A stretch of DNA of 53,962 nucleotides from Deltaproteobacteria bacterium (GTDB taxonomy: Bacteria > Desulfobacterota > Desulfobulbia > Desulfobulbales > S012-135). A program made the position numbers and the translations under genes. The first letter of the stretch is position 1. Every line of letters begins with the position of its first letter. Under the pieces are notes generated by a model. The model was not told the DNA's origin, made no database searches, and saw only the letters and a program-made list of their open reading frames with translations. Of this stretch, positions 1-53,962 are shown in pieces. Location of the stretch: positions 1 to 53,962 of the forward strand of contig WFOD01000015.1 of NCBI GenBank assembly GCA_015488275.1, in the 5' to 3' direction.

Positions 1-32
1 CAGACGGCCTGCCCCCTGACGAAGAGGAGGCC

Positions 33-1157
33 ATGCCCGGCGGCATGGATGACGCGGACAACGCGGCCGGCTTCCCAGAAACAGATGAAGAACGAAAAGG
101 GGAAGCGGAACAAGAAGTAGAGCAGGAAGAAATCCTTGAAATCGACGACGATCAGCAGATCGTCCTGGCTGACGAATCCTCTGATGAGGACGAAGACGAT
201 GCCGATGAGATCATCGAAATCGATGACGACCAACAGGTCGCCCCGGTGGCCGAGGACGGGGAAAGCCAGCGTCCGCGCAATCTCTTCGACGCCCTGGCCG
301 AATACCTTGATCCTGAGCAGGCGCTTACTGACGAGACGCAAGACACGCTTGACGAAACCGAGGAGGAGTATCTCGCCAAGCTCCTTTCCCGCTTCACGCC
401 GCGGTTCATCGCTATTCCGGCCGGTCGCTACCGCGTGGGCAGCGACCGGCCGGGCCCGTTCGAGCGGGCTGCCGAATGGGTGGAGCTACCTGCCTTCCAC
501 ATCGGGCAAACGCCAGTCACCAACGACCTTTTCGACCTCTTCGTGCGGGAGACCGGCTACATCACCCAGGCGGAAGAAGAAGGTTTTGCCATGGTTTTTC
601 ACGGCAGGTTTCAAGAAGCGCACACTTCTGGGGGACGCCGTGTCTTGCGCCTCGGCGGCGGACGGCAGATGACGCGGGTGGCCGGTGCAGACTGGCGCCA
701 TCCTGAGGGGCCCCAGAGCTCGATCATCGGCCGGCACGATCATCCCGTGGTGCAGGTGAGCCGCCGCGACGCGCTCGCCTTTGCCGCCTGGGCGGGCAAA
801 CGCTTACCATCAGAAGAGGAATGGGAGGCCGCCATCCGCGGCCCCCAGGCCCTTCCCTATCCTTGGGGGGAAACATGGCGGGACGACACAGCCACGTTAG
901 AGTCCTCGCTTACCGGCTCCACCACGCCGGTCACCGCCCACCATCCCCACGGGGCGAGCCCCTTTGGTGTCTTGGACGGCATTGGCAACGTTTATGAATG
1001 GACAGGATCGTTGTGGCGCGCCGCTGGCGGTCAGCGCGTCCTGGCCATCCTCAAGGGCGGCGCCTGGGTCACTCCGCCGCCCATAGCCGCTTGGCACCGA
1101 CTCGTGGAAGACGAAAATTTCCGCGCCAACACCATAGGGTTCCGCTGCGCGGTATGA
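33..1157 (+). CDS. FGE/SUMF1-sulfatase-domain protein with hyper-acidic repeated N-terminal region
   Basis: The C-terminal ~250 aa carry formylglycine-generating-enzyme family hallmarks (IPAGRYRVGSD, HPVVQVSRRDALAFAAWAGKRLPSEEEWE, GNVYEWTG, LKGGAW, FRCA). ATG 33 follows GAGGAGG, but the frame stays open to nt 3 (..PPDEEEA), so the gene may start upstream of the window. Confidence 0.8.
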   Translation: MPGGMDDADNAAGFPETDEERKGEAEQEVEQEEILEIDDDQQIVLADESSDEDEDDADEIIEIDDDQQVAPVAEDGESQRPRNLFDALAEYLDPEQALTDETQDTLDETEEEYLAKLLSRFTPRFIAIPAGRYRVGSDRPGPFERAAEWVELPAFHIGQTPVTNDLFDLFVRETGYITQAEEEGFAMVFHGRFQEAHTSGGRRVLRLGGGRQMTRVAGADWRHPEGPQSSIIGRHDHPVVQVSRRDALAFAAWAGKRLPSEEEWEAAIRGPQALPYPWGETWRDDTATLESSLTGSTTPVTAHHPHGASPFGVLDGIGNVYEWTGSLWRAAGGQRVLAILKGGAWVTPPPIAAWHRLVEDENFRANTIGFRCAV

Positions 1158-1256
1158 ACCTTCATGGTTTTCCAACTTCTTTGTTTGTGATGTTGCCCGG
1201 GCTTTGGGCAACGGGTGGTGGACACAATCATTCGGAGTTGCTCCGTCATATTTGTG

Positions 1257-1292
1257 GGGGCAAATCACCCTGCAAGGTGGGGCAATCACCCC
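1257..1292 (+). promoter_or_regulatory. Tandem direct repeat GGGGCAA(A)TCACCC x2, candidate upstream activator site
   Basis: ggggcaaatcaccc (1257-1270) and ggggcaatcacccc (1279-1292) are each preceded by gtg(g). They lie about 100-130 nt upstream of the sigma-54-like element at 1389. Confidence 0.3.
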
Positions 1293-1388
1293 TCTCCCGC
1301 CAAGGCCCCCAGAGGACAGCCGCAGATAACGGATGATAACTCCTCCAAATCAGGCTCTCTTTTCCACGCCTGGGACAAAACACTCAAT

Positions 1389-1404
1389 TGGCATAAAAAA
1401 TGCT
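1389..1404 (+). promoter_or_regulatory. Candidate sigma-54 (-24/-12) promoter for the giant cytochrome gene
   Basis: TGGCATaaaaaaTGCT has GG and GC separated by 10 nt, as in the TGGCACG-N4-TTGC consensus. It lies 238 nt upstream of ATG 1642, and rpoN is present in the window. Confidence 0.4.
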
Positions 1405-1641
1405 TAAACGGGGACTGTCATAATTGACCGCTTCGGCCGGTTTTCGTGAGGAACGCATTGAGGGACCCCCTGCTGGCCAATAAAAGGACGGCCGGCGGCC
1501 CTGGCTTGCCGGTCCGGCAAAGGCGGTGGCGGACGTTTGTTCGCCAATGCCTGCGACCAAATATAGGGCGGGGCGGAAAGAGGAAAAGGCGAAACGGGGA
1601 GGGCCCGTTTCCGGCACTTCGGTTTGGAGAGGGTTTGAAAG

Positions 1642-4600
1642 ATGGGTAAATCGGGCTGGATCGCGGGAGTGTTCGTGGCGGGTGCGGTGTTGTCGGCGAC
1701 GCTGGCGCAGGCGTCGTTTTTGAATGCGCCGCACAACGAGGCAAACAATCTGACGTGTAAGAGTTGTCACGAGTACCCATTCGATTCGTGGCCAGGATAC
1801 GTCCCGGATCCGACGAATCCGGACGACACGGTGAAGAACTTCATCTGTCTCCGCTGCCACAACGCCGCGAACCCGAACCCAGCCTATCCCAACGCCCCTG
1901 GAAAAAATCTTCATTCCAGCCAATCGTTGCAGGGAAACCACCAGAACTGGACAACACAGTGCGTGGACTGTCACGATCCGCATTTCCAGGCCCAGCTCCA
2001 ATACTTCCAGACCGATCCCGCTCAGCTCTATCTCGTCACCGGCTCCTACCTGAACGTCAGCGTGGACACCACGACCACGCCGCCGACCTCCACGATCACC
2101 TATTCCCTGCAATCAAGCGCCGCCAACTGGAGCAATCCTGCGACGTGGCCGGCGAAAACAGAGGCGGGCCGGGGCCTGATTCTGGTGGCGGACACGGCGA
2201 ACCCCTATGACACCTTCGAAGTCGTCGCCGCCGACGCCACCACCATCACCGTGACCGGCGATCTTTCTCAGGTCACCCAGGGCGCCAGCTTCGGCCTCAT
2301 CTACGGGCAATTGGTCCGTTCCAAAGTCCAAGTGCCCGCGACCCTGGGCAGCGGCGAGAACACGACGAAATTCTTCAACCCGTTCGGTGGGTTTACCAAT
2401 ACCACAACGCCGGACGGCATCTGCCAGGTGTGCCATACGGCGACCCTGCACTGGCGGAGCGACGGGACCCTGGCGGACCACAACATCGGCAGCAAATGCA
2501 CCGGTTGCCATACCGCGGCCTCAGGGTTCAAGGCGAATTTCCCGAACCATACGTGGCTGTTGAAGGGAGGAACCACCTGCGAGGCGTGTCATGACCCGAA
2601 TGGAACGGCGGATATCGTCGCCGAGATCCACAAGGGCAAATGCGCGGACTGCCATAACGTGCCCAATTACGCCTCGCTGCGCACCGGGGTGAACGGCGAC
2701 GCCACGCTGCACGGCCCGGTGGGGCAAGGGAACACTTCGACCTGTACGGTCTGTCATGATCCCACGGTGTACCCGGCCTCGACCTTCCACCATGCGACGG
2801 TCAACGCCCAGAACGGCAACTGCGCCTTCTGTCACAGCGGCGCCACGGCGGCTGATCACACCACAATGGTGGCCGATTACGTGAACTGCGCCAATTGCCA
2901 TGCGGCGAACGTGGGGAGCGTGTCGGGCGCTCCGGTGGATCCGGCGAACAACCGGGTACATGACGCTTGCACCACCTGCCACAAGACTGACGGCAGCCTG
3001 AAGGCGCTTGCCGACCTGACGCGCGGGATCGTGGTGGCGATGCCGGCAGGAGGAACGGCGTCCAACGACGGCGGCGGCGACTGCTCGGCCTGCCACGGCG
3101 AGTACTTCCCGCAGCATACCCACCACTTCGCTGCCACCAACGACGTGAGCTTTGATCCGACGGTGGATACCTCGCAGCCGGGTATGCAGCCGTGTTCGGA
3201 CTGCCACCGCGACTACGACAGTATCAACGGCACCACCCTTGGGTTCTCAACCTTCACCCAGATTCTATGGGAGCACGACACCGATGGCGTGAAGGACGGC
3301 TCGACCAACACCTGTGACAACTGCCACAACTACGACGGCTCCAAATCAGCCCCCCTTGCCGATGTGCAGAACGCCATTGGCTCGGGCAACCCGGCGACCT
3401 GCGCCACCTGTCATACGGACAAGGTGCCCAACGTCTCCCACGGCGGACATCCGGACACCGACTTCGGCTGGGCGGGCAACTGCATCGACTGCCACGACAC
3501 CGATGCGGACCCGGCGACCAAGCCGGCGGTGATCTCGGTGATCCACGGCAACAACTGCGCCACCTGCCACGTGTCGCCCTCCACCGGCGACTACACCCGC
3601 AGGGCGGGCGATCCGGCCAACGGCGTGGACGGTGACGCGACCCTGGTGGACGGCGTGACCTGGACGCGCGCCAACTCCACCTGTCTGACCTGCCATCCGG
3701 ACGGCTCCACCCAGACCGGCCGGGCGACCATCCATCACGACTCGAAGAGCGGGTATGCTGCGGCGGGCAACTGCGCGGCCTGTCACACCTCCACCGGCCA
3801 CGAGGGTGACCACTCGGCCCGTGTGGCCCTGTACGCCAACTGCGCCAACTGCCATACCGGCACCGAGGGCGCGGCCAACGGCATGGTGGTGGATGCGGCC
3901 AACGCCAGGAAGCACGACGACTGCGTGACCTGCCACAAGACCGACGGCAGCCTGAAGACGCTCGCCGATCTGACCCGCGGGATCGTCACCGCCATGCCGG
4001 CGGGCGGCGGCGACTGCTCGGCCTGCCACGGCGAGTACTTCCCGAACCACCAGAACATCGACCACGCCACCAGCCGGGTGACGGTGAGCGCCAACTGCGC
4101 CAACTGCCACGACGCGGTGGCCGGCGGCACGGCGCCGGACGCCATCACCCCGCCGTTCACCGCCACGGGTGAGGCGCACGCCACGGCGGGATGTGCGACC
4201 TGTCACCAGGCGAACGGCGCCTTGGTGGCGCCCACGGCCACGGCTCCGGGTATCGCCGCCGGCGGCGGCGACTGCGAGACCTGCCACGGCGCCTACTTCC
4301 CGCAGCACCAGGCCGCCAACCATACGGCGAAGATCGCGGACACCGCGAACTGCAACACCTGCCATACCGCGACCGCAGGCACGGCGACCGGCGCGCCGGT
4401 CTCGAACACCGACCCGATGGTGCACGACGGTTGCGCCACCTGCCACGACACCACAACAGGCCTGCTCCTGTCGGTGAGCGCGGCCAACGATCCGAACACT
4501 GCGGCGTCGGTGAGCGCCATGACGGCCGGTGACTGCAACACCTGCCACGGCGCCTACTTCCCGAGCCACCAGAACGCGGACCATACGACGCGGGTGATGG

Positions 4601-7443
4601 CGAGCGCCAACTGCGCCAACTGCCACGACGCAGTGGCCGGCGGCACGGCGCCGGACGCCATCAGCACGCCGTTCACTGCGGCGGGCGAGGTGCACGCGCT
4701 CTCCGGCTGCGCCACCTGCCACAACACGACCAACGGCGCGCTGCTGGCAGCCTACGGCAAAGCGGTGGCGATCACGGTCGGCGACTGCGAGACTTGCCAC
4801 GGCCAGTACTTCCCGCAGCACCAGAGTCCGGACCATTCGGCCAAGGTTGCTGGAGTGACGCCGTGTATTGACTGCCACACCGCCACCGCGGGCACGGCCA
4901 CCGGCATCCCGACCTCGGCCACGGACGCCAAGGTGCACGACGGTTGCGCCACTTGCCACAACACGACCACTGGGCTTTTGCTGTCGCAGGCGGCGGCCAA
5001 CGTCAACGGCTACCTGACCTATGGCACGGCAATGGCGGCGGGCGACTGCTCGACCTGCCACGGCAACTACTTTGACCACCACGTGCACGGGACCACGGGC
5101 GGATACGTGAGCCACGACGTGGCCTTTAACGCCACACTCGATCTTGGACAGGCGGATTCGCAGCCGTGCGCGAACTGTCACAACGACGCCGGGCTCGCCT
5201 CACCGCTCTCCACCTGGGATGCGATCAAGACCGAGCACGCCACCGTGGGTGGCGCGGCGCAGGCGAGCGCGTGCGCCACGTGCCACTTCTACGCCACCAA
5301 CGGCAACCAGTCCGGCGATCCAGACACGCCGCCTCTGACCACGGTGCAGTCCACGATCGCCACCGGCACGGGCGTTCACTGCCTGACCTGCCACACGCCT
5401 AAAGCCGCGCCAGCCACGCACGGCGGACATCCGACGGACTTCGGCAAGTCGGCGGTGTGCACCACCTGCCATACCGGCGCCAACGTGGTGGCGGACATCC
5501 ACAACAACAACTGTGCAAACTGCCACAACGGCACGCCGAGCGCGAGCACGGAGAAGGTGGGCGACCGCGGTCTGGGTGACGCCACCCTGGCCAACGGCAC
5601 CGCGGCGTCGAACAACTGGGCCAACGTCAACTGCCTGACCTGCCACGGCGCGGGATACATGGAGGTGGTGACCGCAGAGGGCGCGGGCGGCAACCTGAGC
5701 GTGACGACCTACGGTGGCAAGCACCACCTGAACGCCCACGCCCAGGGCGGTGACTGCGACTGGTGCCACGACGATCCGCGGCGGGCGCCGGCCACCGACT
5801 GGGAGAGCACCTTCGGCGTCTCCGGCCCGGCAAGCCTGCCCAAGCAGCTCGCCTGCATCGAGTGCCACGTCCAGGGCGGCTATAACAACCAGGCCAGCGG
5901 CCTGCAGATCAACGAGCTGGCCTACCAGTGGTCCAACGGCAACCCGAACAGCGGCTATCTGACCGGGCTGCAGACGGTGAAGACGATCCACAGCATCACC
6001 TCCACCTCCGGCCAGCCGATCCAGGTGTACAACTATGGCATCTGCCTCGGCTGTCACAACGACACCCAGAAGGGCCGGCCGGTGAACGTGTACCACGCGC
6101 GGCCGGTGGCTGCTGACATGCACCTGAGCGGTCAGGACACGGCGGACAAGTCCAACGGCGGCGACGAGATCTGGAGCCACACCCAGTACGCGCAGTTGCA
6201 CGATCAGTTGCCGTGGCCGAACACCTTCAAACGGTTCGGCGACGGGGTGTGGGACGCGGCCTCGGGTGGTATCGCTGACCTGAAGACCGCCTACGGCAAG
6301 CGGTACGATACGGGCTCGAAACCGGGCAAGAACTGGAAGAACAACTTCAACAAGCCAGGCGCGCCGTCGGCGCCGTACAACCAGACGGTGACCATCCCGT
6401 GCAACAGCAACACCAACGACTGGGAGGGCCAGTGCGGCCAGGTCGGTTCGGCCAACTCGGTGCAGGTGCCCTACTTCAGTGACATCGCGCCTCCGGGACC
6501 CTTCGGGCCGACGGCGGTGAGCGACTCGTACACGGTGAACATCAACAGCAGCAACAACTCGCTGGCGGTGATGGGCAACGACTCGGGTTCGGGCATCAGC
6601 CTGCAGTCGGTGGGCGCCGCCTCCCACGGCACCACGGCCATCAGCGGCAACAACGTCCTCTACACGCCGACCGCGGGCTACACCGGCGCCGACTCGTTCT
6701 CCTACACCATCGTTGATTCGTCGAACCAGACGGCCTCGGCCACGGTGTCGATCACCGTGGTCGATCCCAGCGCCAACCAGCCGCCGGCCTTCGGCCAGGC
6801 GAGCTACACCCTGGCCAACGCGACGGAGAACAGCGCCTACAGTGTCTCCATCGCCGGCTACGCCACCGATCCGGAGGGTGATCCCATCAGCTACTCCATG
6901 TCGGGCGGCACCTGCGCCTGGGCCTCGGTGACCGCTGACGGCACGGTCTCTGGCACGCCGGGCACGGCCGACGTGGGAAGCTGCACCATCACCGCGGTGG
7001 CCACGGCCACGGGTGGCAGCGATACCGCGACCCTCAACATCACGGTGGACGCCGCCGGTGCCGGCTGGCCGCCCAACCCGAGCTGGTCTGGCAACATCAC
7101 CCAGCGGACCGACAAGACTTCGTACTGGGACCGCTCCCGCGATCCGGACCGGCTGCGGCTCTACATCCGGGTCGACAACGAGGGCACGCCGACCATGCGG
7201 CTGCGCGACGCCAGTGGCAACAACGTGGATATCGCCTGCACCGACGACGGAGCGCCGGACTGGCGGTGCACCCTGGAGGACAACAACCTCTACAACGCCG
7301 GCTACTCCAACACCATCGTGGTCTTCACCGGCGCCAACCTGGGCGACGGGTCCTGGCTGACCTACACGATCAACGACTGGGCGAACACCCAGGACCCGCT
7401 CTGCCCAGACTCTGATCCCGGCTGCTCCGGCAACAACAACTGA
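1642..7443 (+). CDS. Giant secreted multiheme c-type cytochrome (43 CxxCH motifs) with C-terminal cadherin-like and Ig-like domains
   Basis: 1,933-aa ORF starting at an ATG downstream of GGAGAGG. It has a signal peptide (MGKSGWIAGVFVAGAVLSATLAQA/SF). I counted 43 CxxCH motifs between about nt 1758 and 6060. The non-heme C-terminus has a cadherin-like repeat (about 6514-6765, ..YTPTAGYTGADSFSYTIVDSSNQTASATVSITV) and a He_PIG-like Ig repeat (about 6780-7050, ..ATDPEGDPISYSMSGG..VTADGTVSGTPG..). Confidence 0.95.
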   Translation: MGKSGWIAGVFVAGAVLSATLAQASFLNAPHNEANNLTCKSCHEYPFDSWPGYVPDPTNPDDTVKNFICLRCHNAANPNPAYPNAPGKNLHSSQSLQGNHQNWTTQCVDCHDPHFQAQLQYFQTDPAQLYLVTGSYLNVSVDTTTTPPTSTITYSLQSSAANWSNPATWPAKTEAGRGLILVADTANPYDTFEVVAADATTITVTGDLSQVTQGASFGLIYGQLVRSKVQVPATLGSGENTTKFFNPFGGFTNTTTPDGICQVCHTATLHWRSDGTLADHNIGSKCTGCHTAASGFKANFPNHTWLLKGGTTCEACHDPNGTADIVAEIHKGKCADCHNVPNYASLRTGVNGDATLHGPVGQGNTSTCTVCHDPTVYPASTFHHATVNAQNGNCAFCHSGATAADHTTMVADYVNCANCHAANVGSVSGAPVDPANNRVHDACTTCHKTDGSLKALADLTRGIVVAMPAGGTASNDGGGDCSACHGEYFPQHTHHFAATNDVSFDPTVDTSQPGMQPCSDCHRDYDSINGTTLGFSTFTQILWEHDTDGVKDGSTNTCDNCHNYDGSKSAPLADVQNAIGSGNPATCATCHTDKVPNVSHGGHPDTDFGWAGNCIDCHDTDADPATKPAVISVIHGNNCATCHVSPSTGDYTRRAGDPANGVDGDATLVDGVTWTRANSTCLTCHPDGSTQTGRATIHHDSKSGYAAAGNCAACHTSTGHEGDHSARVALYANCANCHTGTEGAANGMVVDAANARKHDDCVTCHKTDGSLKTLADLTRGIVTAMPAGGGDCSACHGEYFPNHQNIDHATSRVTVSANCANCHDAVAGGTAPDAITPPFTATGEAHATAGCATCHQANGALVAPTATAPGIAAGGGDCETCHGAYFPQHQAANHTAKIADTANCNTCHTATAGTATGAPVSNTDPMVHDGCATCHDTTTGLLLSVSAANDPNTAASVSAMTAGDCNTCHGAYFPSHQNADHTTRVMASANCANCHDAVAGGTAPDAISTPFTAAGEVHALSGCATCHNTTNGALLAAYGKAVAITVGDCETCHGQYFPQHQSPDHSAKVAGVTPCIDCHTATAGTATGIPTSATDAKVHDGCATCHNTTTGLLLSQAAANVNGYLTYGTAMAAGDCSTCHGNYFDHHVHGTTGGYVSHDVAFNATLDLGQADSQPCANCHNDAGLASPLSTWDAIKTEHATVGGAAQASACATCHFYATNGNQSGDPDTPPLTTVQSTIATGTGVHCLTCHTPKAAPATHGGHPTDFGKSAVCTTCHTGANVVADIHNNNCANCHNGTPSASTEKVGDRGLGDATLANGTAASNNWANVNCLTCHGAGYMEVVTAEGAGGNLSVTTYGGKHHLNAHAQGGDCDWCHDDPRRAPATDWESTFGVSGPASLPKQLACIECHVQGGYNNQASGLQINELAYQWSNGNPNSGYLTGLQTVKTIHSITSTSGQPIQVYNYGICLGCHNDTQKGRPVNVYHARPVAADMHLSGQDTADKSNGGDEIWSHTQYAQLHDQLPWPNTFKRFGDGVWDAASGGIADLKTAYGKRYDTGSKPGKNWKNNFNKPGAPSAPYNQTVTIPCNSNTNDWEGQCGQVGSANSVQVPYFSDIAPPGPFGPTAVSDSYTVNINSSNNSLAVMGNDSGSGISLQSVGAASHGTTAISGNNVLYTPTAGYTGADSFSYTIVDSSNQTASATVSITVVDPSANQPPAFGQASYTLANATENSAYSVSIAGYATDPEGDPISYSMSGGTCAWASVTADGTVSGTPGTADVGSCTITAVATATGGSDTATLNITVDAAGAGWPPNPSWSGNITQRTDKTSYWDRSRDPDRLRLYIRVDNEGTPTMRLRDASGNNVDIACTDDGAPDWRCTLEDNNLYNAGYSNTIVVFTGANLGDGSWLTYTINDWANTQDPLCPDSDPGCSGNNN
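2877..3135 (+). repeat. Intragenic 3-heme module, dispersed copy 1 (CANCH..HDxCxTCHKTDGSLKxLADLTRGIV..GDCSACHGEYFP)
   Basis: Visually about 85% identical at DNA level to 3826-4083, e.g. tgccacaagactgacggcagcctgaagg (2977..) versus tgccacaagaccgacggcagcctgaaga (3934..). Confidence 0.8.
3826..4083 (+). repeat. Intragenic 3-heme module, dispersed copy 2
   Basis: Paralogous to 2877-3135. It shares the string ggcgactgctcggcctgccacggcgagtacttcccg with 3074-3109. Confidence 0.8.
4084..4602 (+). repeat. Intragenic tandem super-repeat, copy 1 (519 nt, 173 aa, 6 hemes)
   Basis: Starts gtgagcgccaactgcgccaactgccacgacgcggtggccggcggcacggcgccggacgcc. The next copy starts 519 nt later with near-identical sequence. 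Confidence 0.85.
4603..5121 (+). repeat. Intragenic tandem super-repeat, copy 2
   Basis: Starts gcgagcgccaactgcgccaactgccacgacgcagtggccggcggcacggcgccggacgcc. GDCxxCHGxYF module borders recur at 4009, 4267, 4528, 4780 and 5041 (spacing 252-261 nt). Confidence 0.85.
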
Positions 7444-7462
7444 AAGACGGGATCAAACCAAG

Positions 7463-7578
7463 CCGTATCTGGTCACAGGGCACCCCATCTGCGGCGTCAT
7501 CGGCACGCTTGCGTAGCTCCCAGTACGCGGCGCGTGCCTCTTCCTTGCATCTGGGGCGCCCTGCAACCAGATACCCGG
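7463..7578. repeat. Inverted pair of GGTCAC-RGGG family repeats (about 28-nt arms, about 55-nt spacer)
   Basis: Left arm ccgtatctggtcacagggcaccccatctg (7463-7491). The right arm catctggggcgccctgcaaccagatacccgg (7548-7578) is its imperfect reverse complement. The spacer holds a nested ggcacgc/gcgtgcc pair. Confidence 0.75.
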
Positions 7579-7607
7579 TCCGCGAGGTCGCGACTTCGGC
7601 ATACGAA

Positions 7608-7630
7608 GGAGCACCCCCCTGACCAGTTAC
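7608..7630 (-). repeat. GGTCAC-RGGG family repeat, degenerate copy
   Basis: ggagcacccccctgaccagttac has the reverse complement gtaactggtcaggggggtgctcc. Confidence 0.5.
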
Positions 7631-7708
7631 ACCAAGCCGGGCGGCCTGATGCAAGCGGGCCGACCAAAGGGCAAGAGCCAGGGCTGTTGGTGACGGCGAC
7701 AGCCTGAA

Positions 7709-9298
<1,590 letters not shown>

Positions 9299-9450
9299 GA
9301 CCACCTCGTGCGACAGGGACCGCCTCCCTTTGCGGCCATGCGCCAGCCGGGGGGAGGGGAAGAAACGCCCGATGGACGGAACATCCATCCTTTCATCATA
9401 GCACGCCCGTCGCGGCGGGTGATAGGAATTTGCTCTCGCCAGTCCAGCGC

Positions 9451-9487
9451 GGGACAGGGGAGGGAACAGAGGGAGAGGAGGGAGGGG
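9451..9487. repeat. Polypurine (plus strand) / polypyrimidine (minus strand) tract
   Basis: gggacaggggagggaacagagggagaggagggagggg lies just downstream of the aroB stop on the transcribed minus strand. Confidence 0.8.
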
Positions 9488-9502
9488 CGTGGGCTCTGCG
9501 GT

Positions 9503-10579
9503 CTATCTCCCAAGGACCGTATCGAGCGCGGCGGCGTCCACCGCATCGGTCATGAAGACTTCGCCAATGGCGCGCGGCAGCACGAAAACCGGCCGGCCGG
9601 AAACCGTTTTTTTATCGGTGAGCAAGAAACGGCGGAGCACTGCAGGATCGTAGCCAGGAGGAATCGCTGTCGGCAGGCCGTAGGCAGCAAGCAGGGCGAT
9701 CAACCGGTCGCGATCCCCAGGCGGCAACACGCCCATGAGCGCGGCCAGGCGGGCCACGGCCGCCATGCCGATGGCCACGGCCATGCCGTGCGCCAACCGG
9801 TAGCCCGAGGCGGCCTCCACCGCATGGCCAATGGTGTGGCCAAAGTTGAGGATGCGCCGGACATCTCCCTCCCGCTCATCCTGCGCCACCACCTCGGCCT
9901 TGATGGCGCACGACCGGGCAATGATCGTCTCCAGGGTCTTGGGATCGAGGCCCAGGACCGCCTGGCGGTGGCTCTCGAGATAGGCGAAGAAATCAGGATC
10001 GCGGATCACCCCGTACTTGATGACCTCGGCAAGCCCCCCCAGCAATTCGGCACGCGGCAGAGAGGCCAGAACGCGGGGATCGATATACACCGCCCGCGGC
10101 TGATAGAAAGCGCCCACCAAGTTTTTACCCTCAGGAATATCCACGCCCGTCTTGCCGCCCACCGAGCTGTCCACCTGGGCCAACAAGGTGGTGGGCAGCT
10201 GGGCAAACGCAATACCCCGCATATAGATCGCGGCCACAAAGCCGGTGATATCGCCGGTCACGCCGCCGCCCAGGGCCAGTAAGCCATCCTTGCGGTCAAA
10301 ACCGCGGACCGCCAGTTGCCGGCAGAGATGCTCTACCGTGCCAAGGTGCTTCTGTTCCTCGCCAGCGGCAAAGGACAAAAGCTCCACGGCCAATCCCGCC
10401 TGCCGGCATGAGGCCAGCACCTGCTCGGCAAACAGCTCGGCCACCCGGTCGTCGGCGATCACGGCGTAACGCTTGGCCAGCGGCCGGGCCCCAAGCAGGG
10501 GACCAACCTCATCGAGGATCCCCGGCCGGATGACAATGGGGTACGAGCGCTCTCCCAGGCCAACGGTTAACTCCTGCAT
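9503..10579 (-). CDS. aroB: 3-dehydroquinate synthase
   Basis: Full-length match to the AroB family (GGGVTGDITGF, NFGHTIGHAVE). ATG 10579 is preceded by GAGGAAGG. Confidence 0.9.
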   Translation of the reverse strand: MQELTVGLGERSYPIVIRPGILDEVGPLLGARPLAKRYAVIADDRVAELFAEQVLASCRQAGLAVELLSFAAGEEQKHLGTVEHLCRQLAVRGFDRKDGLLALGGGVTGDITGFVAAIYMRGIAFAQLPTTLLAQVDSSVGGKTGVDIPEGKNLVGAFYQPRAVYIDPRVLASLPRAELLGGLAEVIKYGVIRDPDFFAYLESHRQAVLGLDPKTLETIIARSCAIKAEVVAQDEREGDVRRILNFGHTIGHAVEAASGYRLAHGMAVAIGMAAVARLAALMGVLPPGDRDRLIALLAAYGLPTAIPPGYDPAVLRRFLLTDKKTVSGRPVFVLPRAIGEVFMTDAVDAAALDTVLGR

Positions 10580-10614
10580 GATCCTTCCTCAAAAAACCTG
10601 TAACCAGATACCCT

Positions 10615-10652
10615 CAAAACACAAAAGGGGCACCGGCAAAACCGGCACCCCT
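10615..10652 (-). terminator. Possible intrinsic terminator after sat
   Basis: On the minus strand, ggggtgccgg-tttt-gccggtgcccc forms an imperfect stem (4+4 bp with a 2x2 internal mismatch) followed by ttttgtgttttg. Confidence 0.4.
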
Positions 10653-10686
10653 GCTCGATACAAAGCGACACGCAGTCGGCTGGCGC

Positions 10687-11967
10687 TTACTTCATCGCGT
10701 CGCCTGAAGCCGCGCCCTGCATCTTGATCTCGACCTTTTCGGTCAGGTTCTCGTAGTAGTCGCGCAGGATGGCGAGCACCTCGTCGCGGCCGAAGTGGTC
10801 CGGGATCTCGGCGCCCTCGGACAGGGCCTTGCGCAGCTTGGTGCCGGAGAGGATGACCCGGTCTTCCTTGGTGTGCGGACAGGTCCGCAGCGAAGCCATG
10901 CCGTCGCACTTGTAGCAGTAGAAGGTCCAGTCGATCTTCAGCGGCTCGCAGAGCAGGCGCTTGCCCGGATCGGCGGGCTGCGGGATGCGGTCGAAGATCT
11001 CCTGCGCCTCGAACAGGCCGTAGAAATCGCCGACACCGGCGTGGTCACGGCCAATGATCATCCGGTTGACGCCGTAGTTCTGACGGAAGGTGGCGTGGAG
11101 CAGGGCCTCCCGCGGACCAGCGTAGCGCATGTCGAGCGGGTAGCCAGCCTGGATGACGTTGTCCTTGACAAAGTAGTGCTCGATCAGGGTATCAATACAC
11201 TTGACCCGCACGTCGGCCGGGATGTCGCCCGGCTTCAGGGAGCCGATGAGGGAGTGGATCAGCACGCCGTCGCAGACCTCGATGGCGATCTTGGCCAGGA
11301 ACTCATGCGACCGGTGCATCGGGTTGCGGAGCTGGAGGGCGGCGACGTTCTTCCAGCCGCGCTCCTCGAACATGGCCCGGACCTCGGTCGGGGTCTTGTA
11401 GATGCCCTTGAACTTGGTGGGGAAGTCACCCTCGGACAGGACCTTGACCGGGCCGGCGAGGTTGAACTCCTTCTGGCCCATCACCATCTGGACGCCGGGA
11501 TGATCGTCCAGGGCGACCTTCCAGAATTTGTCGTCAGCCGAATCCTCGCCCTCGCCCTTGAAGACCTTCTCACATTCCCACTTCTTGTCGGCCTCGGTCA
11601 TCTCATACTTCTCCGAGACCTTCATGGTGGCGTAGATCTCACCCTCATATTCGAGCGCGATCTCGTCGCCAACGTTGATCGACTCAGCGTCCTCGCGGGA
11701 GCAATCGCAGGTCACGGGCACCGGCCAGAAGGTGCCGTCGGCCAGGGTGAAGTTCTCACACACGCTCTTCCAGTCGGCGCGGGTCATAAAGCCGTCGAGG
11801 GGGCTGAACCCGCCGATGCCGAGCATGATGAGGTCGCCCTTGACCCGGGAGCTGATCTGGATCTTCTTCAGAGTCTGGGCCTTTTCCTTTTCGGCTTCCA
11901 GTTCGTTGCCGTGCAACAGGCAGCAAACCAGGCCCTTACCTCCATGCGGGGGAACGAGTTTGGACAT
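10687..11967 (-). CDS. sat: Sulfate adenylyltransferase (ATP sulfurylase)
   Basis: ATP-sulfurylase motifs [11 protein letters not shown] and [10 protein letters not shown] are present. ATG 11967 ([10 protein letters not shown]) is preceded by AAGGAGAA. The track start 12024 is an unsupported extension. Confidence 0.92.
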
Positions 11968-12062
11968 GACGCTTCTCCTTTTGTGCTGAATTTTGGTGCG
12001 GTTGGGACCAGAGGCATCGCTCAAAAAAATGAACGACCATTCACCGAGGAAAACAAGCCTGG

Positions 12063-12091
12063 ACTGTATCTATAGTACCCAACCTTGTCAA
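12063..12091 (-). promoter_or_regulatory. Candidate sigma-70 promoter for sat
   Basis: The minus strand reads TTGACA-17 nt-TACAGT (-35 at 12086-12091, -10 at 12063-12068), about 90 nt upstream of the sat ATG. Confidence 0.4.
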
Positions 12092-12127
12092 GGATTTTTT
12101 TCTCTCCGGAGAGCGGCAAAGACCGGC

Positions 12128-12168
12128 GGGGAGGAAGAGGGAGGGAAGGAAGGAAGGAAGGAAGAAGG
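12128..12168. repeat. 41-nt pure polypurine tract with GGAA repeats
   Basis: ggggaggaagagggagggaaggaaggaaggaaggaagaagg. It is pyrimidine-only on the minus strand, between the flaG stop and the sat promoter. Confidence 0.85.
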
Positions 12169-12256
12169 CGCACCTCTAGCGGCCCGCCCCCGCAGACGCG
12201 CGGCCGCGGCGGCAGAATCGGCTTCCAGTCTTGGAATCAGCCCGTTACCGCGCCCG

Positions 12257-12673
12257 TCAGGCGCTGGAATCGAAAAGCAACCCCACCAGGTCTTCGAGCT
12301 TCTTCTTCAGCTCCAGCAGGTCTTCGGGCGGAATTTGCCGGATCACTTCCCCGCTCTGCCGTTCCGAGACCTGGACCACGATGGCGCCGGCCTTTTTGTC
12401 CTGCTGGATGGCCAGTTTCAGCGAGCTGCCCAGGGATTCGAGGCGCTGCTGGGCCTCTTCCACCATCTTGGTGACCTGCTCCCGGTCGAGCCGCTGCCGG
12501 GCCGCCCGCTCGCCCCGGCCGTGCAGGGCCTTATCGTCCAGGGCCGCAGTGTTCGCGTCGGACGATTCCTTCACCGGCGCCACCTGCGGCCGGGTCCGGT
12601 CTTCAACCGCCACGGTGGGGGCCACGGGCATTCCAAAACTCTTGACATCAGCGTTGGTGTTGACATCGACCAT
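12257..12673 (-). CDS. flaG: Flagellar protein FlaG
   Basis: The C-terminal region (LKLAIQQDKKAGAIVVQVSERQSGEVIRQIPPEDLLEL) is typical of the FlaG family. ATG 12673 is preceded by GGGAGG. Confidence 0.75.
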   Translation of the reverse strand: MVDVNTNADVKSFGMPVAPTVAVEDRTRPQVAPVKESSDANTAALDDKALHGRGERAARQRLDREQVTKMVEEAQQRLESLGSSLKLAIQQDKKAGAIVVQVSERQSGEVIRQIPPEDLLELKKKLEDLVGLLFDSSA

Positions 12674-12694
12674 AACCGTACCTCCCTGTACCGG

Positions 12695-13075
12695 TCATGT
12701 GGTTGCGTGGAGGTGCCGAGGCGGCGGCGCGCCGGCAGTAGGCTGCCCCCTGTAACGGCGCAGGCACCGGCGGCCGCGCCGCAGGCCGGCCAGCCGCGCC
12801 TGGAGCCCAGTCCGGGTTTGCGCCGCCCTGCGGCTCAAATCCTGCGCCCCCCGCGCCGCTTGCAAAAAGAGGTCGAGCACCCGCCGGCGCCGGGCCTCGT
12901 CCTCTAGCGAACGGCTGGCATCGATCGTGGCCAAGCACCGTTGCACCCGGCGCAGGACCTGCTCCATCTCACCGCGCCACCGCCACAGATCATCAAGTCG
13001 GCCAGCGGCCAAGTCCCGCCGCTGCCGCTCCTGAGCGGCGAGGAGTGCGCAAAGGGCCCGTTCGAGTTCCTGCAC
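12695..13075 (-). CDS. Hypothetical coiled-coil protein, possible flagellar export chaperone (FlgN/FliT-like)
   Basis: GTG 13075 is preceded by AAGGAGAG and sits 17 nt after the fliS stop. The product is Arg/Leu/Glu-rich and helical, in a flagellar operon. The longer track ORF (to 13267) would overlap fliS. Confidence 0.4.
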   Translation of the reverse strand: MQELERALCALLAAQERQRRDLAAGRLDDLWRWRGEMEQVLRRVQRCLATIDASRSLEDEARRRRVLDLFLQAARGAQDLSRRAAQTRTGLQARLAGLRRGRRCLRRYRGQPTAGAPPPRHLHATT

Positions 13076-13091
13076 AAGGCTCTCCTTTGCC

Positions 13092-13568
13092 TCAAATGGA
13101 AACGGACAGGCCGCCGGCCGTCCGCTCCGGCGGCGAGGTGGTCTTGGCAGCCACTGGCTGGGAAACCCCTCGCTCCTCCACGGAAAAGCCATGCTCACGC
13201 ATGGCGGTCTGTTCCCAGATCTCTTTGAGCTTTGCCAGATAACGGCGGGCCCGGCGGACGACCTCACCGTCGTTGTTCACCGCCACCTTTGGCAGCTCCA
13301 CCAAAATGGCCGAATACAGTCCCCGCAGGAACTCCGCCGCCTCAGAGGCATCTTCTTTCCGGATCGAGGCGTTCAGCTCGGTGACAATGGCGATGGCCCG
13401 CCCAAGGTTCTCGCCCCGCTTCACCGGATCGTGCTCCTCCACCCCCTCCAAGACCAAATCGAGGTGGATGAGCACCCGTTCGTACATCAGGTGGACGAGC
13501 TTGACCGGATGAATGGTCGCCAGCTTCTCGGTCTGGCGATAGATGTTCCGCGCCTGCACGGACGTCAT
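13092..13568 (-). CDS. fliS: Flagellar export chaperone FliS
   Basis: FliS-like core (YRQTEKLATIHPVKLVHLMYERVL..GRAIAIVTELNASI). ATG 13568 is preceded by GGAGGAA, 21 nt after the fliD stop. Confidence 0.85.
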   Translation of the reverse strand: MTSVQARNIYRQTEKLATIHPVKLVHLMYERVLIHLDLVLEGVEEHDPVKRGENLGRAIAIVTELNASIRKEDASEAAEFLRGLYSAILVELPKVAVNNDGEVVRRARRYLAKLKEIWEQTAMREHGFSVEERGVSQPVAAKTTSPPERTAGGLSVSI

Positions 13569-13588
13569 GTACGGTTCCTCCGCTGGCG

Positions 13589-15310
13589 TTACTTTTTCCC
13601 GCCCCACATGGATGAGAGCGAATCGAACTGGCTGGACAAAAAGTTGGACATCGATGTCATTTGATTCATGTATCGGTCAAGCTCGATGAATTGTTTAGTC
13701 AAGAGTTCATACTTTTTGTCGAGCCGTTCGGTCTGCGCCGCGATCTCAGCCTCCAGGTCGCTGATACGGGCGTCGGCCGCATCCTTTTCCGCATCCACCT
13801 GCCCATCGGCCGCCAGCAGGGTGCGCAGCCGCTCGTTGACCCGATCGGCAAAGCCGGTGACGCCCGCATCGTCATCGCCAAGAAAGAACGCCTGCACGCC
13901 GCTGCGGTAGTTCTGAATGGCCGAGGAAAGGCTATCGGCGTCGATGGTGATGGTGCCGTCCCGGTTGAACTCCAGGCCGAGGTCGAACAAGGTCTGGATA
14001 TTGCCGTCGCTGTCCGCTGTCACCTGTTGGGTCATCAGGTTTTGCAGGTCGTAGGGGAGATCGCGCAGGGTGGTGGACGCCAGCACGCCGAACTTCTCCT
14101 CTTCGTCGTCCCAGGCCACGTTGGTCTGGATCTCCTGCACCACGTCGTTGTACGCCTCCACCAGTTCGGTGATCATGGTTTGCAGCGTATCGTCGTCTGC
14201 GCTCACCGAGAGCGACGAGGTGCCCGTGCCCTGCAGGGTGATGGTCACGCCGGAGATCACGTCGTTGAACGAATTCGATTGGCGCTGATAGCTGATCCCG
14301 TCCACGGTGAACTGGGCGTTGAGCGAGCTGCCCCCGCTGCCCGCCTGTTCGGCAAGCGGCATGTCGGGCAGTTGGGTGAGCAGGGAGATGCGGTAGTCCT
14401 CACCGGTCTCGTCCGCCTGGAGCACCAGCCGGTAGGGACTCGTGGTGCCGTCGTCGATGATCGACGCGGTGATGCCCGGATTGTCGGTGTCGTCGTTGAT
14501 AAGATCGACGAACTGCTGGAGGGTGGTGTCGGCGGCCACGTCCACGGTGACCGTGGTGTCGCCCACCTGATAGGCAAAGGTCTTGTCCGGCGCCGACAGG
14601 GTGAGGTCGGTGTCGTTGGAGGTGATCGTCACCCGGTTCGCCTCACCGGTCCCCCCCGAGGTATCGGTCTCGATCCGCAAGTAATACAGCCCGTCACGCA
14701 CAAACGTCGAGGCGGTGACCAGCCGGCCGTTGTCGCCCGAGCCAACGTTTTCGCTATCCGTGTTGATGGCGTTCACCAGGTCGTTCATCGTCGTGACCCC
14801 AGCGGTGGGCCCCACGTCCACCGTGATGGTGGAGGAGCCGCCAAAGGTGATCACCAGGGTGCCATCGGTGGAGGCCACCGTATCGGCGGCGGGATCGGCA
14901 ACGCCGGACGACGACTCCACGCTCGTGGGCACATAAACGATGGCGTCGGTGGAGGAAGCGCCGGAAGAGGCCATCCACGAACTCTTTTGGGCCAGGGCCG
15001 AAACCACGATGGTGGCGCTCTGCTCCGACGCACCGTCGATCACCGTGGCGGTGAGCACGTCCTCGTCCGATGAGGTCACCGTGCGGCTCAAGAACGACGA
15101 GGAGAGCGAAAGGTCCAGGGCCTTGCTCTTTAAAGTGTAGAGCTTGTTCTCGACCGCCGAGATCTCGGTGAGCTGGTCTTGGTATTCAGTGATCTGCTCC
15201 TGCTTCGGCGCGATGATCGCCTCGTCGTCCACCTCGCGCAACTGATCGAGGATATCTTGCAGCTGCAGCCCTGAGCCAATACCGATGGAAGAAATGGTGC
15301 CCGTACCCAT
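13589..15310 (-). CDS. fliD: Flagellar filament cap protein FliD (hook-associated protein 2)
   Basis: The N-terminal ISSIGIGSGLQLQDILDQL and C-terminal YELLTKQFIELDRYMNQMTS are typical FliD segments. I prefer ATG 15310 over GTG 15337. Confidence 0.88.
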   Translation of the reverse strand: MGTGTISSIGIGSGLQLQDILDQLREVDDEAIIAPKQEQITEYQDQLTEISAVENKLYTLKSKALDLSLSSSFLSRTVTSSDEDVLTATVIDGASEQSATIVVSALAQKSSWMASSGASSTDAIVYVPTSVESSSGVADPAADTVASTDGTLVITFGGSSTITVDVGPTAGVTTMNDLVNAINTDSENVGSGDNGRLVTASTFVRDGLYYLRIETDTSGGTGEANRVTITSNDTDLTLSAPDKTFAYQVGDTTVTVDVAADTTLQQFVDLINDDTDNPGITASIIDDGTTSPYRLVLQADETGEDYRISLLTQLPDMPLAEQAGSGGSSLNAQFTVDGISYQRQSNSFNDVISGVTITLQGTGTSSLSVSADDDTLQTMITELVEAYNDVVQEIQTNVAWDDEEEKFGVLASTTLRDLPYDLQNLMTQQVTADSDGNIQTLFDLGLEFNRDGTITIDADSLSSAIQNYRSGVQAFFLGDDDAGVTGFADRVNERLRTLLAADGQVDAEKDAADARISDLEAEIAAQTERLDKKYELLTKQFIELDRYMNQMTSMSNFLSSQFDSLSSMWGGKK

Positions 15311-15363
15311 GATCGGACCTCTCGACAGCAAAGACACTTTACCTGCTCATCGTCCATTGTACC

Positions 15364-15391
15364 TTATCGGCCCTCTGCGCCGGCGACTTGA
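15364..15391 (-). promoter_or_regulatory. Candidate sigma-28 (FliA) promoter for fliD-fliS-flaG
   Basis: The minus strand reads tCAAGt-N15-GCCGATAA (perfect -10 box at 15364-15371), about 55 nt upstream of the fliD ATG. Confidence 0.5.
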
Positions 15392-15479
15392 GAGAAAAAA
15401 GCCTCTTTCCCCATCCTGCCAAACCGCACCAATCCCCTCTCCCCGGCATTGAGTTTTCCGCCCGCCTCGTTTATCGTAG

Positions 15480-15506
15480 TTGGTCACAGGGTATCCCCGT
15501 GACCAA
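15480..15506. repeat. GGTCAC-RGGG family repeat, compact hairpin form
   Basis: TTGGTCAC-agggtatcccc-GTGACCAA, 22 nt upstream of the phosphoesterase ATG. Confidence 0.7.
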
Positions 15507-15528
15507 CTAGCGTTTATCATTGCCATCT

Positions 15529-16065
15529 ATGCCAGAATCCGCCCCACGCACCACTATCGGCATCCTCTCCGACACCCATTTGCGGGAGCCGACCGAGACC
15601 TTTCGCCAGCTCGTGGCCGTCTGCTTTCAAGAGGCAGATCTCATCCTCCACGCCGGCGACCTGGTGGACGACCGCATCCTGACCGCCTTTGACGGCAAGG
15701 CCGTGCACGCGGTGCACGGCAACATGTGCCTGCCCGCCACCCGTCACCGCCTGCCCCGGAAAACGGTGATCGAGGTGAACGGCGTTGCCATTGGCGTTGT
15801 CCACCGCGCTGGTTATTCCTACGATTTCGAGGAGCTGCTGCCAGGCGAATTCGACCGTCTGGTTCAATGCATCGTCTACGGCCACACCCACCGCCCGGCC
15901 TGCCATCGCCGCGACGGCATCCTGTTCATCAATCCCGGTCACTTTCTGCCAACCAGCCCTTACGGCGCTAGCGGCACCTATGCCCTGCTCACCGTGGGCC
16001 GCCAACTCACCGGCCGCATCCTGCCCACCCCCACCCTTGCCGACGCTGGGAGGAAGGCACGATGA
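15529..16065 (+). CDS. YfcE/MJ0936-family metallophosphoesterase
   Basis: Motifs ILSDTH, HAGDLVD, VHGNMC and YGHTHRP are present. The stop overlaps the mutS start (ATGA). Confidence 0.8.
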   Translation: MPESAPRTTIGILSDTHLREPTETFRQLVAVCFQEADLILHAGDLVDDRILTAFDGKAVHAVHGNMCLPATRHRLPRKTVIEVNGVAIGVVHRAGYSYDFEELLPGEFDRLVQCIVYGHTHRPACHRRDGILFINPGHFLPTSPYGASGTYALLTVGRQLTGRILPTPTLADAGRKAR

Positions 16066-18704
16066 GCCGGCCGTCCAAGGCCGCCAAGCTGACCCCCATG
16101 CTCCAGCACTACCTAGAGGTCAAGGAGCAGTATCCTGGCACCATTCTCTTCTACCGCCTCGGCGACTTCTACGAGATGTTTTTTGAAGACGCCGAGCTCG
16201 CCTCCCGGGTGCTGGGCCTCACCCTCACCTCGCGCAGCAGCAAGAACGATCCAGTGCGCGTGCCCATGTGCGGTGTGCCGCATCACGCCGCGGCCAGCTA
16301 TCTCGCCAAACTGGTGAACGCCGGCTACCGGGTGGCGGTGTGCGAGCAGGTGGAGGACCCCAAGACCGCCAAGGGGATGGTGCAACGGGAAGTGGTCAAG
16401 GTGGTGACCCCTGGCCTGGTGACCGAAGACCAGGTGCTCGACGACAAGAGCAACCGCTACGTGGCCGCGGCCCAACGGTTCCGGGAGCGGTGGGGGCTCG
16501 CCTTTCTCGATCTGTCCACAGGCGAGTTTTTGGTCACCGAATGCGCCAGCGACGACGAAGCGGCAGATGAACTCCACCGGATGCAACCCTCAGAGCTGGT
16601 GTACGCCGAAGGCGAGGACGAACAACGCATCGGCCGCCTCCTCGGCCCCAGCGGCCAGGACCTGTGCCGCACCCCGAGGCCGGACAGCGAGTTCGACCTG
16701 GAGCTTGCCCGCGCCACCTTGTGCGAACATTTCCAAACCGCGAGCCTGGCCGGCTTTGGCTGCGACGATCTCACGGCGGCCGTGGCCGCGGCCGGCGGCC
16801 TGTTACGCTACATCATCGAGACGCAAAAACGCGCGCTGGGCCATATCGAACGGCTCGCCCGCCTGGACCGGGGCGCCTACCTGCTCATTGACGACGCCTC
16901 CCGCCGCAACCTGGAAATCACCCAAACGATCGTCGGCGGCCAGCGGCAGGGCTCCCTCCTTTCCTGCCTCGACCAAACCTGCACGCCAATGGGGGCCCGT
17001 TTTCTCAAACGCGCCCTCCTCTTTCCCTTGCGGGAGGTGACAGCGATCAACCTGCGGCTCGATACCGTGGCGGCGTTGACGGCCGACGCCGGCCTCCGCG
17101 AGGACCTGCGCCACCTGCTCGCCGGGGTTTACGACCTCGAGCGCCTCAACAGCCGGGTGGTGCTGGGCAGCGCCAACGCCCGCGATCTCACCGCTTTACG
17201 AGTCTCTCTCGGCCGCTTGCCCCCCATCAAAGACCTCCTCGTATCCACCAGCGGCCTGTTGGCGGATCTGGCCAACGGTCTCGATCCATTGGCCGATATC
17301 CACGACTTGCTTGCGCGGGCGATACACGAGGAAGCGCCGGTGGGCCTGCGGGACGGCGGCCTCATCCGGCCGGGCTACAGCGCTGAACTCGACGAACTGC
17401 TCCATCTCTTGCGGGACGGCAAGGATCTCATCGCCGGCCTGGAGGCAAAGGAGCGGGAAAAATCGGGAATCGCCAACCTGAAGATCGGCTACAACAAGGT
17501 GTTCGGCTACTACTTCGAGGTCAGCAAGGCGCAGCAGGCCAAGGTGCCCGACTACTTCATCCGCAAACAGACCCTGGTGAACGCCGAACGCTACATCACG
17601 CCTGAACTCAAGGAGTTCGAGCAAAAGGTGCTGGGCGCGGAGGAGAAGCGCCTGGCCCTCGAGTACGAACTCTTTTGCGAGATCCGCCGCACCGTGGCCG
17701 CCGCCTCTTCCCGTATTCTGGCCGCCGCCAGCGTGATCGCCCAGCTCGACTTCTTCGCCTGCCTGGCCGAAGTGGCGGAAACGCACCGCTACGTCCGGCC
17801 GGAGGTGACCGAAGGCGACGAAATCATGATCGAGGAAGGCCGCCACCCGGTAATCGAGCGGAGCCTGCCGCCCGGCCGCTTCGTACCCAACGACATCCGG
17901 TTGGACCAAGAGCGGCAAGAGGTGCTCATCATCACTGGCCCCAACATGGCCGGCAAGTCCACGGTGCTCCGCCAGACCGCGCTCATCGTGCTCATGGCGC
18001 AGGCCGGTTGCTTTGTGCCGGCGAAAAAGGCGGTGATCGGCGTGGTGGACCGGATCTTCACCCGCGTCGGCGCCATGGACGACTTGCGCCGCGCCCAGTC
18101 CACTTTTATGGTGGAAATGCACGAAACGGCGAACATCTGCAACAACGCCACGCCAAGGTCCCTGGTGATCCTGGACGAAATCGGCCGCGGCACCAGCACC
18201 TACGACGGCCTGGCCATCGCCTGGGCCGTGGCCGAGGAGTTGGCCGACCGGGACGGCAAGGGTGTCAAGACCCTGTTCGCCACCCACTACCATGAGCTGA
18301 CCGACCTGGCCAACTGCCACCCGCGAATCACAAACTACAACATCGCCGTGCGGGAGTGGAACGACCAGATCATCTTCCTCCACAAGTTGGTGCCCGGCGC
18401 CACCAACCGCAGCTACGGCATCCAGGTGGCGGCCCTGGCCGGCGTGCCGCCGCGGGTGGTCAAGCGGGCCCAGGAGCTGCTGGCCAATATCGAGGCCGGA
18501 GAGTTCGACCGCTACGGCGCGCCGCGCATCGCAGGCCGGCGCGCCGAGCCAGAGGCGCACCATCCCCGGCCAAGCCAACTCACCCTGTTCGAGGCGCGGG
18601 AGCATCCAGTGGTGGAACGGCTGCGCACGATCGAGCCGGACCGCCTCACACCGCTCGAGGCCCTTACCCTGCTCTACGAACTCAAAGGACTGGCCGCAAG
18701 ATGA
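16062..18704 (+). CDS. mutS: DNA mismatch repair protein MutS
   Basis: N-terminal TPMLQHYLEVKEQYPGTILFYRLGDFYEMF, Walker A GPNMAGKST, and ILDEIGRGTSTYDG. The RBS is GGGAGGAAGG. Confidence 0.95.
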   Translation: MSRPSKAAKLTPMLQHYLEVKEQYPGTILFYRLGDFYEMFFEDAELASRVLGLTLTSRSSKNDPVRVPMCGVPHHAAASYLAKLVNAGYRVAVCEQVEDPKTAKGMVQREVVKVVTPGLVTEDQVLDDKSNRYVAAAQRFRERWGLAFLDLSTGEFLVTECASDDEAADELHRMQPSELVYAEGEDEQRIGRLLGPSGQDLCRTPRPDSEFDLELARATLCEHFQTASLAGFGCDDLTAAVAAAGGLLRYIIETQKRALGHIERLARLDRGAYLLIDDASRRNLEITQTIVGGQRQGSLLSCLDQTCTPMGARFLKRALLFPLREVTAINLRLDTVAALTADAGLREDLRHLLAGVYDLERLNSRVVLGSANARDLTALRVSLGRLPPIKDLLVSTSGLLADLANGLDPLADIHDLLARAIHEEAPVGLRDGGLIRPGYSAELDELLHLLRDGKDLIAGLEAKEREKSGIANLKIGYNKVFGYYFEVSKAQQAKVPDYFIRKQTLVNAERYITPELKEFEQKVLGAEEKRLALEYELFCEIRRTVAAASSRILAAASVIAQLDFFACLAEVAETHRYVRPEVTEGDEIMIEEGRHPVIERSLPPGRFVPNDIRLDQERQEVLIITGPNMAGKSTVLRQTALIVLMAQAGCFVPAKKAVIGVVDRIFTRVGAMDDLRRAQSTFMVEMHETANICNNATPRSLVILDEIGRGTSTYDGLAIAWAVAEELADRDGKGVKTLFATHYHELTDLANCHPRITNYNIAVREWNDQIIFLHKLVPGATNRSYGIQVAALAGVPPRVVKRAQELLANIEAGEFDRYGAPRIAGRRAEPEAHHPRPSQLTLFEAREHPVVERLRTIEPDRLTPLEALTLLYELKGLAAR

Positions 18705-20359
18705 ACAGCCGGCTGACCGTCTGCCGCCTCACAGCGTTTTTCGCCGTGTTCGTCTGCATCGGCGCAGCAATGGCGGGCCAGCAGACCGATAAAACGGCCA
18801 AACGCCTCGCCCTGGCCAAGGCGCGGCTCCACAACCTGCTCGTGGCCCAACCAGCCGATCCCGCTCCCTGGCGCGAGGTGCTGGACGACTTTCTCGCCCT
18901 GGCCTCCAGCCCCCTGGCGGACCGGGCCCTCTTTCTCGCCGGCCGCACCGCCGAATATCAAGCCGAACGCTCGCCCGAGATGCGGGCCAAGGCGGCCCTG
19001 CTCTACCAACGCCTGGCCGACCGCCTGCCCGATAGCCGCCTGGCCGACGACGCCCTCTTCCGCCTGGCCGAACTCACCTTGCGCCACGGCGACCGCCGCG
19101 CCGCCTCCCGGCTGTTCACCAAACTCGTGGTCCTCTTTCCCGACGGCGACATGGCGCCCCATGCCCGGCGGCTCCTCGAGCAACTCCGCCGCACGGCCCA
19201 AACAGAAGACCGCCAGTCTCCCCCCAAACAAAAGGTGGCGGTGACCGATATCCGCCACGGCTCCACCGCCTACTACAGCCGGGTGGTGATCGAAACTGCC
19301 GGGCCGGTCAGATACGCCGGCGACTCCCTGCCACCCGGGGGCGACCGACCGCAGCGCCTCTACCTGGACCTCACGCCCGCCCGCCTGCCGCCGCGGCTGG
19401 CCGGCGCAACGCCGATCGGCGACGGCGTACTGGCCCGGGTGCGCGCCGCCCAACACGACCGCGACACCGTGCGGGTGGTCCTCGATGTGGAACGGCTCTC
19501 CGACTATGCGATCAACACGTTGCACAACCCCGACCGCATCGTCATCGATGTGTGGGGCAAACGGCCGGCGGCGGCCAGCAAGGGCGAACGATGCGCCACC
19601 CCCCCCTCGCTGGCTGAACAGCTCGGCCACACGGGCGCACGGCGGATCATCATCGATCCGGGCCACGGCGGTCGCGATCCAGGGGCGATCAACCGGTACG
19701 GCGTGCAGGAAAAGGATATCACCCTGCGGCTGGCCAAGCGCCTCGCCGCCTATCTCGAACGCCAGCAGGGCTACGAAGTGCACCTGACCCGCACCTGCGA
19801 CACCTACATTCCCCTTGAGGAACGCACAGCCATCGCCAACCGGCTGCGGGGCGACATCTTCGTCTCCCTCCATGTCAACGCCGCAGCCTCCCCCCGGCTC
19901 GCCGGCATAGAGACCTACTACCTGAGCTTGGCGGAGACCGACGACGAAAAACGGGCCGCAGCCGCGGAAAACGCCGCCGCCGAAGGAACGCTCAGCGATA
20001 TCGAGGCCATCCTCCGGGACCTCATGCTCAACTCAAAAATCACCGAATCGGCCCGCCTGGCGACCATTGTGCAACGCCATCTGGTGCACACCCTGGCCGA
20101 GCGCTATCCAGCGGTCCAGGATCTGGGCGTAAAAAAAGCGCCGTTCATCGTCCTGATCGGCGCCAAAATGCCGGCCGTGCTGGCCGAAATCGGTTTTCTC
20201 TCCAATCCGGTGGAGGCCCGCCGCCTCACCGACGACCAATACCTGCAGGCCGTGGCCACGGCCATCGCCCAGGGGGTCACCGCCTACGCCGGCACCACCG
20301 CCGAACAGGTCGGCCTGGCCCCGCCACGCCGCAAGCGGCCCACAGGCGCGGGCGGCTAA
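18701..20359 (+). CDS. N-acetylmuramoyl-L-alanine amidase (AmiC-like) with N-terminal TPR-like region and AMIN domain
   Basis: ATG 18701 overlaps the mutS stop (ATGA). It has a signal peptide (MNSRLTVCRLTAFFAVFVCIGAAMA), TPR-like LADDALFRLAEL repeats, an AMIN-like segment (VTDIRHGSTAYYSRVVIE..RVVLDVE) and an Amidase_3 core (IIIDPGHGGRDPGA, FVSLHVNA). Confidence 0.85.
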   Translation: MNSRLTVCRLTAFFAVFVCIGAAMAGQQTDKTAKRLALAKARLHNLLVAQPADPAPWREVLDDFLALASSPLADRALFLAGRTAEYQAERSPEMRAKAALLYQRLADRLPDSRLADDALFRLAELTLRHGDRRAASRLFTKLVVLFPDGDMAPHARRLLEQLRRTAQTEDRQSPPKQKVAVTDIRHGSTAYYSRVVIETAGPVRYAGDSLPPGGDRPQRLYLDLTPARLPPRLAGATPIGDGVLARVRAAQHDRDTVRVVLDVERLSDYAINTLHNPDRIVIDVWGKRPAAASKGERCATPPSLAEQLGHTGARRIIIDPGHGGRDPGAINRYGVQEKDITLRLAKRLAAYLERQQGYEVHLTRTCDTYIPLEERTAIANRLRGDIFVSLHVNAAASPRLAGIETYYLSLAETDDEKRAAAAENAAAEGTLSDIEAILRDLMLNSKITESARLATIVQRHLVHTLAERYPAVQDLGVKKAPFIVLIGAKMPAVLAEIGFLSNPVEARRLTDDQYLQAVATAIAQGVTAYAGTTAEQVGLAPPRRKRPTGAGG

Positions 20360-20381
20360 CAGCCCGTTTTGCAACGGGCTG
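20360..20381. repeat. 22-nt palindromic hairpin element (family archetype) CAGCCCGTT-TTGC-AACGGGCTG
   Basis: Perfect 9-bp stem with a 4-nt loop. It exactly fills the gap between the convergent stop codons at 20357-20359 and 20382-20384. Confidence 0.9.
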
Positions 20382-21794
20382 CTATGCCTCGCTGCTCTCT
20401 TCCTCCAGCTCCCGGCCGACGCGCAGATCCTCGCCTTCGAGAAAGCGGCGGATGGATTCGGCCGCCTGCTTGGCCTGGTACACCGCCTTGGCCACGGTCT
20501 GCGGCCCCAACACCGCGTCGCCAGCGGCGAACAGCCAAGGGATGGAGGTCTGGAGGGTCACAGGATCGACATCAAAGGTACCCCAGCGGGTGGTGGCCAC
20601 ATCCACGCCGGACACCGCCGTGTGGTCCACCTGCTGGCTGATCGCTGGGATGATGGCGTCGGCCTCGATGCGGAACTCAGAGCCTTCGATGGGCTCCGGC
20701 CGCCGCCGGCCGGAAGCGTCCGGCTCGCCGAGCTGCATCCGGATACACTCCACGGCCTGCAACCGGCCGTTCTCGCCAATAAGCCTGACCGGCGCGGCCA
20801 GCTCCTCGATCCGCACCCCCTCTTCTTCGAGATGATGGATCTCCGCCTGCGAGGCAGGCATCTCCTTCTTGGTGCGACGGTAAAGGATGAAGACATCGGT
20901 GGAGCCGGTGCGAAGCGCGGTGCGGGCCACATCGATGGCCACGTTGCCGCCGCCCACCACCACCACGTTGCGGCCCAGCTCAAGTTTTTCGCCCAGGTTG
21001 ACCCGCCGCAGGTAATCCACGCCGTGCATCACCCCCTCCAGGTCTTCTCCCTCGATTCCCAGCTTGCGGGAAACATGGGCGCCGACCCCAAGGAACACGG
21101 CGTCGTACTCCTGGCGCAGCTCCTCGAGGCTCACGTCACACCCCACGTGCTTGCGCACGATCTCCACGCCGCAGCTCCGCAGGGCGTCGAATTCGGCGTT
21201 GATAATGTTGCGCGGCAACCGATAGGCTGGAATGCCTACGGTGAGCATGCCGCCAAAGACCGGCAGGCTGTCGAAAATCGTGCAGCGGTAGCCCCAGTGG
21301 GCCAGATGGTAGGCCACGGTCATGCCGGCCGGCCCAGAGCCGATCACCGCCACCTTTTTGTCCTTGGGCATGGCGCATGGCGTAAGGATGTTCTTGCCGT
21401 TTTGCACCATCCAGTCCACGAGAAACCGCTCCAACATGCCGATGGCCACGGGCTCGCCCTTCTTGCCTCGGATGCACGCGCCCTCGCACTGGAACTCGTG
21501 TGGGCAGACGCGGGAGCAGACCGCGGGCAGGGAGCTGGTCTCGCGAATAACCCAATATCCCTCTTCAAACTTGCCTTCCCGCAACAAAGCGATGAACCGG
21601 GGAATGTCGTTGTGGATCGGGCAGCCCTTCTCACGGCAGGGGGCGTTTTTGCATTGGAGGCAACGGTTGGCCTCCAGGATGGCCGTCTTCTCGTCGTAGC
21701 CGAACACCACTTCGTCGAAGTTGGTGACCCGGGTGGCGGGATCGAGTTCCCGCGGATGCTGCCTGGGAATGGCCAGGCGTTCCTTCTGCTTCAT
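20382..21794 (-). CDS. NAD(P)H-dependent glutamate synthase small-subunit-like oxidoreductase (GltD/NfnB/SudA family)
   Basis: Cys cluster CLQCKNAPC..GCP, and dinucleotide folds VAVIGSGPAGM and VVVVGGGNVAIDVA. ATG 21794 (MKQKERL) is preceded by AAGGAGGG. Confidence 0.85.
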   Translation of the reverse strand: MKQKERLAIPRQHPRELDPATRVTNFDEVVFGYDEKTAILEANRCLQCKNAPCREKGCPIHNDIPRFIALLREGKFEEGYWVIRETSSLPAVCSRVCPHEFQCEGACIRGKKGEPVAIGMLERFLVDWMVQNGKNILTPCAMPKDKKVAVIGSGPAGMTVAYHLAHWGYRCTIFDSLPVFGGMLTVGIPAYRLPRNIINAEFDALRSCGVEIVRKHVGCDVSLEELRQEYDAVFLGVGAHVSRKLGIEGEDLEGVMHGVDYLRRVNLGEKLELGRNVVVVGGGNVAIDVARTALRTGSTDVFILYRRTKKEMPASQAEIHHLEEEGVRIEELAAPVRLIGENGRLQAVECIRMQLGEPDASGRRRPEPIEGSEFRIEADAIIPAISQQVDHTAVSGVDVATTRWGTFDVDPVTLQTSIPWLFAAGDAVLGPQTVAKAVYQAKQAAESIRRFLEGEDLRVGRELEEESSEA

Positions 21795-21881
21795 CGCTAA
21801 CCCTCCTTGACCTGCTGACGCGCTGACAACCTCCCAGCGCTCCTTGACTTTTCCCCGGCCATCGGGGAGAATAGGTTCCCT

Positions 21882-22352
21882 ATGAAGGTCGAATTCATCA
21901 ATCCCTTCCTCCACGCCGCCAAGAACGTCATCGAGACCATGTGTCAGATGACGGTGACCCCGCAGAAGCCGTCACTCAAGACCGACCGGCTGACCTTTGG
22001 CGAAGTTACCGGCATCATCGCCATGCACTCGAGCAAGATCACCGGGTATATGTTCCTCAGCTTTGAAAAGAAGTGCATCCTGCAGATCGTTGCCAACATG
22101 CTCATGGAGGACCCAAAGCGGGAGATCGACAACGAGATCCTCGACGCAGTGGGGGAGCTGACCAACATGATCTGCGGCGGGGCCAAGGCCCAGCTCTCCA
22201 AGCTCGACACCACCTTTGACATGGCCCAGCCGACCATGGTCGTGGGGCAAGGCAAGGAACTCGACCATTACACCGACGCGCCCACCATTGTCATCCCCTT
22301 TGCCACCGACGCCGGCACCTTTGTGGTCGAAGCCAACCTGGCCATGCTGTGA
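21882..22352 (+). CDS. cheX: CheX-family chemotaxis phosphatase
   Basis: 156 aa with a CheX-like FINPFL..VGELTNMICGGAK pattern. Confidence 0.7.
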   Translation: MKVEFINPFLHAAKNVIETMCQMTVTPQKPSLKTDRLTFGEVTGIIAMHSSKITGYMFLSFEKKCILQIVANMLMEDPKREIDNEILDAVGELTNMICGGAKAQLSKLDTTFDMAQPTMVVGQGKELDHYTDAPTIVIPFATDAGTFVVEANLAML

Positions 22353-22438
22353 CCCCCATCGAGGCCGCCGGCCAGTCTCTTTTCCCCAAGCCGCAGCCAG
22401 ACTTTCGCCCGCCGCGCCTCCGGCCGCCTGCCATAACC

Positions 22439-22472
22439 ATAAAAAAAAGCCGCATAGTGCAGTATGCGGCTT
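22439..22472 (-). terminator. Rho-independent terminator of the atp operon
   Basis: The minus strand reads aagccgcata-ctgcac-tatgcggctt followed by TTTTTTTT, about 20 nt after the atpC stop. Confidence 0.85.
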
Positions 22473-22493
22473 AACACAAGATCACGCCAGAAA

Positions 22494-22913
22494 TCAATGC
22501 TGCTCGCGCTGCGCGGCGCGCAAGCGGGCCAAGGCCCGCTGCAGGGCCGCCTCGGCCCGGGCGCGGTCGATCTTCTCCTGTTGCTGCTGGGCGGCCGCCA
22601 GGCGCTTTTCCGCCCGCTCCTTGGCCAACAGAGCCCGATCGACATCGATCTGGTGACCGAACTCGGCGTTCTCGACCAGAAAAGTGATGGTGTTGTTGGC
22701 CACCTCGCAAAAGCCGCCGCTCACCATCATCGTGTGCTCGTTCCCATCCTTCTTGTAGGTCAGCACCCCGATCTTGATGGTGGAGAGCATGGGGGCGTGA
22801 TTGGCCAGGACACCGAACTCACCGGCCGTGCCTGGCGCGGTGACGATATCGACATCCTCGCTCACCACGGCGCCGCGCGGGGTCACGATTTCCAAACGGA
22901 TTTTTTCGGCCAT
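22494..22913 (-). CDS. atpC: F1 ATP synthase subunit epsilon
   Basis: [41 protein letters not shown], downstream of atpD. Confidence 0.92.
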
Positions 22914-23025
22914 CGGTCACCGTCCTCGTCTATCAGGAACGCCGCCCGCCGTCACAACCGGCGGACGGCGGCACTGTGCTTTGCTTGTGATTCTCGTTGG
23001 CTGAAGGAAAGAGCTGCCCGCTGGT

Positions 23026-24513
<1,488 letters not shown>

Positions 24514-24606
24514 TTACTTCGTCGCTTTGGCCGGCCCATGTCCGGCCCCACATCAACGGCGGCGCTGGCCGCGCCTGCCAGAACCGCGCCCCTTGGCGCC
24601 TTCACG

Positions 24607-25479
24607 CTAGCCCTTCAGGGCCTCGGCGCCGCCGACGATATCCATCAGTTCGGCGGTGATGCCGGCCTGCCGCGCCTTGTTGTACAGCAGGGTCAGGTCG
24701 TGGATCATGTCCTTACAGGCGTTGGTGGCGTTGTCCATCGCGGTCATGCGCGCCGCGTGTTCGCTGGCCGAGACCTCAAGCATGGCATGGTAGACCATGA
24801 CGTTGAGGTAGAGGGGCAGGAGCACGTCCATGATCTCCTCTGGCCCCGGCTCGTAAATGAAGTCGCCGCCCGGCCCCGTCTCCTCGCCGTCGCCTTCCTC
24901 CACGCCGGCAATGGGCAACAGGCGCTCCACCGTCGGCTTCTGGGTAACCACCGAGACAAACTGGCCGTAGACCAAGCGGCACTCGTCGATCTCGCCGTCG
25001 AGAAAGGCGCGGGCCGAATCTTGCGCAATCTCCCGGGCGTTGAACATCTGGAAGGTGCCCATGATGTCCTCGTAGGCCTGGCGCAGCTTGCCGGTCTTCT
25101 TGAAGTAACGGGCGCCCTTTTTACCCACGCCCACGAAGCGCACCTTCTTGCCCTCGGCCTCAAGCGCCTTTGCCTCGTTCTCCGCCCGGGCGATGATGTT
25201 GGCGTTGAAGCTGCCGCACAGCCCGCGGTCGGCGGTGATGACGATGATCTCCACCGTCTGCGCCGGCCGCACTTCCATGAGCGGAAAACCGCCGCCCGCC
25301 AGGTGGCCGGCCACCGAGGCCATCGCCTCGTTGAACTTGGCCTTGTACGGCCGGAAGGTCTGCATCCGCTCCTGGGCGCCGCGCAGCTTGGCCGAGGCGA
25401 CCATGTTCATCGCCTTGGTGATCTGCGACGTCTTTTTGACGCCGGATATCTTTCGCTGTACGTCTTTCAGACTGGGCAT
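24607..25479 (-). CDS. atpG: F1 ATP synthase subunit gamma
   Basis: MPSLKDVQRKISGVKKTSQITKAMNMVASAKLR. The RBS is GAGGAGG. Confidence 0.95.
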   Translation of the reverse strand: MPSLKDVQRKISGVKKTSQITKAMNMVASAKLRGAQERMQTFRPYKAKFNEAMASVAGHLAGGGFPLMEVRPAQTVEIIVITADRGLCGSFNANIIARAENEAKALEAEGKKVRFVGVGKKGARYFKKTGKLRQAYEDIMGTFQMFNAREIAQDSARAFLDGEIDECRLVYGQFVSVVTQKPTVERLLPIAGVEEGDGEETGPGGDFIYEPGPEEIMDVLLPLYLNVMVYHAMLEVSASEHAARMTAMDNATNACKDMIHDLTLLYNKARQAGITAELMDIVGGAEALKG

Positions 25480-25499
25480 CGTCGCCGCGCCTCCTCAGC

Positions 25500-27023
25500 C
25501 TAGTTCAGCCCCTTGGCGGCCTTGAAGTTGGCGGTAAACTCGCCGATGACCGTCTTCATCCGGTTGTCCAGGGCATCGTCGATCTCCTGCTTCTCCCGCA
25601 GGTTCTCATAGATGTCGGCCGCATTGCCGGCAATATAGTCGTAGAGCTCCCGCTCGTACTCGGCCAGGCTGTCCACCGGCAACTCGTCGAGGAAGCCCCG
25701 GGTGCCGGCGTACAGGATGCAGACTTGCTTCTCCATCGGCAGTGGCTGGTACTGCGGCTGCTTCAAGATCTCCACCAGCCGCTCGCCACGGGTGAGCTGC
25801 GCCTGGGTCGCCTTGTCGAGGTCCGAGCCAAAGCCGGCAAAGGCGGCCAACTCGCGGTACTGGGCCAGATCGAGGCGGAGAGTGCCGGCCACTTGCTTCA
25901 TGGCCTTGACCTGCGCCGCGCCGCCGACGCGCGATACCGACAACCCCACGTTGATCGCCGGCCGGACGCCGGCAAAGAACAGGTTCGGCTCGAGGTACAC
26001 CTGGCCGTCAGTGATCGAGATCACGTTGGTGGGAATGTAGGCGGACACGTCGCCCGCCTGGGTCTCGATGATCGGCAGGGCGGTGAGGGAACCGGCGCCC
26101 AGGTCGTCGGAAAGCTTGGCGGCCCGCTCAAGCAGACGGGAGTGGTTGAAGAAGATGTCGCCCGGATAGGCCTCGCGTCCCGGCGGACGCCGCAAGAGCA
26201 GGGAAAGCTGCCGGTAGGCCACCGCCTGCTTGGAGAGGTCGTCGTAGATGATGAGCGCGTGCCGGCCGCTGTCCCGGAAGTACTCGCCCATCGCGCAACC
26301 GGCGTAGGCGGCGATATACTGCATGGGCGCCGGGTCAGAGGCGCAGGCGGCGACCACCGTGGTGTACTCGAGCGCCCCGTGCTTGCGCAGGGCCTCGACC
26401 ACCAGGGCCACGGTGGACTTTTTCTGGCCGATGGCCACGTAGATACAGTACACGTCGGTATCCTTCTGGGCCAGGATGGCGTCGATGCCAATGGCCGTTT
26501 TACCGATCTGCCGGTCGCCGATAATCAGCTCACGCTGGCCACGGCCCACCGGCGTCATGGCGTCGATGGCCTTCAGTCCAGTGTAGCAGGGCTCGTGCAC
26601 CGACTTCCGGGCGATAACGCCGGGCGCCAGCACCTCGATCTTGCGGAACTCCTTGGCGTCGATCGGTCCCTGGCCGTCGATGGGGTTGCCCACTGCGTCC
26701 ACCACCCGGCCGAGCATGGCCTCGCCCACCGGCACCTGGGCGATCCGGCCGGTACGCTTGACGATGTCGCCCTCTTTGATGTGCTCCACATCGCCGAGAA
26801 CCGCGACGCCAACGTTGTCTTCCTCGAGGTTCAGGGCCAAGCCGAGGATGCCGCCCGGGAACTCGAGCAGCTCCATCGCCATGCAGTTCTCCACCCCGTG
26901 GACACGGGCAATACCGTCGCCGACCGAGATGACGCTGCCGGTCTCCTTCAGATCGACCGTGGCCTCGTACTCCTTGATCTGCCCCTTGATGATCTGGCTG
27001 ATTTCTTCTGCTTTTATCTGCAT
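25500..27023 (-). CDS. atpA: F1 ATP synthase subunit alpha
   Basis: [10 protein letters not shown]-loop with a full-length alpha-subunit match. Confidence 0.97.
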
Positions 27024-27028
27024 GGTCG

Positions 27029-27577
27029 CTACTCTCTCCCGGTTATGGATTCTTTCAACTCGTCAAGCTGGGTCCGCAGACTGCCATCCAACACCAAGTC
27101 TCCGACCTGGGCGATGAGACCGCCAAGGATGGAGGGATCGACTTCTGTGGTCACGACCACCGACTTGCCGGTGATCTTTTCGAGGGTCGCCTTGACCTGG
27201 GCCTCCAGTTCGGCATCCATTTCCATGGCCGTAACGATCCGGCCACGGCAGACGTTGCGCTCCTCGTCCACCATCCGCCCATAGGCGGCCGAGATCTCGG
27301 GCAGGAGCGCCACGCGCTTTTTCTGCACCAGCAGGCGCAGGAAGTTACGCATCACCGGCGTAGCGTCGGCCTGGTCGGCCAGATAGTCCATGACCTTTTC
27401 GCGCACCTCAACGGGATAAAGCGGGTTGGTGAGCCCGTCCCGCACCGCCGGTTCGGCCTCGAACACCTCGGCGACCTCGGAAAGGACCGAGCCAAAGGCG
27501 TCCACCGCGTCCTCTTCCTGGCCCACCAAGAAAAGGGCCCGGGCGTACCGCTTTGCGAGCACCGTATTTTTCTTCAT
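27029..27577 (-). CDS. atpH: F1 ATP synthase subunit delta (OSCP)
   Basis: OSCP-like 182 aa (AKRYARALF..), positioned between atpF and atpA. Confidence 0.9.
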
Positions 27578-28179
27578 CAGTTCGCGTCTCCCACCTTACC
27601 AAGATATTCCTTGATCAGGCGAACCTGATCCTCGGCCTGCAGGTTCTTGCGCACCAGCTCTTCCGCCGCCTTGGCCGCCGCCTCGGCCACCTCGGCCAGA
27701 AGCTGCCGCTTGGCCTCGGCCAGTTCGTGCTGCACCGCCATTTCCGCCTGGCGCTTGATGTCGCTGGCCGCCCGTTCGGCCTCGGCGATGATCCGCTCCT
27801 TCTCCGCCTCGCCCTGAGCCACGGCCGCATCGAGTATGTGCTGTACCTCAGCCTCGATCCCAGCCAGCTTGCCCTCGTATTCGCGGTACTTGGTCTCCGC
27901 CTCCTGCCGACGCGCCTCGAGCTCCTCGAACTGCTCGATGATCGCCTGCCGCCGCCGGGCCAGGCCGTTGGCAATGGGCTTTCTCAACGTCGCCATGAGA
28001 ATGGCGACCAAGGCGGCGAAGTTCATCGTCCGCCAGACAAGATCCATCCATTTCTCATAGGAGGGCATCCATCCGCCGCCTCCGCCGCCATGCCCCTCCG
28101 TCGCCCAGGCCGCCACCGCGACCAGGAGAACGAGGCCAGCGACGAGAACGGCGCGCATCACCTTGCTGCTCCGCCTCAT
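27577..28179 (-). CDS. atpF: F0 ATP synthase subunit b, with N-terminal signal-like extension and Gly6 tract
   Basis: A TM segment plus a long charged helix (RRQAIIEQFEELEARRQEAE..). The ATGA overlap with the upstream b' gene supports the long start. Confidence 0.85.
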   Translation of the reverse strand: MRRSSKVMRAVLVAGLVLLVAVAAWATEGHGGGGGGWMPSYEKWMDLVWRTMNFAALVAILMATLRKPIANGLARRRQAIIEQFEELEARRQEAETKYREYEGKLAGIEAEVQHILDAAVAQGEAEKERIIAEAERAASDIKRQAEMAVQHELAEAKRQLLAEVAEAAAKAAEELVRKNLQAEDQVRLIKEYLGKVGDAN

Positions 28180-28604
28180 GCCAGAGACCTCCCAAGAATC
28201 TTTTCCGCCATCGAGGTGGCAAAGGTATCGACCGCCGCCCGCAGCTCGCTGCGAGCCGCCTCCATTTCCTTTTTGATCGCCGCCAACTGCTCGCTCTTGG
28301 CCGCATCCACCTCGGCCCGCACAGAGGCCAGCTTGGCGTTCATCGCCTCCTGCGCCTCCCCGCGCACGCCGTCCAGCCGTTCCTTGGCCTGCCGACGGGC
28401 CTCGTTCAACTTGGCGTCGAACTCTTGCAACCGCAACTCGGCGTTCTTGTTAAAGGTGGCGATCTCTTTTTCCAGTTCGGCCAGCCGGCGGTCTCGCTCG
28501 TCGAGAACCGTGCGGATCGGCCGGTAGAGGATCGCGTTGAGCACAACCATGAGGATCAGCATGTTGATGATCTGGATGACCATCGTGATATCAATGGTGA
28601 TCAT
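28176..28604 (-). CDS. atpF: F0 ATP synthase subunit b'
   Basis: An N-terminal TM segment (MVIQIINMLILMVVLNAILYRPI) followed by a coiled coil. The RBS is GGAGGAGG. Confidence 0.85.
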   Translation of the reverse strand: MITIDITMVIQIINMLILMVVLNAILYRPIRTVLDERDRRLAELEKEIATFNKNAELRLQEFDAKLNEARRQAKERLDGVRGEAQEAMNAKLASVRAEVDAAKSEQLAAIKKEMEAARSELRAAVDTFATSMAEKILGRSLA

Positions 28605-28975
28605 GGAATCCGCCTCCTCCGTGATCGTCGAAAAAAATACCCTGCGCCGCCGTCCGCCGCGTCCCTCGTCAACACGTGGGCCGGGCGCACAGAAGTGCTG
28701 GCCGCCGCTCGCCTCTTTCGACTGAATGGCGCCTCAGTAAGCCAAATGGGAAGGTTCTTACTCCATTCCCAGGGGTCTGTCAACCCTTTTGTCCAACATC
28801 GCGACCATAGCGCCTTTCCCGCCCTTGGAAGGGCGGGCGCGATCTAGGCAGTTCTACCTATCTCCGGCGCTGTCAGCCGCTCGCCGGCCCTGACCAGCGG
28901 CAGCGGTTAAAATGAGCCGCTATTCACCATCGTGACCAACACCGCCCTCCCGCGGCAGCAGCAGCCAACAGGCCA

Positions 28976-31627
28976 TTATGCGCCGGCCAGTTGCCGCTCC
29001 ACAATCCCCGGCACGGCGGCCAGGGCGTCGGCAAGTTTGGCCGCCGCCGGCCCGCCGGCCTGGGCCATGTCCGGCCGGCCACCGCCCTTGCCGCCCACCA
29101 AGGCGGCCGTCTGCCGAACAATGGCGCCGGCGTGCAACCGGCTCGTGAGATCCTTGCTCACCAAGGCGAGCAACATGGCCTTGCCGTCGTGCACGCCGCC
29201 AAGCACGGCCACGGCCGAGCCCATCTTCTCCCGCACCCGATCGCCGATCTCTCGCAGGGTTTTGGCCGAGTCCAGGGCCACCTCGGCGGCAATCACCCGC
29301 ACGCCGTCGATCACTGGCGCTTGCGCAATGGCGCGGTCGAGATCGGCGAGCGACAGCCGGGCCGCCAGCCGCCCCACTTCGGCCTCCAGGGCCCGCACCC
29401 GCTCCACCAATCTCCCCACCTTGTCGGCAAGCCCCTCGGGCGAGGTCTTGAGCCGGGCGGCCACAGCGGCCAGTTCGGCCTCCTGCCGCCGGAAATAGGC
29501 CACCGCCTCCTGGCCGGTAACCGCCTCGATCCGCCGCACGCCAGCCGCGACCCCGGTCTCGGCGACGATCTTGAACAGGCCGATACTGCCAGTGGCCGGC
29601 ACGTGGGTGCCGCCGCACAGCTCCTTGCTCACATCGCCGATGGCCACCATGCGCACCGTATCGCCGTACTTCTCGCCAAACAGGGCCGTGGCGCCCGCGG
29701 CAAGGGCCTCCCGCCGGTCGAGCACGGCCACGGTGGTGGGCTCGTTGGCGCGGATCAGCCGGTTGACCCAATCCTCCACCTCAACAATCTCTTCGGGCGT
29801 CAGGGGATTGAAGTGGGTAAAGTCGAAACGCAGCCGTCCGGCCTCCACCAGGGAGCCCGCCTGCTTGACATGCTCGCCGAGGATCTCGCGCAAAGCGGCG
29901 TGCAGCAAATGGGTGGCGGTATGGTTGGCGGCGATCTTCTGCCGCCGGCCGTCGGCCACCCGCAACTCCACCTCGTCGCCGCGCGCCACCCGGCCGCCGG
30001 CCACCTCGGCCTTGTGGAGCACCACACGGTCCTCCAGCCGCACGGTATCCACCACCCGCAGCCAGCCGTTCCGGCCAACGATCTCGCCCTGGTCGCCCAC
30101 CTGGCCGCCGGCCTCGGCGTAGAATACGGTTTCAGGGCAGACCACGAGCACCCGCTCGCCTTCCCCAGCCTCGGCGATCTCCTGCCCCTCTTCGTTGAGC
30201 AGATCGCTGATCGTCGAGCGGCATACCGCGGCCTCGTAGCCAAGAAAGCGGCTCGGCTCCCGCCGGGCGAGGACATGCTGGATCCCTTCGGCCCTGGCGT
30301 CGAGGCCGCCGGCCTTCCACGATTGCCGGGACTTGCGCCGCTGTTCACGCATCGCCGCGTTGTAGCCCGCCTCGTCAATGGCCATGCCGGCCTCCAGGGC
30401 CACGTCGCGCATGATATCCACCGGAAAGCCGTAGGTGTCGTACAGCCGGAACATGAAGTCACCGGGGATCAGCGACTCGCCGGCCTGGCGCAGCCGCTCG
30501 ATCTCCCGGCGCAGCATTTCAAGACCGTTGTCAATGGTGACGAAAAACCGCTCCTCTTCATGGGTAAGCACCTTGGCCAGCAGGTCGGCGTGCCCGCGCA
30601 GGTGGGGATAGCTTCCGGCCATCTGGTCGATCACCTTGGCGGCGACGCGGGCCAGGAACGGCTCGCCAAGCCCAAGCACCCGGCCATAGCGGATCGCCCG
30701 GCGCAACAGACGGCGCAGCACGTATCCCCGGCCCTCGTTGGCCGGCAGCACGCCGTCGGCCACAAGGAAGGTGGCGGCTCGGCCGTGGTCGGCGATCACC
30801 CGCAGGGCGGTGTCCTTGGCCGCGTCTTGGCCATAGGCGCACCCGGCGAGCGCGGCAATGGCGTCGATGATCGGCCGGAACAGATCGGAATCATAGTTGG
30901 AATACACGCCTTGGACCACGGCGGCGATCCGCTCCAGGCCCATGCCGGTATCGATGCTCGGCTTGGGCAGGGGCGTGAGCGTGCCGTCCGCGTCCCGGTA
31001 GAACTGCATGAACACCAGGTTCCACAGCTCAAGATAACGGTCGCAATCGCAACCGGCGCGGCAGTCGGGCCGGCCACACCCCACGCCCGGCCCCTGGTCG
31101 ATGAGGATCTCGGAACAGGGGCCGCAGGGACCGGTGTCGCCCATAGCCCAGAAGTTGTCTTTCTCGCCCAGACGGATGATCCGGCCAGGCGGCAGGTCGT
31201 CGATCTCCTCCCACAGCCCAAAGGCCTCGTCGTCATCCTCAAAGACCGACACCCACAGCCGCTCCGGCGCAAGGCCCAGCTCCTTGGTCAGGAACTCCCA
31301 GGCGTACTGGATCGCCTCCCGCTTGAAATAGTCGCCAAAAGAGAAATTGCCCAGCATCTCGAAAAAGGTATGATGCCGGGCCGTATAGCCGACGTTTTCC
31401 AGGTCGTTGTGCTTGCCGCCGGCCCGCACGCACCGCTGGGCCGTGGTCGCCCGGCGGTAAGGCCGCTCGTCTTCACCCATGAAGACCCTCTTGAACTGCA
31501 CCATGCCGGCGTTCGTGAACAGCAGGGTGGGATCGTCATGGGGCACGAGCGGGGAGCTTTCCACCACCTCATGGCCCCGCGCGGCGAAAAACTCGAGAAA
31601 CCGTTTGCGAATCTCATTGCCAGTCAT
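28976..31627 (-). CDS. alaS: Alanine--tRNA ligase
   Basis: MTGNEIRKRFLEFFAARGHE, FTNAGMVQFK and HHTFFEMLGNFSFGDYFK are present. ATG 31627 lies 18 nt after the recA stop; the 59-aa upstream extension in the track is not supported. Confidence 0.96.
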   Translation of the reverse strand: MTGNEIRKRFLEFFAARGHEVVESSPLVPHDDPTLLFTNAGMVQFKRVFMGEDERPYRRATTAQRCVRAGGKHNDLENVGYTARHHTFFEMLGNFSFGDYFKREAIQYAWEFLTKELGLAPERLWVSVFEDDDEAFGLWEEIDDLPPGRIIRLGEKDNFWAMGDTGPCGPCSEILIDQGPGVGCGRPDCRAGCDCDRYLELWNLVFMQFYRDADGTLTPLPKPSIDTGMGLERIAAVVQGVYSNYDSDLFRPIIDAIAALAGCAYGQDAAKDTALRVIADHGRAATFLVADGVLPANEGRGYVLRRLLRRAIRYGRVLGLGEPFLARVAAKVIDQMAGSYPHLRGHADLLAKVLTHEEERFFVTIDNGLEMLRREIERLRQAGESLIPGDFMFRLYDTYGFPVDIMRDVALEAGMAIDEAGYNAAMREQRRKSRQSWKAGGLDARAEGIQHVLARREPSRFLGYEAAVCRSTISDLLNEEGQEIAEAGEGERVLVVCPETVFYAEAGGQVGDQGEIVGRNGWLRVVDTVRLEDRVVLHKAEVAGGRVARGDEVELRVADGRRQKIAANHTATHLLHAALREILGEHVKQAGSLVEAGRLRFDFTHFNPLTPEEIVEVEDWVNRLIRANEPTTVAVLDRREALAAGATALFGEKYGDTVRMVAIGDVSKELCGGTHVPATGSIGLFKIVAETGVAAGVRRIEAVTGQEAVAYFRRQEAELAAVAARLKTSPEGLADKVGRLVERVRALEAEVGRLAARLSLADLDRAIAQAPVIDGVRVIAAEVALDSAKTLREIGDRVREKMGSAVAVLGGVHDGKAMLLALVSKDLTSRLHAGAIVRQTAALVGGKGGGRPDMAQAGGPAAAKLADALAAVPGIVERQLAGA

Positions 31628-31644
31628 CGTTGCGCCCCTTTTCC

Positions 31645-32676
31645 CTACTCCCCAGCCTGTTCCGCTTCTGGCGCCGGCTCCACCAGACCGTATCCCATAC
31701 GGACCTTGGTCTCGATCTCGGCCAGCATCTCGGGATGTTCCTTGAGAAACGCCTTGGCGTTCTCCCGGCCCTGGCCAATACGCTCTCCTTCGTAGGAATA
31801 CCAAGCGCCGCTTTTTTCCACGATGTTCTGCTCCACCGCCAGGTCGAGCAGATCGCCGGTCTTGGAGATGCCCTCGCCGTACATGATGTCGAACTCGGCG
31901 GCCTTGAACGGCGGCGCCAGCTTGTTCTTGACGATCTTGGCCTTGGTGCGCGAACCGATCACCTCCTGGCCGTCCTTGATCTGGCTGATCCGCCGGATAT
32001 CGATCCGCATGGAGCTGTAAAACTTGAGCGCATTGCCGCCCGTGGTGGTCTCCGGGTTGCCGAACATCACCCCGATCTTCATCCGGATCTGGTTGATGAA
32101 AATCATGGCCGTGTTGGTCCGCTTGAGGATGCCGGTGAGTTTGCGCATGGTCTGGGACATGAGGCGCGCTTGGAGCCCCACGTGGGCGTCGCCGATATTG
32201 CCGTCGATCTCCGCCTTGGGCACCAGGGCGGCCACCGAGTCCACAACGATAACGTCCACCCCGCCGCTGCGGATCAGGATCTCGGCGATCTCCAGGGCCT
32301 GCTCGCCGTAGTCGGGCTGGGAGACCAGCAGGTCGTCCACGTTCACCCCCAGCCGGCTGGCGTACGACACGTCAAGGGCGTGCTCGGCATCGATGAAAGC
32401 GGCCACCCCGCCCTGGCGCTGGGCTTCGGCCACCACGTGCAGGGCCAAGGTGGTCTTGCCCGACGACTCTGGCCCGTAGATCTCGGTGATCCGGCCGCGG
32501 GGAAGGCCGCCAATCCCAGTGGCGATGTCGAGGCTCACCGCACCGGTGGAGAACACCGGCACCCGCTCGGCCTGGTCTGAACCAAGCCGCATGATCGCGC
32601 CCTTGCCAAACTGCCGCTGGATCTGAAAAAGCGCCGCCTCGATACTTTTCGACTTATCGTTGGCCGTCGTTGCCAT
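31645..32676 (-). CDS. recA: Recombinase RecA
   Basis: GPESSGKTT Walker A with a full-length RecA match. The RBS is GAGGGAG. Confidence 0.98.
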
Positions 32677-32809
32677 CTCGCTACTCCCTCACATGGTGTT
32701 TTCCGGGATGTGGTGCGGTTTTCACGCCCCCCGCCCGCCTGACAGGGCCGGAGGGCGGCAAAAGGTATCACCATAACGGTTGGCCAGGGGTAACGCAAGG
32801 CCTTCCCCG

Positions 32810-34078
32810 CTATGATCCCTCCAGGGGCAGGCCGGCAAGATGCCGGCGCAGCAAATCCAAGGCGGTCATGGCGCTCTGGGCCTGAACCGCAGACCGGTCG
32901 CCGGCAAACCGCCGCTCCAGTGCCTGACAGTATTCCCCATGCGCCAGGGCGAAATAAACAAGCCCCACTGGCTTGGTCTTGCTGCCGCCGCTCGGACCGG
33001 CAATACCGGTCACGGCTACGCCCACCTCACTGGCCGTGGCCCGCACCACTCCCCGGGCCATGGCCCGGGCCACCGGCGCGCTCACCGCTCCGTGCTCGGC
33101 GAGCAAAGCTGCCGGCACGGCCAAGAGCCGCTCCTTCAAACTGTTGCTGTACGCCACCACCCCGCCGACAAACGAGGCCGAACTCCCAGGAACGGCGGTA
33201 AGGCGGGCAGCGATCCGGCCCCCGGTACAGGACTCGGCCACAGCGCAGCACAAGCCCTTCTCCCGCAACAGCCGGCCCACCACCGCCTCCATCGGTTCGG
33301 CGTCGCAGCCGTAGAGAAAGGCACCCAGGGCCTGACGGATGGTCGCCTCTGCCCGGGCGAACGCCTCCTCCACCTGCCTTTCTTCATGCCCGGTCACCGT
33401 AAGGCTGACGTGCACCTCGGGCTGCACCGGATAGTAGCCGATGCGCACCACTCCGCCTTCGAGCGGCGCAAGCCGCCGGTTGATCTCGGTCTCCGGAAGG
33501 CCGAAGACGCGGAAGATCCGCTGCCGCACCACCTTGCCGTCCCCGCCCTGCCAGCTGGCCAACATGGGCAATACGCAATCGAGCATCAGCTCCCGCATCT
33601 CGTGCGGCACACCAGGGAGGAAAAAGATCGGCACGCCGTCGTGCACCAGGAGATGTCCGGCCATGCGGGCGCCGGGCTTGAGGATCTTCGCCCCTTGCGG
33701 GAGCCAGGCGAGCTTGGCGAGCGGATGCTCGCCCTGGGCCACGGCCCGCTGGCAGTCGAGGGGTTGCGGATCACCCTGACAGATGGCGGCGAAGATCTCA
33801 GGATAAAAGGTGGGCGGCCGCTCGAGAATGTTGGCCACCGCCTCGTTGGTCCGGTCGTCACTCGTGGCGCCAAGCCCGCCGGTCACGATGATGAACTCGG
33901 CCCGTTGCAGGGCGCGGGTAAGGGCGGCGGCAATGGCCTCTTCTTCGTCGCCCACCATTGAAATGGCGATGATGTCATGCCCTGCGCCGTACAGATGCCC
34001 AGCGGCAAAGCTGCTCGTGGTGTTGAGGATGCGGCCCGAGGTCAGTTCGTCCCCCACCGCAATGATCTCTCCCCGCAT
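32810..34078 (-). CDS. cinA: CinA-family competence/damage-inducible protein (MoCF-binding domain plus PncC-like deamidase domain)
   Basis: N-terminal MRGEIIAVGDELTSGRILNTTS and C-terminal CAVAESCTGG are typical of CinA. Confidence 0.88.
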   Translation of the reverse strand: MRGEIIAVGDELTSGRILNTTSSFAAGHLYGAGHDIIAISMVGDEEEAIAAALTRALQRAEFIIVTGGLGATSDDRTNEAVANILERPPTFYPEIFAAICQGDPQPLDCQRAVAQGEHPLAKLAWLPQGAKILKPGARMAGHLLVHDGVPIFFLPGVPHEMRELMLDCVLPMLASWQGGDGKVVRQRIFRVFGLPETEINRRLAPLEGGVVRIGYYPVQPEVHVSLTVTGHEERQVEEAFARAEATIRQALGAFLYGCDAEPMEAVVGRLLREKGLCCAVAESCTGGRIAARLTAVPGSSASFVGGVVAYSNSLKERLLAVPAALLAEHGAVSAPVARAMARGVVRATASEVGVAVTGIAGPSGGSKTKPVGLVYFALAHGEYCQALERRFAGDRSAVQAQSAMTALDLLRRHLAGLPLEGS

Positions 34079-34128
34079 GTTCCGTGTTATCCTCAAAAAG
34101 TAATGGTTCCCCTGCCGCTTACAGTATA

Positions 34129-34150
34129 CAGCCCTTTTTTCAACGGGCTG
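34129..34150. repeat. 22-nt hairpin element, copy (cagcccttttttcaacgggctg)
   Basis: Differs from the archetype at 2 positions. It ends exactly at the mtaB stop codon (34151). Confidence 0.8.
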
Positions 34151-35482
34151 TTATCCCTCACCCTCCAGCCAATCTCCCAACATGCCCTTGTCCTCGCAGG
34201 CGACGAGACGCACGCGCACCACCTGGTTCGCCAGGTTGCGCGGGGCTGGGAAACACACCGGGATATAGTTGTCGGTCAGGCCGCGGGCCTCGCCGCGCCG
34301 CCAGCGCTCCACCAAAACCGGCCGCACCCGCCCAACGAAACGGGCCCGAAAAGCGCGGCGCAGCTCCTCGTCCAACCGCCGCAGCCGCGCCACCCGTTCT
34401 TCCTTGACCTTTGCCGGCACCTGGCCGGCCATTTCCGCCGCCACGGTGCCTGGCCGGCGGGAGTAGGGAAACACGTGCAGATAGGCCAGCGGAAGCCGGG
34501 CGAGAAAGGCGCAGGTGGCCTCGAACTCTTCCTCGCTTTCACCGGGAAAGCCGACCAGCACGTCGGCGCCAATGGCCGCTTCTGGCAGACGGGTGGCGAT
34601 GCGCTCCACCACCTGGGCATACTCGGCCGTGGCGTACGGCCGGTTCATCCGGCGGAGCACGCGGTCGTCACCACTTTGGAGCGGGATGTGCAAATGGGGG
34701 ACAAGACGCGGCGAGGCGACAAAGAGATCGAGCAGTTCTTCTGATATCTCGGCGCTCTCCAAAGAGCTGATCCGAAAGCGGATATCCCCGCCCAAGGCCA
34801 AGAGACGGCGAACGAGCGAGGCGAGATCGCTTGGCGGCTCGCAATCCAGGCCGTAGAGCCCAATATGGATACCGGTGAGCACGATCTCCCGATAGCCGCT
34901 GTCGATCAGCCGCCTGGCCTGCGCCAACACATCGGCCGCCGCCAGACTCCGGCTCGGCCCCCGGGCGTAGGGCACGATACAGTACGAGCAAAAACGGTCG
35001 CAGCCGTCCTGGATCTTCAAATAGGCCCGGGTGCGGCCGGGAAAGCCGGCCACGGGCAGGTGGGCGATGCGGCGCTGGCGGCCAATATCGCCAAGGTACA
35101 GCTCGAGATCACTGGCCCCGTGCTCCAAGGCGATATCCACCAACTGGTCCTTACAGCCGTTGCCCACGATACACGGCGGCCGCCCGCCAAGGGCGCGGAT
35201 CTCCTTTGACGCCACCTGGGCATAACAGCCGGTAACCACCACCCGGGCGCCGGGGTTGCGGCGCAGGGCGCGCCGCACCAAACGGCGGGACTCGGCCGCC
35301 GCCTTGCCGGTCACCGCGCAGGTGTTGATCACGTAGATGTCGGCTGGACCGGAAAAGGGCACCAGGGCCGCGCCCTTTTCGGCAAAGGCGGTGGCAAAGG
35401 CGGCCGATTCGTACTGGTTGACCTTGCAGCCAAGGGTGGTGATCGCCACCCGCGGCGCCTTGGCGTTGTCATGCGCGCTCAT
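34151..35482 (-). CDS. mtaB: tRNA methylthiotransferase, MtaB-like radical SAM enzyme
   Basis: TTLGCKVNQYES N-terminal domain, radical-SAM CDRFCSYC motif and a C-terminal TRAM-like segment. Confidence 0.85.
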   Translation of the reverse strand: MSAHDNAKAPRVAITTLGCKVNQYESAAFATAFAEKGAALVPFSGPADIYVINTCAVTGKAAAESRRLVRRALRRNPGARVVVTGCYAQVASKEIRALGGRPPCIVGNGCKDQLVDIALEHGASDLELYLGDIGRQRRIAHLPVAGFPGRTRAYLKIQDGCDRFCSYCIVPYARGPSRSLAAADVLAQARRLIDSGYREIVLTGIHIGLYGLDCEPPSDLASLVRRLLALGGDIRFRISSLESAEISEELLDLFVASPRLVPHLHIPLQSGDDRVLRRMNRPYATAEYAQVVERIATRLPEAAIGADVLVGFPGESEEEFEATCAFLARLPLAYLHVFPYSRRPGTVAAEMAGQVPAKVKEERVARLRRLDEELRRAFRARFVGRVRPVLVERWRRGEARGLTDNYIPVCFPAPRNLANQVVRVRLVACEDKGMLGDWLEGEG

Positions 35483-36521
35483 CTATACCGATCTCTCCGC
35501 CGCCCAACACTTCGTCTTCATTATAAAAAACTGCAAACTGCCCAGGCGTTATCGCCCGTTGCGGCGCATCGAACCGCACCAGGCAGACCCGACCGTGCTC
35601 GCGTACCGTCACCGTGGCCGGGGCCTCCTGGTGGCGGTGCCGGATACGCACCCGGCAGCGGAAGCTTTCCCCGGGCGGCTCGCCCGAAACCCAAGCGCAG
35701 TCACGGGCCAAAAGATCACGCCGCCACAGCCGCTCCGTTTTGGCCACCACCACAGCGTTACGTTCCGGCGCCAGAGCCAGCACGTACCAGGGCGTGGCGT
35801 CCGGCAAGCCGAGCCCCCGGCGCTGGCCCACGGTGTACCGGTGCACGCCCTGATGGCGGCCGAGCACCTCTCCGTCTTCGGTCTCGATCGGGCCCGGTCC
35901 TGGAAGATCCTCGCCCCGGTAGCGGGCCAGAAAGTCGGCCACCGAACAGCCGGCCAGAAAACAGACGTCCTGCGACTCAACTCCGTGCAGCCCAGCGAGC
36001 GCAAAACGGGCGGCAAGCCTTCTCGTTTCAGTCTTGGTCTGCCCGCCAAGGGGAAACAGGATACGGCTGAGCGCCTTCTGGCCAAGCCGGTGCAAAAAGT
36101 ACGACTGGTCCTTGGCCCCATCGCGCCCTTTCAAAAGATGGACCCGTCCCTCGGCGTCACGCACAACTCTCGCGTAATGGCCCGTGGCCAACCGGTCGCA
36201 ACCGCGGGCCAACACCTCATCGAGCAGGGCGCCGAACTTGATCGCCGGGTTGCAGACCACGCACGGGTTGGGCGTCCGGCCGGCGAGGTAGGCGTTGGCG
36301 AAATAGTCGAGCACCAGCCGCTGGAAACGGTCCCGTAGGTCCAGCACGTGAACCTGCATGCCCAACCGCTGGCCAAGGCGTTCCACCCGCGCCACATCCG
36401 CCTCTGGCTCGGCCTGGGCAAGCAACAAAAAAAAGCCCTCTACTTCGTGCCCTTGCTCAAGAAGCAGGCGGGCGGTCACCGAGCTGTCCACCCCGCCGCT
36501 CATCGCCACGCCGACCCGCAT
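35469..36521 (-). CDS. mnmA: tRNA 2-thiouridine(34) synthase MnmA
   Basis: PP-loop VAMSGGVDSS. ATG 36521 is preceded by AAGGAG. The 3' end overlaps the mtaB start by 14 nt. Confidence 0.92.
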   Translation of the reverse strand: MRVGVAMSGGVDSSVTARLLLEQGHEVEGFFLLLAQAEPEADVARVERLGQRLGMQVHVLDLRDRFQRLVLDYFANAYLAGRTPNPCVVCNPAIKFGALLDEVLARGCDRLATGHYARVVRDAEGRVHLLKGRDGAKDQSYFLHRLGQKALSRILFPLGGQTKTETRRLAARFALAGLHGVESQDVCFLAGCSVADFLARYRGEDLPGPGPIETEDGEVLGRHQGVHRYTVGQRRGLGLPDATPWYVLALAPERNAVVVAKTERLWRRDLLARDCAWVSGEPPGESFRCRVRIRHRHQEAPATVTVREHGRVCLVRFDAPQRAITPGQFAVFYNEDEVLGGGEIGIDERA

Positions 36522-36586
36522 CGTTACTCCTTTTCGCTGTCTCTTGCAGCGCCGCGGAATCCGGCGGCGCATCCCTGTGCCGCACA

Positions 36587-36608
36587 CACCCCGTTTTTCA
36601 ACGGCCTG
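36587..36608. repeat. 22-nt hairpin element, degenerate copy (caccccgtttttcaacggcctg)
   Basis: Has 3 substitutions relative to the archetype, and the stem is weakened. Confidence 0.6.
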
Positions 36609-36681
36609 CTAAGCCCATCATGCTCACACCGGAAAAGGGCATCCCTTGCGCCAGGGAAGCCTTGGCGGGCGCTGCGCGTGG

Positions 36682-36708
36682 GATGGGGTGCCCTGTGACC
36701 AAATACGG
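36682..36708 (-). repeat. GGTCAC-RGGG family repeat, near-identical to the copy at 7463
   Basis: The reverse complement ccgtatttggtcacagggcaccccatc differs by 1 nt in 27 from 7463-7489. It ends flush with the hydrolase stop codon (36709). Confidence 0.85.
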
Positions 36709-37389
36709 TCAGGCAAGCTCAAGGGAATCACCGGGCCGCAAGACCGTGACCTCAACGCTGGTGGTCTCGCGCACTCGCTCGGCCCAGGCGTCAGCGTCCT
36801 GCCGAATGACGTCAAAGGTATTGTAATGAATGGGTATCACCCGCGCTGGCCGCAGGAGTTGCACGGCCCGCAAGGCGTCTTCCGGCCCCATCGTGAAGTT
36901 GTCGCCAATGGGTAGGATGGCGCAATCAATACCCTCGTCGCCGATGAGCTTCATATCGTAAAACAGGCCGGTATCGCCGGCATGGTACACGGTGTGTCCC
37001 TCGGCGCTGAGCAACAGGCCGCAGGGATTGCCGCCATACGAGCCGTCCGGCAGGGAAGAACCGTGCTGGGCGGCCGTGAGCTTGAGCCGTCCCCAAGCGT
37101 GCTCGAACGCGCCGCCAACGTGCTGGGGATGGACCCGTGCCACGCCTTTGGCCGCAACCCAGTTGCAGATCTCAAAGTTGCTGACCACAAGCGCCTGGCA
37201 CCGTTTGGCAATGGCCACTGTATCGCCCAGATGGTCGGCATGGCCGTGGGTGACGAGAATCGCGTCCGCCGTCACCTCATCGGCTGTCACCGGCGCTTGT
37301 CCGTTGCCCGTGAAAAAGGGATCGATGAGCAGCCGGCTGCCGCCGGTCTCAACGAGAAAACACGCATGGCCGTACCACGTGAGCCGCAT
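36709..37389 (-). CDS. UPF0173-family metal-dependent hydrolase (metallo-beta-lactamase fold)
   Basis: MRLTWYGHACFLVE and HGHADH are present. ATG 37389 is preceded by GGAGG. Confidence 0.85.
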   Translation of the reverse strand: MRLTWYGHACFLVETGGSRLLIDPFFTGNGQAPVTADEVTADAILVTHGHADHLGDTVAIAKRCQALVVSNFEICNWVAAKGVARVHPQHVGGAFEHAWGRLKLTAAQHGSSLPDGSYGGNPCGLLLSAEGHTVYHAGDTGLFYDMKLIGDEGIDCAILPIGDNFTMGPEDALRAVQLLRPARVIPIHYNTFDVIRQDADAWAERVRETTSVEVTVLRPGDSLELA

Positions 37390-37467
37390 AGCAGGACCTC
37401 CGTTACGTTGCATCCCAAGCCGGTTTCTTATCTGTCCGGCGAAAAAGTCATCCCTGACTTTTTCGAC

Positions 37468-37508
37468 CACGGTTGAAGCCAGAGGGAGGATTTGTTACGA
37501 GTTCATCA
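37468..37508 (+). repeat. 41-nt conserved intergenic block, copy 1
   Basis: cacggttgaagccagagggaggatttgttacgagttcatca matches 45310-45350 at 34 of 41 positions without gaps. Confidence 0.75.
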
Positions 37509-37648
37509 TCATTAGTTCCTACTTATCCAGAATCGGGCAACGGTGCAAAGGCTTTTTCCCAAATCCAGGCCGTCAGCCCCTCGCACGCCGCCGCTTGCCA
37601 CCCCTTCTTGACCGTGCTATGTTCCCCCATCATCAAGACCGGCACCCC

Positions 37649-38275
37649 ATGACCGCTTCCTTCCGTTCTCTCTTTCATCGCGCCATCTGGCGACGGCAGC
37701 TCCGGGACGCCCTCTTCTACTGGGTTTTGCTGCCCGGAGCAGTGGTCGGTCCAGGGCTTGCCGCAGACCGGCTGCTGACGCTTCCCTCGCTGCCCGCGCC
37801 ACGTCTGCGGCTTGCCGCTGGCATGCTGGCCGCAGTGGCCGGCGGCCTGCTCATCGGCCGGGCCATGCGCGATCTCGAGCGGCTCGGCGGCGGCACCCCC
37901 AATCCCTTGCGGCCGCCACGCATCCTGGTCACCAAAGGAAGCTACCGGCTTTGCCGCCATCCCATGTGGCTCGGGTATGACCTCGTGGCCCTGGGTGTAA
38001 CCCTGGCGCTGGGATCGCCGGCCACCCTCTTTGCCGCCCTGCCGCTCTTGCTGGTGTGGCAGGTCCGTTTTCTCCGGCGGGAGGAGCATGTGCTGCGCCG
38101 GAAATTCAAAACATCTTATCCCGCCTACGAGCGGGAAACACCCTTTCTCCTGCCCCTGCCCCGCCCCCGGCCAGCCGCTGCTGGTTCCGCGCTCCCAAAA
38201 GGGTCTGGCGGGCAGGCCGCAGACCATCGTCAACCACCTCATCTTCATCACCTTCCGCCACCTGAGGACGACTGA
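37649..38275 (+). CDS. Membrane methyltransferase, ICMT/PEMT-like family
   Basis: Several hydrophobic segments and a GSYRLCRHPMWLGY motif (RHPxY/WxG signature). The stop overlaps the next start (TGATG). Confidence 0.7.
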   Translation: MTASFRSLFHRAIWRRQLRDALFYWVLLPGAVVGPGLAADRLLTLPSLPAPRLRLAAGMLAAVAGGLLIGRAMRDLERLGGGTPNPLRPPRILVTKGSYRLCRHPMWLGYDLVALGVTLALGSPATLFAALPLLLVWQVRFLRREEHVLRRKFKTSYPAYERETPFLLPLPRPRPAAAGSALPKGSGGQAADHRQPPHLHHLPPPEDD

Positions 38276-39306
38276 TGCTCTCCTTTCTCACCATCTACCG
38301 CAAGCTCTATCCCAGCTTACGCGAACATCGCAAGGTCGAGGCAACAATCGGCGCCCTTCTCGGCGAGACCCTGGAGGAACGGTTCATCGGCCCGCCACCG
38401 GGCCGGAGCAATCCGTTGCGTTATGCGCAAAAAAACTTCTTTTCCATCCTTTTTCTCGCCATCTACCAGGCGATCGGCATCCCTGGGAAGCGGCGGCTCT
38501 TCTACGGCTGCCTCAACCACTGCCTGCGCGGCATCGTCACCGGTGCCGACAACCTGTTGGACAACGAATACAAAGAGATGTTGCCGCTCGCCTTTCCCGC
38601 AACAGCCACCAAGTTCAAGAGCGTGATGCACATCATGCTCTTTGACCGTTTCCTGCACAAACTCGCAGGCCGCATGGCCGACTTCGGCCTTGCCGGTGAC
38701 AGCGAACTGCTGCAAGACGCCCTCTTCCGCGCCATAGTTCCCATTGGCGCGGAAGAAGCCAGCGAAGAGGGCGGGGTAGCCACCATTCTGCCGCCAGAAA
38801 AGATTCTCTCCTCGGTCCACATGTATAAAGGGGGCCGTCTGCTCTGCCTTGCCTTTGTCGCGCCGCGTCTGTTGGAGTCTGAGCTCGCCGCTCCCCTGGC
38901 GATAGCGGAAAAAGGGGTGTACGATATCGGCATGGCCCTGCAGATGATCGACGACCTCACCGATTTTTACGAAGACCTGCGAGCAGGCAACCATAACTAT
39001 CTCGTATCAACAATCGCCCATCGGGGAGGAGAAAAGGAGCGCGCCTTTCTCGAGCGGGCGCGGGAGCGCGGCAGCGGGCCTGCGGTGGAAGAAGGCTGCG
39101 CCGCGTCTGTTGCCGCGGTAGTGGCCGAAGCGGTGGGCGAGGCGTTGACCGGCTTCGCCCGCCTGGAAGAAGCGGGATTCTGGCTCGAGCAAAAGCAGGC
39201 CTTGGGCCTTATCCGCCAGCTCTTCGTGCTGCGCGGCGTGCAGCGGCTGCTCCCCTTTTTCCCAAATCCCGACCATCCGGCCCTCCACCATGCCCATGTC
39301 CTGTGA
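38275..39306 (+). CDS. Class I isoprenoid-synthase-fold protein (squalene/phytoene synthase- or polyprenyl synthetase-like) with degenerate first Asp-rich motif
   Basis: ALQMIDDLTDFYEDLRAGNHNYL resembles the AFQLxNxLRDxxEDxxxGRxYLP second motif. FYGCLNHC..GADNLLDNE occupies the place of the first DDxxD motif. Confidence 0.6.
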   Translation: MLSFLTIYRKLYPSLREHRKVEATIGALLGETLEERFIGPPPGRSNPLRYAQKNFFSILFLAIYQAIGIPGKRRLFYGCLNHCLRGIVTGADNLLDNEYKEMLPLAFPATATKFKSVMHIMLFDRFLHKLAGRMADFGLAGDSELLQDALFRAIVPIGAEEASEEGGVATILPPEKILSSVHMYKGGRLLCLAFVAPRLLESELAAPLAIAEKGVYDIGMALQMIDDLTDFYEDLRAGNHNYLVSTIAHRGGEKERAFLERARERGSGPAVEEGCAASVAAVVAEAVGEALTGFARLEEAGFWLEQKQALGLIRQLFVLRGVQRLLPFFPNPDHPALHHAHVL

Positions 39307-39949
39307 CCCCATTGCCACCCGCGGCCGCCACCTGAACCACGTGGCCTGGCTGTACGATCCGCTGGTGGAGAAGCTTTCCTTTGGCCGGGAGGAACGGTTC
39401 CGGGAAAAGACCTTGGCCTGGATGGCCCTGCGGCCAGGACAACGGGTCCTGGACGTGGGCTGCGGCACGGGCAGCCTGACCCTGCGTATCGCCGAACATC
39501 TGGCGGGAACAGGCGAGGTGTGGGGCATCGACGCCGCGCCACGCATGATCGCCATCGCCCGCCGCAAGGCGGCCAAACGGGGGGTTGCGGCGCAGTTCGC
39601 CGCCCAGGTGGCCGAACGCCTCCGGTTTGCCGACGCTACCTTTGATGTGGCGGTGAACTCGATGTTCACCCATCACGTGGATCGTGAGCTCAAGCTGGCG
39701 GCCTTTTGCGAGATGCGCCGGGTCCTGCGATCCGGCGGCCTGTTGGTGACCGCAGACCTCCACCGGCCTCGGCGCCGCTGGGCTTGGCTCCTCGGCTGGA
39801 CGAGCCGCTGGCTGCTCCGCCAACCTGAACTGGAGGACAACCTGCAAGGCCGGCTGCCCGCCATCATGGCCAAAGCGGGCTTCACCGATATCGTGGAGCG
39901 TGAGCAGGTTTACGGCCTTGTATCATTCTTCACCGCGCGAAAACGATAA
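39290..39949 (+). CDS. Class I SAM-dependent methyltransferase (UbiE/Methyltransf_11-like)
   Basis: Motif I VLDVGCGTG is present, with GGLLV post-motif II. It overlaps the upstream gene by 17 nt. Confidence 0.8.
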   Translation: MPMSCDPIATRGRHLNHVAWLYDPLVEKLSFGREERFREKTLAWMALRPGQRVLDVGCGTGSLTLRIAEHLAGTGEVWGIDAAPRMIAIARRKAAKRGVAAQFAAQVAERLRFADATFDVAVNSMFTHHVDRELKLAAFCEMRRVLRSGGLLVTADLHRPRRRWAWLLGWTSRWLLRQPELEDNLQGRLPAIMAKAGFTDIVEREQVYGLVSFFTARKR

Positions 39950-39958
39950 TCCACGGCC

Positions 39959-41185
39959 ATGCGCCTTTTTTTGCTCTACTGCACCATTGCCCTGCGCAAC
40001 ATCCGCCGCCACCGCCGCCGCTCGGCGCTGACCATCGGCGCGGTGGCCTTTGGCATTTTCTGCCTGGTGCTCTTCCAAGCCCTCAAACAAGGACTGCACG
40101 CCAAGATGATCGCAAGCTCCCTTGGCCTCGACCTTGGAGTGGCGCAGGTACACGCCGCGGGCTACGAGCCCAATATGGCCGTGCTCCATTCCATTCCCGC
40201 ACCGGAAAAGGCCCTGGCAGCCCTGACCTCCCTGGGCCGGCCGTGGGCCCCACGGCTCAAGACCCCGGCCCTCATCCTGGCCGGCATCCGCAGCTCTTCG
40301 GTGGTGCTCTCTGGAATCGATCCCGCCCGCGAACCAACGGTCACTTTCATCCGCAGCCGATTGACCGCCGGCGCCTATCCCAGCGACGAGGCGTCAAACC
40401 TCCTGATCGGCGATACGCTGGCCCGCACCCTGGACCGCGCCGTGGGCGACACGCTCGACCTCCTTGTGCAGACCAGCTTTGGCCAAACGACCACCGTCCG
40501 CTTTGTTATCGGCGGGATCTACCGTACCGGCCTGGCAAGCTTTGACCGGAGCCACGTGTATTTGCCCATCGCGGCCGTGCGCCATATTCTGGAAACAGAC
40601 GCCAACGCTGTCTCGGAAATCGCCGTGGGCGGTCCGGCAAAAGGCGCCCGCCGCTTGGCCGCAGACCTTGCATCCCGGCTGCCGGACAGCGAATACCAGG
40701 TGCGCTCCTTTCACGAGTTGGCCCCGGATCTCGTGCAGCTCATGGAGTTGAACAACGCCACTTTCGCCCTCTTGGTGGGCATCGTCTTCGCCATCGTGGC
40801 CCTCGGCATCGCCAACACCATGACCACCGTGGTCTTCGAGCGTTTCCGCGAACTCGGCACCCTGGCGGCCTTGGGCACCACCCCGACCGGTATCGTTGGC
40901 CTGATCGTCACCGAGGCGGCGCTGCTCGGCCTGGTGGCTGCCGCGCTCGGCACCTTGGCGGCCACGGCCGCAGGCCTTTATCTCAGCCATGTTGGCGTCG
41001 ATCTCGCCCGCTTCACCTCGGCCAACCAGTACTTTGCCGCCGGCACGGTGCTGCGCGCCGTATTGGAATGGGAGGACGTGGCAGCGGCTAATCTAATCGC
41101 CGTGGGCACGGCCCTGGCCGCTGGCCTGTATCCAGCGATCCGCGCCGCCCGGCTCGACCCGGTGGCCGCACTGCGGGCCATCTGA
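39959..41185 (+). CDS. ABC transporter permease, FtsX/MacB/LolC-type
   Basis: N-terminal IALRNIRRHRRRSALT plus a TM segment, a large periplasmic domain, and three C-terminal TM segments (FtsX fold). Confidence 0.85.
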   Translation: MRLFLLYCTIALRNIRRHRRRSALTIGAVAFGIFCLVLFQALKQGLHAKMIASSLGLDLGVAQVHAAGYEPNMAVLHSIPAPEKALAALTSLGRPWAPRLKTPALILAGIRSSSVVLSGIDPAREPTVTFIRSRLTAGAYPSDEASNLLIGDTLARTLDRAVGDTLDLLVQTSFGQTTTVRFVIGGIYRTGLASFDRSHVYLPIAAVRHILETDANAVSEIAVGGPAKGARRLAADLASRLPDSEYQVRSFHELAPDLVQLMELNNATFALLVGIVFAIVALGIANTMTTVVFERFRELGTLAALGTTPTGIVGLIVTEAALLGLVAAALGTLAATAAGLYLSHVGVDLARFTSANQYFAAGTVLRAVLEWEDVAAANLIAVGTALAAGLYPAIRAARLDPVAALRAI

Positions 41186-41195
41186 TAGCAGCCCG

Positions 41196-41912
41196 GTGAA
41201 AAACGGCATGAACAAGCCCGACACCCCGCCAACAAAGACCATCGTCCTCGAGCGAGTCTGCAAGGTCTACCGCTCGGGCGCAAGCCAAGTGCGTGCCCTG
41301 GACGACTTCTCGTGCACCATCGAGGCCGGCGAGTTCACCTGCCTCGCCGGCCCGTCCGGATCAGGCAAGAGCACGCTTCTCCACCTCATCGGCGGATTGG
41401 ATGTGCCCACCAGCGGCACGGTCCGCGTGGCCGGCCGGGCCACCACCCATCTGGACCGCACCGCCCGGGCCCTGTTCCGCCGAGAGGTAGTAGGCTTTGT
41501 CTTTCAAACCTTCAACTTGATTCCGGTCCTTACGGTAGCGGAAAACGTCGAATATCCGCTCCTTCTAGCCGGGCTCAGCGCTGGAGAGCGGCGGCGGCGC
41601 ATCGCCAAGGTCCTGGCCGACGTCGGCCTGGCCGACCTGGCCGACCGGCCAGCGACCGCGCTCTCCAGCGGCCAGCAGCAGCGGGTGGCCATCGCCCGGG
41701 CCATTGCGCCGCGCCCTCCCGTGATCCTGGCCGACGAACCCACCGCCAACCTGGACTCAACCACAGGGCAAGCGATCATCGATCTGTTCGTTGCCATCAA
41801 CCGGCAGCAGAGCACCACTTTCCTCTTCTCGTCCCACGATCCGCGCATCATCGCCCGCGCCAACCGGGTGCTCTGGCTCGAAGACGGGCGGCTCCGTCCC
41901 TCCCAGGCCTGA
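41196..41912 (+). CDS. ABC transporter ATP-binding protein (MacB/LolD-type)
   Basis: Walker [10 protein letters not shown], signature LSSGQQQR and Walker B ILADEPT. The start is uncertain (GTG 41196 or ATG 41208). Confidence 0.9.
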
Positions 41913-41934
41913 CAGTCCGTTTTTCAACGGCCTG
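41913..41934. repeat. 22-nt hairpin element, copy (cagtccgtttttcaacggcctg)
   Basis: Begins immediately after the ABC ATPase TGA (41910-41912). The 9-bp stem has one mismatch. Confidence 0.8.
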
Positions 41935-41943
41935 GGCGCGCCA

Positions 41944-41976
41944 CAAAAAAACCCGCGCCGAAGCGCGGGCTTTTTT
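41944..41976. terminator. Bidirectional rho-independent terminator
   Basis: AAAAAAA-cccgcgc-cgaa-gcgcggg-c-TTTTTT lies between the convergent ABC ATPase and porin genes. Confidence 0.85.
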
Positions 41977-41996
41977 GTGATCGCTCTAAAGGGCCC

Positions 41997-43430
41997 TTAG
42001 AACTTCAGCTCCAGGCGATGGCGCAGGAAGAAACCGTCTTCCTCGTTGTTGTAAGCCGTAGCATTGTTGGCCCAGGCCTCGCCGGCCCACAGGTAAGCGG
42101 CCTCAACACCATAGACCAGGCCGCCGCCGAGCTTCCAGGTGGCGAACAGCTCAAGCTCGAAGCCGAGGTCGTCGTTCGGGTTGCCAGCCGCCGCCGTTGC
42201 CGCGGCCTCCTCGTTCAGCTTCATGTAGTTGGCCCGCATCTTGAGCGCCAGAGGCTTGCCGGTGAGCGGGCAGGTGGTGGAGGTGGCAGCGGAGAGCTGG
42301 AAGAGCAGCATGTTGGAAAGACCGGTATTCCGGCCGTTGCCACCCACGGCAGCGCTCAGGTTGGCGCCGCCGGCACCCAGGGTCGGGATAGCCTGGCGGT
42401 AGCCCACCATCGTGCTCTGGTAGCGGGTATCGGTGAGGAAGTTGACGAACTGATCGGCGTCGTTGTCGTTGCCATTGTCGTCGCCAGAGCCGTAGCCGAT
42501 GAGGGCGCCGAGCTTCCAGCCGCTCATGTCCATGCCGATCTTGCCCATCAAGGCGTAGCCGCCAGCGTCGTCCAGCTGACCGTCGCCGTTGATGTCAGTG
42601 ATCATGTCGCCGAACTGGAACTCAGCGTCCAGGCCGTAGGTGAAGCCAGCCATCTTGCCGTCCACCGTGATCCCGATGTTGTTGAAGCTGGCGGAGTTGT
42701 TGGCCACACCAGAGGTAGCCTGGGTGACCGCCTGGCCGATGTGGAGGTTGGTCCAGTTGGCGCCGAGCGACAGGCTGTCGGAGACCTTGTGGGTCACCAG
42801 GCCGACGTAGCCGTCGATCTCGTCGGTGTGGGTGGCGCCGGCAACGCCTGCAGGGTTGAGGCCCTCGGCGAACTTGATGACCAGGCCGGCGATATGGGTG
42901 TTGCCCATCTGGGTGTAGGCCACGATGGCGTCGTCGCCCGAGCCGGTGTGGTCGAAGAACAGCTTGTTGCCCAGGGCCAGCGGCATGTGGCCGACCTTGA
43001 CCCCCCAGTCGCCGGGCTTGTAGTTGATCCAGGCCTCGAGGATCTCCAGGCCGTTCATCTTCTCACCGCCGTTGAACAGAGCCGCCGCGCCCGGAGAAGC
43101 GATATTGGTACCCAGGCCCCAGGCCTCGGTGTCGCCGGTGGCCCTGCCATTCTCCAGCCGCAGGTAGCCGGAGACCGCGTCCGAGGTCTGGACCTTGAAG
43201 CCGAGGCGGGCCCGGGTGTCGTAGCCGGCCATGGTGCCATCGGCGTTGGTCTGCAGGGCCCGGGTCAGCGAGAAGCCCCGCATCCGCAGGGAGCCGTCCA
43301 TGGTGATCAGGCCGCCCTTGGCGACCACGGCGGAGGTTTCGGCCGGGGCCTCGACGTGCGCCGCGGAGGCGGCCGTGGCGAAGCCCAAGACCAGGGCGCT
43401 GCAGGCAGCAAGGGAAAGTACTTTCTTCAT
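41997..43430 (-). CDS. Outer-membrane porin (beta-barrel)
   Basis: Signal peptide MKKVLSLAACSALVLGFATAASA, alternating beta-strand pattern, and a C-terminal ..RHRLELKF ending in Phe. Confidence 0.8.
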   Translation of the reverse strand: MKKVLSLAACSALVLGFATAASAAHVEAPAETSAVVAKGGLITMDGSLRMRGFSLTRALQTNADGTMAGYDTRARLGFKVQTSDAVSGYLRLENGRATGDTEAWGLGTNIASPGAAALFNGGEKMNGLEILEAWINYKPGDWGVKVGHMPLALGNKLFFDHTGSGDDAIVAYTQMGNTHIAGLVIKFAEGLNPAGVAGATHTDEIDGYVGLVTHKVSDSLSLGANWTNLHIGQAVTQATSGVANNSASFNNIGITVDGKMAGFTYGLDAEFQFGDMITDINGDGQLDDAGGYALMGKIGMDMSGWKLGALIGYGSGDDNGNDNDADQFVNFLTDTRYQSTMVGYRQAIPTLGAGGANLSAAVGGNGRNTGLSNMLLFQLSAATSTTCPLTGKPLALKMRANYMKLNEEAAATAAAGNPNDDLGFELELFATWKLGGGLVYGVEAAYLWAGEAWANNATAYNNEEDGFFLRHRLELKF

Positions 43431-43516
43431 CTCTCATCTCCTTTCATTTGAGATTTATCGTACCAGGCGGGCATCCCCCGTGGCGCCCGCCATTACCCCC
43501 ATCATAACGGGTAAAA

Positions 43517-44350
43517 TCAAAAATGCATGGTCACCTTGTTGGTGATCAAATAGACCTGATCGATGGTGGCGGCCTGGCCCACGGCCGCACCGTCGACCGG
43601 CCCCTCGGCGGCCGGCGGTTCGTTTCCGTCGGTGGTCATATAGCCGAAATGGGCCTCGTACAGAAGGTTGCCCAGCACGCGGTAGGCGATACCCACGTTG
43701 TACTCCCAGGCCTTTTTCTTCGCATCCCGCTCACCGTCGGCAAGGGCGGCATAGCCCACGGCCCAGTGTACGCCCACCTTGTCGCCCAGGGCAAGATCGC
43801 CGTACAGGCCATAGGTGCGCAGGGGCTGCTCCTCAGCGCCGTTGGCCAGCAGGCTCGCGCCGCTGCGGGGCAGGATGAGCAGCGGCATCCCCTTCTCCCC
43901 GCCGCTCCCAGGATTGGCGTCGTATAGATAAAGCATCCCAAGCCGGGCCGACGAAGTAGCCACGGAGAGGGCGACATCCGTGCGCTCGCCCAACCGGCCA
44001 ACGGACGCCGAGAGATCGGCTCCCGCCAGCGGGCGGAGGGTGACGCCAACCTCGCCCCCCAGGCCCTCCGCCGCCTGGCCGGCAACCGCTGGCGGCCCCA
44101 GCGGGTCTTGCCCGGCCCCAGCGCCAGCCCGGTTCGGACCAAGCCAGAGCACGGCCGCTTTGTCATCCGCGCCCAACAGATCCACCACGCCCAGGACCGT
44201 TGGCGATCCGGCCGGCATCCACGACGGCTCCAGCCGCGGCAAGGCCGGCACAGGCGGCAACAACGCCATCCCGCCCTCGGCCGCCATTGCCGGGGCGGCA
44301 AGAGCCAACAAGACGCTGGCGAGTACGATATTTTTAAGGATCTGGTTCAT
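43517..44350 (-). CDS. Small outer-membrane beta-barrel protein
   Basis: ATG 44350 (MNQILKNIVLASVLLALAAPAMA signal peptide), with C-terminal ..ITNKVTMHF. The 157-aa upstream extension in the track is not credible. Confidence 0.65.
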   Translation of the reverse strand: MNQILKNIVLASVLLALAAPAMAAEGGMALLPPVPALPRLEPSWMPAGSPTVLGVVDLLGADDKAAVLWLGPNRAGAGAGQDPLGPPAVAGQAAEGLGGEVGVTLRPLAGADLSASVGRLGERTDVALSVATSSARLGMLYLYDANPGSGGEKGMPLLILPRSGASLLANGAEEQPLRTYGLYGDLALGDKVGVHWAVGYAALADGERDAKKKAWEYNVGIAYRVLGNLLYEAHFGYMTTDGNEPPAAEGPVDGAAVGQAATIDQVYLITNKVTMHF

Positions 44351-44480
44351 GGGCAATACAGGTTTAAATTTTTGTACTCTCCATTCTATGCCGGAACCCA
44401 GCGGACTTGTCAAGCCTTTTCCCCCATTTTTTTCCGGCCGCGGATTGACGGCTGGCAAAAGACCGGCTAGTAGTAACCGC

Positions 44481-45089
44481 ATGTCCGCTGTTTCCACCAT
44501 CTCCCTCCTCAGGCACGGGATCACGGCCGCCAACATCGGCAAGCGATTCGCCGGCCGCACCGACGAGCCCTTGCACCCCGACGGCGAGGCGGCCATCCGG
44601 ACGCTGGCCGGCGAATTGGCCAAGGGCCGCCACGGCCTGCCGCCAGTGACAGCGGTGATCTGTGGCCCTTTGACCCGCACGCGGCAGACAGCGGCCATCA
44701 TCGCCGAACGGCTGGCCTTGCCCATATTTGAGGAGCCGCGGCTGACCGAAATCGACATCGCCCACTGGGACGGGCTGACAAAGGATGAGATCCGGGCCCG
44801 CTTTGGCGACCAGTATCCCACCTGGCTCGCCGCGCCCGATCGCTTCTACGTGCCCGGCTGCGAGACCATCGCCGACGTGCAGCGCCGGGCCGTGGCCGCC
44901 ATCGAAGACCTTTTTGCCGGACACCAGGGCGGCCATGCGCTGGTCGTGTCGCACCTCATCCCCATTCGCGCCGTCTTGCTGCACTACCTTGGGCTGCCCA
45001 TTGCCCGCTTCCGCTCCATCGAGGTGCCCAACGGCGCCTTACGCACCCTGCAGCGCCAAGAAGACGGCAAAACCACCCTCCTCGCCTGA
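44481..45089 (+). CDS. Histidine phosphatase family protein (phosphoglycerate mutase/CobC-like)
   Basis: LLRHG catalytic motif, FAGRTDEPL, and VVSHLIPIRA (second His). Confidence 0.8.
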   Translation: MSAVSTISLLRHGITAANIGKRFAGRTDEPLHPDGEAAIRTLAGELAKGRHGLPPVTAVICGPLTRTRQTAAIIAERLALPIFEEPRLTEIDIAHWDGLTKDEIRARFGDQYPTWLAAPDRFYVPGCETIADVQRRAVAAIEDLFAGHQGGHALVVSHLIPIRAVLLHYLGLPIARFRSIEVPNGALRTLQRQEDGKTTLLA

Positions 45090-45198
45090 AAAAGGCTCCA
45101 CTCTTTCTCCCAACCGCGGCGGGACGGGCCGGCCACAGCCATAGCAGCCCGGCAAGAAAGATGGTATCGCAAAAAGTCCTCGTGGAGGCGCATCCGGT

Positions 45199-45310
45199 GA
45201 TTTCCGGGAGAAAGCGGTTTGCGGCGGGGCGCGTTAAAAAACTCGCTTGCTTGAGGGCATAGCCCGAGTTTGCGAGTTTTAGCGCCGCGCCGCAAACCGC
45301 TCCGGGAATC
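45199..45310. repeat. 112-nt imperfect inverted repeat (candidate structured RNA or MITE-like element)
   Basis: Left arm gatttccgggagaaagcggtttgcggcggggcgcgttaaaaaactcgc. The reverse complement of the right arm is gattcccggagcggtttgcggcgcggcgctaaaactcgc. The apical region holds a gggc-ata-gccc hairpin. Confidence 0.7.
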
Positions 45311-45350
45311 CCGGTTTAAGCCGGAGGGAGGACTGTTTGCGAGTTCATCA
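45310..45350 (+). repeat. 41-nt conserved intergenic block, copy 2
   Basis: cccggtttaagccggagggaggactgtttgcgagttcatca; compare 37468-37508. Confidence 0.75.
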
Positions 45351-45360
45351 AGAAAAGCCA

Positions 45361-45741
45361 TCAGGCATCACCGGCGGCCAAATCCCGGTGCGTCACCCGC
45401 ACCGCCACGCCGGCCCGGCGCAGCCGGCGGGCCAGTTCCTCGGCTATGGCCACCGAACGGTGACGGCCGCCGGTGCACCCCACCGCCACGTGGCGCTGCG
45501 CCACCACCTTTCCCGTCTCCTGGGCCAGCAAGAACTCCACCAAGGGCACAAGGTGGCGGAGCAGGGCGCCGGCCCGGCCATCGTGAAACACATGGGCCGC
45601 CGTGGCCGGATCCAGCCCGGTGCAGGGACGCAAGGCCTCGATATAGTAAGGGTTGGGCAGGAAGCGGACGTCGAGCACCAGGTCCGCCTCTGGCGGCGGC
45701 GCGTGCTTAAAGCCAAACGAAGAGACCAAAAGGGAGGTCAT
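45361..45741 (-). CDS. RapZ (YhbJ) C-terminal-domain-only protein
   Basis: 126 aa starting MTSLLVSSFGFKH..DVRFLPNPYY..VAVGCTGGRHRSV, which matches only the C-terminal half of RapZ. There is no P-loop domain. The ATG overlaps the ptsN stop (ATGA). Confidence 0.8.
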   Translation of the reverse strand: MTSLLVSSFGFKHAPPPEADLVLDVRFLPNPYYIEALRPCTGLDPATAAHVFHDGRAGALLRHLVPLVEFLLAQETGKVVAQRHVAVGCTGGRHRSVAIAEELARRLRRAGVAVRVTHRDLAAGDA

Positions 45742-46193
45742 GACGCAGCAGGGGCGAGGTGCTCGCCCAGCAGCCGGGCCAGGGCCTCGGCCGTATCGGC
45801 CTGGAGGAGCGCGGCCCGCAGCTCCGCCCGACGCAGCAGGCCGGCAAGGGTGGAGAGCGCGTCGAGATAGGCGCGGCCCGGCTCTTCCGGCGCGAGCAAG
45901 ACGAAAAAGAGGTGGACCGGCCGGTTGTCCACCGCCTCGAAGGGAATCCCCCGCGGGCTGCGGCCAAAAAAGACGACGATTTCAGAAAGGCCGGGCAGTT
46001 TGGCGTGCGGCAAGGCAATGCCGTCGCCAATGCCCGTGGAGCCGAGCTGCTCCCGCCCGATCAGGGCATCGAGCACCGTATCGGCCGCCACCCCCAACTC
46101 GGCCGCCGCTGCCTGGGCCAGCTCGGCCAGCACGTCCCGTTTGCTCTCCGCCTCGAGGGCGGCAATGATCCGGTGGGGGGCGATGCGGTCCAT
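45738..46193 (-). CDS. ptsN: PTS IIA-Ntr nitrogen regulatory protein
   Basis: The GIGDGIALPHAKL active-site His region is present, immediately downstream of rpoN (TGATG overlap). Confidence 0.88.
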   Translation of the reverse strand: MDRIAPHRIIAALEAESKRDVLAELAQAAAAELGVAADTVLDALIGREQLGSTGIGDGIALPHAKLPGLSEIVVFFGRSPRGIPFEAVDNRPVHLFFVLLAPEEPGRAYLDALSTLAGLLRRAELRAALLQADTAEALARLLGEHLAPAAS

Positions 46194-47641
46194 CAGCGAA
46201 GTTTGGGCTTTTTACGCAATTTGGAGGGCAGGATGCCCATCTGCTCCCGGTACTTCGCCACGGTCCGCCGGGCGAGCTTGATCCCCTCCCGGTTGAAGAT
46301 GGCGGCGATGGCGCTATCGCTCAGCGGCTTTTCCGGGTCCTCCTCCTGCACGATCCGGCGGATGCGCTCCTTGATGGACAGCGAGGCCAGGGCCTCGCCG
46401 CCGTCCCGCCGCTCAATGGCTGAATTGAAAAAGAATTTGAGCTCAAAGGTGCCCTGGGGGGTATGGACGTACTTGTTGCTCGTCACCCGGCTGATGGTGG
46501 ACTCGTGCATGCCGATATCCTCGGCGATGTCGCGCAGGACCAAGGGCCGCAGGTGGGCAATGCCGTGCTCGAAAAAGGGCTTTTGGAACTTGACGATGGA
46601 CTCGACCACCCGGTAGATGGTGCGCTGCCGCTGGTGGATCGACTTGATAAGCCACTGGGCCGAACGGAGCTTTTCGGTGATGTACTCCCGGGTCGAGGCG
46701 TCGGCCCGCTCCCGTTCCTGGAGAATCTTACGGTAATAGCCACTGATCCGCAGCCGCGGCAGGCCGTCTTCGTTGAGCAGGATCACGTACTCATCGTCCA
46801 TCTTGTAAACGTACACGTCGGGCACGATGTAGTGCGGCTCTTCGTCTGAGTACTGGCGGCCGGGATGGGGATCAAGGCCGGTGATGACGTCGATCGCCGC
46901 CAGCACCTCCCGGCGGGAGGCCTTGGTCGCCCGGACGATGCCGGCGTAGTTCTTGCGCTCGAGAAGGCGCAGGTGATCGCGGACAATGACAGCGGCGAGC
47001 GAGTCGCCGAGTCCCAGGCGCTCGAGCTGGAGGAGCAGGCTCTCTTGCACGTTGCGCGCCCCGATGCCGGCCGGATCCATCTCTTGCACCACCCGCACGA
47101 GACGCGCCGCCGTCTCCTCGTCGCAGCCAGTGGCCGCGGCGATCTCTGGCGTGTCGATATCGAGAAAGCCGTCTTTATCGAGATTGCCGATAATGAACTC
47201 GCCGACTTCCTTTTCTTCGTCAGAGAGGTCGGAAAGGCTGAGCTGCCACTGGAGGTGAGAGGCCAGATCGGGCTTGCGGGTAAGGATATTGAGGCGGGAG
47301 GGAAACTCGGAATCATCGCCCGGACGGATCGAGGGCAGGGACTCGTATTCGTTGGCATAGTCGGTCCAGTCGATCTCCTGCATGGAGGACTCGCCGCCGC
47401 CGTCCTCCATCGACACCGCTGGCGTGGTCTCCGGCTCCGGCCTGGCCTCGGGCTCTTCGGCGGCTCCCCCCCCCTCCTCTTCCGGCGCTTCCTCGAGCAC
47501 CGGGTTGTGCTCCATTTCCTGCTGGATGGTCTCGGCCAGCTCGAGCCGCGAAAGCTGCAGCAGCTTGATCGCCTGCTGGAGCTGCGGCGTCATGACCAGC
47601 TGCTGGGTCAGCTTGACTTGTTGTCGGAGTTCAAGTGCCAT
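46193..47641 (-). CDS. rpoN: RNA polymerase sigma-54 factor
   Basis: MALELRQQVKLTQQLVMTPQLQQAIKLLQ N-terminus and RpoN box ARRTVAKYR. I prefer ATG 47641 over the 49-aa track extension. Confidence 0.95.
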   Translation of the reverse strand: MALELRQQVKLTQQLVMTPQLQQAIKLLQLSRLELAETIQQEMEHNPVLEEAPEEEGGGAAEEPEARPEPETTPAVSMEDGGGESSMQEIDWTDYANEYESLPSIRPGDDSEFPSRLNILTRKPDLASHLQWQLSLSDLSDEEKEVGEFIIGNLDKDGFLDIDTPEIAAATGCDEETAARLVRVVQEMDPAGIGARNVQESLLLQLERLGLGDSLAAVIVRDHLRLLERKNYAGIVRATKASRREVLAAIDVITGLDPHPGRQYSDEEPHYIVPDVYVYKMDDEYVILLNEDGLPRLRISGYYRKILQERERADASTREYITEKLRSAQWLIKSIHQRQRTIYRVVESIVKFQKPFFEHGIAHLRPLVLRDIAEDIGMHESTISRVTSNKYVHTPQGTFELKFFFNSAIERRDGGEALASLSIKERIRRIVQEEDPEKPLSDSAIAAIFNREGIKLARRTVAKYREQMGILPSKLRKKPKLR

Positions 47642-47731
47642 GCCAATCAGTATAGCAAGGTAGGCGGGGGTTCGCCAACTCCATCGTCGCGGTGGGGCAA
47701 AAATCCCCTGCGCCACGGCCCGGCGCGCACG

Positions 47732-47752
47732 CAGCCCGTTGCAAACGGACTG
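47732..47752. repeat. Hairpin element, inverted-orientation copy (cagcccgttgcaaacggactg)
   Basis: Matches the reverse complement of the archetype with a 1-nt deletion and 1 substitution. It lies between lptB and rpoN. Confidence 0.65.
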
Positions 47753-47794
47753 CCAGCGAAAAAGGCCGCGGCAAGCCGCAACGCACACCTGGGG

Positions 47795-48550
47795 TTACAT
47801 GGAAAAGCGTTCGCCCAGATAAAACCGGCGCACGCGCGGATCAGCGACAATGGCCTCCGGCGGCCCGTGCGCCAGGATGCGCCCCTCGTTGACAATGTAC
47901 GCCCGGTCGCAGACCGAAAGGGTCTCCCGCACGTTGTGATCAGAGATGAGCACGCCCAGCCCTTGCCGCCGCAGGTCCACGATGATCTCCTGCAGATCGG
48001 CCACGGCCAGGGGATCGATACCGGCAAAGGGCTCATCGAGAAGAATGAACCGCGGTCCAAGGGCCAGGGTGCGCATGATCTCCACCCGCCGCCGTTCACC
48101 GCCGGAGAGCGACCGCCCAAGGCTTGCGGCCAGGTGCTCGATGCGAAAATCGGCAAGCAGCCGGGCGATGCGCTCCCGGATCTCACGGCGCGAGAGCCCC
48201 AGGGGCTCGAGCACGATGCGGACGTTCTCCTCCACGGTAAGCGACCGGAAGATCGACGGATCCTGCGCCAGGTAGGCGATGCCGCGCCGGGCCCGCCGGT
48301 GGATCGGCAGGCCGGTGATCTCTTCGCCGTTGAGAAAGACCTGGCCGGCATCGGGACGGACAAACCCGGCAATCATATAGAAAGAGGTGGTCTTGCCCGC
48401 CCCGTTGGGCCCCAGCATACCCACCACCGAGCCGGTAGTCACCTCAAGGCTTACGCCGTCCACCACCCGGCGGCCGCGGTAGCTCTTGACAAGCCCCCGC
48501 GCAGCCAAAGAGGCGGCTGGCGCGCCACCCTGCCGGCCGCCGTCATTCAT
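47795..48550 (-). CDS. lptB: LPS export ABC transporter ATP-binding protein LptB
   Basis: GPNGAGKTT and LSGGERRRVE are present. It lies between lptA and rpoN. The start is ATG 48550 or GTG 48568. Confidence 0.92.
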   Translation of the reverse strand: MNDGGRQGGAPAASLAARGLVKSYRGRRVVDGVSLEVTTGSVVGMLGPNGAGKTTSFYMIAGFVRPDAGQVFLNGEEITGLPIHRRARRGIAYLAQDPSIFRSLTVEENVRIVLEPLGLSRREIRERIARLLADFRIEHLAASLGRSLSGGERRRVEIMRTLALGPRFILLDEPFAGIDPLAVADLQEIIVDLRRQGLGVLISDHNVRETLSVCDRAYIVNEGRILAHGPPEAIVADPRVRRFYLGERFSM

Positions 48551-49145
48551 GGCCCCTGTCCCCTCCACGCTTGTCCCCCGCGCCAGGGACCGCTGCCGGC
48601 GGCCGCACCTTCCGCGCGTTGGGATAGAAAAAGGCCTTGACCCGCCCCTGTTGCCGGCCGCCCCGCTCCACTACTGTCCGGCCTTCGTCGAGGTACAGCT
48701 CGATCCGCTCCCCGCTCACCATGTTTCCCCCCTGCCAGGCGCGGGCGTTGCCGGTGAGCACCGCGTACCGCCGGCGGGCAAAGTACTCGAGGGCGTCGCC
48801 CGAGGCGGTCCAGTCCTGTTTGGCGATGGTCACCCGCCCGCGGGCGGTGAGCCGCTCGATGGCCTCTCCCCCCGCATCTCCGGCCTTGTCCCCCTGGGGG
48901 GCGTAGAACACCCGCATCTCGTCCGCCTCGATCCGCAGATCACCCTGCCGGGCCACGACGCTGCCGGCAAAGGCCACGGTCCGGCTTTTTTGGTCGGTCT
49001 CCATCCGGTCGGCCTCGATCCGCACCGGCGCCGCGGCCTGGGCGTGGGCCGCGCCGGCGCGGGCAAGCAGCAACAGCAACACGCAGCAAACAACGGCCAA
49101 GGGAGCGGCGCGCCCACCGGTCTGTAGGGCAAAGAACTTCATCAT
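48543..49145 (-). CDS. lptA: LPS transport periplasmic protein LptA (OstA-like)
   Basis: ATG-ATG at 49145/49142 is preceded by GGAGG. It has a signal peptide ..ARAGAAHA and the OstA_N-like pattern IEADRME..RIEADEMRVFY. Confidence 0.8.
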   Translation of the reverse strand: MMKFFALQTGGRAAPLAVVCCVLLLLLARAGAAHAQAAAPVRIEADRMETDQKSRTVAFAGSVVARQGDLRIEADEMRVFYAPQGDKAGDAGGEAIERLTARGRVTIAKQDWTASGDALEYFARRRYAVLTGNARAWQGGNMVSGERIELYLDEGRTVVERGGRQQGRVKAFFYPNARKVRPPAAVPGAGDKRGGDRGHE

Positions 49146-49171
49146 GCAACGCCTCCATGATGGAAGGTAAC

Positions 49172-49211
49172 GGATCACGGGGTTGCCCCCTCGCCTGCCG
49201 AAGCCGCGGCC
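49172..49211 (+). repeat. 40-nt direct repeat R1 (starts with a GGTCAC-RGGG family half-site)
   Basis: ggatcacggggttgccccctcgcctgccgaagccgcggcc; compare R2 at 49325. Confidence 0.8.
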
Positions 49212-49230
49212 CCGCCTACCTGCACCGGCA

Positions 49231-49258
49231 TCTGGTCACAGGGGCCCCTGTGACCAGA
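49231..49258. repeat. Perfect 28-nt palindrome TCTGGTCACAGGGG|CCCCTGTGACCAGA
   Basis: Read directly from the sequence. It lies in the lptA/argB divergent intergenic region between R1 and R2. Confidence 0.95.
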
Positions 49259-49324
49259 GCAGAACGCGCTTTCCGGTTGACGGCCGGAAGGGGACGGGAT
49301 ACGGTGAGGCGTCGTTCAGCGAAG

Positions 49325-49365
49325 CTGGTCACGGGGTTGCTCCTTCGCCTGCCGAAGCCGCGGCC
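49325..49365 (+). repeat. 40-nt direct repeat R2
   Basis: ctggtcacggggttgctccttcgcctgccgaagccgcggcc, 153 nt downstream of R1, differing from it at a handful of positions. Confidence 0.8.
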
Positions 49366-49436
49366 TCGCGGACCGTTCAACTCTACCCCAGGCGCCTCCA
49401 GGCGTAAACCGCAAAACCAGAACACCCCAACGATCT

Positions 49437-50333
49437 ATGGACACCTGTCTCTCCAAGGCCAAGATCCTCATCGAAGCCCTGCCCTATATCCGCGCCTTCG
49501 CCGACCAGACCATCGTCATCAAGTACGGCGGCCACGCAATGGTGGACGAGGAGCTCAAAAAGAACTTCGCCCTTGACATCATCCTCATGAAGTACATTGG
49601 CATCAACCCGGTGGTGGTGCACGGCGGCGGACCGCAGATCAACGAATTTTTGCAAAAAATGCGCATCGAGTCATCCTACGTGCACGGAATGCGGGTCACC
49701 GACGACCCCACGATGGACGTGGTGGAGATGGTGCTGGTGGGCAAGGTGAACAAGGAAATCGTCGGCCTGATCAACTTCCACGGCGGCCGGGCCGTGGGAC
49801 TCTCTGGCCGGGACGGCGATCTGGTCAAGGCGCGCAAGCTGACCATCCGGGCCCAGGCCGCCGACGACCAACCGCCGGAGATCATCGATCTCGGCCGGGT
49901 GGGCCAGGTGACCGAGGTCAACCCAGCGGTGCTCGAGACCCTGGACCGGCAGGACTTCATCCCGGTCATCGCGCCGGTGGGCGTAGGCGAAGAGGGCCGG
50001 TCGTACAACATCAACGCCGACCTGGTGGCCGGCGCCATCGCCGCCCGCCTCAAGGCCGCCAAGCTGATCCTGCTCACCGACGTTGAAGGCGTGCTCGACC
50101 GGGAGGGCCGGCTCATTCCCTCCATGACCACGGCCGAGGCGGACCGGCATATCCAAAGCGGGATGATCGCCGGCGGCATGATCCCCAAGATCCGCTGCTG
50201 CCAGGAGGCCCTGGCCGCCGGCGTGGGCAAGGCCCATATCATCGACGGCCGCAAGGAACACGCCATTCTCCTTGAAATGTTCACCCAGCAGGGCATAGGA
50301 ACGGAAATCGTCAGCGCTCCCGCCAACGCCTAG
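49437..50333 (+). CDS. argB: Acetylglutamate kinase
   Basis: [26 protein letters not shown] with a full-length ArgB match. Confidence 0.95.
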
Positions 50334-50350
50334 CCACGGAGGCCCTTGCC

Positions 50351-51535
<1,185 letters not shown>

Positions 51536-51638
51536 GGGCAAAAAGCCTTGCAATTTTTCCCAGATACGATATGGATGCAGGTTTGTTGCGTGCGTTTCTT
51601 TTCTCCAACCCCTTCCGCAACGGCAAGGTGAATCAATC

Positions 51639-52556
51639 ATGGCACTCCATCTCCTCTCGCTGGCCGACTTCTCCGGCGAGGATCTGGCCGCCTACATCGA
51701 CCGGGCCATTGTCCTGAAGAAAGAAGCGGCCGCCGGTCTGCGTCACGACAGCCTGGCCGGCAAGACCCTTGGCATGATCTTCGAGAAACCATCGACCCGC
51801 ACCCGGGTCTCCTTTGAGGCCGCCATGTACGGCCTCGGCGGCCAAGTGATCTATCTCTCCGGCCGCGACACCCAGTTGGCGCGCAACGAACCGCTCAAAG
51901 ACATGGCCCGGGTGATGTCCCGTTATGTCGATGGCCTGGTGGTGCGCACCTTTGGCCAGGAGGTGGTGGAAGAGCTGGCGGCCTACGCCACCATTCCGGT
52001 GATCAACGCCCTGACCGATCTGCACCATCCCTGCCAGGTGCTCTCCGACATCATGACCGTGATCGAAAAGCGGGGACCGATCCAGGAGTTGGTCATCGCC
52101 TGGGTGGGCGACGGCAACAACATGGCCAACTCGTGGATCCAGGCCGCCGCCCGGCTCGGCTTCGAGTTGGTGCTCGCCTGTCCGGCGGACTACGATCCCG
52201 ACGCGGCCATCCTGGCCGCGGCCCAGGCCGAGGCCCGCCGGCCGATCTCCTTGGTCCGCGACCCCCGCGAGGCGGTGGCGCGGGCCGATGTGATCAACAC
52301 CGACGTATGGGCATCAATGGGGCAAGAGGCGGAAGAGGCGGAGCGGCGCGAGGTTTTCGCCCCCTTTCAGGTGAACGACGAACTCCTGGCCCAGGCGCCG
52401 GCCGACGCCATCGTGCTCCATTGCCTGCCGGCCCATCGCGGCGACGAGATCACCGCCGCCGTTATCGAAGGGCCGCGTTCCGTGGTGTTCGACCAGGCGG
52501 AGAACAAGCTCCACATCCACAAGGCGATCCTCGAAAGACACCTGGCCACGGGCTGA
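51639..52556 (+). CDS. argF: Ornithine carbamoyltransferase
   Basis: [13 protein letters not shown] and HCLPAHRG motifs. ATG 51639 is preceded by AAGGTGA. Confidence 0.93.
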
Positions 52557-52641
52557 ACAAGAGCGCGAAAGACAGCAAGCCGGACCGGCCGCGCATAAAC
52601 AAATGCGACGCGGCGGGCCGCCGACAAACCCTACAGCGACC

Positions 52642-53856
52642 ATGACCCCCTCAAAGACCTATCAAAAGATCGTTCTCGCCTATTCCGGCGGGCTGGACAC
52701 CTCGGTGATCCTCACCTGGCTGCGCGAAACCTACCAATGCCCAGTGGTGGCCTTTGTCGCCGACGTGGGCCAACAAGAGGACTGGGACAAGGTGCGGGAA
52801 AAGGGCCTGGCCACCGGCGCGGAAAAAGTGGTGATCCGCGATCTGAAAGAGGAATTTGTCCGCGATTTCGTTTTTCCCGCCTTCCGGGCCAACGCGGCCT
52901 ACGAAGGCCTGTACCTGCTCGGCACCTCCCTCGCCCGGCCGCTCATCGCCCGTGAACAGGTGCGGGTGGCGGAGGAGGAAGGCGCCGACGCGGTGAGCCA
53001 CGGCGCCACGGGCAAAGGCAACGATCAGGTGCGGTTCGAGCTCACCTATCTGGCCCTGGCGCCGCAGCTCGCGATCATCGCGCCCTGGCGGATCTGGGAC
53101 CTCAACTCCCGCACCCGTCTCATGGCCTACGCCGAGGAACACGGCATTCCCGTGCCGGTCACCAAAGACAAGCCGTACAGCTCGGACGAAAACCTGCTGC
53201 ACATCAGCTTTGAGGGCGGCATCCTGGAGGACCCCTGGCAGGAGCCGGAAGAGTCGATGTTCAAGCTGTCGGTCTCCCCCGAGGCCGCGCCGGACCGGCC
53301 GACCTATATTGAGATCGATTTTGAGAAAGGCGATCCGGTGGCCATTGACGGCGAGCGCCTGTCGCCCGCCCGGCTGCTCGCCCGCCTCAACGAGCTGGGC
53401 GGCGCCAACGGCATCGGCCGGCTGGACATGGTGGAGAACCGGTTCGTGGGCATGAAGTCCCGCGGCGTGTACGAAACGCCGGGCGGCACGATCTTGCGTA
53501 TCGCCCACCGGGATCTCGAGTCCATCACCCTGGACCGCGAGGTGCTCCACTTGCGCGACAGCCTGGCGGGGCAGTACGCGCGCCTCGTGTACAACGGTTT
53601 TTGGTTCTCGCCCGAGATGCGGCTGTTGCAGCAGACCGTGGACGCCACCCAAGAGACGGTCTCCGGCACGGTGCGCCTCAAGCTCTACAAGGGTAACTGC
53701 GTCCCCGTGGGCCGCAAGTCCGACCAATCGCTCTACTCAGAAAGCTTTGCCACCTTTGAAGAAGACGAAGTGTACAGCCAGGCGGACGCTGGCGGCTTCA
53801 TCCGTCTCAACGCCCTGCGCCTGAAGATCCAGGCCCTGCTGCGCAAACGCGCCTGA
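52642..53856 (+). CDS. argG: Argininosuccinate synthase
   Basis: The AYSGGLDTS motif is present with a full-length ArgG match. I prefer ATG 52642 over 52603 on the basis of N-terminal length. Confidence 0.95.
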
Positions 53857-53874
53857 TCCCAAAAGCCTTCGGTT

Positions 53875-53962
53875 ATGAGTCAGCACGACAGCAAGAAGCC
53901 GTGGGACGGCCGCTTTCAAGAGGCCACCGCCGCCTCGGTGGAGGCGTTCACCGCCTCGGTGC
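53875..53962 (+). CDS. argH: Argininosuccinate lyase, 5' fragment truncated by the window end
   Basis: ATG 53875 translates to MSQHDSKKPWDGRFQEATAASVEAFTASV, matching the ArgH N-terminus (W.GRF...V..F..S). Confidence 0.8.
   Translation, partial: MSQHDSKKPWDGRFQEATAASVEAFTASV

Follow-up and report, generated by a model that had tools for sequence, protein, structure and literature searches.

A predicted secreted 43-heme cytochrome with an adhesin-like tail from an uncultured Desulfobulbia bacterium

The window analyzed here (the whole stretch of 53,962 nt, about 54 kb) carries a complete gene for a 43-heme c-type cytochrome of 1,933 aa at 1642..7443 on the forward strand, as read from the ORF and its Pfam matches. 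The ORF contains no internal stops or frameshifts across 5.8 kb, its ATG start is the first codon past the upstream stop, and a Shine-Dalgarno-like GGAGAGGG (1626..1633, +), read off the sequence, lies 8 nt 5′ of the ATG. The GC3 of the gene (0.87) was similar to that of the neighboring genes, and the mature protein was calculated to have a mass of about 197 kDa (apo) or about 224 kDa (with hemes) and a pI of 5.3. A hydropathy scan and sequence reading predicted a Sec type-I signal peptide at aa 1–24 (1642..1713, +) with cleavage at AQA|SF, which is the export signal expected of a multiheme c-type cytochrome; aa 4–28 (MGKSGWIAGVFVAGAVLSATLAQA|SF) form the sole hydrophobic segment of the protein in that scan. 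No lipobox Cys was found in the signal region, aa 1–38 contain no Cys at all, and the first Cys is part of heme motif 1. The N-terminal layout is equal in the homologs, where a conserved [DN][AT]PHN begins 3–5 residues past the predicted cleavage site.

The protein has exactly 43 CxxCH motifs and none of the CxxxCH, CxxxxCH, or CxxCK variants, compared with a mean of 0.23 and a maximum of 2 CxxCH in 2,000 shuffles of its residues; the ORF length, Sec signal peptide, and motif count of the original prediction were all confirmed. Heme motifs account for 86 of the 94 Cys, from which covalent heme attachment is predicted, and the remaining eight all lie in the tail (aa 1587–1928). The protein has 55 His outside the motifs, of which 54 precede aa 1521, and also 15 Met, so that the predicted supply of spare His is enough for a second axial ligand on all 43 hemes. 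Most motifs fall in a heme-repeat core (aa 301–1472; 2542..6057, +) with 38 CxxCH at 18–63-residue spacing, delimited by Pfam and self-comparison. Cytochrome_C7 was the strongest Pfam match (17 stretches, 195.1 bits, cut-off 24.8), followed by the MtrC/MtrF II/IV pentaheme domain (PF22113; 8 stretches, 133.7 bits), Cytochrom_c3_2 (99.4 bits, cut-off 25), Paired_CXXCH (8 stretches; Paired_CXXCH_1 at 54.1 bits, cut-off 20.6), and Cytochrom_CIII (41.5 bits, cut-off 22.9). With its motifs, profiles above curated cut-offs, export signal, and distal ligands, the protein falls among the class III/c7-c3 multiheme cytochromes. Windowed phmmer self-comparison revealed triheme sub-units of about 85 aa, tandem 172-aa units (aa 756–949 versus 926–1120, E 1e-60), and super-repeats of 312 and 659 aa, and the core, judged from these alignments, is built by nested internal duplications. 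Among solved PDB structures, there was no sequence match to the heme region, and only a weak match to the cadherin-like tail.

Between the signal peptide and the core lies the module that defines the family (aa 25–300; 1714..2541, +), in which five CxxCH (aa 39, 69, 107, 261, and 286) are arranged around a heme-free insert. This N-module was defined by a signal peptide, [DN][AT]PHN, three CxxCH, a ~135-aa beta insert with the signature LYLVTG...GRGLILV...FGLIYGQL..., GICQVCH, and a fifth CxxCH. About 90 retrieved homologs carry it (89 domain matches of ≥250 aa), its identity to 23 family members is 37–70%, and the invariant P, H, C, W, G, and F positions of the alignment are all present in our cytochrome, which by this definition belongs to the Desulfobulbia giant-cytochrome family. 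The N-module is also present in proteins totaling five hemes, where it is joined to large non-heme regions. Pfam coverage of the module is limited to aa 33–118 (Cytochrom_c3_2). The insert itself (aa 120–255; 1999..2406, +) was predicted by AlphaFold2 to be a small closed beta-barrel with strands at about aa 130–223 (pLDDT 85–96); it had no Pfam match and no PDB fold match with E <0.01, and the Foldseek matches, all with E above 0.01, were generic small beta-barrels. The model of the whole module had a mean pLDDT of 58.8, with low confidence in the heme-binding parts. We drew no function from this structure because the heme parts were poorly modeled and the barrel matches were generic.

The last heme motif lies at aa 1468 and is followed by 461 residues without heme. 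This tail opens with a linker (aa 1473–1617; 6058..6492, +; Cys pair 1587/1598) that has no Pfam match and is largely disordered in the model (pLDDT below 50 at aa 1560–1616); its ‘IPC...C.G...VP’ motif is found again at the C-termini of the tail-less homologs P0006, P0035, and P0054. The following Big_9/cadherin-like beta-sandwich (aa 1618–1709; 6493..6768, +) was identified by Pfam at about aa 1623–1706 (Big_9, 80.7 bits, E 1.5e-22; Cadherin_5, 43.4 bits, E 3e-11), by AlphaFold2 (pLDDT 90–96), and by Foldseek, which matched it to tandem protocadherin and RTX-adhesin repeats (E 1e-8 to 1e-10). Its Ca-binding DxDxDGD is degenerate (NDSGSGIS). A single Big_9 domain is thus recognized, yet judging by the profile score the protein is not a member of the Tandem-95/Big_9 adhesin family (NF012211, 37.6 against a cut-off of 90). 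Next, Pfam identified a He_PIG Ig-like domain (aa 1711–1804; 6772..7053, +; Cys pair 1758/1781), matched at about aa 1720–1800 (31.4 bits, cut-off 24, E 2.7e-7; pLDDT 83–96), whose nearest copies are in the tails of the paralogs P0011, P0012, and P0127; the combination of Big_9 and He_PIG is common to these tails and that of our cytochrome. The protein ends in a rare terminal beta-sandwich (aa 1805–1924; Cys pair 1866/1876) and a C-terminal loop, PLCPDSDPGCSGNNN (together 7054..7440, +), with an all-beta AlphaFold2 model (pLDDT 74–86). There was no Pfam match in aa 1805–1933, and the terminal domain had eight matches in 1.84 billion representatives, three of them below 1e-10. P0019 has this domain internally, followed by Big_9, and the C-terminus of P0199, NPLCPLADPSCSGSNN, is near-identical to PLCPDSDPGCSGNNN.

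The eight non-heme Cys form four close pairs, which would fit an oxidizing extracytoplasmic location. Foldseek matched the tail domains to cadherin, RTX-adhesin, and S-layer arrays, and a search with the tail returned almost exclusively adhesin-type proteins. The heme-free tail of ~460 aa with cadherin-like, He_PIG, and Cys-containing terminal domains, as originally described, agrees with both Pfam and AlphaFold2, and the suggested HMM searches yielded c7, c3, Paired_CXXCH, and He_PIG profiles above their cut-offs and a Cadherin_5 match; the suggested structure prediction was confident for the tail domains (pLDDT 74–96) and poor for the heme parts of the N-module. No C-terminal sorting signal of the PEP-CTERM, LPXTG, or GlyGly-CTERM type was found, the PLCPDSDPGCSGNNN end being without a hydrophobic segment. 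The terminal domain was also considered as a PEP-CTERM signal, a type IX secretion CTD, or a type I secretion signal; these were rejected because it has no TM segment, because P0019 carries it internally, and because hemes can be attached only after export by Sec.

The cytochrome gene is located in a variable island of 8.4 kb (1156..9512) between an FGE-like gene and aroB, together with a convergent gene for a soluble PAS-HisKA-HATPase-REC hybrid histidine kinase (7709..9388, −; Pfam), which has no TM segment and carries CPVC in its PAS region. The FGE-like protein and soluble kinase are the neighbors originally named. Any regulatory tie between the kinase and the cytochrome would be putative. 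The site was compared with that of the closest relative (L081, MutS 90% identical), whose flanks align to window positions 92–1155 at 77% and 9513–15475 at 85%. At the island site, L081 has 1.4 kb encoding a 226-aa PEP-CTERM protein, and the cytochrome and kinase genes are absent there. The FGE-like gene, whose ORF runs off the window start and whose exact product has no database record, was considered as a maturation partner; it is kept at the L081 site and was rejected as a functional partner because it is conserved with or without the cytochrome. No tRNA-like features, IS features, or flanking direct repeats were found at the island edges, where the only feature was a 15-nt perfect inverted match (1434–1448/9581–9595) that may be due to chance, and the GC and GC3 of the island match the genome.

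A candidate sigma-54 (−24/−12) promoter element, TGGCATAAAAAATGCT (1389..1404, +), lies about 240 nt 5′ of the start codon. It is the single match to TGGCAY-N6-TGCW on both strands of the whole window (0.54 expected per window), and similar elements were found 65–240 nt 5′ of seven paralog genes in other genomes. The window also encodes rpoN (46193..47788), and no sigma-70-like site was found in 1100..1700. The cytochrome gene may, on this pattern, be driven by a sigma-54 promoter.

Given the internal repetition of the gene, collapsed or mis-joined repeats could have yielded a spurious long ORF or a pseudogene. An independent short-read assembly bears on this point: its contig L080 matches window positions 2604..7466 without gaps over 4,863 bp at 99.86% identity. 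L080 departs from the window 5′ of 2604, running into a partial CitMHS_2 transporter gene. The window version, in contrast, is collinear with the homolog P0002 (63% identity, 43 hemes, from a related genome) from residue 1 to about 1506 and with P0004 across the L080 breakpoint, and the chimeric join was therefore assigned to L080. The core repeats are ≤83% identical over ≤139 nt as DNA, all 86 motif Cys are in register with no stops or frameshifts in 5.8 kb, and GC3 is genome-like. An assembly artefact thus appears unlikely, mainly because of the gap-free L080 match and the heme core collinear with 43-heme P0002, and we give this explanation very little credence. The concern raised in the original prediction, that the ORF might prove artefactual or interrupted, was addressed by the second assembly and the homologs, which make this unlikely.

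We found 104 homologs of the cytochrome, which carry 31 hemes at the median and 88 at most; ≥43 hemes are present in 27 of the 104, and heme-free tails of ≥450 aa with Big_9, Calx-beta, TSP3, beta-helix, or FN3 domains in 39. The hosts are uncultured Desulfobulbia, Desulfobulbaceae, or Thermodesulfobacteriota MAGs, and the proteins are auto-annotated as ‘cytochrome c3 family protein’ or ‘Ig-like domain-containing protein’. In addition, at least four paralog loci occur in ‘Desulfobacterota bacterium M19’, a non-MAG record; we found nothing in the literature on this bacterium or on Calx-beta combined with multiheme. Each genome carries 10–20 paralogs with differing tails. Sequence comparison places our cytochrome in this large paralogous family, with which it shares the N-module right after the signal peptide, the heme-repeat units, and a variable adhesin-like tail, and its architecture appears typical of the family. 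Compared with P0002, it consists of the P0002-type core plus a tail that P0002 lacks, and tails would be exchanged among paralogs.

The closest homologs, P0002 and P0003, are each the last gene of a porin-cytochrome-like cluster encoding a 4-heme cytochrome, an NHL lipoprotein, a barrel, a SurA-like chaperone, a second NHL lipoprotein, and an 11-heme cytochrome. The barrel candidate is an 814–870-aa signal-peptide protein ending in ...LF and is probably an outer-membrane barrel. The core order (4-heme cytochrome, NHL, barrel, NHL, 10–11-heme cytochrome) is kept at ≥20 long metagenome loci, most of which add a 5-heme cytochrome and few of which keep the SurA-like gene. Our gene, in contrast, lies in a housekeeping neighborhood away from such a cluster: the 54-kb window contains no second ORF with more than one CxxCH, no ccm, porin, or NHL genes were found in it (upstream view 1.6 kb), and no periplasmic cytochrome or type II secretion genes were found in the 52 kb downstream or the 1.6 kb upstream. 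A porin-cytochrome (Pcc/Mtr/Ext-type) cluster was accordingly found at the homolog loci L001/L004 and L003/L009 and not in the window, consistent with the earlier observation that no porin-cytochrome partner, ccm genes, or second cytochrome is adjacent. That observation had implied an orphan giant cytochrome without partners, which does not hold: the island is absent from the L081 site and the nearest homologs sit by a porin-cytochrome-like cluster, which largely explains the missing partners. We expect the partner genes to lie at other sites of the genome, as they do for most of the ~70 paralog loci examined.

From these features, we infer that the protein is secreted by an uncultured Desulfobulbia bacterium and probably serves as an electron wire of one polypeptide, located at the outer cell surface or beyond it. 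The pre-protein would be exported by Sec, loaded with hemes in the periplasm by a maturation system encoded elsewhere, and passed across the outer membrane via type II secretion or with a porin-cytochrome conduit, for which MtrC and OmcA are known precedents. The N-module would form the proximal end and take electrons from a trans-outer-membrane conduit, the 38-heme core would carry them across tens of nanometers, and at its distal end the protein would be fastened to a mineral, matrix polymer, or partner cell by the Big_9, He_PIG, and terminal domains. The docking role of the N-module is only a hypothesis because the heme-binding parts of its model are of low confidence. The direction of electron flow cannot be read from the sequence. 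The extracellular conduit of the original prediction stands as the best-supported reading, because of the MtrC/MtrF pentaheme domains, the paired-Cys adhesin-type tail, and the porin-cytochrome-like cluster at the closest homologs, with the outer-surface location a predicted one. Counted against a surface wire were the non-lipoprotein nature of the protein, the lack of a sorting signal, and the lack of nearby porin, ccm, or secretion genes in the visible window.

The same features would suit a periplasmic electron store or relay, in which the hemes buffer electrons or bridge the membranes and the tail serves protein–protein contacts: the protein has a Sec signal peptide and neither a lipobox, a sorting signal, nor adjacent secretion or porin genes, and its strongest Pfam match, Cytochrome_C7, is the domain type of the periplasmic poly-c7 protein GSU1996. 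Intracellular electron storage is among the known roles of multiheme cytochromes (PMC9769857). We nevertheless consider this location unlikely, as Big_9/cadherin-like and He_PIG domains characteristically occur in extracellular adhesins, in agreement with the tail search, the pentaheme domains are those of surface cytochromes, the orthologs are placed after a barrel and a periplasmic cytochrome in porin-cytochrome-like clusters, and an extended ~224-kDa protein is hard to fit in the periplasm. Alternatively, the protein might be released as a redox-active matrix or aggregation protein that builds a conductive matrix or cell–cell junctions and is not a fixed terminal reductase. The lack of any anchor, the adhesin-like tail, and the 10–20 paralogs per genome with different tails, suggesting different binding targets, would agree with such a role, as would the heme-rich material between the cells of ANME–SRB and the adhesin repertoires of syntrophic SRB (PMC10553843). 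Sequence cannot tell such a protein from a surface wire, but the conservation of the N-module speaks for a docking partner on the cell that the family members have in common, and we regard release into the matrix as quite improbable. A caution applies to the surface wire: in Desulfovibrio ferrophilus, Fe(III) oxide reduction continued after deletion of putative surface cytochromes, and cytochrome genes alone are no proof of extracellular electron transfer (PMC9769857).

A broader and more speculative idea is that the N-module is a universal, so far undescribed docking or targeting unit that plugs exchangeable cargo into a dedicated NHL/barrel conduit, with family members moving via islands and swapping tails; we offer it tentatively and with more doubt than belief. 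The cargo would comprise long heme wires, cadherin/Ig adhesins, and beta-helix, TSP3, and Calx-beta domains. If true, it would mean a modular ‘plug-in’ form of extracellular electron transfer in this uncultured Desulfobulbia lineage, with 10–20 exchangeable cytochromes per genome. Giant multiheme cytochromes are leading candidates for the means by which uncultured bacteria that cycle sulfur and metals pass electrons, across nanometer-to-micrometer distances, to minerals, electrodes, or partner cells, and this gene adds a well-supported full-length example of a heme wire physically fused to adhesin domains. Useful to the extracellular electron transfer field are the N-module as the definition of a family, the exchange of tails, and the placement of the nearest homologs by an NHL/barrel/cytochrome cluster that is widespread in metagenomes. 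Current ideas are not overturned by these results.

Among known systems, the GSU1996-type poly-c7 ‘nanowire’ cytochromes of Geobacter are small, periplasmic, tail-less proteins with 12 hemes in four c7-like domains; tandem c7-type triheme units occur in both, here as the 17 Cytochrome_C7 stretches and ~85-aa sub-repeats. Searches of Pfam, NCBIfam, and PDB sequences did not link the cytochrome to OmcS, OmcE, or OmcZ, and its single 43-heme chain differs from the 4–8-heme subunits of polymerizing nanowires. With MtrC, OmcA, and MtrF of Shewanella, it shares the II/IV-type pentaheme domains (eight stretches here) and, as proposed, a place at the outer terminus of a conduit through the outer membrane, such as the described MtrCAB porin-cytochrome complex (PMC12133095). 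It differs from them in having 43 instead of 10 hemes, an adhesin tail, and no adjacent mtrA- or mtrB-like genes; furthermore, MtrC, OmcA, and OmcB are lipoproteins, whereas our cytochrome lacks the lipobox, and the whole-protein OmcA/MtrC profile TIGR03507 scored only 45.3 bits against a cut-off of 209.3, the match being confined to the PF22113 module.

The overall design, a long heme array joined to a non-heme surface or binding domain, is shared with the giant cytochromes of ANME (MHC-A/B/C, 20–86 hemes), to which S-layer or pectin-lyase-like domains are joined (PMC9012536), and with OetF of syntrophic SRB, which carries a fibronectin domain (PMC10553843). For their arrays, too, electron transport across the cell envelope or past it has been proposed. 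In contrast to these, our protein comes from a bacterial diderm, has no S-layer domain or C-terminal TM helix, and uses other heme modules and tail domains, with no sequence relationship detected. The D. ferrophilus clusters DFE_0448-0451 and DFE_0461-0465 combine multiheme cytochromes with NHL repeats (PMC9769857), and the P0002/P0003 loci also mix NHL beta-propeller lipoproteins with multiheme cytochromes, whereas the window itself has no such cluster. In Desulfuromonas acetexigens, which belongs to a different class (Desulfuromonadia), high-molecular-weight cytochromes with as many as 86 heme motifs are expressed on electrodes and on iron oxides (PMC12133095). These and our protein are alike by description, as giant single-chain multiheme cytochromes of Desulfobacterota, and those of D. 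acetexigens are linked to extracellular electron transfer; none of them was among the named homolog matches. Overall, giant multiheme cytochromes, some with surface-domain fusions, are already known from publications.

The cytochrome gene (window 1642..7443, forward strand) is a single ORF of 1,933 codons without internal stops, whose ATG is the first codon past the upstream in-frame stop and lies 8 nt downstream of GGAGAGGG. Its GC3 (0.87) is similar to that of adjacent genes, and the GC pattern of the long opposite-strand ORFs is that of shadow frames. Exactly 43 CxxCH motifs occur in the translation, which lacks CxxxCH, CxxxxCH, and CxxCK variants; in 2,000 shuffles of its residues, CxxCH occurred 0.23 times on average and at most twice, which bears out the 43-motif ORF of the original prediction. 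The motifs take up 86 of the 94 cysteines, and the remaining eight all fall within the heme-free C-terminal tail (~460 aa), where they lie close together two by two (1587/1598, 1758/1781, 1866/1876, and 1921/1928). Outside the motifs, the protein has 55 histidines, all but one of which precede residue 1521; thus, a second axial ligand is possible for each of the 43 hemes. The predicted Sec signal was likewise recovered: the sole hydrophobic segment (aa 4-28; MGKSGWIAGVFVAGAVLSATLAQA followed by SF) is predicted to be a type-I signal without a lipobox, with the signal peptide spanning aa 1-24. No C-terminal membrane segment was found, leaving the protein without a membrane anchor. The mature form has 1,909 aa (~197 kDa heme-free and ~224 kDa heme-loaded).

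The N-terminal module (aa 25-300) carries five CxxCH (aa 39, 69, 107, 261, and 286) around a heme-free insert (aa 120-255), which AlphaFold2 confidently predicted to fold into a small beta-barrel (pLDDT 85-96). Modelling was poor for the heme-binding parts of this module (mean pLDDT 58.8), and the insert had neither a Pfam match nor a specific fold match in the PDB. The heme-repeat core (aa 301-1472) holds 38 further hemes spaced 18-63 residues apart. Pfam searches identified Cytochrome_C7 in 17 stretches of the protein and MtrC/MtrF domain II/IV in eight. The core evidently arose through nested duplications, judging by its hierarchy of triheme units of ~85 aa, tandem units of 172 aa (E 1e-60), and super-repeats of 312 and 659 aa.

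A linker (aa 1473-1617), disordered in the model over aa 1560-1616, leads to a Big_9/cadherin-like domain (aa 1618-1709), a He_PIG domain (aa 1711-1804), and a terminal third beta-sandwich without a Pfam match (aa 1805-1924), followed by the loop PLCPDSDPGCSGNNN. All three domains were confidently predicted as all-beta (pLDDT 74-96), and the tail model matched tandem protocadherin, RTX-adhesin, and S-layer arrays in fold comparison (E down to 7e-11). The domain boundaries, the models, and the cysteine pairs agree with the cadherin-like, He_PIG, and Cys-containing terminal domains originally proposed. The terminal domain is rare, with eight matches among 1.84 billion representatives, three of these below 1e-10. 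A sorting signal was ruled out for it, as it sits internally in the database protein P0019 and therefore represents a module. The extreme C-terminal loop (window 7414-7440, aa 1925-1933) is nearly identical to the end NPLCPLADPSCSGSNN of P0199, an unrelated fragment, and the paralog P0127 likewise ends ...SECNNN; such an ending may represent a conserved small disulfide loop or a terminal tag.

The window MutS shared 90 and 82% identity with its counterparts in two uncultured relatives and 64-68% with those of Desulfobulbaceae, Desulfurivibrionaceae, and Thiovibrio, indicating that the host is an uncultured Desulfobulbia bacterium. Relatives of the cytochrome numbered 146 in the database, and a tblastn search of GTDB representative genomes gave 113 matches; nearly all came from MAGs of uncultured Desulfobulbia, Desulfobulbaceae, or Thermodesulfobacteriota, and a single MAG often carried 10-20 loci. 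Among 104 homologs, the median heme number was 31 and the maximum 88, with at least 43 hemes in 27, a heme-free tail of at least 450 aa in 39, and an xPHN motif just past the signal peptide in 77. Their tails contain Big_9, Cadherin_5, He_PIG, Calx-beta, TSP3, beta-helix, FN3, and other domains, and the N-terminal module also occurs in five-heme-only proteins joined to large non-heme regions. By these heme counts, tails, and shared module, the window cytochrome is a typical member of a giant-cytochrome family. Its core is of the type of its near homolog P0002, which lacks the tail, and the nearest relatives of the tail are in other paralogs (P0011, P0012, and P0127); this combination suggests that tails have been exchanged among paralogs.

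The two nearest homologs, P0002 and P0003, are each the last gene of a conserved cluster (L001 785-9513 and L003 1-9673). In gene order, the cluster starts with a 4-heme cytochrome and one NHL lipoprotein, continues with a protein of 814-870 aa and a SurA-like chaperone, and then has another NHL lipoprotein and an 11-heme cytochrome. The protein of 814-870 aa has a signal peptide, ends in ...LF, and is probably an outer-membrane barrel; its relatives were found in 43 metagenome loci. The core order of 4-heme cytochrome, NHL, barrel (~800 aa), NHL, and 10-11-heme cytochrome was kept in at least 20 long loci (among L001, L003, and L084-L124), most of which place a 5-heme cytochrome ahead of the barrel and run on into a 13-heme cytochrome; the SurA-like gene was present in only two of the long loci. 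The arrangement is a widespread porin-cytochrome-like cluster, apparently an undescribed or little-described conduit of that type, and resembles the cytochrome and NHL clusters of D. ferrophilus (PMC9769857). Most other paralogs, like the window cytochrome, are located away from it. The original prediction correctly noted no second cytochrome next to the gene, and none is present in the 54-kb window, but the seeming lack of partners is largely explained by these homologs: the partner genes are expected elsewhere in the host genome, the window covering 1.6 kb upstream of the gene. Two adjoining genes on the reverse strand (41997-43430 and 43517-44821) weakly match outer-membrane barrel families (Alginate_exp, E 8e-7; Porin_4, E 6e-3); they adjoin a LolCDE-like ABC transporter ~35 kb from the cytochrome gene, with no evident link to it.

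The rest of the window is housekeeping (aroB, sat, fliS/fliD, mutS, amidase, ATP synthase, alaS, recA, rpoN, arginine-biosynthesis genes, and others). The closest relative's locus (L081) keeps the order FGE-like gene, aroB, sat, flaG/fliS/fliD, and mutS, and its flanks align at 77-85%, whereas window 1156..9512 (8.4 kb) is replaced by 1.4 kb (L081 1978-3420) that separates the FGE-like gene from aroB and encodes a PEP-CTERM protein of 226 aa. Thus, the genes for the cytochrome and the hybrid kinase make up a variable island. Of the two neighbours originally named, both are present, but the FGE-like gene is incidental, since it is kept where the island is replaced, and the soluble kinase belongs to the island. 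The FGE-sulfatase-domain ORF (window 1-1157, forward strand) is open at the window start, and the domain is preceded by a strongly acidic stretch rich in D and E; the L081 ortholog of this ORF has 666 aa. No mobile-element signature was found at the island edges. A perfect 15-nt inverted match (CGGCCGGTTTTCGTG / CACGAAAACCGGCCG, window 1434-1448 and 9581-9595) lies near them, with its right arm within the 3' end of aroB, and may be due to chance. In the same conserved neighbourhood, a second indel was observed: in L081 (14231-17421), the amidase and gltD-like genes flank a gene for an MshE/T2SSE-type secretion ATPase of 993 aa, which is absent from the window (~20297-20404).

The only sigma-54-type match in the 54-kb window is a -24/-12 element, TGGCATAAAAAATGCT (TGGCAT-N6-TGCT; 1389-1404, forward strand), ~240 nt upstream of the cytochrome start, and in other genomes similar elements (TGGTAT-N5-TTGCA/T) precede seven paralogs. 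The soluble PAS hybrid kinase that shares the island may have a regulatory role. Its PAS domain contains a CPVC motif (window 9076-9087, reverse strand; kinase aa 105-108), a possible metal- or redox-sensing site.

Over 4,863 bp, window 2604..7466 agrees at 99.86% and without gaps with L080 (GCA_027076625.1), a short-read contig from an independent assembly, and the two assemblies disagree 5' of ~2604, where L080 switches abruptly to a CitMHS_2 transporter gene fragment on the other strand (L080 1-570). Because the window cytochrome is collinear with the 63%-identical P0002 (also 43 motifs) from residue 1 to ~1506, and with P0004 across the breakpoint, the chimeric join probably belongs to L080; it would also account for the public protein P0001 being cut to 1,594 aa. 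The internal DNA repeats of the gene have diverged (≤83% identity over ≤139 nt). An assembly artefact is therefore unlikely, and we consider an artefactual ORF extremely improbable as an explanation.

With moderate confidence, we favour an extracellular electron conduit. The sequence itself shows the export signal, the 43 heme sites with enough ligands, the c7-type and MtrC-type modules, the adhesin-type tail with paired cysteines, and the lack of a membrane anchor. A periplasmic electron store appears rather unlikely, and a released matrix or aggregation protein, a variant of the conduit reading, quite improbable. As a conduit, the protein would be exported by Sec, receive its hemes in the periplasm through a maturation system encoded elsewhere, and cross the outer membrane, by analogy with MtrC and OmcA. 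Its N-terminal module would be the proximal electron-entry end docked on a conduit; that this module serves generally to dock interchangeable cargo of extracellular type onto an NHL/barrel conduit is a tentative and rather doubtful extension. Extended multiheme cytochromes span ~1 nm per heme, and by extrapolation the repeat core could form a wire tens of nanometres long, and the tail would attach the distal end to a partner cell, a mineral, or a polymer. Desulfurivibrionaceae relatives couple sulfide oxidation to iron-oxide reduction via extracellular cytochromes (PMC12545173).

Assignment as a tandem-95 adhesin, a PEP-CTERM protein, or an OmcS/OmcE/OmcZ-type nanowire subunit was rejected, as was membership in the OmcA/MtrC family, from which the window cytochrome differs in its TIGR03507 score (45 vs. 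a cut-off of 209) and in lacking a lipobox. The literature already contains giant multiheme cytochromes, some of which are fusions with surface or binding domains; examples are ANME MHC-A/B/C, which have 20-86 hemes together with S-layer or pectin-lyase domains (PMC9012536), OetF, which has a fibronectin domain (PMC10553843), and an expressed 86-heme protein of D. acetexigens (PMC12133095). The family described here is uncharacterised yet well populated, and the window cytochrome adds one member to it.
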